Source: Spizellomyces punctatus DAOM BR117 | Taxonomy: Eukaryota | Assembly: GCA_000182565.2 (NCBI GenBank) | Contig: KQ257453.1 | Strand: one strand, 5' to 3' | Length of the DNA: 64,000 nucleotides | Shown: piece after piece, positions 1 to 64,000 of the stretch | How positions within the stretch are numbered: the first letter of the stretch is position 1 | Layout: every line of letters begins with the position of its first letter | The notes under the pieces: model-generated | Seen by the model: the letters and a program-made list of their open reading frames with translations, nothing else | Told to the model about the DNA's origin: nothing | Databases searched by the model: none | Made by a program: the position numbers and the translations under genes

Positions 1-2087
1 CAACTTGCCTGCAAACTCAGTGACCTGAGATCTTTTAGACCTTCGAGGCCCCGCACGTCGCTCAACATATTATTGTCAAGGATGACATGGCGAATTTTGG
101 GAGCCGCCTCCAAATTGGGTATCTGATGGAAAACCTTATTTAGAAAATTCCCCAATAACGGCATGCCCATCGATTCAAAACGCACTTTCGTCAAAGATGT
201 CTCCTTTAACTCCAAAGATTCCAGCTCCAGTAGCTCTGCTGCAGAAGCCTCACTACTCTGTCGCTGCCTTTTCAGCGATCCCAAGAGCAAATCCAACTCC
301 CGTTTCCTCGCCGCCTCTTCTTCCTCGAGACGTTTCAAAAGCAGTGCATCACGCTGCGCTTTCTTTTGTTGTAACTGGTTCGTCTGACGTTCAATCTCTT
401 CATTTTTGCTTTCAATATCCGATGACGAGGCCGTTGCCTTCTCAATGAGAGGACGCGCTTCTTCCCGAAGCTTTGCAATATCCGACGCCAGTTTCTCCGC
501 TGTCTGTTTTTTGTTGGTCAGCTTATCTTCTGCGCTTCTCTGCAGCGACTGCTGGGACTCGAGCAACGGATTTAACCGCCCCATCAGCACGGCAGCTCTA
601 TCACGTTCTTTATCAAACGCAACCTTTGCGTCATTCGCAAACCAGGCTACCAATCGACGAGTTTTTTCCTGTACATCACGCTGCCGTTGTTTAAATTCAC
701 GTATTGCACGGGAATGGGTAGTTTTGCTAGTACTGAAGGAGTCGAGACGGAATCGAAGCTTGGATTGCTCTCCCGCTTCCTCTCTCTGTCTCCCTGTAAT
801 AAAATCGTACTCTGCCCTTAAATTCCGCTCTGTAGCCCGGAGTAATTTTTCCTCCTATGATGGACATTAACATCGGCATCGGTAAACGTCATCGTCTGAA
901 AAAGGGAAACGAACCTCACTTTCCACGTCCGTGACCGCAGGTGTTTCAACCAAAGCCATTATCGGAAGAATTTCAGTAGTATGATAAGCTTGGGGTGATG
1001 CGGCCCGTTGTGAAGCCAAGACTTCCTGCTGGATATCCAGGAGCGACCGATTACTGCCATTTCTCTCCGGAAGCCCCTCAGCTAAGGACCTGGTCGCAGT
1101 TAACCCTAACGTTTCCTCTACCAGCTCTCGGCGAAGCGGAGGGTCTAAAGGTATTCCAGCTTTTTCTGCTTCCTTGTGCAAAGATTCAAGTAGCGCCTCC
1201 TCACTTGCTGACTTTGTCTGCAAAATACTGTAGCCAACCTTCAGCATTGTGGGAAACAAAAAATAATAGGCCAACTAATCGTACCTCAACCGCTGATTCA
1301 GCTCCGATTCAACTTCTTCCAGGTGACGATCTAATTCTGCTTGGTCCAGATGCGTATCCATTGTCCCATTTTCGATGTTATCACTGACAGAATCGACGTC
1401 TTTCAAATAGGAATCTGTATCTGCCTTCCATTCCGAATAATCTATGTTTTCTGCGACCATTGCAGGTGTATCTGTGTCAATATCATCAATATCACTAAAT
1501 GAGAAACATACGGTCAGAGGCAATCAATAAATCCGTCCTTCAGGCATGACTATGTAAAGTAAGACATACGCTGGTAAGTGCGGTTGGAGGTCGATAGTAG
1601 CAATGGGCGTATCGAGCGGTAACTCCAGGGAGGAACGAGAGGAACCCATCAGATACTCCTCGAGATCTGCGGGTGGCAGCTCGTCTTCAGTGAAGTTATT
1701 ATCATATTCTCTGCGGTCTGCCTCTCTGGATTCTATGGTCTGAATATAGTCCGCCCAAGATTCCATTCTCTACATTAAAAGTCCTGTGAGATATGAGACA
1801 TAGATCGGCGACCAAATCATCTGCGGATCACCTCCAGTGTCGGAAGCTCGCTATCATCAGAGTCATCTTGTATCGTAGGAGAGGTGGTTCCATTTGTCTC
1901 TTCATCCGAAACATGTTCGTCGTCTTCTTCAGTTGACTAAGCTTTCAGAGGCATGGCAAAATGATCAGCTAGTTCCTTAAACTTTGGATAGGGCCGTAAC
2001 ACTTACCGTCAAATTGCTTAGCGCCTTGAGTTCAGACCTAATCACCTCTTCGACATCGAAATCAATCTCTTCATCTGATCCCGACAT
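1..2087 (-). CDS. Leucine-rich repeat / coiled-coil protein, LRRIQ1-like (multi-exon, 3' part runs off the window)
   Basis: ATG at 2087 gives MSGSDEEIDFDVEEVIRSELKAL, similar to the acidic LRRIQ1 N-terminus as recalled. It continues through acidic and coiled-coil exons and an LRR (IRHVILDNNMLSDVRGLEGLKDLRSLSL) near base 1. The in-frame stops between ORF-track pieces fall in GT-AG intron-like segments. Confidence 0.6.
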
Positions 2088-2849
2088 GTCTTAACCCTAG
2101 GGTGAATACACTTGAACTAGCAGGGGGATGGTTTGCTGTCGGCGGATCGATTACGTAATGCGATCGCGTTCGTATGAATCATCGTTCTCTTGAACCAGTA
2201 ACTTTCTGCAAGGTCCCGTACCGACGTTCTTGCAAACCAAGTCTTGAACGCTGGCACCGGATGCTTTTTTGCTGTTCAACTTGTCATGAATCGATTGTTA
2301 TATCCATGCGGTTCTTGATTGCCATTTGGGGCCTTTTGGGGTACACTATCCGGAGGTGCGCACGGAGCACTCTATAACGATCCATATGATCTAGCAAGTT
2401 GGCAAGTTACTGCTCGTACACACTATGTGAAGGATCTAGCTGGCTGGGCCGTAATGGTTCAACATCAGATGCAAACGTCGTAAGGCCAGACTGCGCATCT
2501 CGTTGAATCCGTAGTTATCCGGTTCAAATCGGATTTATTTATCATCCGTGATCATCGTTCTATCGCCCTTTTAAAACTTTTGAGGGGGAAATAACTGACC
2601 TTTTCCCTTTCTCACGCTCTCGAGAAATCCATCCTTCAACAAAAGCCCGCTTCATCGGTGCAGCTTACGTCCATCACCCTTCTTCCCTCCCGACGTCCGT
2701 GCAGACTCACAGGTAGGCAGCGTTCAACGGCAATGCCGCGCAATCAAATTGTCGTTACACACAGCATCGTTCCGTTGGCGAGGAAACTGGCGGCCAACTT
2801 GTCCGTTCCGTAATCTGACGGTCAACCTTTCATTTTATAGATTGAAAAC

Positions 2850-4751
2850 ATGACTGCCGCAGTTTCTGCCTCTGTTCCTGCACCAGCCGAGAAGACCAAG
2901 GTGGTTTGACTGATGAGCAACAAACGCAAAGGCCTTGTCATTTTGATCGGCGTCTTACGTTTATCTTTTTGACTTTCAAGGTCGACGCGTTCGAAGTTGG
3001 GTGGCTCTTTGTTCAAGAGTATTATACCTTCCTCAACCGGGATCCCCAACGTCTCCACTGCTTCTACAACAAAAAGTCATCCTTCTTGCACGGTCACGAG
3101 GGTGAGGCCACCGCGAAGACCTGCCATGGTCAGCAGGTATGCTCTTCAATTGTTACCTGGATTGCTTCGGTTGCGTCGTCTTATACACTTTTGTTCCTTT
3201 TAGGAAATCCACAGCCGGATTGTGGAGCTAGACTTCCAGGACTGCAAAGTCTTGGTGTCCAATGTGGATAGTCAGGCGTCGCTCAACGGCGGCATTGTTG
3301 TTCAGGTCCTTGGAGAAATGTCCAACAAAGGGGGTGCTTCCCACAAATTTGCGCAGACGTTTTTCCTTGCTGAACAGCCCAACGGATATTACGTTTTGAA
3401 CGACATTTTCCGTTTCCTGAAGGAAGATATTGATAATGAATACGAGGAAGCAGAGGACCCTACTGGCGGTCTGGAACTCCAGGAAACTTACGTCCCGGAG
3501 GACACCACACAGCCATCATACGTGGAACCTGTGTCGGCGGAACCGGAGGTTAGACCTGCGACTCCAAGAACGACGGTGGAGAAGGCACGCAGTCCCTCAC
3601 CTTTGAAGGAGGAAGTGGTCGCCGTTCCCGACGTGAAACCCGCCCACGCTGACGAAAGCCGTGTTACGGACAACGTTGCGTCAGACGCCTACGGATTGGC
3701 TACCTGGGAACCAACTCCCGCCGCAGAACCTGTCGCCGAGTCAAAGGCCGCCTGGGGGACCATTCCCAAGAGTAAACCCGTGGCCGCAACACAGGAAATC
3801 ACCGAAAACAAAAAGGCCAGCGCACAATCGACGTCCGCTCAGAATGCAAACACCACCGCCACCGGTAAGCAAGCTGCACCTACCACTCCCAGCAAGCCCA
3901 AAACATGGGCAAGCCTTGCGGCAAATAATGCTGCTAGTTGGGGACCGGACGTGTCCCCAGCTAAAGGACACATTAGCGCCGGTCAGAACAGAGCACCACC
4001 TGCCGCACAGCAACGACCCGCGTCTCCTCAAAAACCCGTTTCAAAACCCGCCGAAAAGTCATCAGATGCAGAACCCGCGTCCGAAACAACCCCAGCAAGC
4101 GAGCACAAGGATGGAGGTTTCCGTGAGGTTCAAAACCGACAGCATAAGAGGGCGTCCCAGCCTCCTCAGCAGCAACAGCAACAGCACCAAGAAGGTAAAG
4201 TCGTATGTTTTTGACCGTTTCTCTTTCACCGGTGTTGGTCACGTGTAATTGACTTATATGCTGTCCCTTGAATTAGACGATCGAGAAAAGTTCTCTATTT
4301 ACATTCGTGGCATTTCGGAGGCCATTGATAGAAAGTCATTGACGGAGACTTTCAGTAAGGTCGGTACCGTGCGCAACGTAGACCTGATTCCTTCCAAGGT
4401 GCGTTTACGAATACATATGAGCTACTTCTGGATGGTCGCTAATCATATGTATAGAATATTGCTTTTGTCGAATTTACCACCGTTGAAGCGGCCCAGAAGG
4501 CTATTGGCAACAGCTTTACAGTTAATGGACAGACCGTGACGGCAGAGGAGCGTAGGAAGCCTCGTCCTTACTCCCGCAATGGACCTCCGGGTCAGTACCC
4601 ACAACGCCGTGATTACCACGACGGAGGGGCTCGTGGCAGAGGCGAGGGCGGTTTCCACAACCGCGGTGCGCAAGGTAACCGTGGTCGGGGAGGATTTGGT
4701 GGTTCGCAGAAATCAGTTGCTGCGGGCAAACCCATGAACGGGAAACACTGA
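2850..4751 (+). CDS. G3BP/Bre5/Nxt3-type NTF2 + RRM + RGG stress-granule protein
   Basis: NTF2 domain (VGWLFVQEYYTFLN...KFAQTFFLAEQPNGYYVLNDIFRFL), TWASLAA motif, RRM (SIYIRGI...AFVEF) and RGG tail. Four coding introns plus a probable 5'UTR intron (~2713-2840). Confidence 0.9.
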
Positions 4752-5148
4752 TACCTGGACTAGCGACAGCACCAGTGAATTTACTGGGATTGTCGGAGGA
4801 TGATTGATCAACATGAGTGTAATATATTATAAGATTTTCAAGATGCCACTTGTTGGCTAAACTGTTGGCTGAATTTAGATGTTACAGATTGTGCATATAT
4901 TTCCTGACGTTTGCAAACACTATTTTGCAGGCAGCAATTCAATGTTAGACGCTGCCGAATGTTTAACATTGTCTTCTTGAAGATCACCGTCCAGCCATCA
5001 TCACAGTGGTCGTCACACCATGAAAATCGGTTGACAATCGCAAATTGGGATTGGGGCAAAACACATGAGATTCGACACTTAAAAGCCTTTAGCAGGTGCT
5101 TATGTCCAAATCGGACCACCTCGTCTGTTGGCGTCAAGGCTCTTTCAG

Positions 5149-5748
5149 TTACCCAGATGGTGCATCTGAACCTTCCACCAGCTTGCGGTCATTTGCATAC
5201 GCTTTAGCCCACGACTTGAATCCCCCGTCAAGCACAGAAATCTCAGGTTTATCCTTGATCGACCTTGTTGTCCGCAAGATCTCAATGAGTCTCACTGCCG
5301 CGGTCGGGCCACGGACTAATGACACCGTGCAGTGAAAGATCAATTGTCCCGGAAGTGCAGTAAGATCAAGCTGTTGACCAGACGCTCGCACAGCAGCGGC
5401 TGCCAATCGATCCAGCAAAGCATCCGCAGGCATCGTCAGCATCAGCGGGGAAGGTATGTTAACAGCAGAACGAATATGGAGGCGTGAGTAATCCCAAGGC
5501 TCCCGAACATCCACAATCAAATAATCTAGACTGTCTAATTGTTCAGAGCGTTTAGAGTATGAAAACAACGACAAGAATTCTCACCCACAACGCTGTGCTG
5601 GATCTGTCACTTTCATGGCAAGCTCATCTCGGGTTATAAATGAAAGACTGTCCGCAGCTGAATGCAGCGAGCAACTCCTAGTCAATGTCTTTGGCGTTCC
5701 CTCGGGCCACTTCAATCTCCATGCTGCACAGCGACGAATAGAGATCAT
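5149..5748 (-). CDS. Rhodanese-fold Cdc25-like phosphatase / arsenate reductase (Ibp1/Ych1/Acr2 family)
   Basis: LIVDVRE...HIRSAVNIP, active site HCTVSLVRGP (HCx5R), VLDGGFKSW. One intron at ~5535-5584. Confidence 0.8.
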
Positions 5749-5990
5749 GGACTTGCTTCTTATATATACTGCTGGATATCGTTGGACTTGTTATGAAGCT
5801 TCCGGCATCACTAGTTCTTGAAAGGCCCGGTTGCTTGGGTGAACTATGCGAGTTCTTTACCAATGGGCGGCTTTGAATGAACTGACGGAGGGGCCGGAAC
5901 CGTGGCCCTTATTGACCAGATAGTGAGTGCACAGTGCGCGCGTTGCATGGGTTCGGCCCCAGCTATCGTTCCCAATCACCACTCTTCCAA

Positions 5991-6364
5991 ATGACAACCC
6001 CACAAAGCGACCATACCCAACTCGACCTTCCACTGCAATATCCCAGCAACGATACTCCCATAGAAGACACGTATAAGCAGCGGTACAAGTCCCTGAAGGA
6101 ACGATACCGATACATCAAACGACAGAACGAAATGTAAAGCCTCCCCCCCCTATTTCTGGGCATGTCGCGCTTGTTGATGTGCTGACACCAAAGTTGTTTT
6201 GACACAGGTTGGCTGATGAATGCCAAGCAGCTTTGGCGAAATTGAATAGGTTAAAGGTAGGAATAGTGCGTCTACTCCGAGGCGATGGTGGTTCCTAATT
6301 ATGCTGGTCCTAGATTCAAAAGAACCTGTTACTGGACGATATCATTCGAGCGGAGCAAGCGTAA
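5991..6364 (+). CDS. ~80-aa coiled-coil protein, INO80E/IEC3-like N-terminal domain
   Basis: Three exons splice to ...YKQRYKSLKERYRYIKRQNEMLADECQAALAKLNRLKIQKNLLLDDIIRAEQA*, resembling the recalled YKxKYxxLK...LLD pattern of INO80E/IEC3. Confidence 0.55.
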
Positions 6365-6750
6365 CGCTTGTTCGTCTTTCGAATGGAGAAGCAAACGTTC
6401 ATTATCTTTTGTTGTACATATTTCGTTCGAACGTCCGGTGAGGGAGTTGAAGGTTCGTAGTGTCGGGCAGTTTCCTAGTACGGGAAAACAAACAATAACC
6501 CCCCTCTTGCAGGAGAAGTATTGGTGCCATGCGTTCTCTCGTCGTCATATGTTTACAAAACGGGGTTGCAGATCACTTAAGAAGTCCCACCGGAGGACGA
6601 AGGCATGCTATTTCCTCTATTGTGAGCAGCCGTGTTCAATTCCCTGTAAACTTTTGCCTTGATGGCTACGATAACATTGATAGCTGGTGCACGCCCTCAA
6701 AACAGTACCATAACAGAAATCCTATTCACATTATGAACAACATACTTCCA

Positions 6751-9340
6751 CTATTTCTTTCCCCCACCTCTTTCCTTTGTCGATAAGCCTAGGACAGCAC
6801 CGCTCTGCAAGTTGTAATACGCTAAAGTTGCCGTGTTCTTCATGGCCAATCCAGTTGGCGTAGTCAATTTCTGCTTGCTGGAAGCCATTGAAACTGTTTC
6901 GGCAATCTTTTCTTTCAAAGTAGACACTGTTGTCGTTAGAGGGAGCTGAAATTGGATGTCCTCTTCACCGGTAGCTGGTCGAATAATTACTTGGATTGGT
7001 TCCTAACACACGTGATAGGAACACATCTTAGCGATCCGGCTGCAGCTGCAAACTATAGCGCCACATGGACTCTATCATACCTTGTGACGAGCCAGAAACT
7101 GAGCTTCAGGAAGCAGATGACCCTCTTCCACCCGCTGCTTCTTTGCTTCTGCGTCCTCTGTCTCTTGCTCGTTCAATGGACGTTTGCCGGGAGGTGCAGG
7201 CGGCATGAATGGTGGTGCCATCCCGAGCGGCGGAGGAGGGAATATTGGTCTTGGCATGCCCATGGAAGGCAGCGGCATTGGCGGGCGGCCCATTGCCGAC
7301 GGTGGAGGAGGCATGGGCACGGGCGGGAATCCGTAAGGTCTCGGTGGCCCAGGGGGCATGTTTGGCGGCATGTGTCCGCCGTGCATACCTGGTTGTTGAT
7401 GGGGTACTTGTGGGCCAATACGGTTTTGATCATCCTGTCTGCCATAATCTCCCATTTGCTGTCCCATCGCAGCATGTTGCTGAGCTTGTCTGGTCGCATC
7501 TCCGATCGATGCGGTATGGCCGTCCCAGATGACCTTGTCCCTCTCCGCCTGCCTTTGTTCTTCTCGAGCTTTGCGGCCAATTTCTGATTCTTCGTTTCCA
7601 AATATATCGCTACGATATCCAGAAAGACTATTTAGGTTCCTGGCGACGTCATCTAAATGTCGCAAGATCAATACTAATGTCGTTTGTATGCTGCTCTGTG
7701 TAGGGACATACCTCCTTGGACGAGGTTTGTTGATTGCTTCTTAGCTTCATACGCAGCTCGCTGCTCCCGCCATTTGGGATCCATCAGCTCGATTCGAACA
7801 TGCTCATCCATCTCTGAAAGCTTGACGATAACACCACATATTGTGCAAATTTGTGTGGGCTCCGCCGCCCCAGGTGCCTTGCCTAACAGAGGGAATCAGA
7901 TAGAGTAAAGAGACAAGGTAATACATCGTCTAACGCACCTTTTGGGACATAATCCGTTCGAATCTTCATGCTTGGGTCGCTCGGCTGAGCCATTTGCGAC
8001 TCGGGTTCAGGTGTAGCGTCATCTTCGTCCATATCAACGTCTTCATCCATCTTCACAGTACCCCAGTCAGTTGAGCATTAGAAGCAAAAATACCAAACGA
8101 CTCAGACCATACCTCCACATCCATCTCTTCCGCCCCCTCGTCATGTACTGGAGTTTCCTGAGTATCAAACAACAGTGCAGCCTTCTTTTGAGTTAACGAC
8201 ATGTTCTCCAAGTCCACCAAGTTCAGCGGAGGAGGTAAATCCATGCGTTCGTCTGCCTCCACAAACTCGACTGTATCCACAATAACAAAATCGTGCCAAT
8301 CAATCGATGCGTATGCGACTGCACACCGCGGAAAAAGGTTAGCAAATTGCCCGATGTAACCAAGACAGCCTGGTGATAATAACAAAACACGTACTTCGTT
8401 CTTGGTCGGCTTCTTCTTCGGCCTTCTTTTTCTCTGCTTCTTGGTATTCGTAGAAGTCCACACGTTGCCGAATTCTATCTAGAATCGAGTATTTGTTCTG
8501 TGCATTATTTCGAAGCCTGGTATTTAAGTTTGCTGGAGGAATCAGGACCTTCGTGTATTGCTCGACAAGCTTGGTGAAGTAAGGGAAGAGACTGTGGTTG
8601 GATCGGAGAAAATCGAATTGGTAATTTCGCATTTCCCGCTTGCTCAGAGAGATCATGAAATCTCGTCCGTTTCGAGCGACAAATTGGGCGGTCAGCTTGA
8701 GAATGTCCAAGTCCTGTGCGGATATTGAAGGTAGTGGCGTGCTGAATTCGTATGCTGGCGGTTCTTTTGGTGTTGGCTTTGACAGCTTTGCGGGTCTTTC
8801 TTCCACCTGAGCCACTTTCTGAACATCTGCCTTTTTCTCAATTGCTGGCGATAGAAGCAACAGTATCAGTGTTTCCGACATCGAGGTGCAAAAGCGATCA
8901 GGTCTTTAAAGAGACTATTAATGTACCTTTGCCTTCCTTCGCGTCCTTGACCTTCCAGTCATAATAGGCCCGATAAGGGTCGGTTGGATTCAAGAAACAG
9001 AACTTGGGGTTGTGCTTCTCGTTCTCTCTTATACGCTCCTCAAACTGTGGACCATTACGAGCGACAAAGTTCGCAGTCTTATCCACAATGTCTGTTAAAC
9101 AACCCAAACGTCAGCAGTCTCTCAGAAGCATGTCTGCTCAGATCAAAACTTACTCCTGATCTCAGGGGGCGGATAAATGATGCCTTCCTGCAGCTCACCA
9201 CCTCCATTGATGGGCAATGCTCCGTTCGCATTAAGCGATATATCATTTGCGAACGCTACTGGATCTTCGGCTGGTGGCATTGCTTTATCCGATCGTTTGG
9301 CAACGTCGTGCTGCATTGTAGGTCTGACGAAGTCCAACAT
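6751..9340 (-). CDS. SF3A1: Splicing factor 3A subunit 1 (Prp21/Sap114)
   Basis: Two SURP modules (IVDKTANFVARNGPQFEERI; LKLTAQFVARNG...YQFDFL), YASIDWHDFVIV, KVIWDGHTAS, Pro-rich region and a ubiquitin-like C-terminus ending KERGGRKK*. Confidence 0.95.
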
Positions 9341-9351
9341 CTATAACGTGG

Positions 9352-9365
9352 GTTGCTATGGTAAC
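9352..9365. promoter_or_regulatory. Candidate RFX X-box GTTGCTATGGTAAC
   Basis: Near-palindromic match to the RFX consensus GTTnCCATGGnAAC in the short divergent gap between SF3A1 and SLX4. Confidence 0.5.
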
Positions 9366-9517
9366 AAGGACATGTCCCCTCCAGGTGTCTCGGCGCGTCG
9401 ATGTCTAGAGATCCTGCGCAAGGCAAATCGCGCCGGGGCATCTAATTCGCTAACGAGCTCTACAGGAATGCTCCCAACTCTTCCAACTCACGTTGGAAGG
9501 AGCTCGGGTGCTGAGCC

Positions 9518-12500
9518 ATGAAAGATGGGGTGCAACTATCTGACGAGATATTTGACAAAACGAATGATCTCGTCGGTGCTACGAATGGCGCCAAATTCCA
9601 TTCTTCTTCACCCGGCAGTGAAATACCGAGGACGTTTAACGTGGACGACTCAGACTTGTGTAAACATGAAGTGAATTTGCGGTCTCAGGGACAGGTGGGC
9701 AATTCCAGCAGTAGGGGTGGACATATGCCAAAGAAAGGCGATCTTGCATTGAACCCAGAACTGACGACTGAAGGCCATTGCGCTGAAGCTAGTTCTGATA
9801 GTCATCTTGCATGCATCGCGGTAGATGACGCTGTAGAAAAGGATCCTCATTTATTGTCTTGCGAGAGGACCAATGCGTCTCTGCAAGTCAGCGATAGCAT
9901 TCCAAAGACTGCGTCTAGTGAAAGCAATATTACAAGCCCGCCTCCTACGATGCAGAAATCCCAAACATGCTTTTCCAATCATATACCGGAAGTATTTGCA
10001 GACTCGTCATGTAGTGGGGACGTTTGTGCGATCGACAAAAGGCCGGAGCTGGATATTGACCGCACTTTGAAGGCTCCTAATTGTGGGGACGATGATGCTC
10101 CAGCGAGTGTCAGTACCACGGCAGTAGCAGCGGACACCGAGCGTCTTGATCCTGGCAGCTGCTTTGATAGATTACCCATAGAGATCCGTTTCTGTCTTGT
10201 GTGCAGTAAGAGCGTCGAGAAGTTCTCCACTATTCGACGTAACATGCATGTGATGAGGTGTCTTGAAGCGCATTTGGAACCAAAAGAACATGGAGTAGAT
10301 CCGGCATCAACGGCGGCTATGAAGAGTGCGGAATTCTGCGAAGCCACATATGCTCGTTTTCTTCGGTTTTGTCCTTTCTGTGGTACTGAGAACCCTTGGT
10401 CATCGGGCGGAGCCACATCAGGACCCCTTCCGAGCAAACTGTGTTGCGAGTACGCATCGGGCGAGAATACAGTCGTCTTGCGAAAGTTGGTTTTCGCTGC
10501 GTACAAGAAGTTAATCGCTTCGTCCACTGGGGCAGTCAGTGGACACACAGTAGAATCTCCCCACTTTAGAGTTAGTGCAGAATCGACAGATAGCGGGAGA
10601 TTAGAGTACGTATGGATCGAGGTGGACTGTGATAACGAAGAGAACTGGATACCACGCATTTGTCGGGAAAGGATTCGACAGCCGCAACCGAAATCCAAAG
10701 CACTAAAAACGCGCAAGAAGCAAGTCAGTACTAGAACCAGAAGCATAAGCAATATTATCCCAGTAGAAGTGAATGGAAGCAAAGAGAATATTGAGCCGCA
10801 AAAGGTGGACTTTGCAGATGACGTCAAACCGGCTACCAGGAGCTCTGATACAGTGGTTCCAAAACCCGAAGCAAAGATAACCCCTTCTGATTCCTGCAAA
10901 CCTGCGAAATCATCGAAATTAACAACGCGACGATCGCGCAAGCGCAAATCTGCGGAAATGGATGTCCAGCTGACTCTCTCAAAGATCGAGGGTATGAAAC
11001 GACAACGTCACGAACACGCGCCCACTGTTCTTCCCGCGACTGAGGCGAAGGAGTTGGTTGAACAAAAGGTGTTAGTGTGATTCAATGAAGAGTGAGATCA
11101 AAGTAATGCAGGGTGCTAAGACTATGCGCTATAGATTAGTGCGATTTTGCACAACGTAAATCCACACATGGAGTTGGACAGTGATGACACAATGATTTAT
11201 CCCGGCCAAGAACCAGCTCACTCCGTGGATCAGGAAGTTCCCATAACTAGCTATTCTCTATGGCAACTAGCTTCAACGAAGGGAGAGATATCGGACATCA
11301 GGTGCACAGAGCTTATCAACAAGCACACCGTTGAATCACGAGTAGGTAGCTGCAGCACAGCCCCTTTTCCGCGAACTACCTGGACTTACTTTAACGTCCA
11401 TTGACAGTGTTCCCAAGCTCTGAGACCGCCTCGCCAGCTTGAAGACCCATCTCTGTCTCAAGAGGAGCGGAAACTCCTCAAGGAGAGAGAAGCACGGGTT
11501 GTCACCATTCGAGCGGTGTATGATGGGCAAATTCGGCGTCGCGAGCAGGAGTTGGAAGCGGAAATTAGAGCTCTAAGAGCCCGCCACTTACAATGGGTAG
11601 GATTTCGTGCGTAACTGGAATTGTATTTGTGGCTAAATTGTGAGGTGCTTAGGTTCGCGACCACATTAAGCTCCGTGACAAGGAAATTGCCGAAGTCATC
11701 GAACTGGCCGAAACTCGTTCACGTGCTCTGCAGACGGAACAATTGAGGAAGCATTCGGTGGTGGATGAGCAAAAGGAAGCTGTTGATGAAGCTGGAAGGT
11801 CTTTAACTCACGAACAGGAGATAGTACCAGCGCATCCGGCTGCATATAGTCCGCATCAGTCTGCTGATGAATCATGTAAGCGGGAAGTCGGTCCTGACGC
11901 GAGTCCACTAGAAATGCACGTCCGGGCGATACGTGCTGATGCTCAAGAAAATGGCGAGACCGCCACAACTGAAGATAGTGTGCAAAGTGCCCTGGTAACC
12001 AACAAATCACTCCCTTCACAACCACCTGCAGATGTTGTGGTGGATGAAGGATGTGAAGAATCTGTGTCAACTAGTCTGAACCTTTTCGACCAAGCGGCTG
12101 GGAAGGAGGAGGAACTAAGCGGGCTCATGGTTCAAGCGTTGCTGGAATGCTCCTCTGAACGTAGTCCATTCTGTGAAGAGCTTGTTGACAATCCCAATAG
12201 CTTTGGCGTCGATCTAAACGTAGCAGCTCTTGATTCAGCAAATGAATCAGAGTCTGAGACCGGGAGTAGAGGGTCTTCCAAAGACGCAGACTGCGTGAGT
12301 CCAGAGCTGTGCCCGTCGGCTGGGACGTGCATTATCATGGATGAGGATGATATTGAGCTACGTGCAGAGACGAGTCAAATCGACATTACGTCACCAAATC
12401 TTGGAAATAAGAATGGCGATCAGCCCTCCTTCCATGATGGTCTTCAGCTGCATGAGGATGCTGCGGATCTGAACAATAGCTCAAAAGTGCAGTCCACTGC

Positions 12501-13223
12501 ATTCAACCTCTCAGGTGAAGAAGCTGAATGTCCATTTGAATATGAGTACCAGGAGGACATCATAATTCCAGTAGCCTCAGACGGCGAGCTGGAGGATGAG
12601 ATCGCTTCTTTGACCGCCTGCGAATTGGAACAAAGACAAGAATGCCTTACTGAAGCCGCTAACTGCTGCAATGTGGTCTATATTGAGGAAGATCATGCAT
12701 TGGTGGCTGGCGCCGCTCACAATGGAATTGTTGACTTGACTGATGAGAGATCCGCTTACTCTCAACTATGTCAAGATATTGATGACCCCTTCGAGGTTTG
12801 CATTGACGAGTCAGAAGTAGTGAGGTTGAGTCCGCAAACTACACATGACGAGGATTCGAGCCAGTCACTGCACGCAAAACTCTTTTCCTACATACGCGCA
12901 CAAAAGCAACTGTACAGCCGTATTTTGCGATATGAGGTATGGCGTGAAAGCTCGAGCGTGCGCTTGACGGTAGCAAATCCTGACGCCCAGGCATTGCGTT
13001 TCGCTAGCCGTTGGACTTTGACATCCTGTATGCACAGATTATCCAAGAGCAAGGGCTTGGAAAATGTTCGAGGAAGGCGCTAAGCGCATTCCTGGATAGC
13101 AAAGTAAGTGACATTAGCACATCTTTAGAAACGACAGCTAATCTATCGATGAAGGCTATAAATTACGTTCTACCTTCGAAGCCAGCCAAAACAGAAGATG
13201 GAAAACGACGGCGCTGGCGCTGA
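9518..13223 (+). CDS. SLX4: Structure-specific endonuclease scaffold SLX4-like
   Basis: UBZ4-like finger CLVCSKSVEKFSTIRRNMHVMRCLE, MLR-like SYSLWQLAS and C-terminal SLX1-binding domain (LYSRILRYE/PLDFDILYAQI...SRKALSAFLDSK/AINY). Confidence 0.75.
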
Positions 13224-13863
13224 AAGGAACTCACAGTGTATATAACCGCCCATTGTGGACCTACGCGATTTCATTTGATTGTTAAAACGGAACAGCTGAC
13301 AGAAGATCAGTCATGCACAAAACACCAGTCTCTGCGAAGCCTTGCGAGAAAACACATCTGAATATGATATGGCTGCAGAATGATTTATCTGCTCGACACC
13401 TGTTGTATTGGATGATTGTTAAACGGCACCTTTACCTACTCGACATATAAATTCGAATCCTGAGGCACAGGGCGAAAAGGCACTTCTTTTTGTATGATAT
13501 ATTCCGTGGAACAAAGTGGTATGCATTATAGAAGGATATTCATTCTAAAAGTATAAATATGAAATATCGGAGTCGAATGTCAAAATCCAATCCAATCCGT
13601 GGCGTATGTCATGTGATGAGCGCTATGTGATCCACTTGCCCGATGCAACTTACCAAAAACACACAAACTCTGACAGCATCGTTGATCTGAGATTGAATTC
13701 CATAGATATCATCCCTGCACTGTCCATAGCCTTTTGAGCTATACGATTGCTTCCCGTATTATATCGCGCAGCAGCCTTTCAGACATCCCGGTTTCCCTGC
13801 ATCGTCCCAGAATATACACCCATTCATATCCGATAGTCCATTTAACCTGAATCGTTGTAACCC

Positions 13864-14981
13864 ATGGCTTCTATATTCTCGGCTTTTCTCAACTGGCTCC
13901 GGAGCTTGTTCTGGAAGCAGGGTAAGCATTGGCTGTGTGGACGTGTTCCTCGTTGAAGGCAGATGCTGTAGTTAGCTCCCGCTGGACGGCATGTCATCGA
14001 ATCCTGTTCATTAGCTGGAATGGGCCTGCTGCCAAATGGTGTACATGTTTTATGAGCGCTAGCTGAATGCATCTACGTTGCTCATTTCTCAGAAATGGAG
14101 TTGACACTCGTTGGACTCCAGAACTCGGGCAAAACAACACTTGTCAACGTAATAGCGGTACGTGCAGCCCGGTCTGTTATTTATAAATACGCGCATAGAG
14201 ACTGACGCCCGCTCAGAATGGACAGTTTAGTGAAGATATGATCCCAACCGTGGGTTTCAACATGAGGTGTGCATGCACGGTTTAGCTTGTCTATTGCAGA
14301 ACTCCTGGTTCTGACGTCACATCAATTCGCAGAAAGGTGACCAAAGGTGCAGTTGTTATGAAATTGTGGGACTTGGGGGGACAAGCAAGGTGAGCTCTCT
14401 TGTGCCCACCTCGATGCAACCAAGCATTTATCGACTCGGATGGTGTCTTCCTTTACAGGTTTCGAAGTATGTGGGAACGATATTGTCGCGGTAAGATGGC
14501 ATAGATGTGTGCGAAGGAAACTCTGGCTGTTTATTAACATTTGCGATATTCAGGTGTGAATGCGATTGTGTACGTCATCGATGAAAGCATACATTGGACT
14601 GCATTTTTTCTCAACTTGTTCATTGTCTAACTCTATTTGGGTACAGGTTTGTGTTGGACGCAGCAGACCACGATAAGATTCCCGCAGCCAAAGCCGAACT
14701 ACACCAGTTGCTTGAAAAACCCCAGCTTGTCAACATACCAGTATTAGTGCTAGGAAACAAGAATGATCTTCCAAATGCCCTAACAGTGGAACAAGTTATT
14801 GATCAGTTGTGAGTACTTTTGAGATGCTGTAGAACAGCAAGATCATGCCGAGTAACAGCTCTTTCTTAGGGAGCTTCGAACTATTAATAGCCGCGAAGTT
14901 GCATGTTACTCTATTTCCGCGAAAAATGCCACAAACATCGACATCACGCTGAACTGGCTGATTAAGCATGCCTCACGATAG
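13864..14981 (+). CDS. ARL8: ADP-ribosylation factor-like GTPase 8
   Basis: Exons give [67 protein letters not shown] and ACYSISAKN. Many short exons. Confidence 0.95.
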
Positions 14982-15169
14982 TTCCTCATATCTCAATTGT
15001 TAATCGCTAGTAGTGTTGCTGTATGCTCAATATCAATGTTATGTAGTACTGCCATCAGTTGATACATTAGGTCTTTCAAAGCAACGTGCGACAAAAACAT
15101 TAAAGGGAAAAACATGTCCCAAATCAATTCTATTTGAACTAATTCAAAGCGTGCGGTCCACACGAACAT

Positions 15170-16234
15170 TCAACTCTGATGTGGTTTGTCTGCTTTGCGA
15201 CTATCTATCATTCCATCTTGCTTCCCATTCTGATTCAGAGCTGAGCCTCCCTGCAGAACTGTTGTCTTCACCACTTTGCCCTTATCGGCGCCTGACCTTT
15301 TCATGTATGCCTCCATCCCAATACCCACAAATACCAATCCTACTGCTCCCCATTGACCAATGGTCAGATGATGATCAAACCAGAAGAAACTCAACAAAAT
15401 GGAGAACATCTTCCTCGTGACGGTCACTGTGACCAGGCTCACCGCACCGAACCGCTCCAATGTATGGAAAATGAAACATTGGCCAATCGCCCCGCAGAAA
15501 CCAAATAATAAGATGTCGTAGATAATACGCGGATGGGCAGCGCAAAAAGCGAGTGCATCACCCAATTCAGTCGTGAAGGGGTAGAGGAGGAGGTACAATG
15601 CCATCAAGGTTGAAGATATGAGATTCATAAATACCATCATGGACGAGCCCGAGACTTTAAACCTGTGGAAGATCTGGTCTTGCGTCGAGTTGGTAGCGCC
15701 GTCCATCAACAGATTTATTGCTAGTAGCGCCAATCCATATAAGCTGTTCGTCTTCCCACCCCGTTTTGCAGATCCCTCGTCTCCTTCTTGCTGATGTAAA
15801 AGCATGAAGCAGGAGACTCCCGTGGTGATCAGCGCGACGACCACGTATTTATGCCATGCAAACGTGCGGCGGTATATCAGAAAATTCATCAACAACACAG
15901 GAACCAGTTTACACGACTTTCCGAGGATCATAGTAGGATAGTCGATATGTTTAAGAGAGGCGTAGCCGAACAAAGGGGCGACAGTACTGAAGAGTGAGCA
16001 ACGCAAGTAGATGCGTTGAAGGGCCGGCGGAGGTAGGTCAAGCTTCTTTCGTCGTAGGCTCAGGTAGATATAACCGACCAAGGATGCACATAGTGATTGT
16101 GCAACGTTCAAAAAGACAAAGTAGCGAAACTTTTGGCCCCCATAGGACTGCGTCGTAACACTTTCTTGCGTTAACTGCCAAGTGAGGAAGCAGGCGTAGA
16201 TCCCTACAACGCAAACGGCGAGTTCTCCAATCAT
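15170..16234 (-). CDS. HUT1: UAA-family nucleotide-sugar/ATP transporter (Hut1/SLC35B1)
   Basis: Intronless 354-aa multi-TM ORF with SLKHIDYPTMILGKSCKLVPV, DGATNSTQD and TVTVTRKMFS. Confidence 0.9.
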   Translation of the reverse strand: MIGELAVCVVGIYACFLTWQLTQESVTTQSYGGQKFRYFVFLNVAQSLCASLVGYIYLSLRRKKLDLPPPALQRIYLRCSLFSTVAPLFGYASLKHIDYPTMILGKSCKLVPVLLMNFLIYRRTFAWHKYVVVALITTGVSCFMLLHQQEGDEGSAKRGGKTNSLYGLALLAINLLMDGATNSTQDQIFHRFKVSGSSMMVFMNLISSTLMALYLLLYPFTTELGDALAFCAAHPRIIYDILLFGFCGAIGQCFIFHTLERFGAVSLVTVTVTRKMFSILLSFFWFDHHLTIGQWGAVGLVFVGIGMEAYMKRSGADKGKVVKTTVLQGGSALNQNGKQDGMIDSRKADKPHQS

Positions 16235-16459
16235 TGCCTGTATTCTGCGTCGTTACTCTCCAATGAACAGGCAGCGAGAATCGAGGCTGTCAAGTACTGC
16301 GCCTACCCCAGCCCATGAAACGAGCATCGAAACCTCCACTTTGCTCGAGCAGAGGCCCTCATGAGATCTAGAGCGCTGTGCCACTGGCTTGGTCAGCAGC
16401 GTTGGGCATATTTCAGTTCTTGTTGCAATGCTTAAATCTCATTAAAGATCAGAACGAAC

Positions 16460-17304
16460 ATGGCCAACGCAACGAGCACTGCTACATCTCAGTCATCACG
16501 ACCTTCCCTGATCACCTACCCCTGGTCCAGCATAACTCGATTTGAGGATCTGTCAAAAGCCGTCTCACACTACCTCAACCACCGGGCAATTCTCACCTCG
16601 GGTCGTCCAAATTCTCTTGCAAAGGAATCAGATGATATAGTGGACAGTCTGATAGAGCTTAATCGATTGGGTTTTATAACTGTCTCCAGTCAACCGGGTG
16701 TGAAAGAGGAGAAGGTTTGGCAACGATTTTATGTGCGTAGTCGAACGATCCGTTGATCTACTCTACTGGCATCCTCAAGTCATTATCTCGTCAGGTCACA
16801 GGGCTCCTTCCAAAGTCGGCGTTTCCAGATGTTCTTGAATCTCTGCATTCTGGAGATTTCATTACCCTTCTCAGCACTTGTGATACCACTACAATCCACC
16901 TTCACTCAAGGATTCCTTCACCACCTTCCTCAGCGCCTTCATCCCGATCACCAGACAACACCGAAATTCCTGTAATCCCGCTAACCGTTCTACGTCATGG
17001 GCCGCCAGCATCCTACACATGGCGGGCTGTGACCGATATTCCTTTGCCATCTTCTTTTGAGTCGCTCATGGAAGGGGCTGAGCCAGGCTCGGCAACAGAA
17101 GTTGTGATGGAAGATGAAGGCTCATTGTTTGAGCACCATGTTGAAGTTAGCTTTGGAAGACTCGGGTTAAAGAAGGCGTTTCTTCGAAAGCTGCGGGAAG
17201 ATGCCGTTGTAGTTACTGCTATATGGCCTGATTGGGGACAAACAGAAGAACCGATGAAAAGGTTGATAGAAAGTTGTAGGCAAATAAACATGGGTCTTGT
17301 ATAG
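16460..17304 (+). CDS. Hypothetical protein with a DUF6919-like / MTHFR C-terminal-like motif
   Basis: Two exons (intron ~16733-16794) join ESDDIVDSLIELNRLGFITVSSQPG...WQRFY/VTGLL to a C-terminal VTAIWPDWGQ. Confidence 0.55.
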
Positions 17305-17562
17305 AGCTAGCGATGCATTCGGGCCTTTTAACCGTCATACTGCGGCTCAGGTAGATCTCGCATCCTGCATTAGAGTAGGATAGACGTTGTAGAGAAAACA
17401 GAGCGTAAACCGACGATGTACTCTCACAGTAAAATTACGGATGGAAATGAATTATCTCATGAGGATGAATTAATGATTAATAATCTGACCATATAAAATA
17501 ATGTCCTGAACAATGCAGTTCAGTGTAAAGTAATGCAGCGTACACAACTATTTAAAAATGGT

Positions 17563-20510
17563 TCATTCGTCTTCCTCGTCTAATTCGAGCACATCGTCCG
17601 CTTCGAGTTTACGATGCAGAAGCGGGTAAATCTGGAACGGTGCATTATCAGTAATGACCAGATGACAACGTCTCGCAGATCTTTTTACCTCTTTCTGGAA
17701 GTATGCAGGTACGGCCCCAGCTTTGTGCGCCTTTTGCACCATTCCGAAGTACGCTTCATACGCAGTGCCATCGGCACGTCCCAAGGGCGAGTTAAGCATG
17801 AAGTCAGAGTAGTTGAAGGAATCCGTTAACGAAATGGCATCATTTCTAACGTCTTTACAGAGGCTTGTGACAGTGGCACGGATCCAGTCAACCTAGAAGC
17901 AATCTCAGGTCATCAGCAACCTACACGAAACGTAATTGCAAATCTGTGCAGCATACCTGCAGAGGAGTGAAGTATCCGTACTGAAGGAACGGTCCAGAGT
18001 TCTCAGCAATTGCGTACAAACCGTACAAGCGACAGAGCTTATTAAGGATGGGTTGAAGTTCGGCAGGAGATCGCTGGATTGCGCCCTTGAAGCGATGGAA
18101 AAGATACCCGAGGCTGTGAATCTTTGTGGCAAACAAACGAGCCTGCGCTACAAGTGACCGCAACAGACGATGTCAGTTTCTATAATTGAACAGCGGTACT
18201 GCGTCAACGTTAACGTACAGCATTCTTCGTACGACTCGTCCTCCCTCAATCCTCGCTTTACACCGGCTTCAAAATCTTCGCCAGCTTTCTTAACAACTTG
18301 GGCCGCTACAAGCCAGAAAGCTTCTTCTACTACTTCCAGTGTGCTCACTTCCTCGGCAGACTTTGCGCTGCAACGCTTGTTGAGCAATTTGTCCAAGTTG
18401 TTGAGATAGGCAACACCACCAGCTTGAGATTTGCCCGCCTTCGCTTCTCGGTAACAGCTAATGAGATATCGTCCACCTTGTAAAGTCAAGATAGTGTTGT
18501 CACCCTAAAATGGTCAATAATGATTAGCAACCACGCTGACAAACATCTGTACCGCTCTTACGCACCTCCCATGTGCAATGCACAGCGAAATCACTGTATA
18601 ATGACGCAAGGCCAGTGTATGCCGAATAACCGTGTCCACCACATGCTTGTCGGCATTGATCAATGATATTAAGAGTTGACCAAGTGGAGAATGCTTTCAG
18701 TCCAGCACTAGTGCCGTGCATCTCTTTCAACTTTTCCAAAACATCATTCAGCTCCTTGTCCCCGGGTTGCAACGTCTCCATGCTGTCCATCAATTCCTCG
18801 TACATGCGGCTGACCTCAATACCGGTAAAATGCATGGCAAACTAGAGACATCGTTTAGAAGATGTCAGAAACAAACGAATCCGAAGGCGGGGAATACATA
18901 CCGCTTGTGCAAGTAACGGCATCAGGCGGTATTGATGGATGACATAGTCCAAAATCTTGGTTTCAGGCTCTCCAGCCTTTAGACCAAATTGTCTGCGAAT
19001 GGCAGCATATCGGATGGCGATCGTCAGGGCCTTCTTCGCAATCGCTCCGGAGTCTAGAGAAAGAGACAACATCAACCACATGTTGCATCTTTGAACAGCG
19101 AACCAACAGGCCCATACCAACAACCATGGCGACGCGCCCTCTGTGAAAATAGACGATGGTAAGTGGTTTGATAGAAGAGAAAGTACTGCATTTAACACAT
19201 ACTGAATCAATGCACCATATGTCAGTTGTTGGAGCGGAGGTTCCTTGACATCGCCATTGCGGTTGACTTTGGTGTGCTTCATCAACATATAAGACCTTGG
19301 AATGCGGACGTGGGTAAACTGGATGTATCCTGATCATATCGACAACAAAAAACGCTTCAGCAACAGCAAACACTCTATGATTAGCGGGAGGGGCACTCAC
19401 CATTATCGGTTCCATGACGGCCCTGCCATGATACGGACGTTAGCGAGGGGTTCAATATGCGTGTGACAAATATCCCCCTACCATCTTGGCACCAATATCC
19501 CCAATAACGATTCCGGGCTTGAGCTCGAACGTCTCTGGGTCTCTCAATGGAACTACAAAGTTTTTCACTCCGTAGCATTTGCCTTTGACATAAAGCTGTG
19601 CGAATACGACGCTGTGCGTGGCGGTTTGAGCAGCACCTCCAATCCACCATTTTGTGGCTACAAACGAGTTGTCAGTACAAAGTAGTATAAGAGCAAATTC
19701 ACCAGAACTCTCACCGGTCAGCGAGGGAGTGTGAATCACAAACTCGTCAGAAGTCTCATCATACGTCGCAGTGGTTTCCAAGCCCGAAACGTTTGATCCA
19801 TGACCCAGCTCCGTCATGGCAAAACAACCAACCATGCCGTTCAGGGTAACTGCGCCCTTTTGCGCCCAGTACGAGAACTGCTCTGGGGTAGCGCCTCCCC
19901 GCAAAGCACCAAAGAACAAACCTATGCAAGCGTATTAGGATGCGTAGTGGAAATCACAGCGGAGTTCACATCATACCATAGTGAACACCAATGCGCGTCC
20001 ATGTTCCTGGATCCAGCACACTGATCAGCTCCATTCGTTGCTTGAAGACATGCATGGGTTCGTTCGCCACATGGTATGCCGCGCGTCGGACCTGTGTCGT
20101 GCAAAATGTGGAGAGGTTACACACAGGATTTGTGTAGCTCATCTACAACGTGGCAAACCTTGGCCATAGATCGTTCACGGATTTCTTGCAAAGTCAGATC
20201 GTGCTGGTCGCTGACCTGCCACACTGGATCGCGCTCGAACTGGAGCATAATTCTCTCCTTGAGCTGTTGGCATCCGCGATATTTAGCTCCAATTCATAGA
20301 CATGAAAGCTTATAAAGATCCATGCGTCGCCACCTTTGTCTGCTTCTCCCCACCATCCAAATAATAGGTCATCTGGCGCACCGGGAAGGTCGCTCTTTGG
20401 CGCTCCGCCTGCAACTCGGCGGGTCTGCAGCAAACATGAGTGAGCACCTAGCTATACGAACTCTAGCGGCAGACCAGCCCTTACCCCGGAGGCTTTTGGA
20501 GCGAAGTCAT
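17563..20510 (-). CDS. POX1: Peroxisomal acyl-CoA oxidase
   Basis: [51 protein letters not shown] and [11 protein letters not shown]. Many introns. Confidence 0.95.
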
Positions 20511-20792
20511 TGCACAGTAATGTTACTTTGTGATGGAGATGAACTCGACGATGGCAGCAAGGAAGAAAAACGGCCAGCAGCGTTGATCGGAAAGACGATT
20601 ATCTTTTTGAATGATAATTTGATGACCCCACGTGGCCACATGACCAGCTAAATTGATCTGCACTCCAATGCATTTGATATTCATGTGATTGGCTTTTATG
20701 GTTTGACTCGGACATGGACGCGACGCGACACGACACGATCGAAAGAGTGTTTTCTTAGCGGGTGCCTGGACTGGGGGGATTGAGCTGGAAGG

Positions 20793-23700
20793 ATGGGTCG
20801 GGAATTATGGCCTGTATCTGCCGACGAGTTGGACCCCGAAAAATGTGTGCTTGTTACCTCGGAGCTCCAGCGGATCCACGCAGACATACAAGCGTTTCCG
20901 CCTGTCGACCTTAATGATCTTGTGGAGAAGGTATGTTGCCGCGGTCTCCTTTGTCGTCAGGCATTTGTGACCTGGTGCTTCTCCTTAGATCATATTAGTA
21001 GTGGAAGGATGTCATTCTCACTGTCCAATAACGTCAACCGACTACGATTTTTCTTTTCTCCAAAAGTACCTCGTGGTGAGAGACAGCCGTTCATGACTCG
21101 AAAATAAACCCGCCCTTACAGGCACCTCAGTGCGAATTAGAATGTTTCAAGGTGTTAAATAGTATTATGAAGCAGCTGGCAGTTCACAATTCAAGATTGG
21201 ATATCCCCTGGAAGTCTTTGGGACGCAATACGTTTACCACTCTTAACCGCACATTTGTTCACAAAAAGGTGCTAGACAGCTGGTTGTATTTTATGAAATC
21301 AGTTTCCCTGTCATAACCCTACTACCTCGCAGGCATTCATTAGTAATCATAAAGGTGACATTGAGCGCTTGATGAGCGAGCTGCCTGAACTTGACATGAT
21401 CTGGCAACAGGTGCGCCACGTTTGGGGCCTCCAGGGATTCTGTTACCTTCTTACACTTCTCTTAGGCCTACTCTATTCTACAATTGGCATTGGAGCTGTC
21501 TGCTATGGGTTCCCCTAACATTGCAGCGACGATGCTGGATATCGTCGCATTCGCCGCACGTGAGAACGAGCTACAGATGCTCAATCAAACGTGAGCACAA
21601 AGTTAGATGTTACCCAGTTTACAGCATGCTCACGTAGCATTAAGATGGAAGCAGGTTCTACGAATATCTCACAGCGCTGCTCACAGCAATATAGAGATAA
21701 TTTCCGAGATGGTGTCGACTTTGTCCACTGCCTATGTTGCACATTTGAAGAAGCTCATTGAACTGAGCAACCCCATAACGATGCTACTTGGCATAGGTGC
21801 GAACGAGATGTTAATTTGTTTTCCAAATTCAAGCACCCATACTTCATATTTGCAGCAAACTGGTATCTGTCCCAACTGCATGCGCTGCTACGGACATTGG
21901 TGAAAACCAACATGATAGAGGCACTCGCACCTGGCATTGCGAACATGATTTTCCTTTCCAGGTGAGCAAGATAATCTTATCTTCTTGTAAGTCCACCATT
22001 CTGAAGCCATTGAGTAGTATTCTCTTTTTCCAGGGTGATCGACAATCGCTTCCACAGTGCGACCAATTGTGGCAATTGACCGGCGGTTGCATTGCTACTC
22101 TTGTACAATCGTCAAATACCGACGAAGAAAAAAGGGCAATATCCATCGCGCATCTTCTGCTGGGTGGACACGAGGAAGACGTGAAGAACAATACTCCTTT
22201 CTCTTTCACCTCTTCAGATTTCAACGCTTCCAAAGTCTTGATATCGTCTCTGATTTTTCGGAGTTTCGATAGTGCCAGTGCAGATGGACAATGCAGATTT
22301 CTTTCTGATGGAGACGTCCGCCCCATCGATGTCTTTTTCTCCTGCTTAGCCCAAACAAATCCTGACGACTTGACACGATCTAGCGGAAAGAGAGACTGCA
22401 TGTATAATGTCGCGTTGGTTGGGCTGTGTGTGTTCATGCATACGCTGTATTCCGCCGCCTTTAGTGCACTCGAGAAGGCTATATTTTCAGAGTTGCTCTC
22501 AACTACACCCATCTTGAGTTTCATGTTCGTGTCGGACTTGGTCGGCTACATCTTTCTTAATGGTACGTTTCACGGAGAGCCGTAATCAATTTTTTGGCCG
22601 AGGTTATGCTAATACCGTGTCAGGTTCACAACACGTATGCGAGCGATGGGCAAATGAGCTCTTTCCTTCCCTTCTTTTCCATTTGGAGGAGAATCTCTCC
22701 ATGCGGATGCGTTTAAAACTTCTGACCCATCGGATATGTGCAAGCCGACAGCGCGATGAACCTGACCTACCCTTTACACTCAACCATATTCAATTGGACG
22801 ATTCTCTGGTTGCCCCTTGGTTGCGTTATTGTGCATGTAGCGCTGACGCTGCGGTCTCTGCGCATAGAGAAGGACTGTCATTTACGGACGCGTGGTGAGC
22901 AATTGTTGTTCGGCTGTATGGCTACACCCTCAGAGTTAAGCGAGTCTTTAGGGACTATCTTTGTCAACAGCTGGAGGACGATAGTGACCCCCAACGAGTT
23001 CTTCGGTGCTTTCAATCTCTCCGTTTGCCTGCCATGTGCTTGGTGCAACTCTGTGAATCTCTGAAGGGGAATGATGCTGCGCTCTTTCACCAATCGCTAG
23101 CAGATATAGTCAACATTCTTCCAATCTTGTTGGAGGGAAGTCAGACTGCGGTTCAATTGGCAGCGAGCGATTCGACAGTCGCTACCACTTGGCAGGTATG
23201 GCATCCGAACGCGTCGAACTTTGAATGCCGGAGACAGCAACAGAATTTCGTTTTCCATCCAGATTGTTAATACTATCATTAGTATTGTCGGCTTGGCGGC
23301 GAGCGTATGTACCGCGTGCGACCCGGCTGATATTCACAGCGTGCTCGATGCACTGAGGACCGAAAGCATATGGGAGTTGCTACCTGAGCCCATAGGTTAG
23401 TTCATTTCTGATAATGTTTAACTGAATCCTTCTTTTGAAATTGTCATTCGCAGTGTACAGACTCATTACGGCGCACGCACCTGTGTCCACGTCCTCCTCT
23501 TACAACATATTGCCCGAGTTTTTTGAAAAGGGGCTGCATCACTCTGATTGGACAGTTGTTCACCAGGCTCTCGATAGCCTCTTTCGATATTCTGCCTCGT
23601 CGCCTCAGGGTCCACCGGCATTACGTTCTGACAGTCGAAATGCGATTGTGGAGTTTATTCAGAAGAAACCACACCGGCTAGAAGGAGTACGAGAGGTATA

Positions 23701-24015
23701 TTCCATTCCGAAACTGATAATCTGACTAGTCTTAGCCGGCTAACATTTCGCCAGGCTCAGAATCAAGAAGAGATCATCGAGAGAAGAAAATCTTTTCCCT
23801 TGGCGCCTCTACGAAAGATAAAATCGCAGTGCTCACTGCCCATGTTCAGGTCCGCGGTCGAGGTCCCAATAGAGAAATCGGTGATTGACATAGATGAAAA
23901 ATTGGATGCTATTCACGAGTTGGTGCTTCGGGACGATTACAAGGAACTGCTCCTTCTGCGGCAACAGAAGCTGGTAGACATAGTAGATAGCATTCAAACA
24001 CTCCTCAATCACTGA
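20793..24015 (+). CDS. Large helical protein, probably FIRRM/FLIP (C1orf112, DUF4487)-like
   Basis: Multi-exon gene. The C-terminal FFEKGLHHSDWTVVHQALDSLFRYS resembles the recalled C1orf112 motif LLxDxxWLLxQHxLEAFxxF, and there is an LRFF motif near the N-terminus. Family call from recall only. Confidence 0.5.
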
Positions 24016-24076
24016 TTCTAGACCAAACGGACAATGTATGTGCAAGAATGTGAAAAGTTGACATATTGCTTGCCTC

Positions 24077-26783
24077 TCAATCCAAATGCTTGAACAGATC
24101 TGACAAATCTGCGTAAAATGCAAATCAATCAAAGTTGGCGGCTCGGTCAGAGACAGTGTCTACGTACCAGTATCGTCACCCAAAGAGTATAGATTGTCTG
24201 CAAATTGTAATCCGATCGTCAATTGGAATCAACTGTGGTTCTAAATCTGAAGCAGACATACCGAGGGCTTCATTAATCAAATCGTGCCTGGCACTCCTAT
24301 GATCCCGTGCTTTACTATATGCCAAAAGCGCGTGTTTGTTATCACCGAGTTCCTTGTATATCTTCCCCATCAAAAGATAAACGTTGCTTTCAATGTGTGT
24401 GAATGTTTCCAAGGGGTTTAACTGCCTCAGAGCATCCTGAAGTCATCACTTTATTGTTAAGATGCTGCAGTGTTACCAGTGTCAACAGGGCGCGACATTC
24501 TTCCTTACCTCGTAGCGCTTGGAAAGAGCTAGTGCATATGCTAGTCGGAACCGGTAAAGAGCATTTTTAGGTTCAAGCGCAACAGCTGTTTCGAAACATC
24601 CTAGTGACTTGTCCTGTCCCAATTTCTGCAAGATCTGAAACGACGCTTTGACGTCAGATTCGAAGGGAACAAGCACAATCAACATTATTTTCGCTTACCG
24701 TGCCAAGATGAAAGTGTATGATGGGATTTTTAGGATTGATTGACAATGCTTTTTCGTAATGAAATTGAGAGGCTTTATAATTTTGCTGCTGATAGTATAT
24801 TTCGCCAAGTCCGAACCTACGCAACATCAACCGCGTACAGCAACTAGGAATTCAGAAGGTTTGGCAGTGTTGCTTACCATGCATTAAAAGGACGTGGGTC
24901 AATGCGAATGGCCTTTTGAAAAAAAGTCACTGCTCGGTCATAGTCCTCTTTCATTTTGTACTCGAAACCGGTAAGCGTGTATGCATATTGGAAATATGGA
25001 TTTAATTGAATCGCACGTCCGAAGCACTTGATCGCCATTTCGTGTTCCTGTCTCAAGCTGCCCAGAATGGCGGTAAGTCGCGCGAGCTATCGTACCTTCA
25101 GGTTCAGTTCTCCCACCTGTACAAATTTCCAACAATACACCTGCATGATTCATCAGTATGGATGCCGGAAAGTTATACTAACTTCGAAACTTGGTCAAGG
25201 CAGTACATACCAGGTCTGTGGTGCTAGTCGATCGGTGCTTTCCATTTCTTTTGCCAAGTAAGCCAACTCAGCCTCTTCCTTCAAATGCCATAGGCAGCTC
25301 CCAAACAGATCTAGTCCCTCTGCTCGCCAGGGCTCCAGCTCCCTGTTCCGACGAAGAGGGTCTTAGTGTTGGCGTTGTAATTTTGAAGGGAAGTCATGTA
25401 TCTTCATTACCGTGCTTCTCGAAAAAAACGTGCAGCCTAACAGAAAATCTGTTAAAGCAGCAATTCGGGCCGGATAACATCATATACCGCGAACCTCAGG
25501 ATATTTTGCCATTTCGTAATATGATCGTGCTACCTAATTTGATGTTACTGACCAAGATCGCTATTTTCTGATCACGCAAGATGAACGTACTTGCGTGAGG
25601 GCCCACCCTGTCCGCAAATGAACTTCGCCGAGACCGGAGAGGATTTTCAACGTCTCTCTGCATTCGTATCTGCAGAGGGCGCTGTATGCCTGCCCGCACC
25701 CTCTCAAATCTTCGATGACCTCATCCCCTGTTACTAGATCCCCATCACCACCGTTTTCATTGGTCTAAAAGGCGAACCAAAGATCATCCATAAAATGTCG
25801 CAAACCTTCCGCCTCTCTTTGACCGTAACTACCTCTGTGGTTTCCCGTCCACTACTTTTGGATGCCCCATCACGTAATCGTTTCCTCCTTGTCGCAGACT
25901 GCACGTGGAAAACGGCTATATGAGACAGATGCTTTGAAAACTCTCAAATGCTTGGAATTACCTTGTGTGGCTGGGATGGCAAAGCCCGACCACTTAGTCT
26001 GATACATATGATTATGCAAGATGTAATAAGTAATAGATTCTACATGTGTCCACCATAGTTAATGAGTACCTGGCTTGAAAGGCATCCCCTGCTTCCGGTG
26101 AACTGCCTGGTGTACACAATATTAGAACTATTCTCAAATTCCACGCTTCTAAACATCGTTTTAGTTGGTACCAACCTAGTTCACACAAGTTCTGATGGGC
26201 ATTCCACAGGAATGGGCACAACTCGAGCGCCTTTTTGAAAGCCTTTATCGCTTCGCCCTTTTTGCCCGCTCGTCTGCCAATATGGGTCATCGATGTGCAG
26301 CTGGCGCCAGCAACGCAAACGCCAAACAGTCAGAACTCACCTGCATATTTTGCCCAGCAGACAATATACATGCTCCAACTCAAGCTCTCCGATGGTAGAC
26401 CCTTTGCGTGGTCACATATGAGTGATCTTGTCCGCGTCTAGCACCTGTGACTGTGGTAACCAATTCTCACCGCTACTATCGATTGTCTGTATTATGTATC
26501 TGAGGGCTTGTTCTCCTTCTTGTAGCTCGTCTAAATCTATGCAGCAACGTGCGAACAGGTATTTGGACAACAGATAGTTCTGTCCTTCAAGAATGCGGTA
26601 GGCAACATGGTGCCGGTTGCTGTGAAAGTATGCTTTCGCGTGAAGGTACGTCGCTCGTGGGTTTTGCGGATAGCAGGCAACGAAGCGCTCTGCCAGAAAT
26701 ATGGCATTTTCATAGTCGTGGTGCTCTATGGACGTCTGTACTAGTTTGTCGTACAGTAACGCTTGCTGATCTGTGGCCTCCAT
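24077..26783 (-). CDS. CDC27: Anaphase-promoting complex subunit 3 (Cdc27/Nuc2)
   Basis: YENAIFLAERF...YLFARCCIDL, ALELCPFLWNA, and TPRs (EHEMAIKCFGRAIQLNPYFQYAYTLTG, IRIDPRPFNAW, ESNVYLLMGKIYKELG). Confidence 0.9.
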
Positions 26784-27828
26784 GGAGTCAAGATCGCGTC
26801 GTTAGACCTTGCAGAGATACAATATGCTGTAACTCGCTGCATTCTGAGCCTCTGGCGATTTATATTCAAGTTCTTCAAAACAACAGACAGTGTACGTTCG
26901 GTCACAAAAGTTTGCGAGCTACATTATATATACATCATGCAACATCATGCATTAGCACACGTTGGCAAAGGTCCCCATTCGGATATTTGAAGATCATCGA
27001 GCACTGGCTTGCTGTAATCGCTGGACGTTAGCTACTAACCAAGCGATGATCGTTCGCATAGGTATACATACCTTCATCAGATGGTTAAATACCTTCTGTT
27101 TGAACCATTCTCGGTCGTGGGGGATGTATGACTGTGTCGTTGGATCCAAACTAAGAGGACAGTTAGTGTTCCATCTAATCCAGCAATGGGCATAAATAGA
27201 TCTTACATCAAACAGCAGATATCGCCGAACGTATCAATGTACTTTTGAAGATCGCTAATGTCATCTTTAGAAAAAAAAAACCTTGGGTCAACTAGCATGC
27301 AGGCGGCCTCAAACAACCTGTACTTACAATGGATGTTCCTCACAGATGGGTTTAGTTGCTTTAAGCGTTGCTCATACTTTGCTATGATAGCTACATTAAA
27401 ATGAGGTCAGTACAGTATAAGTTACTGTATGAGGCAGCCCAATAAGTGTACCTTCAACGGCTAGGCTCAAGGTATTGTGATCTTCCCACTGACGTGTATC
27501 CCGACGTCCTGGTTGCGCCTGTATGAGAAGGATGGTGTGCTGGGTCTGAAAAGTTGCACATCAGGCATCAGGTTTACAGATCTCTCGGTGCAAATTACTT
27601 GGCATCCTTACCATGGCGAGATCTCACTGGGACAGCAAGCTTCTTCCCAGGCCAAGTACGTGAGGGATCTCTAATTACTGCATGGATGGCACAGCTTTAG
27701 AAAAAGACGTGACTGTGGCCACAGCACCAACCTCCAGACTGAAGCTTCAGATTGCCTATTGCTGTCCATAATCCATTCCCATGCCCAGATCTCTTCAAGA
27801 ATCTTTAAAGAACAGTGTATAACCAGCG

Positions 27829-30271
27829 ATGAGTAACAGGACTCTTCTCCGAATACAAAAAGAATTGCATGACATTCAAAAGGACCCGGAGCATCAGTTT
27901 CATGTTTGGTAGGTTTTGAGCCTTTTGCTCACGCAGTGTATGTTGGGAACATCTTGATAAGCTTACTCCCAACGTTAGGTATAATGATGAAAACATCACC
28001 CATGTCCATGCCCTTATATTAGGCCCACCAAAAACCCCCTATTGGTATGTTGAACGGAAAACAGGTTTCCTGTCCTAGTTGCGCCCGAACTGACGTTATG
28101 TACAAGCTTGGGAATGTTTGTGAGTTGTGTTCCATTGACGGTCAAACGGGGTTGCACGGTTTAATGCCATGCATAGGATTTTGTGTTTAATATGGGGGAG
28201 GACTATCCGCAAGGTCCACCCAAAGGTAAGGAGCACTGTTTGATTTGACGAGCCAAAACTAGATCACCTCAGTTAATTCGAAACGGTGCACGGATTTAGT
28301 CACCGCCATGACGACTGGCTTCGGGCGTGTTAGATTCAATCCCAATATATATTCCAAGTGAGATATCTATTGATCTACGGGCACTGTAAGCTTGCACTGA
28401 CACTGGGTCGACAGCGGGAAAGTGTGTCTAAGCATCTTGGGGACCTGGTGGGATACTCTGCTGCTTTATTCTCGGTTCGCTTTGTTCTTCTAAATCAACG
28501 TGAAGGGAGGCGAGAAAGGCGGGCGAGAAGTGGAGTGCTGCTCATGGGATTCTGTCAGTCCTAATTTGTAAGGCACCATAACATGCTCATTTCCGTCGGG
28601 CAGGATCAAGCGCACGAGCTAACCTCAACTTTGAACCTTCAGCTATACAGTCCCTACTTTCTGATAAGGTTGATAAACTTATTTCCTGCGCATTAAGTGG
28701 TTCTTTCGTTGTTCATCAAGCACTTCCATCGTGCGTTAGCCATTCCACAACGAACCTGGGCACGAGCATGAGACAGATGAGACTGTAATTGAGGAATACA
28801 ATCAGAAGATAAAGCACGGTGAGAATATTTTAGGCCCACTCTGGCACATGCATAGATTGTTTACTTAAGTCAACTTCAGAAACGTTACGGGTGTCATTAT
28901 GTGATCGCCTCGAAGAGGTTAGTGCTGATTGATCCGCGAACGGCTAGCAAAGTTCTCAGATGGTGCTTTCACACAGTATCTAGGCTGGACCACCAGTAAT
29001 GATTCTAATAGGCGGGAAGGTAGCAAATCAATCAAGCGCAGCTTTTGCAACTGTCAGTCACAATCTCCGTTCATCGACATTGTGAAGAGGATGTTCCTCA
29101 TGTAGGTGTGCATCTATTTGTTTCAAGAATAAGACCTTCTGTTAACATCTTACTTAGGTACTATGACATATACCTGGTAAGTGAATTAAAGAGAACTAGC
29201 GCTCGAGATAATATCGGAATAATGTCCTGACAACACAAGGATGTGGTCGACGTTGAGTCGACAAAAGTACGAGACGGGACCGGTGAGTCTAGCCAAATCG
29301 TTATCCACATACGCCCCTTTGAAGCTGAGTGTTCTTGTTTGAACAATACTACAGCATTCAAGCTGGCCAGGTTTGAGTTTGGGAACAACTTGATGGATGG
29401 TATGTTCCATGACCCCATCTTGCGTCATCAGCAACCAACTCCATGCAATTTTTTTTAGGGCACTATCAATATTCCTCGATTCGAACGCGGTTGGAAGCGA
29501 TACAAAAAGCCTTGCTGGCAGAAACGACACAGTGGATACGGTACGCAATGATGGTTTAAAATGACTGCTACCGAGACATACGGTTGCTCATTCGTTGCTG
29601 GTCAAAGAGAATCTCGGCAGTGGTTAACGAGCGAAACTACAACTGCAAGCAACCTGCGAAGTCAAGTGCGGAGCCATGTTATTTTGTATCCGTTATGTCT
29701 CATTCCTAAATGCATGTGATACAGTTCGATCAGATAACAGCGTCGAGAGAATACGATGGTTCCATTCTGCTGGAACTTGAAGAGGACAATCCTTTCTCCT
29801 GGTCCGTGACGATTATAGGCATGCCCATGACACAGTTTGACGGCGGAATGGTGTGCACCCTGTTGAAAGACCCGCAAAGCCTGCAAATGATCTCAGTTAC
29901 CTTTTTGTAGTTTCGTGCTCAAATCGTCTTCCACGACTCATTTCCTGAGGTCGCCCCACGAATTCGCTTTGTCTGTGAAATGTTTCACCCACAAGTTACA
30001 CGAGATGGTGTTCCGTACTACCGGTATGGGAGTGTATAACTGATTTCAACAATTGTACATGCTAACCTACCATGACTGTAGTGTTCAACGACCGGAGGAT
30101 GTGCGACAGTACCTTGACGCACTGAAGAAACTGGTATCGGAAGAGCCTTTGGCAGATCCAACAACGCACCTCAACCCTAAAGCGGCCATGCTATATTGGG
30201 GAACAAAGGAGCAGCGCAGAGATTACAACAGGAACGCAAGACGAGCTGCTCAGAGAAGCGCTGAATATTAA
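27829..30271 (+). CDS. Tandem UBC protein: UBE2Z-like active E2 domain plus C-terminal inactive UBC/UEV domain
   Basis: MSNRTLLRIQKEL...ILGPPKTPY...VRFNPNIY/SGKVCLSILGTW (catalytic Cys)...PFHNEPG. The second domain WSVTIIGMPMTQFDGG...EMFHPQVTRDGVPYYR has no Cys at the catalytic position. Includes micro-exons. Confidence 0.85.
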
Positions 30272-30429
30272 ATTACCACTAATTGCATAGTAAAGAGACG
30301 TCGCCTTTTTTTGCTGATGGTTCTTGTTACATATTTTTTCTTTCGTATACCGTCGGTCGTATGTCAGACTAGGAGAGATAAAAAGTGTACAGCAGCAGTA
30401 TTTTTGTCATCCTGGTGCCTTGTATTGCA

Positions 30430-30520
30430 ATTCAATTCAGTTGTTTAGTGTAGAGGTGACAGAAACTGGCACTAGCTACTACACCAGGGAATAAACCGGC
30501 GACAACCGGTTCGGAAAAGC
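30430..30520 (-). ncRNA. Fanzor omegaRNA-like scaffold (30520-30446) plus flanking guide
   Basis: GCUUUUCCGAACCGGUUGUCGCCGGUUUAUUCCCUGGUGUAGUAGCUAGUGCCA...CACUA is the same length (75 nt) as, and colinear with, the omegaRNA of element C (54064-54138). Confidence 0.8.
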
Positions 30521-31194
30521 TACTACTAGGCAATTATACACGCAATACGTAACGGTTGGTTCTAACCGGATAATTGCCCACCACCACACGCGGTCCCTAC
30601 TAGGCCTTGATCTGGAACTCTTGATGGCATTGAAGCCAGACTCTTGCATCCAGGAGCGAATCGACTGGGCAGCATCACAAGCCAGAGGATGTTCAGTGAC
30701 AAGACTTGGAGACTAAAACTGCATGTCAGCGACAGAATGACATGAAAAGAGATGATGCCATCGGTACATACCAACCAAGCTCAACAAATGTGGCAGCATA
30801 ATAGTAGGTTTTGTTATCAGATCCGATTGGTTGCCGCTGGTTCTGATCACGGTTGCTGTCGGGCGGTCGAGGTCCTCAACACCACCACATCGGCGTTCTC
30901 ATGGTTGACCGAGTCACGATGAGGTTGCAATGTGGGTCGCTATGAGGTCGCAATGAGCGTTTGTGCAGATGCTTGCGAGTCGAGGATGGGTAAAGAGGAA
31001 AGAGGGAAAAGGCCCCCCTTTTACAGACCTTTGGCATGCGCCTCACCGCAGTTTAAAAAAAAAAAAAAAAAACATTACAATACATGCCACACCGTTTTGA
31101 GCAGTAGATGGGGGTGCTGATTATGCGATATGATTAACCGGATTGAGCCGGATAATAATGAGTCCTAGTGCCATTTTCAATCACCTCCACACTA
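30446..31194 (-). mobile_element. Element A: non-autonomous Fanzor-family ('ghost') TIR element, 749 bp
   Basis: TIRs 30446-30475 and 31165-31194 match at 26/30. The promoter-side TIR matches the TIR of Fanzor element C at 23/30. CATA lies at its 5' junction on the minus strand (31196-31193). The body is homologous to element B. No Fanzor ORF. Confidence 0.9.
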
Positions 31195-31286
31195 TGCTGT
31201 GTTGTCATGTGACATGCCACGAAGCTAAGCACGCGCTTATTAGACGCACCACGTCGCAAGCACGTCCATCCACCAATTTCAACCAG

Positions 31287-34200
31287 ATGAGTGCAGACGA
31301 GGACCTTGCAGCTGTATGCATATCACAGTCACTTTTGCTCTCATTTATTTTGCTTCTTATGATGCTATACACATAGATCAACTATTTCTGTCGCAGGAAA
31401 CTATTCCATCATGCATATTCACTATGTGATGATCGCCTCAAGAGGAAAGTTGGTGATCCACTTCTTCTCTTCTGGCGGGCCGCTAGTACCGTGTTCGAAG
31501 GTAACTTTTATAAATATGATAAGCTAATCCTACATTTAACAACTCTGTTGTGCTCCCCTCAGGCCGCCCTACGGAAGCTCTTCGCGCCTTGGAAAGTGTG
31601 CAGGATAAGCGCGATTTCCTCCTAGCAGCGCCGATTGCGATGATTCATGCTCACGAGCGGTGTAAACTAGTTGGTACGCCCGTATGTCATTGTTTCACAA
31701 AGAAAGTTGGCGGTCTGTTAAGATGTAACAGACAGGGAAGCAATTCAAGAGCTTGAGGCAAAATTGACGATTGCCAGTAACTCACCGTCTCTAACCGACC
31801 GCGCTCATATACAAGCGGCAATGTTTCAATGGCACTGCGGCTTCCTTGACCTGGCCAAAGAGAACGTCAAGAAAGCGCTCGATATGAATTCCGGGTCTAC
31901 TGAGGCTTTGACGCTCATGGGATGGATCGACATGGCATCACCAAAAGATTCCGTCGCCGCGAAAGCACATACGTGGCTGGATCGTGCTTTGGAGAAGAGA
32001 CCTAAAGATTTGGAGGTACCGCGTGCAGTGAAGTGGGGTTGTTTTCCTCAATAGAACGGCTTACAGTGTATTCAAAACCGCAGGCTCTCATGGGTCGCCT
32101 GCATTACCTCCGACGACATCGTCGCCAATTAACTCCCGCTCTAGATATCACATCCCAAATCATTGTACACTATCCTGGTTTCATACCAGCTTACATCGAG
32201 CGGGTGTATGTATTGCTGGAAATGGGTGCTTGGGAACAAGTCAACGAAGCATCACAGCGGTTGGCAGGGTTGATGCCTGATAGCATAGATGCGATGATTG
32301 CCCAGTGCCTCAATCAGCTCTGCAGAGAAGGTGGATATGCAATGGCTGCATCTTACATTGCCAAGCTCAAGCAGGTGATTGATTTTGACTGATGGACGGC
32401 CAGTTGGGATGAAGTGTAATAATAATTTTTCTCAGACTCTAGATAGGCTGGAGCCTCACAATGCGCAACTGTATTATACTACTGCTCAGCCCTTTATTCG
32501 CCTGTCAAACCGCCTGGCAACGTGCGTTCTCTACCTATCATCTCCTGTCAATGGTTCATTCTAATCGGCTTGCTTGAACCTTATTACAGGGTACTGGACG
32601 GATGCACCAAGTTGCTGGAGAAAGCAATAGTTATCGAACCGGAAAATAGCGCTTATCGAACAGAGCTTGGTCATGTTCACTTGCTGTTGGGTAAGAAGAA
32701 TTGTTGCAGGTAACCTAGATATGGATGACTGAACCCAACAGAATAGAGGATTTACCGAGAGCAAGAGAAGCGTATCAACATGCTGCGTCCCTTGATCCAC
32801 ATTACGTTAAAGCTCTGGAAGGTTAGCTTCTTCTCATTAACAGTGTCCTAGGCAATTAATAAATCATGGCGATTTAGGCTTGATACGATGTCAGCTCCTC
32901 AGTGGGCACTTTGACGCTGCTGAAGAGCAACTAGAGCTGTTCAATGAATTTCAGATGGCAATGGGTAATAATGTGTTTTCATCATCACTGCTAGAACAAT
33001 GTCCGACTCACCAACCATGCAGGGAAATCTGCTGAAATGACTTATCTTTCTTCGGTTCTTGCGTGGTACAAGTACGGGGATGCCCGAAAGCGCCTACAAT
33101 ACCTCAAGGAAGCCGTTGAAATCGAACTACAGTTGATTAATGCCATGCCTCTCAGGTGAGCAAAAGATGAGGTCAGATAGTGAATTGAAGTTCCAAGTAC
33201 CTTTTTAATCCTGCTATAGTCTAGAGTACTATGTCCAGGTTAACCCGGACTTCCTCTTGGAGATGGTGAAAGACTACATGGAGCACTGTCCATCCGATCC
33301 CAAACGCGAAGGTAATCTCTTACTCAGTGTTGTCCAAGAAGGAACTTCTTACACCTCGTGATTATAGGAGAAGACGTGCATCCAATCATAAAGATTGTCC
33401 TGGACCTGTTGGAGGTCGTTTGCAAAGTGAACCCAGGCTCAGTTGAAGCTGTATATCACTTGGCCAAGGCGAAATTCCTAGCTGGGGACAAAGCTTCCGC
33501 GCAACTGGCCGCCGCAAGGTGCTTGAAGTTAGATAATACCTACCCGAAGGTGCCCATTATTCTTATTTTATGGTCAGAAAATACGCAACGGCTAATTTTC
33601 TCTGTAATTTCAGGGCTATGTCCTCATGGGCCAGATACATTTATATGATGGCCACGCAAAGCAAGCAATTCAGTTCTTGGAAATGGGATTGAGCTATAAT
33701 TTTCAAGTTCGGAATATCCCGCTTTTCCACATATTGAAGGCCCGCGTGCAGATAACGGAAGGCAATTATGATGAAGCACTTGCCACGTTGCAGACTGCCA
33801 TGAGTCTTCCCGGTATGAAGGAGCCAATGAGAGGTAAGTTCATCATATAGGAACCCTAGGAACTGGTTCGCAAACTTATTCATTGATTTGCAGAAGGAAA
33901 CCGGGTCCCGCGTATGAAGCGGCCAGATCACATCCCTTCTATACATGAGCGCATGACCTTATACCTGGAGCTTGTCGATGTGCACACGAAACTGAAGCAT
34001 GTCGTAAGTTCAAAGGTTTAGTGCTGCAACCCACAGTAATAATGAAACCGTCTTAATCCCACATAGAATGAAGCCGCAAAGGTTATGCAGGAGGCTGTGC
34101 AGGTGTTTTCGGGCATGCCTGAACAAGACCGGCTGGTAATGGCAAAGGCTGAATTGGCCCTCGCTAGGGGTGAAGTAGATGCCGCCCTCAACCAACTTGC

Positions 34201-36776
34201 GACCATCACCATGGATCAGCCGTAGGTCCAACTGTCATCTGTATACCCATGTAATGTGCGACATCAACTCTTTACTTGCTAGATATTTCATTGAGGCGAA
34301 GCGGCAAATGGCTGATATTTACCTCAAGTACAAAAATGACAAGAAAGCGTATGCCCGCTGCTACAGCGAGCTTGTCGAAAGGAACCCGACAGTGGAGAGC
34401 TGTCTATTACTGGGTGATGCTTATATGAATTTGCAAGAGGTAAGAGGCTACATCTTTTTGATATTTCCCCCGACACCCATCTGAATTTCTTCATCTTTCA
34501 TTCAGCCCGAAAAGGCCATCGCAATTTACGAGTCGGCAATGGATTCTAGTCCAGAAGCAAGCGTTTTGGCGAGCAAAATTGGCAAAGCTCTCGTTAGAAC
34601 CCACAACTATTCCCGCGTATGTTCCATGGCCACAGCCTTCAGATTTGGCCAGATTAATTAGAGATATGTTTCTAGGCAATAAGTTATTACGAATCCGCGC
34701 TTGCAAATGAATCTCCTATCGGCTCTATCCTGAGATACGACCTCGCCCAGCTATATAAAAAACTGCAGAGATACGATGATGCAGAAAAGATACTCACGGA
34801 AGCCTTGGAACATCCGCAAAGTATGGCAGGAATAATGGCAATTTCCTTCTTGCTAAAACTCACAATGCGTATAGCTGATGAAATATCCGACATCGAGCTG
34901 GATATTTCCTGTCAGACGCTTCTTGCACAGGTGTACCGATGCATGCAAAACCCAAAGAAAGCAGTAATGGCTTTACAGGAAGCACGCGATTTGCAAATGC
35001 GGTACGCTGACTTAAGTAATGCATCTTTAACTATCCATTCTGCCGCTCAACTGGATCTTTTAGGGTTTTGGCCAAAGAAGCAATGGCGGCAGATACCCGA
35101 CCACAGCGAACCAAATTGGCAGATATCAATTATGAGATTGCAGAGCTTTATTCCCGAGACCTAAAGGAGGTGGATAATGCCCTGACTCACTATAACGAGG
35201 CCATTGAAAATGATGAAGGCCACGCAAAGGTGCGAACATGGACTGAAGCAAACTTGCTTAAATATTTTGTATTTTCTTTCGTATTAATGTATTCACAACT
35301 GCAGTCTATTTTGGCAGTCTGCCAGATTTACCTTTCAAAAGGCGAGGTTGACTCTGCTCAACTACAATGCTCTAACTTGCTTCGCCTCGATACAACCAAT
35401 GAGGAGGCCACTATGTTGATGGCTGAGATCATGTATCGCAGTAATTCGCATGCAGAAGCAATCTTTCATTTTCGATCGCTTCTCGACCGCATTCCGACAC
35501 ATTACACTGCACTCGTTCGATTGATAGAGGTTCTGCGGAGAAGCGGAAAGTTGGACGAAATACCCAAGTATTTAAAACTGGCGGAGGAAAGTACGGTCAA
35601 GGTCAACTTGCATCCTGGCTACCACTATTGCAAAGGTCTGCATTACAGGTATGATTTTATGCCACACATTCAGTCGCAGTAATGTCAGCAGTTATAAACT
35701 CCATCTATTTTCTTGATAAAGATATTCAAATAGCCCGCATGAAGCGTTGAAGGAATTCAACTTCTGTCGGCGGGATACTGAATGGGGGGAGCGAGCATTG
35801 TATCACATGGTGGAGATCTTTCTTAATCCTGACAATGAAACGACAGGGGGAGAGGCACTGGAGGGGGCTGCCGACACTTCAGCCAGCGGCGGTAAGAAAG
35901 GCGACTCCGAACTATTAGCAATCTTGACGGCAGACAAGTTGTTGAAGGTAACCTTTTTCGTTTTTGACCAACACGACACAATCATGGTTAGCTGAACATT
36001 AACGAGTAGGAACTCCCTCAAAACCCAAAGTCGCTGCGAACGCAGGTTCTTGAATGTCACGCACTCATGGCAACAAAGCAGAAGGTTGAAATTGAACGTG
36101 CACTGGCCAAATTTGCAGAAATACTCAATACGGAGCGGGACTACGTGCCAGCGCTACTGGTATGTAACTTCTCTCCTTTTGCTCCCTCTTGAAAGAAGGG
36201 CTTCTAAGCCGCAATCGGCATGTATTAGGGTATGGCGGTGGGCTACATGCTGTTGAAGCAACCACCACGCGCAAGGAATCAACTGAAACGAATTGCTAAA
36301 ATGGAGTGGACAAGCGAGCTAGCTGATGATTTTGAACGCAGTTGGATCCTGCTTGCCGACATCTACATTCAGGTTTTGTTTTTGATTTTGTGGGAGGATG
36401 ATGCATCGAGGAACCAACAACTAATGCATCTCCTATATATCCCAAACAGGGTGGTAAATACGATCTAGCAACGGACCTTCTCAAGCGATGTCTGTCACAG
36501 AATCGCTCTTGCGCCAAAGCGTCGGAGTATTTGGGATTTATTATGGAGAAAGAAGCATCGTTTAAAGACGCAGCAGATCACTACGAAATTGCCTGGCAGC
36601 TCGATCGCGAAGCAAATCCCGCTATGGGATATAAATTGGCCTTCAACTATATGAAGGCAAAAAAGCATGTGGAGGCTATTGATGTTTGTCATAAGGTGCT
36701 AAAATTGTACCCGGATTATCCCAAGATGAGAAAGGAGATACTAGATAAAGCGAGGGCAAGCTTAAGATGCCCATGA
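31287..36776 (+). CDS. TTC21B: IFT-A complex TPR protein IFT139
   Basis: [61 protein letters not shown] and [25 protein letters not shown]...[12 protein letters not shown]. Confidence 0.95.
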
Positions 36777-36964
36777 AAGAATATTGTAGTTCCCTGTAAT
36801 TAAGAGCAAAAGAGCACATTAGAAGAAATCAGCCCACCCTCAACGGTCCTTGTAGCTCATCGCTTGAGTGCGCGTTTGTCGCAACGATTGAGAGTTAATG
36901 TACATTCTAATGTTCAGATAACTACATGCTCCCCGAGGTTTCATGCTCCAGTCCCCCTTTCATT

Positions 36965-38464
36965 TCAGATCGTGTCCGCACCCCTTGCTCCTACTGTGTT
37001 GCCTTTGCCTTTTGGATCACCATCCTCAGCGTGCATGCTGAAGACCCTATGCATGAGCGCAACAAAGTCCCTCGCATGGGGACCACTCTGCAAATCATCT
37101 GCGACACTACATATGTCTCTAAAAAGCCAATGCAATCCCAGATCCGGTCGCAATTTCGCCGAGCAAGTCTGGATAGCGGGCATAAAGCGTGCTCTCTTTT
37201 CAGTGGTAGGAGGAGTTTCCTCTGTTATTTCACTTTCCGAATTGAGCGTATGCGCAGCGTCCAGCGCCCTTTCCTCCGCCGCTGGAGAAACATGCTCTTC
37301 AGCCGAGGGGGTACTGTGCTTTTGTACTTCCGTCGCTAGATCGGAATCTACCAACATTTTCTCCAGAAGGGTGATGCTGGAGTCATCGAGCAGCTGTAAA
37401 TGAGTGCGAATGCGCTGCAAAATGGGCTCTTTTGAGCGGAACCATCGAAACCCATGTTCACCGCGAAGAAGACTAACGCAGTCCGGCATGTGATGCAAGC
37501 CAGCAACCATGCACAGCCTGGGAATCGCGACAATTACGATGGGATCAAACGTGTGAATTTGATTCCATGCTATGTAGCCACGTTGAACAGATCTTAGAAT
37601 CGTCTCGCTCATTAGAACCTAGGGCATTCAATTAAAATGAGTGACAAATACAATTGTGACTTGATAAATATTTCGCTTACTTGGAACATGTCCAGATCGT
37701 CAAACCGTCCCGGTCGACCATGATACGAAACGGAAAAGTAGCAAAAACAAATTTTTTCTTCGAATGCTGCCCATGCTTGATCAAAGTCTTTTAGGACGGG
37801 GTACAGGTCAAGATATGGAGATGACGAGCATGTCAGCGCCCTGGTACGAAACGCGAACCGAAGAGCGTCCATTGCAGCGTGCAATTGTCTTGCTGGTTCT
37901 ACAAGCTCTTGGGTAAAGTGCTCAATTCCTCGGATGCGGAACCCTCTACTCAATGCTTGGCAAGCAAATAGAATATTTTCGCTGAAGCCCCCTTCTAACT
38001 CTCTTTGATCTTCTGGCGGTAAGCGGGTCCGATAGTCTCGGGACGTTTTCAGGTCTTCATCCATGTCCATATAGATAAGGTATATTGTCTCAAGGAATAA
38101 GCGCTGGGCATGATGAACTCTCTCATTCCGCCTCTTGAATTTCTCTGAATTTGTGTCACGAACTTTTTGCAATGATATGACAGATTTCGTCAAGTGTTGA
38201 TCTGATGCAGGTAGGTCATATAATAATCCTTGCAATTGAAATTCATCTGTGTGTGTACGAACCTGCATACCAAAACAGGCTCAGCGGCTGCGTTTCGTTC
38301 AGTCTTGGAGGAATTTCATTCTCAAGGGGCCTCCAAGCACAAAATTGAAATATTTGGGCAACGGTGTAGCCACCCGGGGGAGGTAAGGACGTTTGCGACA
38401 AACGTCTTTGCGATCTTGCTGACCTAGGGAAGCTGGTACTCTCTGTTGCTGACTGTGGAGCCAT
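36965..38464 (-). CDS. LST2/ZFYVE28 N-terminal helical-domain protein, no FYVE finger seen
   Basis: SLFWYA/DEF, SRDYRTRLP, ENILFACQAL, LKDFDQAWAAFE, VLMSETI...FDPIVIVAIPRL and ICSVADDLQSG match recalled LST2 motifs. Confidence 0.7.
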
Positions 38465-38653
38465 CGTCAAGTAACCTCCATTGGGCAGCAGACCATCCTG
38501 CTTCTGACACGTTCACCGATTCTTACGTCAGCATAGTCCCGCGTCCTTTGGTTGCTTACGTTTTCATGAGCAGCGTGAGATGCCCACGTGATCACAAAAC
38601 CAACGCGTGGATGTTGCGGGAACTGCGTGCCCTACGCCCATACCAGATCAGCG

Positions 38654-39816
38654 ATGAGTGCCACATACGGGACAGATGCAAATGCGGGCTTTGAACCTTA
38701 CGAATTTGGCGAGTTTGGTGGACAAAGCGATGAAGCTGAATTTTTGAAGGGCACGGGAAGAGGGACGGCGGGTTTTGCGGGGGACTTGAGTTCCCCAACT
38801 GTCTCTATTCCGGTATCTGGGAACATGGGCCCCGCTGGGAATGGGCCGACACCTACCTTAGATACGCTCGACGAACCGGTGTCAGCTACTATTGTTAGTA
38901 GGGCTTCCAAGTATTATACCCAGCGAGTATGTCCATAAACTGACCCTTCGTGCCGCAGCTTAGAGACCTTCGTAGCATTTGGGGAAAACTGCGACAAGTG
39001 CTGTTACCGAAACAAGACAGCAAAAACATTTTGAGAGATTGTGAGTATTAAGGGGACCGAAAAGTTCTTGGCTTTATGCGTTAGTTGCCGGGAGCCCGTA
39101 AACGTGCTTTTTTAGGGGATCTATGGGGACCGCTCCTTTTGTGTCTCGCTCTCTCAATGTACGATATTCCATTATGGAGTGGACTCGGATCTTGTTGGAT
39201 AACATGCCTGCATTTTTAGACGATTGACTATCAAAGCGCCACAAGATCAAATACCCCAGGTCTTCACTGCTATTTTTGTGATTGTTTGGTGTGGTGCGGC
39301 CGTTGTCACGTTGAACTCCAAACTACTCGGAGGAACCATGTAAGCTTTCTGGAATCTTGCGAGTACTGTATACGGTTAGCGACATGAATGTTCTGATCTA
39401 CCGGCGTCTATTGCCGCATAGGTCCTTTTTTCAAAGTGTCTGTGTCCTCGGCTACTGCATATTTCCCCTCGTTATTGCCGCTATTATCAGCCTTTTTGTG
39501 CCACTGATTGGCCGCGTTGTATTAGTCAGCGTCGCATTCGCGTGGTCTGTATATGGTACGTGCAAGAAGCCCGAAGTGCAGTGCCGGCTTGTTTTCGGTT
39601 GTACTAAGGTCGTGCATTGTAGCTTCGGTTAGCTTTCTCTCAGATGTCAGTCTAAACCAACGAAGAGCATTGGCATTGTACCCAATGTGCCTTTTTTATT
39701 TTGTCATTGGATGGATGGTACGCATTGTATTTATGTACGTGTCCCCGGTTCTGGATACTGACCGACCTCCTGTAGGTTTTGATTTCAAAGTCCTTTTGGG
39801 AATCGGCGCCATATGA
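38654..39816 (+). CDS. YIP4: Yip1-domain Golgi protein (Yip4/YIPF6)
   Basis: DTLDEPVSATI/LRDL, LRD/WDLWGPL, VVTLNSKLLGG, SFFQSVCVLGYCIFPL and RRALALYP. Confidence 0.9.
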
Positions 39817-39912
39817 TGGCACTCCTTAAATTGCTTGAAACAATCAATAAGGGCTTTTTCTAAAGATCTCTTCGAGTCACATATCCTATCAATATAATGC
39901 ATTGTAATGCCG

Positions 39913-42900
39913 CTATCTGTGATTGCCTGTGAAAATAGCTCGAGTTGGCGGACGATAAATTGTCGTAAGCCTTCTGATGTTCGCACTTACCAACAATATC
40001 CTCTGCTATAAATGCATTGAAATAGTAGATTCCAAGGTTATTCTTCAATGCAATTTGAATCAAATTGGGAGGGTCCATTTTCTGCACGCCACCGGACGTG
40101 CTCAACCGTAATAAGACATCTGCGCTCTGATTTGGCGCTAATGGCTCGGGAACCTGAAGGGAGGCTGCAGGTGTGATACCGTATCTAAATTCCAGCCAGG
40201 ATAAGGCGTTTAATCTAACATTTTGGAAACGGCATGGCAAGTGCGAAGACTTACGTATTAGTGTTGAACTGAATTGCAAATTCAGTCATTGGCCCTGATG
40301 TTCGGTTCGCAAAACTTAGCTCCAGATAGAGGTCCCCATTCCTTCTGGTGAAGGCTCCTTGCACGTCGAGCCCCTTTGCATTGGCCGAAGTCAAAAAGGA
40401 GACCTTTGGAGTTGTGCTAGTCGCGCCAACCATAGGCTCAAAGCCGCCGGGTTGATAGGTAGGGGTAGATGTTGAGGGAGATAGGTCAGTAAGCCCAAGA
40501 AGATCGTCAATGGCGCTTGTTTGTGTCCTCATTGGTGGAGGTGTGGCAACTGCAGGAGACCCTGCAGACGGACCACCAAAGTCGAGATCGAGGAGATTGT
40601 CAATACCGCCACCGACCACAGCGTTCACCTGGGCTGCCACTGTGCGTGCGTCGACCTCCGGCTCCTCGCCTTCCAAATCAAGGCTAAAGGGGAAAAAGAA
40701 GGTGGCGTGAACAAGAGTGATAAGAAGACCATCAGCCACATTTGTGCAAATAATATACTGTACTAACACTTCTCGAGTACGACCAATTTCCACGGAGGTA
40801 CCTCCAAGGAGTGAAGGTGACTTGTGGTAGACAGAGGCAAGACTTCCGATATTATGGAGTAGCTCATCTAGTAATGATTCACTGACCGTAGCAGTGTCGG
40901 CTTCGATTGGGGGTTTCTCCGCCAAGACTACAGCCTACAATGGGAGGTGCTGAGTTTACGCTCGTAATGCATGTAGATCGTCTCCACAAACCTTCGCAGT
41001 TTGTGGATTACTCGATAAGAGTCGCCAATATATGTAGGCTCGATCCCGAATATCTGGGTTATCGCAGCCTTGGGTGGCCGTAGTCAGAATTCGTTGAACA
41101 ATCTCTTGTGCAGCACCCGGTTTCTTCAAAAACAATTTGACGGAAGCCGAGATAAGCTGCAGCTGAACCTAACAAAAGATAAGCACACATTGATATTGCG
41201 ATGCGGCCGAATCTCTTCTGTAACGTTCTCGGATCCATACCATAGATGTCTCATCTTTAAAACCCTCCAAGAAAAACTCTAGCAGCTCAGTAGCATTGTC
41301 AATTCGGTCGGCATATTCGCCAACAATCCAGATTAGAGAAGCTTTTGCTTCTGGTTCGTCCAATGTATCGAGGTTTTCGCACAGAGCGGGTATAATACCC
41401 TCATATCTATTTGGGTACTTGCGAAAGATATCCTGAAACAGAGAGCGATAAGCAAATAGCTCATATAACGAGTGTATGATAGTTGAAATCACCTTGATGA
41501 CGACAATAGCCTCCTGCACAACATGGCTGACCTTTGTCTTGATCAAATCAAGCAAAGCATTCACACATTTTTCTGATGCTGATTCAATCTTCACGGCACA
41601 CCGTCCTATGGCACCGACAGATTTTCGTACAAAATCGACATCCACCTCGTTCGCATACCTATGAATATTGCGAGGCCCAAAGTTAGATGTTTCATCGGAA
41701 TGAAAAATCAATCTCTTCTCACTCCCGTAGTTCGGATAACACTTGGTCGACATTCTTGTCGGAGCATAACTTGATTATGACTTCCAATTTCTCAAGTTTC
41801 ACGTAGGGCGGATCATTATATTTAATGAAGAATACTCGAATTTCTTGATTCAGAACGTCCGCCCGTTTTTGAAGAATCAGATTGATGTTTCGCAAAGCGA
41901 CATATTGTATCTCCGGCTCTGATGACAGTAAAGTGACTGTACACAAGTTATTTCAATCAATAGTCCCGAATGCGAAATTTGCCAGGCTAGCCATTACCTA
42001 ATGGGGGAGCCATCTTCCTTGTGATTTGCTTTAAAAGTTCGTCATTAGTGATGAATTCCAGGTAGATCATCAACACCTAACAGTTCGTACGAATGATTGT
42101 ATCAGTCACCTGCTGTCCAGACTGACAGAGCGTAGTAACGCGAACCCACCCTCACTGCCGACAGCACAACACTGGCATTGGCATGTTGCAACCGGGGCAG
42201 TACCCGCTCCGCGATATCGCCCGCCTCACGAGTGTCATGCGGACGATAACTAGCTAACGAATTAAGAATGCAGATTTGGCCCCATCTGTAGGAAAATAGA
42301 ATCCATTAGATAGTGAAAATCAGTCGGAAAGGCGTGTGCTTACTCTGTGCATTCATTCAAAGCCGCTAACAGTTTCGTGAGTATGCTTCTGTTGACGACA
42401 AATACGTCACGCCGAACAGAAGCTTCACTAATTTCGGCAAGCGCAGCGACAGCGTTCGCAATCACCTATTTCAGGCAGTTGCAAATGCGGCCCAAGGATC
42501 AGGATGCGAACGCATACCTGAGTCGAATGTAACTCTCAGCCATACCATTGGATTTCTATCTGAGAGCATGTCTTGAACGATAGTAATCAGACCGTTGTCA
42601 ATCGCAATCATAGGTGAAAGGTCGTAGAGTTTGGCCACGCACAAGGCTGCGGTCTTCCGGACATATGGGTCTTCGTCCTACGGTAGGGGCTTAACATACT
42701 TGTCGCAAAATCGCAACAATAACTTAATTTGACAACATCAACCTTTAATCCCTTCTTCAATGGCTCCAATAGATAATCAATTATCTTCTCCACTCGTAGC
42801 ATACCCATCGTCCTGATTGCGAGCGCACGAATCAACGGGTTCACATCGTCTGTGTCCTGTTGACAAGATTAACTTCTGTCATAGTTAGGGCTAAAAAGTT

Positions 42901-43282
42901 CACTTTTTAACCTTAACGAATGTGTTCACGGCCAGAATAACGAGTTCTGGCTGGGTCCTCGCGTAATTGATGAGGTAGAGGTAGACCAACTTCTTGAGTT
43001 CAAGATCCTCCGTCTGCATGTTCTTGACCACATCCGCAAAAAGACTGCTGACATCTTTTCCTATAGTCATATTGGCAATGACCTTTTTGACGGTCTCTTT
43101 TCGTTTCTCTCTGTATTCACTGTTTAAATCGGCTTTCAATTCAAAGTTCTCGCCTGTTGGGGGTAATGGGTCGCCACCATTAGGAGCGTGCCATGGGCCC
43201 ACGCGACGTTAACTGTGGCCGTTGAGATCCCACCTTTCTTCGTCGTGGAGAAAAACTTTGGACCCCGCACCGCAGCTGCCAT
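39913..43282 (-). CDS. APL2: Clathrin adaptor beta-adaptin (AP-1 beta, Apl2-like)
   Basis: [16 protein letters not shown]...[17 protein letters not shown]...[53 protein letters not shown], clathrin box LLDLD and an appendage segment. Confidence 0.9.
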
Positions 43283-43424
43283 CTTGAAAGTTATGTTGGG
43301 AAAAACAAAATGTCTAGGATTGCCCCCACGACGGTTCACACAATGTAACTGCTGTGCCATTGGCTTACGTAAGATTGGAGCTATTATTTTGGACCAAAGA
43401 AAGTTGGGGACATGGCTATGGGAG

Positions 43425-45006
43425 CTACACTACAACCCCAGCTAGCGCCGGCCGGGAACGATCCGTCAAGTAGACATGCCCATCATCATGTCTTTCTCGC
43501 TCTAAAGGCATCCAGGGCACCGCCGGGCAGCGTGGAATGGGTTTAGGGGTGTATTGCGAGCGCATAGTCGTCCCCCAGTCCCGGTCGTCGTGCTGTGGAT
43601 TGTAAGTCGCCCTTGGTCTGAAGTCAGCCTCGCGAGTTTGGTGTGCGGGAGGCTGATAGTCCAGGCGGTGTGTGCTTGTCGCATCAAACTTTGTTGGAAC
43701 CGCTTGGTACTTGGGGACAATGCGCAGAAGCCTCTCCACCGTTTTCGGTTGATAGTTATCGTGGTCTGCAGGCAACCTTGTGTCAAAGTTGCAGTCAAAC
43801 AGTAATAAGAGGACAAAGCTTACATGTAGTAGAATCCTGGAAAACGGATTGGTTAGGAGTGTATATAGCCTTTTTCTTCGGTTCCTTGGTCGGTAAGGTC
43901 CAACGGCGGAAGCTGTCTCGATTGGTGGTGACACCTTCAAACTTTACCGGAGACACCACATACGCTTGACGGGGAGCCTAAGCACTTGAATGAGGAAGGA
44001 GGCCGATGGAAAATTAGGAAAGAAAGGGTATACCATGGACAAGGAACTCCTGGGTAACTGATGACCCACGTATGTGGCGCCTGTCGTCGACTTAAATTCC
44101 CTGTGCTCGCCTTATATAAACGTCGTGAAGTAGTGCCAATCAAGGTTACAAAATTACCTGTCTTCTGTTGGACTGACGTAGCTGGCTACCTCTCGAGACT
44201 TTGCTGGAGGAGGAACAGGCCAAGCGCGATAATCTGCATCGTGCGTCGTTACACCTTCAAATCTGGTATTAGGTTTGAGGTAGTCAGCAGCCTTTCGAAA
44301 GGGCCTGGACTGCAATTCAAACGGGCGGAAGTCCCGTCTGTTGGTGGTCTGGCCATCGAATTTGGCTATGAAACAACTACCGTCAGCAGAACCTCAACAC
44401 ATCAGAATGTGGTGTCAATGCTCACCGGTGTTCTCAATATGGTTTGCTTTGGGTCTCATTGATGATACAGTGGTGATTGGCCAAGCAGGAAAGTCATGCT
44501 TCTGAGTAGTGGTAGAATCAAACGGAGCGTCATTTCGAGCATATACGACCTTTTTGGGCTGGCGGTACGCATGAGAATGGCGCTGGGCGGAGATACACTT
44601 TAACCAAAGTACTTACCGGCATCTGCGGGGGAAATGCGTGAGCTACAAACTTTTCCCGACTGTCTCCAATAAAGGGTAGTTTAGCACTTGATGATACATT
44701 TATCAGATCGAGTGGGGAACATCTCATACTTTTCAGTAGAACCATAAAAATCCCCTCCAATTGAGAGCTGCTGGGGATGGGCCTTTCCCCGCAATCGTCT
44801 CTCCGTCTGATACTTCACATAATTGTCTCCATATTCTGGAAGGATCTTATGTTTTAACAGAGCCCTGCCACAAAATGAGACATGTTCTTACCGGTATGAG
44901 CGTCAAGATGCCCTTCCACAGTTCTTGCAACTTTGCACAACTTATGCCTGCCGCAGGTGCAAACAGCGCAGATGCATTTTTCTTCATGCTTCCTAGAATC
45001 ATGCAT
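43425..45006 (-). CDS. Axonemal microtubule-stabilising protein SAXO/FAM154 family
   Basis: N-terminal KCICAVCTCGRHK signature and repeated Mn motifs (FDSTTTQKHDF, FDGQTTNRRDF, FEGVTTHDADY, FEGVTTNRDSF, FDATSTHRLDY). Apparent 1-nt frameshift near 44752. Confidence 0.85.
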
Positions 45007-45174
45007 TGTAGGAAGCGCCAATCTATTCCAGTGTTGACCCGAGTACGAGAAGGTTGAAGCAAGGTCTTCCAGGGGATATATCAGCTATTCATTCATGCAA
45101 CTTATATTCGATCGGCCAAAAATCAAAAAATAGCATCGGGGAATTTGACGATTAGCTGTAGGTAAGCAGAACGC

Positions 45175-45389
45175 GTGACTAAACCCTTCTTTAGTGTGCA
45201 GGTGGTAGAAAATGTCACTAGGGACAAATTCTCCCTCCAACCCACTACAGCCGGTTCTAATTTACAATTAGCCAGCCTGTCCAACCCTTCATAACCTATC
45301 CTGCAAACGAGTCCCACCCCATCCTAACTCGCTACAGATTCCGGCCTGGGTTGAACTGGGGTACGTGCAAAGCAGCACGATTCCACTAA
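45175..45389 (-). ncRNA. Putative novel structured RNA (candidate alternative omegaRNA) plus flanking guide
   Basis: Occupies the omegaRNA position of element A. Several nested stems found by eye and a terminal CUAGUG...CACUA pseudoknot potential. Confidence 0.55.
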
Positions 45390-45919
45390 CTACCACTAGG
45401 CCCAATTACACATGCGATACATTACGGTTGTTTCTAACCGGGTAACTAAGCCCACCACCACGAGAGAAATCCTACAAAGCCTTTGATTCCGAAATTCTTT
45501 AGTCGGAGGATGTTCAGATACTAATTAAACCAGAATTAGACTCGGAATCCGCGTGGGAAAAATCAGCAAGATATACCTGCGATCGTAGCAATATAGTAGT
45601 AGCAGCGTTTGCAAGGGGTTATGTTGTTGTTGTCGGGCGGGCGAGGTCCTCGACACCAGAGCAGTATTCTCATGGTGGACTTGAGAGTTGAGCGTTGGGC
45701 AGATGCTTGCGAGTCGAGAATGGGTAAAGAGGAAAGAGGGAAAAGGCCCCCCTTTTATAGACCTTTGGCATGCGCCTCACCGCAGTTTAAAAAAAAAAAC
45801 ATTACATGCATGCCTCACCGCTTTGAGCGATAGATGGGGGTGCTGATTATGCGATATGATTAACCGGATTATCCGGATAATAATGGGTTCTAGTGCCATT
45901 TTCAATCACCTCCACACTC
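45192..45919 (-). mobile_element. Element B: non-autonomous TIR element of the same family as A, 728 bp, with a different 3' RNA module
   Basis: TIRs 45192-45221 and 45890-45919 match at 25/30. The segment ~45690-45919 is nearly identical to ~30955-31194 of A, with patchy homology down to 45390. The 5' junction reads CAGA instead of CATA. Confidence 0.9.
45690..45800 (-). promoter_or_regulatory. Pol II-type promoter of element B: T11 tract, TATAAAA (45759-45753), CT-rich stretch
   Basis: The minus strand reads T11...CTATAAAAGGGGGGCCTTTTCCCTCTTTCCTCTTTACCC. The same block is in A (T18, TGTAAAA at 31025-31019). Confidence 0.6.
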
Positions 45920-45939
45920 TGCTGGAACTGGTTCGGTCA

Positions 45940-47012
45940 ATGGACATGCGCGAAATGGGGAATGGTTCCCAACAGGACAGTTCAGATCCGTTCGGGGCAT
46001 TCGACATTGACGAAGCAGATTTGGAGCCACTCTATCATCAGGACCGGCTATGCTGTCCACAATGCAGACGAAATCACAAAGTTTTTTGCCCCCGCTGCGG
46101 TAATAACGACAAGACTGGCACCCGCAAAAGAGAAGGGAACTCACTTTTCTATATGCCTTTCTTACTTTACTATAGGCATACCATTAGGCCATACACCTCC
46201 CCATGTCCAATTGCCGATATCTGTGGACATGTATGTTCGACAAGCAGTGTTCTAAAGCTATGACACTCATTCTCGTCGTGCAGTTACCGTGACCCGCGAG
46301 AAACTGAGGGCAAAAGTACGTCAGCACATGCGCGCATCATTGCGCCTGATTCAGTTACAATTAAGGTATGCCTCTGCATGTCGTCCGTCATGTACCAGAA
46401 GGCCAATATAAGTATGGTTGTAGGTAGAAAATATGGTGAAAGCGCCGGATACGTCGAGCATTACAAAGTATACAGATCCGCAACGATGTCTTCTTCTCTT
46501 TCCCTCCGAGGTGTGAGCTGCATGATTTGGCTTCTGACCTGTTGCTGTGTTTGTCATCGATTCCTTCATATGGCTAGGATGCCCTACCGCTAGCTGACAT
46601 AGAGCCAGGTTCTTTCGACAAACTGATTGTGCTTGATGGAACGTGGAAACAAGGGAAGGCGATGGCTGGTGCAATAGCTGGTCAGAGCTTTCAGAGAGTG
46701 TCTATCCGAAGTCGCCGGACCCTCTTTTGGCGTTACCAGCCTTTTGGAGAGACCTACCTGTCGACGATTGAGGCAGTGTACTGGTTCTTTCGAGACTTTC
46801 ATGACGCATATAGCAGAGATCCTTACGATGGTCGCTACGACAATCTATTATTCTATTTTAAACTGCAGTGGGGCCTGATTCAGGACATCTATTCTAGAAA
46901 TCCACAGAAACAGTTCACGTCAAGGAAATTGGATGGGGAAAGTTACATCCGGGGAAGGGCGAGACTGCAGAATAGTGCGAGTCCTCCTGATACGGAGGAA
47001 GCGCAAACTTAA
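45940..47012 (+). CDS. DTWD1: tRNA-uridine aminocarboxypropyltransferase (DTW domain)
   Basis: CPQC...FCPRC, EGKSTSAHARIIAP, LLLFPS, LIVLDGTWKQG, TLFWRYQ, YLSTIEAVYWF and YDNLLFYF. Confidence 0.9.
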
Positions 47013-47177
47013 TAGTAAATGTACTGTAATGCATGAAAGAATGTAAATAAATAGATAGCGTTCGTAAGGGTCGTGTTGTGGTAAGCGTGGCTTGTGTGTC
47101 CAATGGGTCGGACATGCACCAGGGACACACTTCCTCACCTGCAAAGCACGCTTACTGACGATCTCCCCCAACACACC

Positions 47178-50100
47178 ATGTTATCACATGTAGAGGGCTT
47201 AATAGCTGAGCAAGTGAGTATTCAAGCAGCAGGCAAACTGAAACAGCCATCGCCTATGCTGATTTATCTCATGCCAGCATCCCGAAGGTGCTCGACCGCG
47301 CATGGTCATTTCGAAAATGGTTCTCAGAAATTTCAAGTCGTACGCAGGGACGGTTGAAATAGGGCCGTTTCATAAGGTTTGAGTGACCTATTTCAACAGC
47401 AGCTACCAGTAAACGCTTATCAGTTTGCTTTTGCCAGTCCTTCACCTCAATAGTCGGCCCCAACGGGTCTGGAAAATCGAACGTTATTGACTCGCTCTTA
47501 TTTGTGTTTGGGTTCAAAGCGAAGAAAATGAGACAAGGAAAGCTATCTGAACTCATTCACAACTCCACACACCACCAGAACCTAGATAGTTGCAGTGTCG
47601 AGGTGCACTTCCGCGAAATAATAGACCTGGTATCTTTGAAATGATAATATTCCCTTCATCTTATGTTTACAAGAATTCTAATGCTAGTATATGGATAGCC
47701 AGGGCCGGATGCTTTTAGCATGGTCGAAGGCTCTGATCTCGTTGTGTCACGATCTGTTGAACGAGGCGGGAGTGACAGAGCGCCAGATAAGAGCATCTAT
47801 CGGATCAATGGACGGACGAGTAGTTTCACAGAGGTGACCGGCCTGCTAAAAAGTAAGGGTGTTGACCTGGAGCATAAGCGGTTTTTGATTCTTCAGGTAG
47901 GTGCTGTGTCGATTCTTAAATTTATAGGTGCGTATGACGAATACTATTGACCAAAGGGGGAAGTGGAGTCAATTTCTCTCATGAAGCCCAAAGCCCAAAA
48001 TGAACATGAAGATGGGCTGCTCGAGTATCTAGAAGACATCATTGGAACCTCCCGCTATAAACAACCCATCGAAGATGCAAACAAGCAGCTCGATGAACTA
48101 AACGAGGAACGTTCAGAGAAGCTGAACCGACTAAAATTTGTGGAGAGGGATAAGAAGTCATTAGAGGTACATGAACTGTCGTCTTACTTTGACGCATTTC
48201 GTGCATTTGCAAATCTCAAGTTCTTGCTCTGTTTAAAATAGTCGAAAAGAAAAGACGCCGAAGACTTCATTCACACAGAAAATCTGCTTAAGAAGAAGAA
48301 GAATGCACTCTATCATATTTACCTCGCCGAGTGCACCCTTGAAATTGCCAGCCTTAGTTCCACCATAGAGTCCCTAAATGTCAAACAGGAAGGCGAAAGC
48401 CGGAGGTTCATGACGTTGAAAGAAGAAGTGAACTCGTTGGAGGAAAGACATAGTACCATACAGAATGATTACAATGTAATGACATAGTATGAGATCATAT
48501 GCTTTATGACTTGCTGACGGCTTTGATCAGACTATAGCAGCAAAGGCCAAATCAGTTCGGGACGAACTGCAACGATATGATCGCGCGGAGGTCGAACTTA
48601 AAGAAAAGGAAGCACATCTGCAAAAGAAGCTGAAAAAGCTTTCCAGTGCCCTTCACAAAGTAGGACCTAGTAATTTCTTTCAGGTGGATGCCAATGCTGA
48701 TAGAGTTGCAGGAGAGTCTGCAGCGTTCGGAGAATGAAACTTGGATTCGCAACTTCGATGCGGATATGGAGAAAGCCACAATGGAGGCTGGTGAGCTGGC
48801 ATCACGACTTGCCGCCGAGGAGAAGGCACTCGAAACAATCAGGGAAAGTCTAAAAGGTGTCTATCTAGGATGTACTGCATAGTAGAGGACTGAGCTGATG
48901 CAAGTGTCATAGGCAAGACGGAGGTCTTTCAAAAACAGATCGAAAAGAAGCAGGAAGAGTTAGCTCCCTGGATGGAGAAAATAAATGAAAAGCAAGCGGC
49001 ATTAGACGTTGCGTCATCGGAGAGGGAACTACTAGAGCAGAAAATAACATCTTCGAAAACTGCATTGAAGGAAGCTGAGCAGAAAGTTGTGGAGCTTCGC
49101 GCTTTACTTGGGCGGAAGGTAACATTGTTCCTCGACCGCTGGTCGTTTATTCTATTAAAATTTTTCAAACATGAAACTATACAGCAAAAGGAGCTTTCGC
49201 TAATACGGGAGTCGCAAGAGGCTCTGGAAGCGAAAAACATAAGTCTCCAGAAGGCAATGCAGGAGTGCACGATTAAGGAACAGGACCTGCGCAAATCTGT
49301 CACGCAGTCACGGCAGAAGGCGGACGAAGCGAAGGTGTCCCTGCAGGCAGCTCAAACCAGAGGCAAAGTGCATACAAGTTTAATCCAGCAGAGCCACACC
49401 GGCAGAATTCCAGGGATCTGTGTGAGCATCAGCCAGAGGAACTAATCATCCTATCTTTTCCTGTTGGCTCAATTATCACTTAATCCTAGGGACGGTTGGG
49501 AGACCTTGGCGTGATTGATGATGCCTACGACATTGCCGTCACCACCGCATGCGGCGCCCTCGATGCAATTGTCGTTGATACGGTAGATGCGGGACAGCAA
49601 TGCATCGAATTTTTGCGAAAGCAAAGCCTTGGCCGCGCAACCTTTATCTGCTTGGACAAGCTTAAACAGGGAAATCGAGAGCCCATTGACACTCCCGAAA
49701 GGGTCCCCCGTTTATTTGACTTGATCAAACCTAAGCATCCCAAATATGCTCAGGCTTTTTATCAAGTGCTGCAAGATACTTTAGTGGCAAAAGACTTGGA
49801 GCAAGCGAATCGGATAGCTTTCGGTAATTCGCGACGGTATCGCGTTGTTACGCTTGATGGACAGCTTATTGACACTTCGGGGACCATGAGCGGCGGAGGA
49901 AACAAACCACAGCGTGGGGGAATGAGCTCTAAATTTGCAGCTGACGGGGTCACGCAAGCAACTGTGGTCCAACTCGAGAAAGAGAAGGAACAGATTGAAG
50001 GGGTGTTGCAAGAGCTGCTCGAGAAGCGCCGCCAGTTGGAGCAGCAGATTGATGAGTGTGGACGCCAGCTGCCCGCTGTTGAGCTAGAATTGACAAAAGT

Positions 50101-51993
50101 TGAAATGGACGTGAAGTCGCTGCAGGAAGGGTTGGCGGATGCAGAGAAGCATGCAGAGATTGTCAGGTACGCTGGATGGCAGCAATTGTGCCGCATGAAA
50201 ATGTGTTCTGATCTAGTTGATAGAACTCAACAGCAAGGGCCGAGTACCGAAGACCTGTCTCGCCGCGACGAACTCAATAGCATTATATCTAAGCTCACCA
50301 AGCAGACAAGTAATCTGCAGGAAAGTGCGACCGTAATTCAAGAAGACATCAAGGAGCTACAAGGCAAAATTCTCGAAGTCGGCGGGGTGCGGCTAAGAAC
50401 ACAACAAGCGAAGGTTGATGGAGTTAACGAAGAGATTGGCATAAATAACACGAGAATGACGAAGCTGCAAGTGGAGCGGTCAACAAGAGATAAAGCAGTG
50501 GCTAAGATACTGAAAAGTATTCACAAGAATCAAACTGAACTCGACAGTGTTAAGACAGAAATCGAGAGCATCGATGCAGATCTGGAGCGTCAACGGTCCG
50601 CAGCTAGTCAAGTGAAGGGGAAAGTTCAAGAGGCTCAGCAGGTTGATTGAGAGTGGCGACCTGGTGACTACATTCGTCATTCATCTTTATCTATTCAATG
50701 TTTGCACAGGTGCTGGAGACGAAGGAAACAGAGCTGGAGCAAATAAAGGAAATACTTGACGTCAAAACAGAAGAGATAAACGAAATGCGCAAACTTCAGG
50801 TATCCTAGATGCAATTAAAAATCCTAGCAAAGTGTAGGTCTCATTAACCTTCCGATCAGGTCGAAACTAAGGCACAGCTTGAAAGAGCGAAGGAGGGATT
50901 GGCAACCAAATTGAAACAACAGAAGTATTATCAAAACGAAATTTCGTGTAATCTTCGATTACAGTCAACTGGGTACGTTTCTAATAGTATTTGCCTTTGA
51001 GCTACGCAGTCATTTATGCAATTGTAGGTTTGAGTCAGATGACGAGGACCTGGAGCTCGAGCAGTACACAGCCGAACAGCTGGGCGCCTTGGACAAGGAA
51101 GAAGTGGAAGCGGATATTCAAAAACTTCAAGGTGAGTGCATTTTCTGTGTACCTTGGCCTTCTGATTTATCCTAAATCGGTATTTTACAGCCAAAGTGAA
51201 TGAGGGGACCCCAAACCTGACCGTTCTCGAGGAATACAGGCAGAAGCGTGAGGCGTATCTCGCACAAGCAAAGGTGTTGGAGGAGGTAACTCTACGACGT
51301 GATGAAGCAAAGAAGTCTTACGACGAGCTCCGGAACAAGCGGCTGGCTGAATTCATGGAAGGCTTCACTGCTATATCACAAAAACTGAAGGAAATGTATC
51401 AGGTCCGTGCTCTTTCTCAATTGGTCAACATGTTAATACCATCGCCACGTTACTGATGTGGCATTTCAGATGATTACTCTTGGCGGTAACGCCGAACTAG
51501 AGTTGGTTGATAGCCTGGATCCCTTCTCCGAAGGAATTATATTCAGTGTCATGCCGCCCAAGAAAAGCTGGAAGAACATTTCGAATCTCTCTGGTGGGGA
51601 GAAAGTAAGCAACCTAGAACAAGTGGGCCTTTAGTAAATTGCAGAAACATCTGACGCTCGCGCTTCGATAGACGCTAAGTTCGCTGGCTCTGGTGTTTGC
51701 ATTGCATCACTTCAAGCCGACGCCTCTCTACGTAATGGACGAGATCGACGCGGCCCTCGACTTCCGTAATGTCTCAATCGTGGCAAATTACATTAAAGAA
51801 AGAACGAAGAATGCACAGTTTGTAATAATTAGTTTGCGAAACAATATGTTTGAGTTGGCCGATCGGTTGGTAGGGATATATAAGGTACGTTATGCTGGTC
51901 TTTTTCTAATACATAGGCATCCCTCTCACTTGCTTAACTTAGACGGATAACACGACGAAAAGTATCACCATTAACCCTACTGCTGTTGCCTGA
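47178..51993 (+). CDS. SMC4: Condensin SMC subunit 4 (Smc4/Cut3)
   Basis: NFKSYAG, IVGPNGSGKSNVIDSLLFVFG, RFLILQ/GEVESI, hinge GRLGDLG...GTMSGGG, NLSGGEK and PTPLYVMDEIDAALD. The start could alternatively be the in-frame ATG at 47103. Confidence 0.95.
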
Positions 51994-52005
51994 TATTAGT
52001 GTACA

Positions 52006-54138
52006 TAGTGCGGAGCCGATGGGTATTGGCACTAGTACAAAGATTCCAACCAATTTAATCATAATTTTACTCGATTTAGACTCATGAACTATGGTTTGAT
52101 CCACAAAATCCTATATAAGTCATCGTCCATTTTCCCAGGCTTTCATCTTTTTCTACAGATATCATCATGCCACCAAAGAAGAAGCAAAAGCTCGAAAGGC
52201 TCGAAAAACTCGACAAACCTACTTGCTTACATACCTGCAACAAGACTTCCTTTGCAAAAGCTTTCCTGCCAAACTACCACCAACGGCTTCTAGATTACAT
52301 CGCCATCATCCATCAACTCGCCGACCACGCTTCCCACGCTCTCAAATTCTACATCCTATCTGCACCAACCTTTCCCACAGTAAATGAAGATACAATCGAA
52401 GCGATTCTCTATCTTCTCAACAAAGGAGAGGCTTGGCAGCCAAAAACTGATGCGAAAAAGGCGTTACGCAAATGCTTGTTGCCATACATTTGTCAGTACT
52501 GCCGCATCGGCTTTGTTCATCCAAATCTACGAGGCGAGCAGCAGTCAATCAATTACTTGACAGCGAGTATGATGACAAACCTGAAAGTCAATGTTCAAGA
52601 GCATTTCATGCAGATGCTCCTTCGGTATATCAATCTGCGGCTCGATGTGAAGGGACAGAAGCAGCAACTGCCACCTAAAAGTGATGTGCGAAAGGCTTTC
52701 TTTGCTCGTCTTCGCTACTTGAAGTCAATTTTCCTTTTTGATATTGTGCCCGAGTCACTCGATGACTTGACCGCTGAAGAGAGTGAGCTTCTAGAAGAGA
52801 TGTGGTCCTTCATTCCCCTTTCCGACCAGCCACTCACATATTCAGTTGCTGTAGACCCTCTCGCCTTCTTCCCTGCCTACTGTCGGTTGTCAAGCCTATA
52901 TGAAAAGCATGGATTTCGACGGTTCAGTGCAATCCCACTTCGCCGCTCCCTCATCCAAAGCCATGTGCGGATCGACACCGTCATCCTCTACTCTCATATC
53001 CTTTGCATCACGCGGCGAGACGCAGAAGCTGTAGCAAAGGTCGATTTATGGATGCACATCTGCAATCTACGTACCAAGGCTTTTCGGTCTCGCCGCGATA
53101 TGCAGTTTGAAGGCTCGATCACAACGGACGGTACCTCGGTGTCTGTGTATTTGAAACACCCCAACGCCGACAAGTATGGAAAGCGTGGAGCGAGAAAGTC
53201 AGCAAAGACCCTAGAAGCTGAGGTGAAGGCAGTATATGTGGAGAACAACTTACCTGCTTGTTGAGCAGAGAATGTTGTCGTTATCGACCCAAACAAGCGC
53301 GACATTCTCTACTGCCAGGACGGCAATGGTACAACGTTTCGCTACACCGCAAACCAGCGAGCCATGGAGACAGGCAGCCGTCGGCAGCGAAAGGAACAAC
53401 AGCAGATGAAGAAGGAAGTGGGAATGGACGTCATAGAATCACGAATACCATCTCACAAGACGATGAACCTCATGGACTTCACTCGCTACCTTCTTGTTCG
53501 CCGCGCAGATTCGGATCGTCGCAAGGAATTCTACTCCCATCCCGCCCACACACGGTGGAAGTGGCATTCCTTCATCAGTCGGCAGCGAAGTGAATCAGAC
53601 CTCATAAGTGCCATGCACAACAAATACGGTGAAAACTTTACCATTGTGATGGGTGATTGGAGCGACGCCGGTCGAACTGCGAGATTTCAGACCTCATCAA
53701 AGATGAAAGGTTGGCGCACCCTGTTCAAGCGCAACCGCATTGATTGTTTTCTTCTTGATGAACACAAGACCTCATCTGTTTGCCCTCGCTGTTCATCCTC
53801 TGAGTTTGTCGAGAAAGAATTCAAAGAACGACCTCATTCAAGACCTTGGCGCCGTCGCGAAGGCAAGATGGAAAAAGTCCACGGATTGCTGGGTTGTACC
53901 AACCCTAACTGTTTGCAGCAAGCCTGGACGATGCGCTACTGGAACCGAGATACGCTGGCAACCTGTAATATGCTGACAATCGTGCAATCAATGTTGGATG
54001 GGCACGGTAGACCAGAGGTGTTCAGCAGGGGTGTTCCAGCCGTAGCGTAGATTGGTTAGATTAGCTTATCCGAACTGGTTGTCGCCGGTTCAATTCCTGG
54101 TGCGGGTGCTAGTGCCAATACCCATCGGCTCCGCACTA
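52006..54138 (+). mobile_element. Element C: Spu-type Fanzor1 TIR element, 2133 bp, no transposase
   Basis: Perfect 30-bp TIRs TAGTGCGGAGCCGATGGGTATTGGCACTAG (52006-52035) and reverse complement (54109-54138). CATA at the left junction (52004-52007), TA at both ends, TATATAA upstream of an intronless Fanzor ORF. Confidence 0.95.
52167..54050 (+). pseudogene. Fanzor1 RNA-guided endonuclease (SpuFz1-like) interrupted by one in-frame TGA at 53262-53264
   Basis: MPPKKKQKLERL start and SITTDG as in SpuFz1 (recalled). After the stop, the same frame continues AENVVVIDPNKRD (RuvC-I), VMGDWS, LLDEHKTSSVCPRC, CTNPNC and YWNRD...CNM. 627 codons if read through. Confidence 0.92.
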
Positions 54139-54155
54139 TAATTAATACTTATCGA
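54064..54155 (+). ncRNA. Fanzor omegaRNA (scaffold 54064-54138 overlapping the right TIR; guide is flanking DNA from 54139)
   Basis: Hairpin GAACUGG/CCGGUUC, stem GGGUG/UACCC, loop UAGUGC complementary to the terminal GCACUA. Closely resembles the SpuFz1 omegaRNA as recalled. Confidence 0.88.
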
Positions 54156-54209
54156 CCTGCACAATTTACAACAATATCATTGATTCATGCATGTCCGGAC
54201 ACTTCGGAC

Positions 54210-57067
54210 ATGATGACCAAATCCCGACCATCAACGCTTGGTACCAATTTCACACAACGGCCTCCGATGATGACAGCAAAGTCTGCTACAGTGGTCGAGC
54301 AACTTGTACAATGGTCTCAAACGTTCGAGTATCGCCCTACCGGGTCCTTTTCGACCCATGCAACAAGCCTTTCTCAACGAGATGCTGAGACGTACGTTAT
54401 TCATACCGAGCACAGGATACGAAGCCTCGATCTACTCGCAATGTTAAATAAAAAGTTTTGCATGATAGGTTATGTAGGCATCAGCTGGTTCCTATCTGGC
54501 AGTATTTAGTTACACGCGTGACAACCCAAAAGTATGGCCTTGCGCAAAACAAGAGAAATATCGCACCGCTGACTCTTGAATGGCAGGCGTCGTAGGGGCA
54601 TTCGCGATATTTTGCGACAGTGCGTATATCATTTATTACCGGTGGCAGTCAGCTGTATTTAGTTAGTATTTTCAGAACCGCCGAGAACCCAGATATAGTC
54701 AACGCTTGTCCAAAGCTAGCCGCATATCGCGTTGGCACATCCAACGTTGATGAACGTAAACGGAAGCTACTTTCTCGTCGAAGTGCGCTGCAAAAGGAGC
54801 TGTATGATGCCAAAGCCCAGATAGAACAAGTGTCAATGTCTTGTGGGCAGCTTTCCTCGGATGTGTCACATAGAGGTAACTCTGGATTCTTACTAGTTGG
54901 TGGATCTCACCTAACAGATTGATTAGCTCGAAAGTCTTCAACAGCAAAACGGAAATTAGTTCAGCAGCGCCAAAAGATGCAGGTATATCAAGCTTACGGA
55001 AAGGAAGTTGGTTTCTACATACACATCATCAAGAGATCCACGGAGATGTTGCGAAGGTTCATTGCTGATATCAAAAATGGAGATAGAAGGTATCCCTCTT
55101 TTGACATGTTTGGCTGCCTTGTTGAATTGTACCCATAATACGCGGGCCTTTATCTTTCGGTAGAGTCCACATGTCGTCTTTGCATGTAGGTTATCGAATC
55201 CAAGGATGCAGTAATGGCGTTACTGCTTGGTTCTCATTTGAAAACAGGTTAAAACGGAAGAAGCATGTACGCGAGTCGGGGCTATCGTGGAAGAGCTTTT
55301 AGTTAGGTAGGCGATGATCCTGTACGATTCCGATGAATGACGCCCTGATTAAATGCTTCTCTCATTCACGCTTTTAGCGCAAGAAACTCCCAGACGGAAC
55401 GCTTTTCGTTTCTTGAGGTGCGTTCAGTTCGCAGTCATGTTGCACCACCAGCACCTAAATCACTTTCGATGATGAGTTAGGAGAATCTTCTGACCGCTGA
55501 GCCCGTGCTAGTCGTCAGAGGTCTGCTGAGTCACCTTCATTCTGCTTTGGTAAAGTTGAAAGAGTCGAATGATCGTGGCACCTTCAACAGATGGTACGTG
55601 CATCACCGTATCAGAAAATTGCCCCTTGGTAGTACTGTTAAAACCGAACTGTAAAGCAGCGGCCAGCAGCTATCTGCAGGGCATTGGCAATCACGGTTCG
55701 ATGCGTATCTCCAAGTAAGATTGCTCGGTGATTTCCGCTATGTGCCAGAGTGGTTTGCCGATATGCTTCTTCAGCGTTTTGCAGGACAGCACGTATGTCG
55801 GTATACAGAAGGAAAAAAATTACTTCGCGAGGCGCAAGTTCTGGAGAATAACATAATACAGCTTATGGAGGGGACAGCACCGCCACGTGAAACGTCACAA
55901 AGATTACTGTATGTTTTGTGATGAGGTTAGAATGCGACCTCCACTGATCATATCTTACCCGAACTCTACCAGAAGCAACTTAGTTACGGAGAGATGTGAT
56001 GCTTTTGCTCTTCGCAATCTATTGGAAGAGATTCGATTGCAAAGGTCAATCACGCGGCAGTTACTGGAATCTCAGTTCTCCGCCTGGGCTGACATCCACT
56101 GCACACATGCGAGTATTTTGTCGACCGTCAATGAAATGGTATAAAGGTGCACACATGCAATTCTTTTTAGTCCATGCTGAGATCACAGTGATAGGCGCGC
56201 GGCCTTCGTGCATTGGACGCTGTCGGAAAGGGTTCAAGAAAAGCCCATGAGGAATCACTATCATGGATCGCGGAGGTGAATTGTATTCTTTCGTGAATAC
56301 CTACGTGCTGTGCTGAAATCGCATCGTTCTTCGTAGCATGCGAGAAATGACCGTGCACCCAATAAGATTGGCGTTCTAAAACATCAGGTCGATGTTCTGT
56401 CCCACAACCTTCTTGGCTTTTGTTACGCTGAATTCAAAGCATTGCTCCCAGTAAACGTATGCAAACCGTTCCAAGCTAGGTCGTTACGGTAATACGTAAA
56501 CATCGCTCAATGCTCTCGTCGTCCGCGTCGCCTTGCTTACATTGTTATCTGTTACGTAGTACGTCCAGTCGATTGAAGCGTCGTGCTATATCAACCCTCC
56601 GGACTCCTGATCGTTGCGAATTGCTGGAGCTGCAGACAGCCATTAACATGCGGCCATACAATGTAAAGAAATGATGGTCCATGAACATACTAATTTGTAG
56701 CTCTCTAATGTGCGCTATTTCGTCTCAGGGCCCTGAAAATGTAGTTCACAACATCTCTCGGTTACAAGACGCAGGTGCGATAGCATCCTGGTTGATTGCG
56801 ATCTCAACCCGTCACCTCACCGTCTGTTCGCAGCTTTGGCTTGGGATATCTCTCTGAATCTTTATCGCAATATTGAAGAAACGTCCGAGAAACGACGTGA
56901 GAACCGTTCAACTGCTTTCAGTGTCACTTCGTCTGAGTGCTGATGTTCAGCTAGTTTCCTTGTTACGGAGACATTTGCAATCGCAACTGTTGGATTATAG
57001 TGATGACCAGGATATTGTTCAAGTTGTCTCAAGACTGGCAGGTAAGACGCGCTTCATTTGTTCTTAA
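54210..57067 (+). CDS. Augmin complex subunit 5 (HAUS5/AUG5)-like; many short exons, 3' end uncertain
   Basis: The spliced N-terminus QLVQWSQTFEYRPTGSF...ET/LCRHQLVPIWQYLVTRVTTQK/RRRGIRDIL resembles the recalled AUG5 pattern W..EMGYRP.G...CRG.MIP.W.FL..RV. Coiled coil follows. Confidence 0.65.
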
Positions 57068-57325
57068 GAGGTATTCGCTCAAGCTAAACGTGATATAAGC
57101 TTACATTGAAGCCTTGAACGCGATGTATTCCAACGAGAACACGCCTCGTGTGAAAGCAAAAGTTCTCCACGCCCATGAGTGCGTTGAATTGTACGAGGAG
57201 CTTAAGCTGCTTATGGAAAATAGGTAGATTCTCTGTGTGGGTTGGCAGAGTTGCATCTTCCTTATGATTCTCGTGCGGTACAGGAGCCAACTTTTCCTTG
57301 AGACGAGTCACAAGTGCACAGATTA

Positions 57326-60771
<3,446 letters not shown>

Positions 60772-61452
60772 TGTATAATTGATCAGAAGGATCTTCCAAA
60801 ACTGGTCTGGTAGGATGACTTTCCGATCTGCTTACCTCAGCGAGCGCGTTCGTTGCATATCCTTGCTTCATGGTAGGTCCTCTTGCTTTAGACGGTGGAA
60901 GTACGGAGTGCGATGCGGATGCTGGTTTATACGAGCATGAGAGGCATAGATAACAGATCACGGACCGTTCCCAAATATTTTCCCCGTTGTCCTTGCGGTA
61001 TTGTTTCTAAAATGATGATGAGATTTGCTTATAATAAGGTTTGACATCAATGTCAGTTGCAGTGGAATAGTGATCCTACATGACAGCCTCTTGCTCAGGC
61101 AGAATAAAGCCGTTTGTTCAAACCGCATGGATATCAAAAAATAACAAGATATGGAAACAGATCAAGCCCCGATTCATTAATCAAGTGGCTTAGCATACTT
61201 GATGGCAGTGCGAGATCTAACTTCGATGGTGGCAAGACGTGTGCTTCTGCTGGCTTATCCCTCCTCCTCGCCATCACCGATTCTCCAGCCCCTCTTGCGC
61301 CATCGTACCAAGTGCAAAGCAGAAGCTCCGCTTCGCTTGTCATTTCTTTTGCCTCTTGGTGCTTGTATTGTCTATTGCATCGGTTACATTGCTGCCTTCT
61401 TTATCCCAGATCGCCCGTGTAATTTGCGACACCACTCAAGCGCTGCAGCGAC

Positions 61453-62665
61453 ATGAACTTCTTTGACAGCGAGCTTTCTCTTCCCAAAATACGAGATGAG
61501 CTAGTTAGATTAGAGGACAGTATTATTTTTGGTACGTCTTTGAAGGGGCTCGTTCTGAATTCACAAACCTACCAGATGGAGCATGCGCTTATCAGTTTGA
61601 AACTTTTCATTAGCAATGATCGAGCGGGCCCAATTTGCTCAGAACACCAATATTTATAAGAAAGGACATTTTAAAGTTGACGGATTCAATGGATCGTTTC
61701 TGGAGTATCTTTTGCAAGAAATCGAAGGGGTGCATGGTAAAGCGTGTCCGGAAGTTGCGTTCATTGAAGTCGCAAATGACATTGACAGTACCATCAACTG
61801 TTTTCTGTCATTACTATTCAGCCAAAGTTCGAAGATATACTAGGTGCGGTGTCTAACAGACATTGAGAATGCAAAGCGCTCCCCGAGTGGCTAACTTGCA
61901 TCGCCGTGTTGTCTATGATTCCAGTCCAGATGAGTATCCTTTCAGCAAGAACCTTCCTGACCCCATCCTTCCTCCGCTTCAATACCCACAAGTTCTCGCT
62001 CCCAACAACATCAACTACAATGAAAAGCTTATGCACATCTACATCAACAACATTGTTCCTATTATTTGCAAACCCGGCGATGATTCAAATTACGGTTCGG
62101 CCGCCACTAAAGATGTTGAGGCCTTGCAGATATTATCGAGAAGAATACACTTCGGTATAGTGACATCAGCATGCAGATGTTCACCACCGCGGCAGGCAGC
62201 CTAATGAGCCTGTTTAATGTAGGCAAGTTTGTAGCTGAAGCAAAATTTAAAGATGCGAAAGATCACGACCAATATGTAAGTCTCATCAAGGCAAGAGATC
62301 GTGAAGGCATAATGGTAAGGGATAACTTCTTTCAGTGGATTTTCGATAATTTTGAAGAGTCCATTAAATGACGCCATGTTCAGCAACTGTTGACCAATCA
62401 CGCGGTGGAGGAGAAACTGCTTCGCCGCTTGAGACGAAAGGCTTTGGTCTACGGGCAAGAGATTGACGACGATGCCGGTGATGCAACGTCAGGGCAGCAG
62501 ACCAAGGGCCAGGGACAGCCACGAATTCCGCACGATGTAGTGGCAGATATGTATGAAAAGTACGTGATCCCGCTTACCAAAGAGGTAGAAGTAGAATATC
62601 TCCTCCACCGGCTAGATTATGGGAACTTCCAAACCAAGGGATTAACCCGAAATGGGACACAATGA
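61453..62665 (+). CDS. ARO7: Eukaryotic AroQ chorismate mutase
   Basis: LPKIRDELVRLEDSIIF/AMIERAQF, KVRRYT/SPDEYPF, NYGSAATKDVEALQILSRRIHF/GKFVAEAKF and VIPLTKEVEVEYLL. Confidence 0.95.
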
Positions 62666-62872
62666 CATATCGAACCTGTGGAAGCAAGGAAATTCTTGTA
62701 ACATCCGTGTTTCACATCTCACCGTTGGGAGATAGCTGGCCTGACCGTAAATGACGATAACAGACGTAAACAGTGGGAACGGCATACCGCCCTTCTTCAA
62801 TTATGTAACAAAGGCAAACCCGCCAGACGTAAATACAGAAACCTCGTTCCACCCACAACTACGGTCGCGCTT

Positions 62873-64000
62873 TCAGCTACTGATGCCTGCAGCAACGATT
62901 TTCCCATCCATTCCCGCGCTAAGAACATATCGAGCGTCTGTCCCAAACTTGAAATCCGAAATGTTTGCAGTGTGGTAGGACAGATTGCACAATTCGTCCC
63001 ACTGTTTCACCAGGTAGATTCTGTGCGTCACAACGTATATGGTTAGCATGGATCGTGCACTGCAGTATTCTTATTCGGAGCAAACCCTACCTCAATTCCT
63101 GGCCACATGCTGCACCAATGTATTGTCCACTGAAGTCGAACTGGACGCTTTGTACTCCTGTGCCTTTCGGAGCTTCAATTTCAATGGTCTGGAAGTTTAC
63201 CAGTTTTCGCAAATCCCAGAACTTGACAACAGCTTCGTCGGCCGCTGAGGTTGCCAGATAGTACCCATTCTCTGAGAAAGAGATCCCGGTGATCTTGCCC
63301 TTGTGGCCCTCAAAAGAGCGCACATTATTCTGGGACTTGACATCCCAAAGTCGGACAAGTGAGTCATTCGTACCAGTTGCAAGGATGAGGCCATCAGGGT
63401 GGAACTGCGCCGCGGTGTAAGCTGAATCAACGCAGAAAGTATGTTAACAATCCATTGTGTCTGGGACCCGGAAACACCCGGAAACACACCTTGTCCTCCT
63501 TCAGATTGTGCCACACGGAACAGAGATCGTCCAGTATCAACATCAAGGAATGCCCATGTACCGTCGGCAGACGCAGACACGATGTAATCTCCAGTTGTAT
63601 GCAACGTCAGAGCGTTGACTTCGGCTGAGTGGGTCTTGCTGGTATACTTCTCATCAATATGGAATGAATCGTTTCCCCCCTGTTCCACACCGAAGAATTT
63701 GACTGTCTTATCCGCACTTGCTGTGAAGAAGTGACCAGAGCGAACGTTGTCTCCATGGCTGTGCCAAATTGTATCATTGATCTTCTTCTTATGTGCAGGC
63801 GTCTTGGCAATAAGGTGGTTTCCGTTGCGCCAGTCCACTATGTGTGCTTGACCACTTTGTAGACCTGCAAGGGCCCACTCGCGTGTCTCGCCAGCAAGCT
63901 TTCCAGAATATAGATCTAAGCTAAGTGGAGCTTTTATTTCTACTTCCGTAATCTTCGTGAATCCGCGCACCTCGTCTACGGACGCACAGGATGACGCTGG
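62873..64000 (-). CDS. PRP19: Pre-mRNA-processing factor 19, WD40 region (5' part outside the window)
   Basis: [52 protein letters not shown]...VKFWDLRK and FDFSGQYI. Confidence 0.88.

What the first reader, a model, noticed from the sequence alone, without database searches (positions are those of the whole stretch)
30713..30771. Both ghost elements keep an intron-like segment at the same place despite unalignable sequence
On the minus strand A has GTATGT...GCTGAC...ATGCAG (30771-30719, 53 nt, alternative AG at 30713). B has GTATAT...CTAAT...AATTAG (45576-45521, 56 nt). Both lie just upstream of the shared CTGAACATCCTC block and downstream of the shared TATA/CT-rich promoter. Retained splice signals around diverged interiors suggest a spliced Pol II precursor for the guide RNA, unlike the intronless Fanzor mRNA route in C.
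Basis: partly seen in the sequence, partly recalled or inferred. Interest (0 to 1): 0.7.

Follow-up and report, generated by a model that had tools for sequence, protein, structure and literature searches.

The report
Real intron in Fanzor ghost elements
Two short Fanzor-less transposon copies in the chytrid fungus Spizellomyces punctatus each carry a small intron that really is spliced out of their RNA, which suggests that these 'ghost' guide-RNA genes are expressed like ordinary spliced genes.

Summary
A (30446-31196, minus) and B (45192-45921, minus) are "ghost Spu-1" elements of Spizellomyces punctatus. These are published Fanzor-less relatives of the Fanzor element C (52004-54138). Both carry a GT..AG segment just upstream of the shared 12-mer, and the interiors are no more alike than shuffled sequence.

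RNA-run contigs join 30772 to 30712. They also join 45577 to 45520, the 56-nt intron exactly as predicted. Two DNA-like runs keep the intron and show no joined form. Four public gene models from paralogous ghost loci use the same junction.

Reading frames after the intron differ among copies, so a conserved protein is unlikely. What is conserved is the left end plus promoter, the splice signals, a three-way RNA junction, and in A the 75-nt omegaRNA scaffold.

Best reading (about 0.55): a TATA-driven, spliced Pol II transcript serves as the precursor of the ghost guide RNA. Splicing is shown; the link to the mature guide is inferred.

Ghost elements and ghost omegaRNAs are already published. 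I found no mention of their intron or transcription unit in the papers I read.

The parts
30446..31196 (-). Ghost Spu-1 element A. Includes the CATA upstream of the left inverted repeat (31196-31193) and the TA after the right one (30447-30446). Repeat to repeat it spans 31192-30448.
   Evidence: The inverted-repeat arms 31194-31165 and 30446-30475 match. Contigs of the DNA-like runs X1 and X2 diverge into different flanks exactly at 30446 and 31196 (table 7). No Fanzor coding remnant was found by tblastn.
30956..31164 (-). Promoter region shared by A and B. It holds an 18-T run (31072-31055), a TATA-like box TGTAAAAGG (31025-31017; B has TATAAAAGG at 45759-45751) and a CT-rich stretch.
   Evidence: Direct repeats of 105, 82 and 52 nt are 87-97% identical. 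219 of 242 positions are identical. No X12 contig lies on this region, whereas the DNA-like runs are deepest there.
30772..30955 (-). Exon 1 of A. The 5' limit is the furthest RNA contig, not a mapped start. It contains an ATG at 30902-30900 in the context CAACC-ATG-A, and a TGA at 30878-30876 that is private to this copy.
   Evidence: X12 pieces lie at 30772-30865, 30789-30865 and 30852-30955. At 30878 all laid depth in all 4 runs reads the other base, giving CGA. Translation.
30713..30771 (-). Intron of A, 59 nt. Donor GTATGT; branch-like CTGAC with its A at 30726; an unused CAG ending at 30719; the used acceptor TTTTAG ending at 30713.
   Evidence: Joint 30712->30772 in X12, and matching loose ends in X13. 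At intron positions 30719, 30739 and 30741 depth is 0 in X12 and X13, against 16-45 in X1 and X2. Paralog gene models break at 30774/30711.
30581..30712 (-). Proximal part of exon 2 of A, with the shared 12-mer CTGAACATCCTC (30696-30685). Apart from the 12-mer it is unalignable with B.
   Evidence: X12 and X13 contigs cover 30526-30713. 50 of 127 positions are identical to B, against a shuffle mean of 48.2.
30527..30580 (-). Conserved three-way RNA junction: a closing stem and two hairpins. B's counterpart lies at 45397-45454.
   Evidence: The same fold appears in A and B, both alone and within the whole of exon 2. There are 2 compensatory pairs (U-A to C-G; C-G to U-A) and a paired 2-bp insertion. 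55 of 71 positions are identical, against a shuffle mean of 38.9.
30448..30522 (-). 75-nt omegaRNA scaffold of A, overlapping the right inverted repeat.
   Evidence: 84% identity over 56 nt to C's 54062-54117. It has the same two-stem fold as C, with a different stem-2 tip, as PMC10432273 section 9 describes for ghost omegaRNAs.
30433..30447 (-). Inferred guide: the 14-15 nt of flank read through from the scaffold.
   Evidence: Inference from PMC10432273 section 7, where transcripts extend 14-15 nt beyond the 75-nt region. Not seen here.
45192..45921 (-). Ghost Spu-1 element B. Repeat to repeat it spans 45917-45194. It has CAGA where A and C have CATA upstream, and TA after the right repeat.
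   Evidence: X1 and X2 depth is 23-128 on the element, against 0-3.3 in the 26 bins between the elements.
45521..45576 (-). Intron of B, 56 nt. Donor GTATAT; branch-like CTAAT with its A at 45536; acceptor AATTAG.
   Evidence: Joint 45520->45577 in RNA-seq run X13. Three more X13 contigs share the donor at 45577, and their replaced letters read as paralog versions of the start of exon 2 (tables 5 and 5c).
45577..45673 (-). Part of B's exon 1, from the ATG (45673-45671, context CCACC-ATG-A) to the donor.
   Evidence: X13 contigs carry up to 67 letters on the shorter side of joints at 45577.
45194..45520 (-). Exon 2 of B. It holds the 12-mer (45517-45506), the three-way junction (45454-45397), about 125 nt not present in A, and a divergent 3' end with the right repeat.
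   Evidence: An X13 contig covers 45191-45434 and runs 70 letters further into another flank (table 8).
52004..54138 (+). Fanzor-bearing Spu-1 element C. ORF at 52167-54050 with an in-frame TGA at 53262-53264. OmegaRNA scaffold at 54062-54136.
   Evidence: 96% identical to SPPG_02771. 1209 bits to PDB 8gkh chain P, SpuFz1. Its inverted repeats are 97% complementary over 34 nt.

Best explanation
A and B are ghost Spu-1 elements. These are non-autonomous, Fanzor-less relatives of the SpuFz1 transposon of Spizellomyces punctatus. Each one forms a compact Pol II transcription unit.

The proposed layout and pathway are as follows:
1. A conserved T-run, TATA-like box and CT-rich promoter lie just inside the left inverted repeat and drive a transcript.
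2. A U2-type intron is removed from that transcript: 59 nt in A and 56 nt in B.
3. The second exon carries a conserved three-way RNA junction.
4. At the right end, the second exon carries the 75-nt omegaRNA scaffold.
5. Read-through into the flank supplies the 14-15-nt guide.
6. The spliced RNA is the precursor from which the ghost omegaRNA is made and loaded onto Fanzor protein supplied in trans by elements such as C.

**Shown here:**
- the anatomy of the elements;
- removal of the intron from RNA;
- absence of the promoter from the RNA run X12;
- RNA contigs that join the exon-2 block to the scaffold and cross the right end.

**Inferred:**
- Pol II, from spliceosomal splicing;
- processing of the precursor into the mature guide;
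- any benefit of splicing. The most likely benefit is stability or export of an otherwise non-coding RNA, so that it can meet newly made Fanzor.
For: **1. Splicing.**
- Joints 30712->30772 (X12) and 45520->45577 (X13) both read GT..AG on the minus strand.
- Spliced loose ends stand in X13 at 30772 and 30713.
- Three more X13 contigs from paralogs share the donor at 45577.
- In the same run, two introns of a neighbouring host gene (42073->42147 and 42285->42344) are also joined. This is a positive control.
- X1 and X2 show no such joints and carry the intron sequence. They behave as DNA: depth is 0-3.3 in the 26 bins between the elements, there are long exact contigs in the flanks, and contigs diverge at the element ends.

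**2. Other copies.** 4 of 4 ghost-derived public gene models (SPPG_09412, 08830, 09019, 09407) break at 30774/30711 or show a 20-residue gap there.

**3. Intron type.** Size and signals match RNA-supported host introns of 58 and 73 nt.

**4. Pattern of conservation between A and B.**

| Region | Identical positions | Shuffle mean |
|---|---|---|
| Left end + promoter | 219 of 242 | 135.4 |
| Intron interior | 30 of 50 | 28.9 |
| Proximal exon 2 | 50 of 127 | 48.2 |
| RNA block | 55 of 71 | 38.9 |

**5. RNA structure.**
- The block folds alike in A and B, with compensatory changes.
- A's last 75 nt fold like C's omegaRNA scaffold.

**6. Literature.** Ghost loci number 134. 75-nt ghost omegaRNAs from four loci guided SpuFz1 in human cells (PMC10432273, sections 7 and 9, read).
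Against: - Contigs cannot show that one molecule runs from exon 1 to the guide. They also cannot show starts, ends or strand.
- No X12 piece on the scaffold (30448-30520) was among the rows listed, though 634 rows were not shown.
- B keeps the promoter, intron and RNA block, but its last 77 nt are barely more like A's than chance (49 of 77 identical against 44.4 +/- 2.2). The conserved transcript could therefore serve something other than a canonical omegaRNA.
- Both copies keep an ATG in a good context. The frame from the ATG to the donor stays open in B, and is open in A apart from the private TGA at 30878-30876. Public annotation calls four paralogs protein-coding.
- Two of those models start at an ATG (31037) upstream of the TATA-like box. 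A low-depth X13 contig (depth 2.1) covers 45759-45918. The transcript start is therefore not settled.
- Only two genomic copies could be compared at the DNA level.
Confidence: 0.55

Rival explanations
1. The spliced transcript is an mRNA. Ghost elements would encode a small protein of about 80-144 residues in the public models, and the intron would be an ordinary coding-gene intron.
For: - The ATG sits in a good context in both copies (CAACC-ATG-A and CCACC-ATG-A).
- The exon-1 peptide motifs (W-C-R-G-P-R-P-P-D and Y-Y-Y-x-A-T) are kept in frame between A and B despite indels. Several of the changed codons there are synonymous, by eye.
- A's TGA is private. At 30878 all laid depth in all 4 runs reads CGA.
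- Four paralogs are annotated as proteins.
Against: - After the junction, the copies read different frames and have different C-termini. P0044 uses frame -2, P0040 uses frame -1 and then shifts, and P0039 shifts after ...GCK. P0042 is already shifted in exon 1. B reads the shared 12-mer in a different frame from A.
- Proximal exon 2 differs in length (127 against 60 nt) and is no more alike than shuffled sequence.
- Of 11 paralog variants listed in A's exon-1 coding part, about 3 are synonymous and one turns the TGA into CGA. That is close to neutral expectation (my count, table 3).
- No relatives appear outside S. punctatus ghost models. Of the 5 hits with E <= 0.001 in 1.84 billion representatives, 3 are ghost models. 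The other 2 are long proteins built of repeated segments, which I judge unrelated.
Confidence: 0.12
2. Transcription and splicing are real but have no function. They would be a relic of whatever sequence the ghost family arose from. The ghost omegaRNA, if made at all, would come from other transcripts such as read-through from neighbouring genes.
For: - Transposon copies decay neutrally, and young copies keep ancestral signals by descent.
- Chimeric paralogs that join an A-like scaffold to a B-like block appear in both DNA-like and RNA runs (joints 30520->45388 and 30546->45459). Modular recombination rather than selection could therefore explain the near-identical 5' 240 nt.
- B's 3' end is divergent.
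Against: - Donor, branch and acceptor are kept in both subfamilies while the intron interior has diverged to the level of shuffled sequence.
- Promoter and splice signals are kept together with a structured RNA block showing compensatory changes.
- RNA contigs run from the block into the scaffold (X13, side 41 letters).
- No X13 depth lies in the bins next to A (31354-32407), so nothing points to read-through from neighbours. This is weak, because contigs do not prove absence.
Confidence: 0.25
3. The GT..AG segments are chance motifs, and the joined forms come from intron-less DNA copies or from assembly artefacts.
For: - Such motif combinations are common, at 0.13-0.24 per kb per strand.
- All runs are Logan contigs, and X12's RNA label is a guess.
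Against: - The joined forms appear in two runs from different samples and studies.
- They appear at exactly canonical boundaries in several paralogs.
- They are absent from the two DNA-like runs that cover the family at depth 60-170.
- X12 lacks the promoter, the part of the family with the highest DNA depth.
- Host-gene introns are joined in the same RNA-seq run.
- Four annotated genomic paralogs contain the intron.
Confidence: 0.03

Closest known systems
Ghost Spu-1 elements and ghost omegaRNAs of S. punctatus (Saito et al. 2023, PMC10432273; section 7 read in full, plus passages of sections 9, 11 and 33)
   Same: This is the same family. The elements have Fanzor-like inverted repeats without the Fanzor ORF. 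A CA lies upstream of the left repeat. The conserved interior is about 550 nt. The 75-nt 3' region is similar to the Fanzor locus omegaRNA, with a different stem-2 tip. A fits all of these features; B fits all except the scaffold similarity.
   Different: The paper's main text treats the interior only as a 'conserved region'. The word 'intron' occurs 0 times in it. Promoter, exons, spliced intron, the upstream three-way RNA junction and the public gene models are not mentioned in what I read.
Canonical SpuFz1 locus (Spu-1; Bao and Jurka 2013, PMC3627910, passages; PDB 8gkh)
   Same: The elements share the end type and TA flanks. They share the omegaRNA scaffold at the right end. The guide is taken from the flank in both.
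   Different: In Spu-1 the omegaRNA lies behind a single-ORF Fanzor gene and presumably rides on its mRNA. The ghost has replaced the gene with an unrelated promoter, exon, intron and exon cassette. No similarity to C was found beyond the ends.
IStrons: group I intron plus TnpB and omegaRNA ('Antagonistic conflict between transposon-encoded introns and guide RNAs', PMC10690162; search listing and start of abstract only)
   Same: A transposon-borne transcript in which an intron and a guide RNA coexist.
   Different: In IStrons a self-splicing group I intron spans the element and competes with the guide. Here a spliceosomal intron lies upstream of the guide in a eukaryotic Pol II transcript, and no competition is evident.
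Small RNAs made from spliced Pol II host transcripts: snoRNA host genes (recalled, established knowledge) and arthropod RNase P RNA from a Pol II intron (PMC6797745; search listing only)
   Same: A spliced Pol II transcript with little or no coding potential, whose useful product is a small structured RNA.
   Different: In those cases the small RNA usually lies in the intron. Here it lies at the 3' end of the last exon and extends into flanking DNA.
Introns in Fanzor protein genes (Jiang et al. 2023, PMC10530073; passages)
   Same: Both show adaptation of a TnpB-derived system to eukaryotic gene expression through spliceosomal introns.
   Different: Those introns interrupt the nuclease ORF. 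This one sits in a guide-only element with no nuclease gene.

Membership tests
Ghost Spu-1 element (PMC10432273) | Inverted repeats homologous to those around the Fanzor gene, but no Fanzor ORF between them | tested here: met
   The ends of A and B align with each other and resemble C's ends. tblastn with C's Fanzor finds nothing in A or B; the best other hits have E of about 0.4 and lie elsewhere.
Ghost Spu-1 element (PMC10432273) | Conserved CA upstream of the 5' repeat | tested here: met
   A has CATA at 31196-31193, B has CAGA at 45921-45918, and C has CATA at 52004-52007.
Ghost Spu-1 element (PMC10432273) | [quoted passage not shown] | tested here: met
   A is 84% identical over 56 nt to 54062-54117 and has the same two stems. 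For B this is inconclusive: only the repeat and short motifs align.
U2-type spliceosomal intron | GT..AG boundaries, a branch-like CTRAY 10-30 nt upstream of the used AG, and a size typical of the host | tested here: met
   A is 59 nt with GTATGT / CTGAC / TAG. B is 56 nt with GTATAT / CTAAT / TAG. RNA-supported host introns measure 58 and 73 nt and have similar signals.
U2-type spliceosomal intron | Removed from RNA and present in DNA | tested here: met
   Joined forms stand in X12 and X13. No joined form stands in the DNA-like runs X1 and X2, which do cover the intron. The kinds of X1, X2 and X12 are inferred from their coverage, not taken from records.
Protein-coding gene | A reading frame conserved among diverged copies | tested here: not met
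   Exon-2 frames and C-termini differ among A, B, P0039, P0040, P0042 and P0044. Only the short exon-1 peptide is shared.
OmegaRNA (guide RNA of a TnpB/Fanzor nuclease) | Binds the nuclease and directs cleavage next to a TAM through a flank-derived guide | not testable with these tools
   Published for four other ghost loci in human cells (PMC10432273 section 9). Not known for A or B.
Pol II transcription unit | Mapped cap site downstream of the TATA box, and Pol II dependence | tested here: inconclusive
   X12 contigs reach 30955 and none lies on the promoter. However, two public models start at 31037, upstream of the TATA-like box, and contigs cannot show starts.

The most novel reading that the evidence does not exclude
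Ghost Spu-1 elements would be mRNA-mimicking guide-RNA genes. A mobile, TATA-driven, spliced Pol II unit carries a vestigial or decoy ORF. Its only selected payload is a structured RNA domain plus the omegaRNA. Splicing is needed for stability or export, so that the RNA can be loaded onto Fanzor made elsewhere in the genome. Each ghost copy keeps its promoter and splice sites because only copies that express their own flank-specific guide are restored after excision. This would be the first natural case of spliceosome-dependent biogenesis of a guide RNA for a DNA-cutting nuclease.
Probability: 0.35. Interest if true: 0.75.

Novelty: new variant of a known kind. Interest (0 to 1): 0.6.

Why it matters
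How eukaryotic cells transcribe and mature the guide RNAs of Fanzor nucleases is largely unknown. Bacterial TnpB guides are cut from the nuclease's own mRNA, and published Fanzor work expresses guides from artificial promoters.

S. punctatus holds about three times more ghost (guide-only) loci than Fanzor loci: 134 against 42 (PMC10432273). If ghosts are spliced Pol II genes, three things follow:
- It explains why about 550 nt of ghost interior is conserved.
- It gives a testable route from transposon to mature guide in a eukaryote.
- It offers natural Pol II promoter, intron and scaffold cassettes for expressing guides.

It also shows that four 'uncharacterized proteins' in the public annotation are probably guide-RNA precursors.

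Tried and rejected
- **Whole genome.** None is held for this window. Family-wide counts of splice-site conservation were therefore impossible.
- **Metagenome scan.** A scan with a 20-nt promoter word gave 7 loci. In 6 of them only 21-25 nt matched, and blastn listed nothing for L001. These are chance hits, with no ghost copies.
- **Rfam.** Nothing reached gathering score in the window. One sub-threshold mir-2072 match had E = 0.16 and I take it as chance.
- **tRNA scan.** None found. A T-arm or B-box-like GGTTCAATTCC in C's scaffold was noticed by eye and not pursued.
- **Pfam on C's Fanzor.** Nothing significant. Identity was settled instead.
- **Bacterial promoter and terminator scan.** Irrelevant to a eukaryote.
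- **RNAalifold on the two RNA blocks.** The 3' strand of the closing stem was put out of register. I therefore compared pairs from the single-sequence folds.
- **HMMER search with P0039.** Two long proteins built of repeated segments (P0041, P0043) scored E of 3e-14 and 1e-6. I judge them unrelated.
- **Earlier findings of the scan.** Three look-ups returned nothing.
- **Gaps in cover.** The absence of listed X12 pieces on the scaffold, and of X12 cover on B, are holes in contig data and not findings.
- **The 53-nt version of A's intron.** Rejected. No such joint was listed. The CAG lies 7 nt from the branch-like A, and some paralogs lack it (30719 variant).
- **Capture of a host coding exon as the source of the cassette.** No protein relatives were found outside ghost models.

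Full report
**What is at the coordinates.**
Read on the minus strand, A (window 30446-31196) and B (45192-45921) are short elements bounded by inverted repeats. Each has TA at its outer edges and CA two bases further out at the left end.

A third element, C (52004-54138, plus strand), has similar ends. It carries a 627-codon Fanzor frame with one in-frame TGA. That frame is 96% identical to SPPG_02771 of Spizellomyces punctatus DAOM BR117. It scores 1209 bits against the SpuFz1 chain of PDB 8gkh.

Neither A nor B holds any Fanzor coding remnant (tblastn). A and B are therefore the 'ghost Spu-1 elements' of Saito et al. 2023 (PMC10432273). That paper reports:
- 134 loci with Fanzor-like repeats but no Fanzor ORF;
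- a conserved interior of about 550 nt;
- a 75-nt 3' region resembling the omegaRNA of Fanzor loci (section 7, read in full; passages of sections 9, 11 and 33).

Contigs of two DNA-like runs diverge into different flanks exactly at 30446 and 31196. They cover A and B at depth 23-167, against 0-3.3 in the 26 bins between the elements, as expected for a multicopy family.

**The observation.**
The described letters are there:
- A has GTATGT ... GCTGAC ... CAG (ends 30719) ... TTTTAG (ends 30713).
- B has GTATAT ... TCTAAT ... AATTAG (45576-45521).
- Both segments lie between the shared promoter-like region and the shared 12-mer CTGAACATCCTC (30696-30685 and 45517-45506).

The interiors are truly unalignable. 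They share 30 of 50 positions, against 28.9 +/- 2.0 in shuffles. The left end plus promoter shares 219 of 242 positions.

The motifs by themselves are weak evidence. A lax intron model finds 17-31 such segments in the window's two strands, against 12-23 in shuffles.

**RNA evidence.**
I could lay four runs once, on 30300-46100.

*X1 and X2 (kind not on record) behave as DNA:*
- depth of 0-3.3 in the 26 bins between the elements, with long exact contigs in the flanks;
- their highest depth on the left end and promoter of the family;
- no splice-like joints;
- depth of 16-45 inside A's intron.

*X12 (labelled a guess at RNA) behaves as RNA:*
- Its contigs lie only on 30520-30697 and 30772-30955.
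- None lies on the promoter. Its depth is 0 in B's bin 45583-46100, where X1 and X2 have 85 and 128.
- One contig joins 30772 to 30712, skipping 59 nt with GT..AG on the minus strand (depth 36.4, 45 letters on the shorter side).

*X13, an RNA-seq library of a root metagenome, holds this organism:*
- It has an exact 139-nt piece of a host gene at 42147-42285.
- It joins two host introns (42073->42147 and 42285->42344).
- It joins 45577 to 45520, skipping 56 nt, exactly B's predicted junction.
- Three further contigs from paralogs share the donor at 45577.
- Loose ends at 30772 and 30713 carry the other exon.

At the three intron positions listed in table 3 (30719, 30739, 30741), depth is 0 in X12 and X13. 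At nearby exon positions it is 70-134 (X12) and 10-34 (X13).

The intron is therefore real. In A it is the 59-nt version. The CAG of the 53-nt version lies only 7 nt from the branch-like A, and some paralogs lack it.

**Independent support from annotation.**
Searches with translated pieces of A found four public S. punctatus gene models derived from paralogous ghost loci:
- SPPG_09412 (80 aa)
- SPPG_08830 (105 aa)
- SPPG_09407 (144 aa)
- SPPG_09019 (258 aa)

Laid on the window, all four break at the same place, or show a 20-residue gap there. Examples are P0040 residues 1-43 on 30902-30774 and 47-95 on 30706-30560, and P0044 residues 1-79 on 31037-30774 and 81-120 on 30711-30592.

**Coding or not.**
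Both A and B keep an ATG in a good context, and they share a short exon-1 peptide. A's early TGA is private: all laid depth in all four runs reads CGA there.

After the junction, however, the copies use different frames and end differently:
- P0044 reads frame -2.
- P0040 reads frame -1 and then shifts.
- P0039 shifts after ...GCK.
- P0042 is already shifted in exon 1.
- B reads the shared 12-mer in a different frame from A.

Proximal exon 2 measures 127 nt in A against 60 nt in B and is no more alike than shuffled sequence.

HMMER against 1.84 billion representatives found 5 hits. Three are ghost models. The other two are long proteins built of repeated segments, which I judge unrelated.

A conserved protein is unlikely. 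A short exon-1 peptide cannot be excluded.

**What is conserved instead.**
- *The promoter-like region:* an 18-T run, a TATA-like box and a CT-rich stretch.
- *The splice signals.*
- *A 54-58-nt block just upstream of the scaffold.* In both copies it folds into the same three-way junction, both alone and within the whole of exon 2. It shows two compensatory pairs (U-A to C-G in the closing stem; C-G to U-A in hairpin 2) and a paired 2-bp insertion. With only two sequences this is suggestive, not proof.
- *A's last 75 nt.* They are 84% identical over 56 nt to C's 3' end and fold into the same two stems with a different stem-2 tip. This matches the published description of ghost omegaRNAs (PMC10432273 section 9).

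B's 3' end carries about 125 extra nt and a divergent scaffold.

**Mechanism.**
The best reading has five steps:
1. A TATA-driven Pol II transcript starts downstream of about 31017.
2. It is spliced.
3. It runs through the structured block and the omegaRNA scaffold.
4. It reads into the flank, which supplies the guide.
5. The small guide RNA is then cut out and loaded onto Fanzor made by elements such as C.

*Shown:* splicing; absence of the promoter from X12; an X13 contig that links a B-like block to an A-like scaffold (joint 30520->45388, side 41); and an X13 contig that crosses B's right end by 70 letters.

*Inferred:* Pol II, from spliceosomal splicing (established knowledge); the precursor-product relation; and the benefit of splicing.

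*Against:*
- Contigs cannot show single molecules or ends.
- Two public models start upstream of the TATA-like box.
- B keeps the cassette although its scaffold is divergent.

**Comparison with what is known, and novelty.**
Ghost elements and working ghost omegaRNAs are published. So are introns inside Fanzor protein genes (PMC10530073, passages).

I found no mention of a promoter, an intron or splicing in ghost loci:
- 'Intron' occurs 0 times in the main texts of PMC10432273 and PMC13434818.
- Four searches brought nothing further: Fanzor with S. punctatus and non-autonomous; with ghost and Spu-1; with spliceosomal intron, Pol II and precursor; and with Spizellomyces, intron and transcriptome.

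The junction is implicit in four public gene models that are labelled as uncharacterized proteins.

I rate this a new variant of a known kind: a known guide-only element shown to be a spliced transcription unit.

**Verdict.**
- Interest is 0.6.

Noticed in passing
53232-53297 (+), within element C: C's Fanzor frame has an in-frame TGA at 53262-53264. The public model SPPG_02771 (605 aa) lacks the 22 residues around it. The 66 nt it skips start GTATAT and end AAG, and they include the V-V-I-D-P-N stretch that I take, from recall, to be the first RuvC motif. This is either an annotation device to bypass the stop or a real intron yielding a nuclease-dead form.
   Followed up: partly
45918-45921 (-) against 31193-31196 and 52004-52007: B has CAGA where A and C have CATA upstream of the left repeat. 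The TA duplication or TAM-like motif is therefore mutated at B's left flank.
   Followed up: no
45265-45390 (-): B carries about 125 nt between the conserved RNA block and its right end that A lacks. Its last 77 nt align with A and C mainly in the repeat. It is probably a different ghost scaffold clade.
   Followed up: partly
joints 30520->45388, 30546->45459 and 30803->45626: Contigs in the DNA-like runs, and in one RNA run, join A-like and B-like modules through short replaced stretches. The family therefore includes mosaic paralogs, with modular recombination between subfamilies.
   Followed up: no
30878 (-): TGA in A: All laid depth in all four runs reads C here, giving CGA. The stop at codon 9 of A's exon-1 frame is a private mutation of this copy.
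   Followed up: yes
31037-31035 and 45771-45769 (-): An ATG inside the conserved promoter (GCGC-ATG-CCAAAGG), upstream of the TATA-like box, is used as the start codon by two public paralog models (P0042, P0044). This conflicts with a transcript start downstream of the TATA-like box and is unresolved.
   Followed up: partly
54085-54095 (+), in C's scaffold: GGTTCAATTCC in stem 1 of C's omegaRNA resembles a tRNA T-arm or Pol III B box, by eye and from recall. ARAGORN finds no tRNA. A has GGTTTATTCCC at the same place.
   Followed up: no
48894-51950 (+): A multi-exon gene ends about 50 nt before C's left end. By eye it carries an SMC or ABC-type signature (L-S-G-G-E-K). C is inserted just behind its 3' end. 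I did not check this gene with any tool.
   Followed up: no
runs X13, X17, X19, X20: Root and soil metatranscriptome runs hold parts of the ghost sequence. Only X13 was laid, and it contains spliced ghost RNAs and exact host-gene pieces of this organism.
   Followed up: partly

Follow-up and report, generated by a model that had tools for sequence, protein, structure and literature searches.

A ghost Spu-1 element of Spizellomyces punctatus with a possibly rebuilt and expanded right-end omegaRNA module

One close described counterpart of the locus reported here is the omegaRNA of SpuFz1 (PDB 8GKH), which runs from a 5' UCC through stem-loop 1, a linker of 6 nt, and stem 2 to a guide of 14-15 nt. 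According to the main text of PMC10432273, the RNA is contacted by SpuFz1 at U5-C6-C7 and in the loop UUGUCG, including G20 at or near the active site, and distal stem 2 (C40-G70) is dispensable. The same text describes 134 ghost Spu-1 loci in S. punctatus, which hold ~550 conserved nt between ghost-type 30-nt inverted repeats (IRs), have CA before the 5' IR, and carry no Fanzor gene. The 75-nt right end of these loci, again by its account, is similar to the Fanzor-locus omegaRNA and can serve SpuFz1 as a scaffold. A 2026 survey (PMC13434818, main text) counted 126 unique ghost scaffolds, 74-76 nt in length, among which several small clusters were divergent and edited poorly; in human cells, editing by divergent scaffolds was weaker than by canonical-like ones. 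S. punctatus has three Fanzor1 families (Bao & Jurka 2013, Table 1, PMC3627910).

Ghost loci are believed to broaden the range of guides available to SpuFz1, and they are mined as genome-editing scaffolds. Published surveys, as far as their main texts go, handle ghost scaffolds as units of 74-76 nt. In a literature search, PMC10432273 and PMC13434818 were the only papers found to deal with ghost loci, and no mention of a long ghost scaffold was found in the text of either; their supplementary lists may include the present locus, cut to 75 nt. Ghost loci and their scaffolds are already published, but no description of a long, rebuilt form was found in these texts.

The window, by which we mean the whole 64,000-nt stretch of DNA that was analysed, contains a SpuFz1-type Fanzor element and two ghost elements, A and B (Table 1). 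The Fanzor ORF matched PDB 8GKH in phmmer with E values of 2.6e-195 over the N-terminal 365 aa and 3.8e-161 over the C-terminal 261 aa, and is, judging by these matches, a SpuFz1 paralogue, which places the window in S. punctatus or a species very close to it. It has a single in-frame TGA at 53262-53264; its element has intact 33-34-nt terminal inverted repeats and a canonical scaffold. When the protein was used as a tblastn query, no second Fanzor was found in the 64 kb, the only match being the copy at 52158-54047.

Three stretches of element B, of 240, 72, and 58 nt, aligned to A with identities of 91%, 82%, and 79%, respectively. Read on the minus strand, A and B have in common a left 30-nt IR after CA, a T-tract, a TATA-like box, and the 3' region, and both contain a short exon followed by a GT..AG intron-like segment. 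In A this segment lies at about 30713-30771 (minus strand), in the place corresponding to that of B, and the intron sequences differ. Because the architecture shared with A fits the published description of ghost loci (PMC10432273, main text), we assign A and B, on sequence grounds, to the group that Saito et al. 2023 called "ghost Spu-1" elements. The ghost body has the appearance of a unit for a spliced non-coding transcript, which would deliver an omegaRNA; its short ORF is not kept between A and B, with a stop at codon 9 in A. The right IR of B ends in CACUA, as it does in A and the Fanzor element. CA at 45921-45920 precedes the left IR of B, and the next bases are GA, not TA. At the left junction of B (45918-45921) the sequence is CAGA; A, the Fanzor element, and further copies in the contigs have CATA there, the SpuFz1 TAM plus the terminal TA. 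This CAGA in place of CATA is a putative sign of decay.

Table 1. Elements in the window and parts of element B, with strand and basis
Feature	Position	Strand	Basis or remark
SpuFz1-type Fanzor element	52006-54138	+	phmmer against PDB 8GKH; scaffold 54064-54138
Element A, ghost Spu-1	30446-31194	-	Ordinary 75-nt ghost scaffold at 30520-30446
Element B, Fanzor-less ghost Spu-1, 728 nt	45192-45919	-	Homology to A, ghost-type IRs, no Fanzor ORF
Left-end (5') IR of B	45890-45919	-	29/30 identical to the left IR of A (counted by eye)
TATA-like box of B	45758-45751	-	
56-nt GT..AG intron-like segment of B	45521-45576	-	Contig joint 45520/45577 (plus-strand ends CT..AC)
Last stretch common to B and A	45390-45470	-	Pairwise alignments
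168-nt block in place of 44 nt of scaffold	45222-45389	-	Alignment against A
Hairpin CGUGC-UGCUUU-GCACG	45364-45379	-	Pair probabilities 0.93-0.99
C-rich linker UACCCCA	45363-45357	-	Directly after the CGUGC/GCACG hairpin
Domain I: 9-bp closing stem, 4-bp stem, 13-bp inner hairpin	45279-45356	-	
Domain II: hairpin GGCUGGCUAAUU-GUA-AAUUAGAACCGGCU	45249-45277	-	
21-bp imperfect hairpin	45247-45192	-	Predicted folds
Inverted IR copy	45218-45247	-	22/30 identical, ungapped, to the reverse complement of the right IR of B
Right-end (3') IR of B, ghost type	45192-45221	-	24/30 identical to the right IR of A (by eye)
Flank in guide position, 15 nt	45177-45191	-	Analogy with the 14-15-nt guides of SpuFz1 omegaRNA (PMC10432273, main text)

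The homology between A and B stops at position 45390 of B and 30521 of A, no more than 1 nt from the 5' end of the 75-nt scaffold of A (scaffold limits from predicted folds and the main text of PMC10432273). The interval from there to the 30-nt IR is 44 nt long in A and 168 nt long in B. An earlier note on this DNA had proposed that B carries 168 nt where A has 44 nt of SpuFz1-type scaffold, that this block is unrelated to that scaffold, and that it occupies the omegaRNA slot. Our alignments agreed on all three points: the block lies at the right end of B, on the same strand and within 1 nt of the scaffold start, its local alignment scores against the SpuFz1-type scaffold were within shuffle range, and every string quoted by the note was found exactly where it had been placed on the minus strand. 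The 44 nt of A, together with part of the IR, matched the right end of the SpuFz1-type element at 83.9% over 56 nt. When the 75-nt right end was compared with the Fanzor-locus omegaRNA, B was similar only in its 30-nt IR part, and the block again fell within shuffle range.

Nine local alignments of the 168-nt block with A, the Fanzor element (either strand), the rest of B, and the block itself gave nothing above shuffles, with 41 to 171 of 200 shuffles scoring at least as high. An origin of the block from internal duplication, the Fanzor CDS, the ghost body, or an ordinary scaffold was rejected, since all nine alignments were within shuffle range. No other sequence resembling the block was found within the 64-kb window. 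Rfam 15 (including ribozymes, snoRNAs, and SRP) gave no match at the gathering score in the whole window; at E up to 10 on 45100-46000, there was none on the block and there were two weak matches (E 5.8 and 8.9) outside it. The possibility of a known RNA or ribozyme, which the note had wished to see excluded, thus found no match on the block, either in Rfam or with ARAGORN. A by-eye idea of a tRNA-like block or scaffold with a B-box was dropped, as ARAGORN returned 0 genes. An exact-pattern scan with a 22-nt piece of the block had 0 matches in metagenome, viral, and prokaryotic genome contigs, and a degenerate IR pattern had 0 matches in metagenome contigs.

The inner 109 nt (45356-45248) showed a strongly strand-dependent predicted fold. 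On the minus strand, the fold reached -40.0 kcal/mol (z -3.66), a value equalled by 0 of 200 shuffles, compared with -18.9 kcal/mol on the plus strand (z -0.76; 45/200 shuffles). Its 38 predicted pairs consisted of 29 Watson-Crick and 9 G-U pairs, with no A-C 1x1 mismatch. For reference, the scaffolds in the window gave z -3.84 for A (0/200 shuffles) and z -2.95 for the Fanzor locus (2/200), and the last 75 nt of A folded like the Fanzor-locus scaffold, with stem-loop 1, a 6-nt linker, and stem 2. Longer stretches of B gave z -1.77 for the whole 218 nt (7/200 shuffles as good) and z -2.27 for the 198-nt segment (7/300); the whole segment (198-218 nt) is predicted to fold only modestly better than shuffles. 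The predicted strand bias favours the strand that would carry the ghost transcript and the omegaRNA. The claim that G-U wobbles favour the minus strand was borne out by the 109-nt z scores and the 9 G-U pairs. A fold no better than shuffled sequence, named in the note as counting against its proposal, was not what we found for the minus-strand 109 nt.

At the level of single helices, domain I gave an MFE of -28.4 kcal/mol on the minus strand (z -3.33; 0/200 shuffles) and -13.2 kcal/mol on the plus strand (z -1.01; 32/200). Domain II gave z -2.41 on the minus strand, with three of 200 shuffles as good, and z -1.62 on the plus strand, with 12 of 200. Several helices drawn by eye in the earlier note recurred in the predicted ensemble. 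The hairpin CGUGC/GCACG did so at the pair probabilities given in Table 1 (0.93-0.99), the inner hairpin at 0.64-1.00 (mostly 0.8-1.0, save one pair at 0.32), and CUAAUU/AAUUAG at 0.55-0.83. The enclosing stems UUCAACCCA/UGGGUUGGA and GGCCGG/CCGGCU fared otherwise, with an ensemble probability of 0.00; the ensemble partner of UUCAACCCA was the nearer GGGUUGGA at 45287-45280. The proposed final stem GGAGAAU/AUUUUCU was absent from the predicted folds, its register having a probability of at most 0.01, and AGAA/UUCU instead paired two positions off that register, inside the 21-bp imperfect hairpin (45247-45192). The sequence GGGUUGGA occurs twice on the minus strand, 44 nt apart (45280-45287 and 45236-45243), and either copy can pair with UUCAACCC at 45355-45348. 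As two copies face a single UUCAACCC, two mutually exclusive folds are predicted, one of which competes with the terminal hairpin.

The last 56 nt of B consist of the right IR and an inverted copy of it, which overlap at a central CTAG. The alignment score of the inverted copy was reached by 0 of 2000 shuffles, and no full inverted IR copy was found in A or the Fanzor element. Of the eight mismatches in the palindrome, only one would allow a G-U pair (counted by hand on the alignment), which points to an inverted duplication at the DNA level that has since drifted, rather than to a selected RNA stem. The terminal 56-nt hairpin, with the base UAGUG/CACUA, was the MFE structure when 59 nt or 198 nt were folded. 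With 224 nt, the probability of this base was only 0.16-0.18, and A45246 is replaced by C in the second copy, which breaks it.

The B module has several features in common with the SpuFz1 omegaRNA. It lies on the same strand and at the same element position, and starts with a hairpin followed by a pyrimidine-rich linker, which take the position of stem-loop 1 and the linker of the canonical scaffold with a different sequence. Its terminal hairpin has a 5-bp base ending in CACUA directly before the flank. This base, next to the guide position, is UAGUG/CACUA in B and UGGUG/CACUA in SpuFz1, and B keeps equivalents of U35, G37, A72, and A75, given in the main text of PMC10432273 as SpuFz1 stem-2 contacts. 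However, B is without U5-C6-C7 and has GGAAU and CGUGC-UGCUUU-GCACG in that place, and its loop UGCUUU is no sequence counterpart of UUGUCG in stem-loop 1 of SpuFz1. Whereas the linker passes directly into stem 2 in SpuFz1, 109 nt (45356-45248) lie between the two in B. Stem 2 itself would be a full IR-IR palindrome in B, but in SpuFz1 it is formed by 9 upstream nt and the IR folding on itself. Because the contacts of the 5' UCC and the stem-loop-1 loop are not conserved, an RNA from B would probably be a poor SpuFz1 guide at best.

Like other ghost Spu-1 elements, B has no Fanzor, ghost-type 30-nt IRs, a conserved body of ~550 nt, and a right-end RNA module running into the flank; the CA before the left IR is present but followed by GA in place of TA. 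Unlike them, it has about 44-45 of the 75 scaffold nt swapped for 168 unrelated nt, and an inverted IR copy adjoins its right IR. By analogy, a right-end guide RNA with a guide taken from the flank would also be shared with the TnpB/IscB omegaRNAs (reRNAs) of IS200/IS605-type elements, from which B differs in being eukaryotic, IR-flanked, and TA-associated, with a putatively spliced transcript and no protein gene in cis. As in Tc1/mariner-like MITEs and foldbacks, B is short and non-autonomous, with TIRs, a flanking TA, and subterminal inverted repeats. In contrast to these, it has a candidate guide-RNA module, assigned by analogy, and internal palindromes that are predicted to be stable on one strand only.

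We compared the locus with contigs from four of the 24 public runs listed (X1, X7, X10, and X11). Whether these four are RNA or DNA is not on record, and two are marked 'DNA?'; X16 and X18, which are on record as RNA (shares 0.12 and 0.11), lie outside the four runs compared. Contig depth was not read as copy number or expression, as it cannot rank parts of a gene. Contigs on the 168-nt block were present in all four runs. An X11 contig of 341 nt ran unbroken from 45113 in the flank through the IR and the block to 45458, and an X10 contig of 420 nt ran from 45177 through the block to 45520 and continued at 45577-45630, skipping the 56-nt GT..AG segment. The exact joint 45520/45577 was seen in one contig each of X7, X10, and X11 (three of the four runs, kind unrecorded). 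One X10 contig ended at 45177, in the flank at the guide position, and a contig end is not an RNA end. Contig sums along B were very uneven, with zero cover of the B flanks in X1; no reading was drawn from this.

An X1 contig of 1249 nt carried 45194-45286 at its end, with four other letters and eight gaps, and 1149 nt off this locus. Because these 1149 nt do not lie on the B locus, there is a second locus that carries, at minimum, the 65 nt of the block nearest the IR. The earlier note had regarded a single-copy segment as speaking against its proposal; block material was present at one further locus or more. At 45343, three contigs overlapped in X1 and four in X7, which points to several versions of the block. 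The contigs held six substitutions in the block and IR, four of them on predicted pairs. Three of these kept the pair (C-G to U-G, U-G to C-G, and A-U to G-U, all one-sided transitions) and one broke it. No compensatory double change was seen among the contig substitutions, and four changes at paired sites are too few for covariation. All four runs differed from the window at 45320 and had an additional letter following 45316. Further differences, at 45338 and 45343, were present in three of the runs, among them in the X11 contig spanning the B locus. These differences at 45316-45343 stem either from strain variation or from a mistake in the assembled sequence of the window.

Our preferred reading, held tentatively at a probability of about 0.42, is that B represents a minor ghost Spu-1 subfamily whose right-end omegaRNA module has been rebuilt and expanded. 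We read the module as rebuilt because the block lies between a ghost body and a ghost IR and the guide-proximal hairpin comes from the element's own IR. Judged by this context, the slot has not simply received an unrelated RNA gene, and the block is not evidently a scaffold that belongs to another system. The module, probably transcribed with the ghost transcript, would begin with the short hairpin and C-rich linker, continue with the 109-nt two-hairpin domain, and end with the 56-nt IR palindrome, which would yield a long stem-2-like hairpin with the base UAGUG/CACUA directly 5' of the guide position. In the mechanism that we propose, the spliced non-coding transcript of the ghost would include the block as its 3' part, a SpuFz1-family protein would hold the stem-2 base and the flank-encoded guide, and the added 5' domains would form a structured extension with a protective role.

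The SpuFz1 paralogue in the window, the layout shared with A, the ghost-type IRs, the strand-specific fold, the retained stem-2 base, the contigs on the block in all four runs, its presence at a second locus, and the three pair-keeping substitutions support the rebuilt-module reading. It is weakened by the missing SpuFz1 contacts, the 109 nt that separate the linker from stem 2, and the G-U compatibility of only 1/8 mismatches, as well as by the base probability of 0.16-0.18, the A45246C change, the modest whole fold, and the lack of any compensatory change. The CAGA left end and the poorer editing by divergent ghost scaffolds in the main text of PMC13434818 also weaken it. The guide capacity of the B module is uncertain and, for SpuFz1, likely weak. 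It is improbable, in our estimate, that B-type ghosts encode a natural ~200-nt guide RNA, combining a SpuFz1-like stem-2 base and guide with a new 5' domain, that is loaded by SpuFz1 or by one of the other two S. punctatus Fanzor1 families.

The main rival reading is a decayed or composite ghost, in which the ordinary omegaRNA module was lost, 142 nt (45389-45248) of filler or captured DNA separate a truncated ghost from a minimal IR-IR pair, and the fold is incidental, with no guide function. The terminal 56 nt have the look of a bare IR-IR mini-element (22/30 identical; 0/2000 shuffles) whose mismatches are mostly unpaired, the block has no similarity to any scaffold, and the SpuFz1 contact motifs are missing. 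The left-end TA has changed to GA, and the short ORF of the ghost body was not kept between A and B. Random filler, however, would not be expected to give a strand-specific fold over 109 nt (0/200 versus 45/200 shuffles), nor 9 G-U pairs with no A-C mismatch, although strand-biased mutation could mimic this. The block also occurs at more than one locus, and the breakpoint falls no more than 1 nt from the 5' end of the scaffold. On balance, we consider decay somewhat unlikely.

The earlier note had favoured a distinct guide-RNA scaffold for another Fanzor subfamily or a different RNA-guided protein, which would be encoded elsewhere in the genome. Such a scaffold would account for 5' two-thirds that are unrelated to the SpuFz1 type and well folded on the right strand. 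S. punctatus has three Fanzor1 families to draw on (PMC3627910, Table 1), and no further Fanzor is encoded in the window. Yet B is of the ghost Spu-1 type in both IRs and throughout its body, with nothing but ghost sequence 5' of the block; the guide-proximal hairpin derives from an inverted duplication of the IR of B and reproduces the base of SpuFz1 stem 2; and no partner protein was found in the 64-kb window. We therefore depart from the note here and regard a foreign scaffold as quite unlikely. The probability is smaller still that an independent foldback or MITE-like repeat (about 45356-45236) was inserted into a ghost scaffold. The ends of that segment are indeed the inverted repeats UUCAACCCA/UGGGUUGGA and GGCCGG/CCGGCU, and several overlapping contigs cover parts of the block, but inspection by eye found no target-site duplication at the borders, and the sequences on either side of the insert do not add up to an ordinary 44-nt scaffold. 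The fold is strongly strand-asymmetric, unlike that of a recent DNA palindrome, and no further copy was found within the 64-kb window.

If it proved to be a guide RNA of ~200 nt, the B module would be a eukaryotic scaffold that gained a domain within a single transposon family. An active B module would show how far the RNA can vary and still work, and would provide a natural accessory domain; an inactive one would show how ghost loci decay. In either case, B is informative about which regions of the omegaRNA selection acts on in the native host.

Two further observations concern the borders of the block. A contig of 1428 nt from X7 ran from 45219, in the right IR of B, into the downstream gene region (about 43792-45219, minus strand), with zero differences over the 120 nt compared. 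If X7 is RNA, B may read through into a neighbouring transcript or supply its 5' end. At the other border, UAGU-type short repeats (CCUAGUGGUAGUUAGUGG) occupy 45384-45399 on the minus strand, at the end of the region common to A and B; in contigs of X1, X7, and X11, position 45384 is followed by an additional 4-nt unit.

Follow-up and report, generated by a model that had tools for sequence, protein, structure and literature searches.

Three related elements were distinguished in the DNA of Spizellomyces punctatus DAOM BR117 analysed here (64,000 nucleotides of contig KQ257453.1, GenBank assembly GCA_000182565.2; hereafter the window): one SPu-1/Fanzor1 element (F), located on the plus strand, and two gene-less relatives (A and B), located on the minus strand and collinear with F in element orientation. 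A and B share a body up to a sharp boundary, which coincides with nucleotide 1 of the 75-nt SpuFz1 omegaRNA scaffold. We consider it somewhat probable that A and B represent two subfamilies of the ghost Spu-1 elements already known, that the end of B was remodelled once and then spread to a limited extent, and that the RNA of B is an impaired or 5'-extended guide of SpuFz1.

Both the composition of the window and its ORF pattern are of a eukaryotic kind. Element F (approximately 2.1 kb) is located directly after an intron-containing SMC gene (SMC_hinge and SMC_N domains), which ends near position 51950. [quoted passage not shown]
52006-54138, plus strand: element F, a copy of SPu-1/SpuFz1, whose two 30-nt inverted repeats (IRs; 52006-52035 and 54109-54138) are identical
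52167-54050, plus strand: single ORF of F, with an in-frame TGA at 53262-53264
54065-54139, plus strand: canonical 75-nt omegaRNA scaffold of F (fold z -3.55), starting 14 nt past the stop codon

With the in-frame TGA read as X, the ORF matches the PDB 8gkh chain (S. punctatus Fanzor1/SpuFz1) with 1209.5 bits over residues 2-627, the TGA aligning with an Arg of the solved SpuFz1 protein. The product is present in the protein database as SPPG_02771 of S. punctatus DAOM BR117, and a Pfam search with the two halves of the ORF gave no match. Fanzor was first described in the element SPu-1, of which F is a copy; F resembles the published element in its length, its single ORF and its terminal inverted repeats (TIRs; 33 bp in the published description, which also gives putative TA target duplications) (Bao and Jurka, 2013; PMC3627910). 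A and B have the end sequences TAGTG...CACTA in common with SPu-1, but lack the ORF. The published SpuFz1 numbering (Saito et al., 2023; PMC10432273) fits the F scaffold at U5, C6, C7, U16, G17, U18, C19 and G20, and nucleotide 1 of the scaffold is therefore placed at 54065; the published G22 does not fit this copy.

Element A is an example of the published ghost Spu-1 type and thus is not new:
30446-31194, minus strand: element A, a ghost Spu-1 non-autonomous element of 749 bp from IR to IR, with ghost-type 30-nt IRs and no Fanzor ORF
30445-30519, minus strand: 75-nt omegaRNA scaffold of A (stem-loop 1, nt 8-27; stem 2, nt 34-74), including the right IR

Ghost Spu-1 elements were described at 134 loci, alongside 42 Fanzor loci: seven positions distinguish their IRs from those of Fanzor, a CA dinucleotide precedes the left IR, the interior holds a conserved region, and the right-hand 75 nt resemble omegaRNA. 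In human cells, SpuFz1 worked with the ghost scaffolds of four loci (Saito et al., 2023; PMC10432273). All of the published points that were compared fit A. Its IRs are located at 31165-31194 (left) and 30446-30475 (right), and the left one matches the F IR at 23 of 30 positions, i.e., with seven differences, as in the published figure. The 75-nt right end of A resembles the scaffold of the Fanzor locus: it aligns with F 54065-54139 without gaps over all 75 nt (87% column identity; 84% over 56 nt in a separate alignment of the two right ends), so that nucleotide 1 of the A scaffold is 30519. The fold predicted for it is the same two-stem structure as in F (z -4.4), and a reading of the predicted folds together with the alignment indicates that two pairs of stem 2 are changed on both sides between F and A.

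The third element, B, combines a ghost-type body with a different right end:
45192-45919, minus strand: element B, a ghost-type element of 728 bp with an alternative right-end module, recognized by its IRs and by body homology to A
45222-45389, minus strand: module of B, 168 nt between the break and the right IR in the alignment (44 nt in A)

The left IR of B (45890-45919) matches that of A at 29 of 30 positions and the right IR (45192-45221) at 24 of 30. When compared with the F IR, the numbers of matches out of 30 are 23 (A left), 21 (A right), 22 (B left) and 20 (B right); the IRs of A and B group together, apart from F, and among the four ghost IRs divergence is greatest in the right IR of B. 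Directly before the left IR both elements carry CA (CAGCA followed by TAGTG in A and by GAGTG in B), the first IR base of B being G, not T. F and A start and end with TA at their outer edges, and B starts with GA; since there is one copy of each, a TA duplication is inseparable from the IR bases. Neither A nor B contains an ORF of at least 200 aa or a Fanzor ORF between the IRs, and both are longer than the published core of approximately 550 nt plus IRs. In its IRs, CA and body B is like the published ghosts, but it has no recognizable 75-nt scaffold and carries 168 nt where A has 44; for this reason B is filed here as a variant and not as a typical ghost.

The alignment of A and B is composed of 246 bp with 91% identity on the 5' side, a patchy middle part and a 72-bp block with 82% identity (30587-30520 in A and 45461-45390 in B), which stops at the motif CCTAGT(A/G)GTAG:
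30520-30530, minus strand: break motif of A, CCTAGTAGTAG, whose CCU is predicted to close the outer stem of the leader and whose remainder, AGUAGUAG, would be an unpaired linker before scaffold nucleotide 1
45390-45400, minus strand: break motif of B, CCTAGTGGTAG, found by motif search

The motif occurs in the window at exactly these two positions, 0.03 matches being expected by chance, and two copies were found in none of 100 shuffles. In A it ends directly before scaffold nucleotide 1 (30519), which confirms the claim of the original prediction that A and B share an upstream body and that their homology ends abruptly where the omegaRNA of A begins. The chance that a random rearrangement would fall within 3 nt on either side of this nucleotide was estimated at approximately 1%, and so exact a boundary hints that the RNA unit was selected for or that the mechanism was linked to it. 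The additional claim, that homology resumes at the TIR, holds for the right IRs themselves, but a stem-loop-1-like 19-mer of B already resembles A before the IR is reached. The CCTAGTG repeats that were said to bracket the B module are indeed present at 45394-45400 and 45216-45222; this heptamer is not enriched across the window (4 found vs. 4.8 expected).

Logan contigs of four public sequencing runs (X1, X7, X10 and X11) were aligned to B, and the B module was present in the contigs of all four. Two of these contigs bridge the junction from the window's own flank through the IR and the module (X11 record 12, 45113-45458; X10 record 9, 45177-45520), which means that the junction did not arise from faulty assembly. 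A second B-type locus is represented by X1 record 2 (1249 nt), in which a B-type right end (45194-45286, with 4 other letters and 8 gaps) adjoins a flank unlike that of B. Moreover, three distinct contigs of X1 and four of X7 overlap position 45343. The four runs, the two bridging contigs and the second flank show that the module is not a one-off insertion, one of the cases in which the original prediction would have failed, and the B-type elements look like a small subfamily. Since the B-type copies are about 97% alike where seen, their conservation says nothing about selection. In three A-type contigs (records 13, 14 and 3) homology to B is lost at 45387, 45388 and 45389, respectively. The contigs also differ from the window in one longer stretch:
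45521-45576, minus strand: 56-nt stretch of B skipped by the contigs of three runs, which join 45520 to 45577 (X7, X11 and X10)

The contigs of X10 and X11 gave no cover of 45689-45936. Contig depth differs between the module and the flank (452 vs. 59.5 in X7, 25.3 vs. 2-4 in X1), and in X7 the summed depth rises from low values upstream of the TATA box to very high ones beyond it; as a lead, this pattern would fit either transcription from after the TATA box or the presence of roughly 8 B-type copies, although contigs measure neither RNA nor copy number and the kind of run is guessed. A metagenome scan with a 22-mer common to A and B gave two loci (L001 and L002), which have only the 22-mer in common with these elements and were rejected as chance matches.

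The last approximately 55 nt of the common body is predicted to fold alike in A and B, with an outer stem enclosing a hairpin, CGGTTAGAAMCAACCG, and a second small hairpin:
30528-30579, minus strand: last leader domain of A, a predicted three-way junction including the hairpin 30553-30568 (z -0.74, not significant)
45397-45454, minus strand: last leader domain of B, the same predicted three-way junction, including the hairpin 45425-45440

As originally noticed, a conserved hairpin lies upstream of the break; within the window its sequence occurs only at these two sites. Its stem is identical in A and B and so offers no covariation, and the variants listed among other copies affect loop positions 45431 and 45432. 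As read from the alignment and the folds, B has 2 bp more in the outer stem, owing to an insertion in each strand, and a C-G pair at one place where A has U-A; the leader folds do not reach significant z-scores, and a structure cannot be proven from two sequences. In the predicted folds the CCT of the break motif closes the outer stem, while the remainder (AGTAGTAG in A) forms an unpaired TAG-rich linker, which may represent a processing site. The length of this linker differs among copies: CCTAG is followed by TAGTAG in A and by TGGTAG plus TTAG in B (TGGTAGTTAG), and the contigs of three of the four runs (X1, X7 and X11) carry 4 extra bases, ACTA behind 45384, and are read as GGTAGTTAGTTAG. 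A third form of the junction exists in X11, where a loose contig end carries a 23-nt TAG-rich linker resembling that of F (GATTGGTTAGATTAG), followed by the scaffold start GCTTTTCC. Every form of the linker ends in TAG just before scaffold nucleotide 1. The block before the break was also compared with right-end sequences: in B it resembles the element's own right end with equal spacing (23 of 1000 shuffles as good), a weak and multiply tested hint, and in A the idea of a decayed second scaffold copy was rejected (304 of 1000 shuffles as good).

In silico analysis of the B module revealed no match elsewhere in the window. No tRNA was found and no Rfam family reached its gathering score in the window, the hits over 45100-46000 having E values of at least 5.8. 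A covariance model (R1) built from the scaffolds of F and A, which recognizes its own members with 101.9 and 100.4 bits, respectively, matches only the IR in B (9.8 bits, E 0.7). The module together with the IR (198 nt) is predicted to form four hairpins, with a folding energy of -70.5 kcal/mol, compared with -60.5 +/- 4.3 for shuffles (z -2.3), and three of the four listed variants at predicted paired positions of the module keep the pair. Two segments near the right end recall the ordinary scaffold or the IR:
45239-45257, minus strand: degenerate stem-loop-1-like 19-mer of B, GAACCGGCTGTAGTGGGTT, matching stem-loop 1 of A at 15 of 19 positions
45218-45247, minus strand: internal left-IR-like 30-mer of B, matching the reverse complement of its right IR at 22 of 30 positions

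The 19-mer ends 17 nt before the IR (stem-loop 1 of A, 18 nt) and its score was equalled in 23 of 1000 shuffles, a weak similarity with p of about 0.02 after several tests. The internal 30-mer pairs with the right IR in a predicted 56-nt terminal IR-on-IR hairpin, an enlarged version of stem 2. A local alignment at the right end of B scores 44.5 (shuffles, 18.3 +/- 2.7); as read from the aligned positions, the last 75 nt of B retain U5, with U in place of C6 and A in place of C7, a UGUA loop and a G-G mismatch in the stem. Thus, B appears to keep degenerate remnants of the ordinary scaffold, the hint being weak for stem-loop 1. B departs from the features that characterize the SpuFz1 scaffold, in which stem-loop 1 has 8 bp and a UGUC loop, a 6-nt linker follows, the end of the IR closes stem 2, and U5, C6 and C7 stand at the 5' end. 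The minimum-energy fold puts the stem-loop-1-like bases into the long IR hairpin; since the 19-mer overlaps the 5' strand of this hairpin, the two structures cannot form together and the canonical scaffold fold is unlikely. Several other candidates were rejected: (i) the module as the tail of the Fanzor ORF with its 3' region, since its DNA aligned with F 53800-54145 no better than shuffled sequence did (z -0.3); (ii) a decayed Fanzor C-terminus, the peptide LVES...RPESVAS ranking 971st of 2054 reported peptides (2975 searched with the C-terminal HMM), so that the look-alikes of the Fanzor tail in the module (RPE, VAS* and WNR) are chance matches; and (iii) an internal direct repeat (215 of 1000 shuffles as good).

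The body upstream of the break contains a candidate promoter and a short ORF:
45752-45759, minus strand: TATAAAAG box of B, within the most conserved A/B segment (45695-45799, 97% over 105 nt)
31018-31025, minus strand: TGTAAAAG of A, its counterpart in the A/B alignment
45528-45776, minus strand: body ORF of B (83 aa), with weak similarity to the RuvC-II/zinc-ribbon region of Fanzor (HMM positions 522-570)

The segment around the TATAAAAG box is a putative promoter, the role being proposed since this is the best-conserved part of the body; no variant of at least 10% is listed for 45743-45814 in the contigs of the four runs aligned to B. Homology of this region to the promoter region of F is unsupported, 58 of 500 shuffles being as good. 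With a Fanzor HMM built from 35 homologues, the 83-aa ORF was the best non-self match among the 2975 peptides of the window (E = 1.0); in a search restricted to A and B its E value was 0.026 and its score was reached in none of 300 shuffles. Pfam gave no match for this ORF, and DNA similarity between the 3' end of the F ORF and the ghost bodies was not above shuffles. As a lead, the ghost body may be a decayed 3' part of a Fanzor ORF, in which case the leader would share its ancestry with the 5' extension by which SpuFz1 becomes more active.

In the explanation that we prefer, A and B share a layout in which the left IR is followed by about 230 bp with a T-tract and the TATAAAAG box, and then by a leader of approximately 330 nt whose last domain is predicted to fold alike; the unpaired TAG-rich linker leads into an RNA module that ends in the right IR and would read out past it into flanking DNA, which would supply the guide. 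The module of A is the ordinary 75-nt scaffold. In B the 168 nt stand in place of the first approximately 45 nt of the scaffold, with only a degenerate stem-loop-1-like piece kept at the right distance from the IR and the IR-containing stem 2 extended into the IR-on-IR hairpin. The history would include one remodelling, by insertion or replacement, at the slippage-prone (TAG)n/(TTAG)n linker of a B ancestor, followed by the spread of the B type in trans to a few copies, which is possible since mobility needs only the IRs. The edge would be sharp because the leader and the mature RNA, each under constraint, meet there. The RNA of B would most likely be a SpuFz1 guide, impaired or extended at its 5' end, its function probably having been lost or changed, and not the scaffold of another nuclease. 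Four observations count against this explanation: the predicted structure of the module with its pair-keeping variants, which fits a functional RNA as well as recent copying, the boundary lying on scaffold nucleotide 1 to the base, the three Fanzor1 families listed for S. punctatus in Table 1 of Bao and Jurka (2013; PMC3627910), and the weakness of the stem-loop-1-like similarity, whose bases are shared with the long hairpin.

The first three of these observations speak for an account that we regard as unlikely, namely that the B module is a functional alternative guide scaffold, cut from the common leader at the TAG linker to serve either a divergent Fanzor paralogue or, as a 5'-extended omegaRNA, SpuFz1 itself, the ghost body being a reusable cassette; the presence of the module in several contigs and at a second locus agrees with it, as does the reported gain in SpuFz1 activity in human cells when the scaffold is extended at its 5' end (PMC10432273). 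However, no nuclease gene is linked to the module, which is unlike the right end of F and escapes the scaffold model, and the near-identity of the B-type copies is uninformative on selection. Among the S. punctatus Fanzor proteins recovered, identity to F is 71-100% across the aligned parts of the C-terminal half (about 71% for the lineage of P0011), in alignments covering 57-100% of the 261-aa query for most of them and only 35% for P0031. The ORF of a more distant Fanzor relative (P0012, 57% identical in the C-terminal half) continues into the 3' region, and its last residues, SEPVVAGS, are those that stem-loop 1 of A gives when translated; this relative appears to keep the canonical stem-loop 1, suggesting that this structure is conserved well beyond the paralogues present here, which argues against close paralogues needing a different scaffold. 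The idea, put forward in the original prediction, that the exchange could let the family exploit a second RNA-guided nuclease is thereby weakened: the B module matches no Rfam family, neither the F/A scaffold model nor the 3' end of the F ORF and its 3' non-coding DNA, and we found no evidence linking it to a different nuclease. As to the modular cassette with interchangeable guide cargo, the boundary, the common body and the recurrent module were all found, but only two module classes were seen, so that "interchangeable cargo" rests on a single replacement. In its full form, with the ghost body as a reusable "promoter, leader and processing site" cassette and the B module as a second scaffold of approximately 200 nt, freed at the same TAG linker for a divergent Fanzor lineage or other effector, the idea is rather improbable; the exactness of the boundary, given the low chance of coincidence, keeps it alive at that low level.

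A composite origin of the B type, likewise doubtful, would join a ghost truncated at the linker to unrelated DNA ending in a minimal IR-IR unit (45192-45247), the transposase pairing the ghost left IR with the new right IR and the approximately 140 nt between being captured filler. With TAGTG at one end and CACTA at the other, the last 56 nt look like a complete mini-element, whose halves match at 22 of 30 positions; the rest of the module resembles nothing tested, and the divergence of the right IR of B would also fit. Such an origin is at odds with the position of the stem-loop-1-like 19-mer at the homologous offset, and the break exactly at nucleotide 1 would be a coincidence; moreover, the ordinary stem 2 is already an 8-9-bp version of the pairing of the IR on itself, so that its mere extension accounts for the hairpin. 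Finally, the single B-type copy in the window, together with the small indels and the 56-nt stretch by which the window and the run contigs differ, might point to an assembly error or to an insertion private to this locus, but this is very improbable in view of the recovery of the module from all four runs, the two contigs reaching into the window's own flank, the different flank of X1 record 2 and the several distinct contigs over 45343 in X1 and X7.

The features that define the preferred explanation were compared with known systems. In the parts compared of the study that described the ghost Spu-1 elements, the boundary at nucleotide 1, the leader fold and a long-module subfamily are not described (Saito et al., 2023; PMC10432273). 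A later study reported 126 unique ghost scaffolds of 74-76 nt, which form two main clades and small divergent clusters, the distant ones editing less well (PMC13434818, 2026), and one of these divergent clusters may include the last 75 nt of B; that study used excised 75-nt pieces, and the portion considered here makes no mention of extra sequence between body and scaffold. The PATE-like derivatives of IS200/IS605 elements with omegaRNAs follow the same logic as the ghosts, being protein-less and having guides that only a nuclease encoded at another site can use, in trans (Meers et al., preprint; PMC10055086). They differ in being prokaryotic, moved as single-stranded DNA by TnpA and devoid of IR/TA ends, and no variant-module subfamily is described in the part of the preprint compared.

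The ghosts are a natural pool of extra guides for SpuFz1, a compact genome editor under development. The boundary at scaffold nucleotide 1, the leader fold with its TAG-rich linker and the long-end subfamily could help to explain how omegaRNA is produced from longer transcripts, and also why 5' extensions raise SpuFz1 activity. If the cassette reading were true, one non-autonomous family would feed guides to more than one RNA-guided nuclease. If the B-type RNAs are functional, they would represent natural 5'-extended or alternative scaffolds; if they are non-functional, these elements would spread without a working guide, which bears on the need of the guide for propagation.

Element F, the SpuFz1 copy of the window, is preceded by an SMC-family gene, whose final ORF piece ends approximately 55 bp upstream of the element (region 51672-52035). 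Two domains mark this gene:

49490-50647, SMC_hinge
51672-51947, SMC_N

The database protein of the F locus is 605 aa long. Protein alignment showed that the Fanzor ORF of F matches the solved SpuFz1 along its full length, apart from an in-frame TGA (53262-53264) at a position occupied by Arg in the solved protein, so that this copy is probably inactive, barring bypass of the stop codon.

Stem 2 of the omegaRNA scaffold is present in F (54098-54138) and in the gene-less "ghost" element A (30446-30486), and, according to our reading of the folds and their alignment, two of its pairs are altered on both sides (from C-G in F to U-A in A, and from G-C to A-U). These two-sided changes support the published omegaRNA fold. 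Stem-loop 1 of the ghost scaffold appears to have a counterpart in P0012, a Fanzor relative found in the protein database (57% identity in the C-terminal half), whose ORF extends further and terminates with SEPVVAGS, i.e., the translation of this stem-loop. In the P0012 lineage, the ORF and the scaffold thus apparently overlap.

At the left end, A and the variant ghost element B share a CAGCA flank (31195-31199 and 45920-45924, respectively), located before the left inverted repeat (edges 31194 and 45919). The CATA TAM, straddling the flank and the repeat, reads CAGA in B, since the first base of its left repeat (45919) is G instead of T. In both elements, a T-tract was observed approximately 30 nt upstream of a TATA-like box:

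45789-45799, element strand, 11 T (B)
about 31057-31074, element strand, 18 T (A)

The 22-mer CCTTTGGCATGCGCCTCACCGC was present in two metagenome contigs (L001:873-894 and L002:503-524), which have nothing else in common with the ghost elements and were rejected as their relatives, the matches being due to chance.

Within the body of B, 56 nt (45521-45576) are absent from contigs of three public sequencing runs (X7, X11 and X10), and the X10 contig skipping them starts within B's own flank. The skipped stretch may be an indel that distinguishes those samples from the assembly, or one copy from another. The body also contains an open frame:

45528-45776, minus strand, 83 aa, weakly similar to the Fanzor RuvC-II/zinc-ribbon region

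The similarity (E-value of 0.026 in a search limited to A and B) had a score reached by none of 300 shuffled sequences. The ghost body may be a remnant of a decayed Fanzor ORF.
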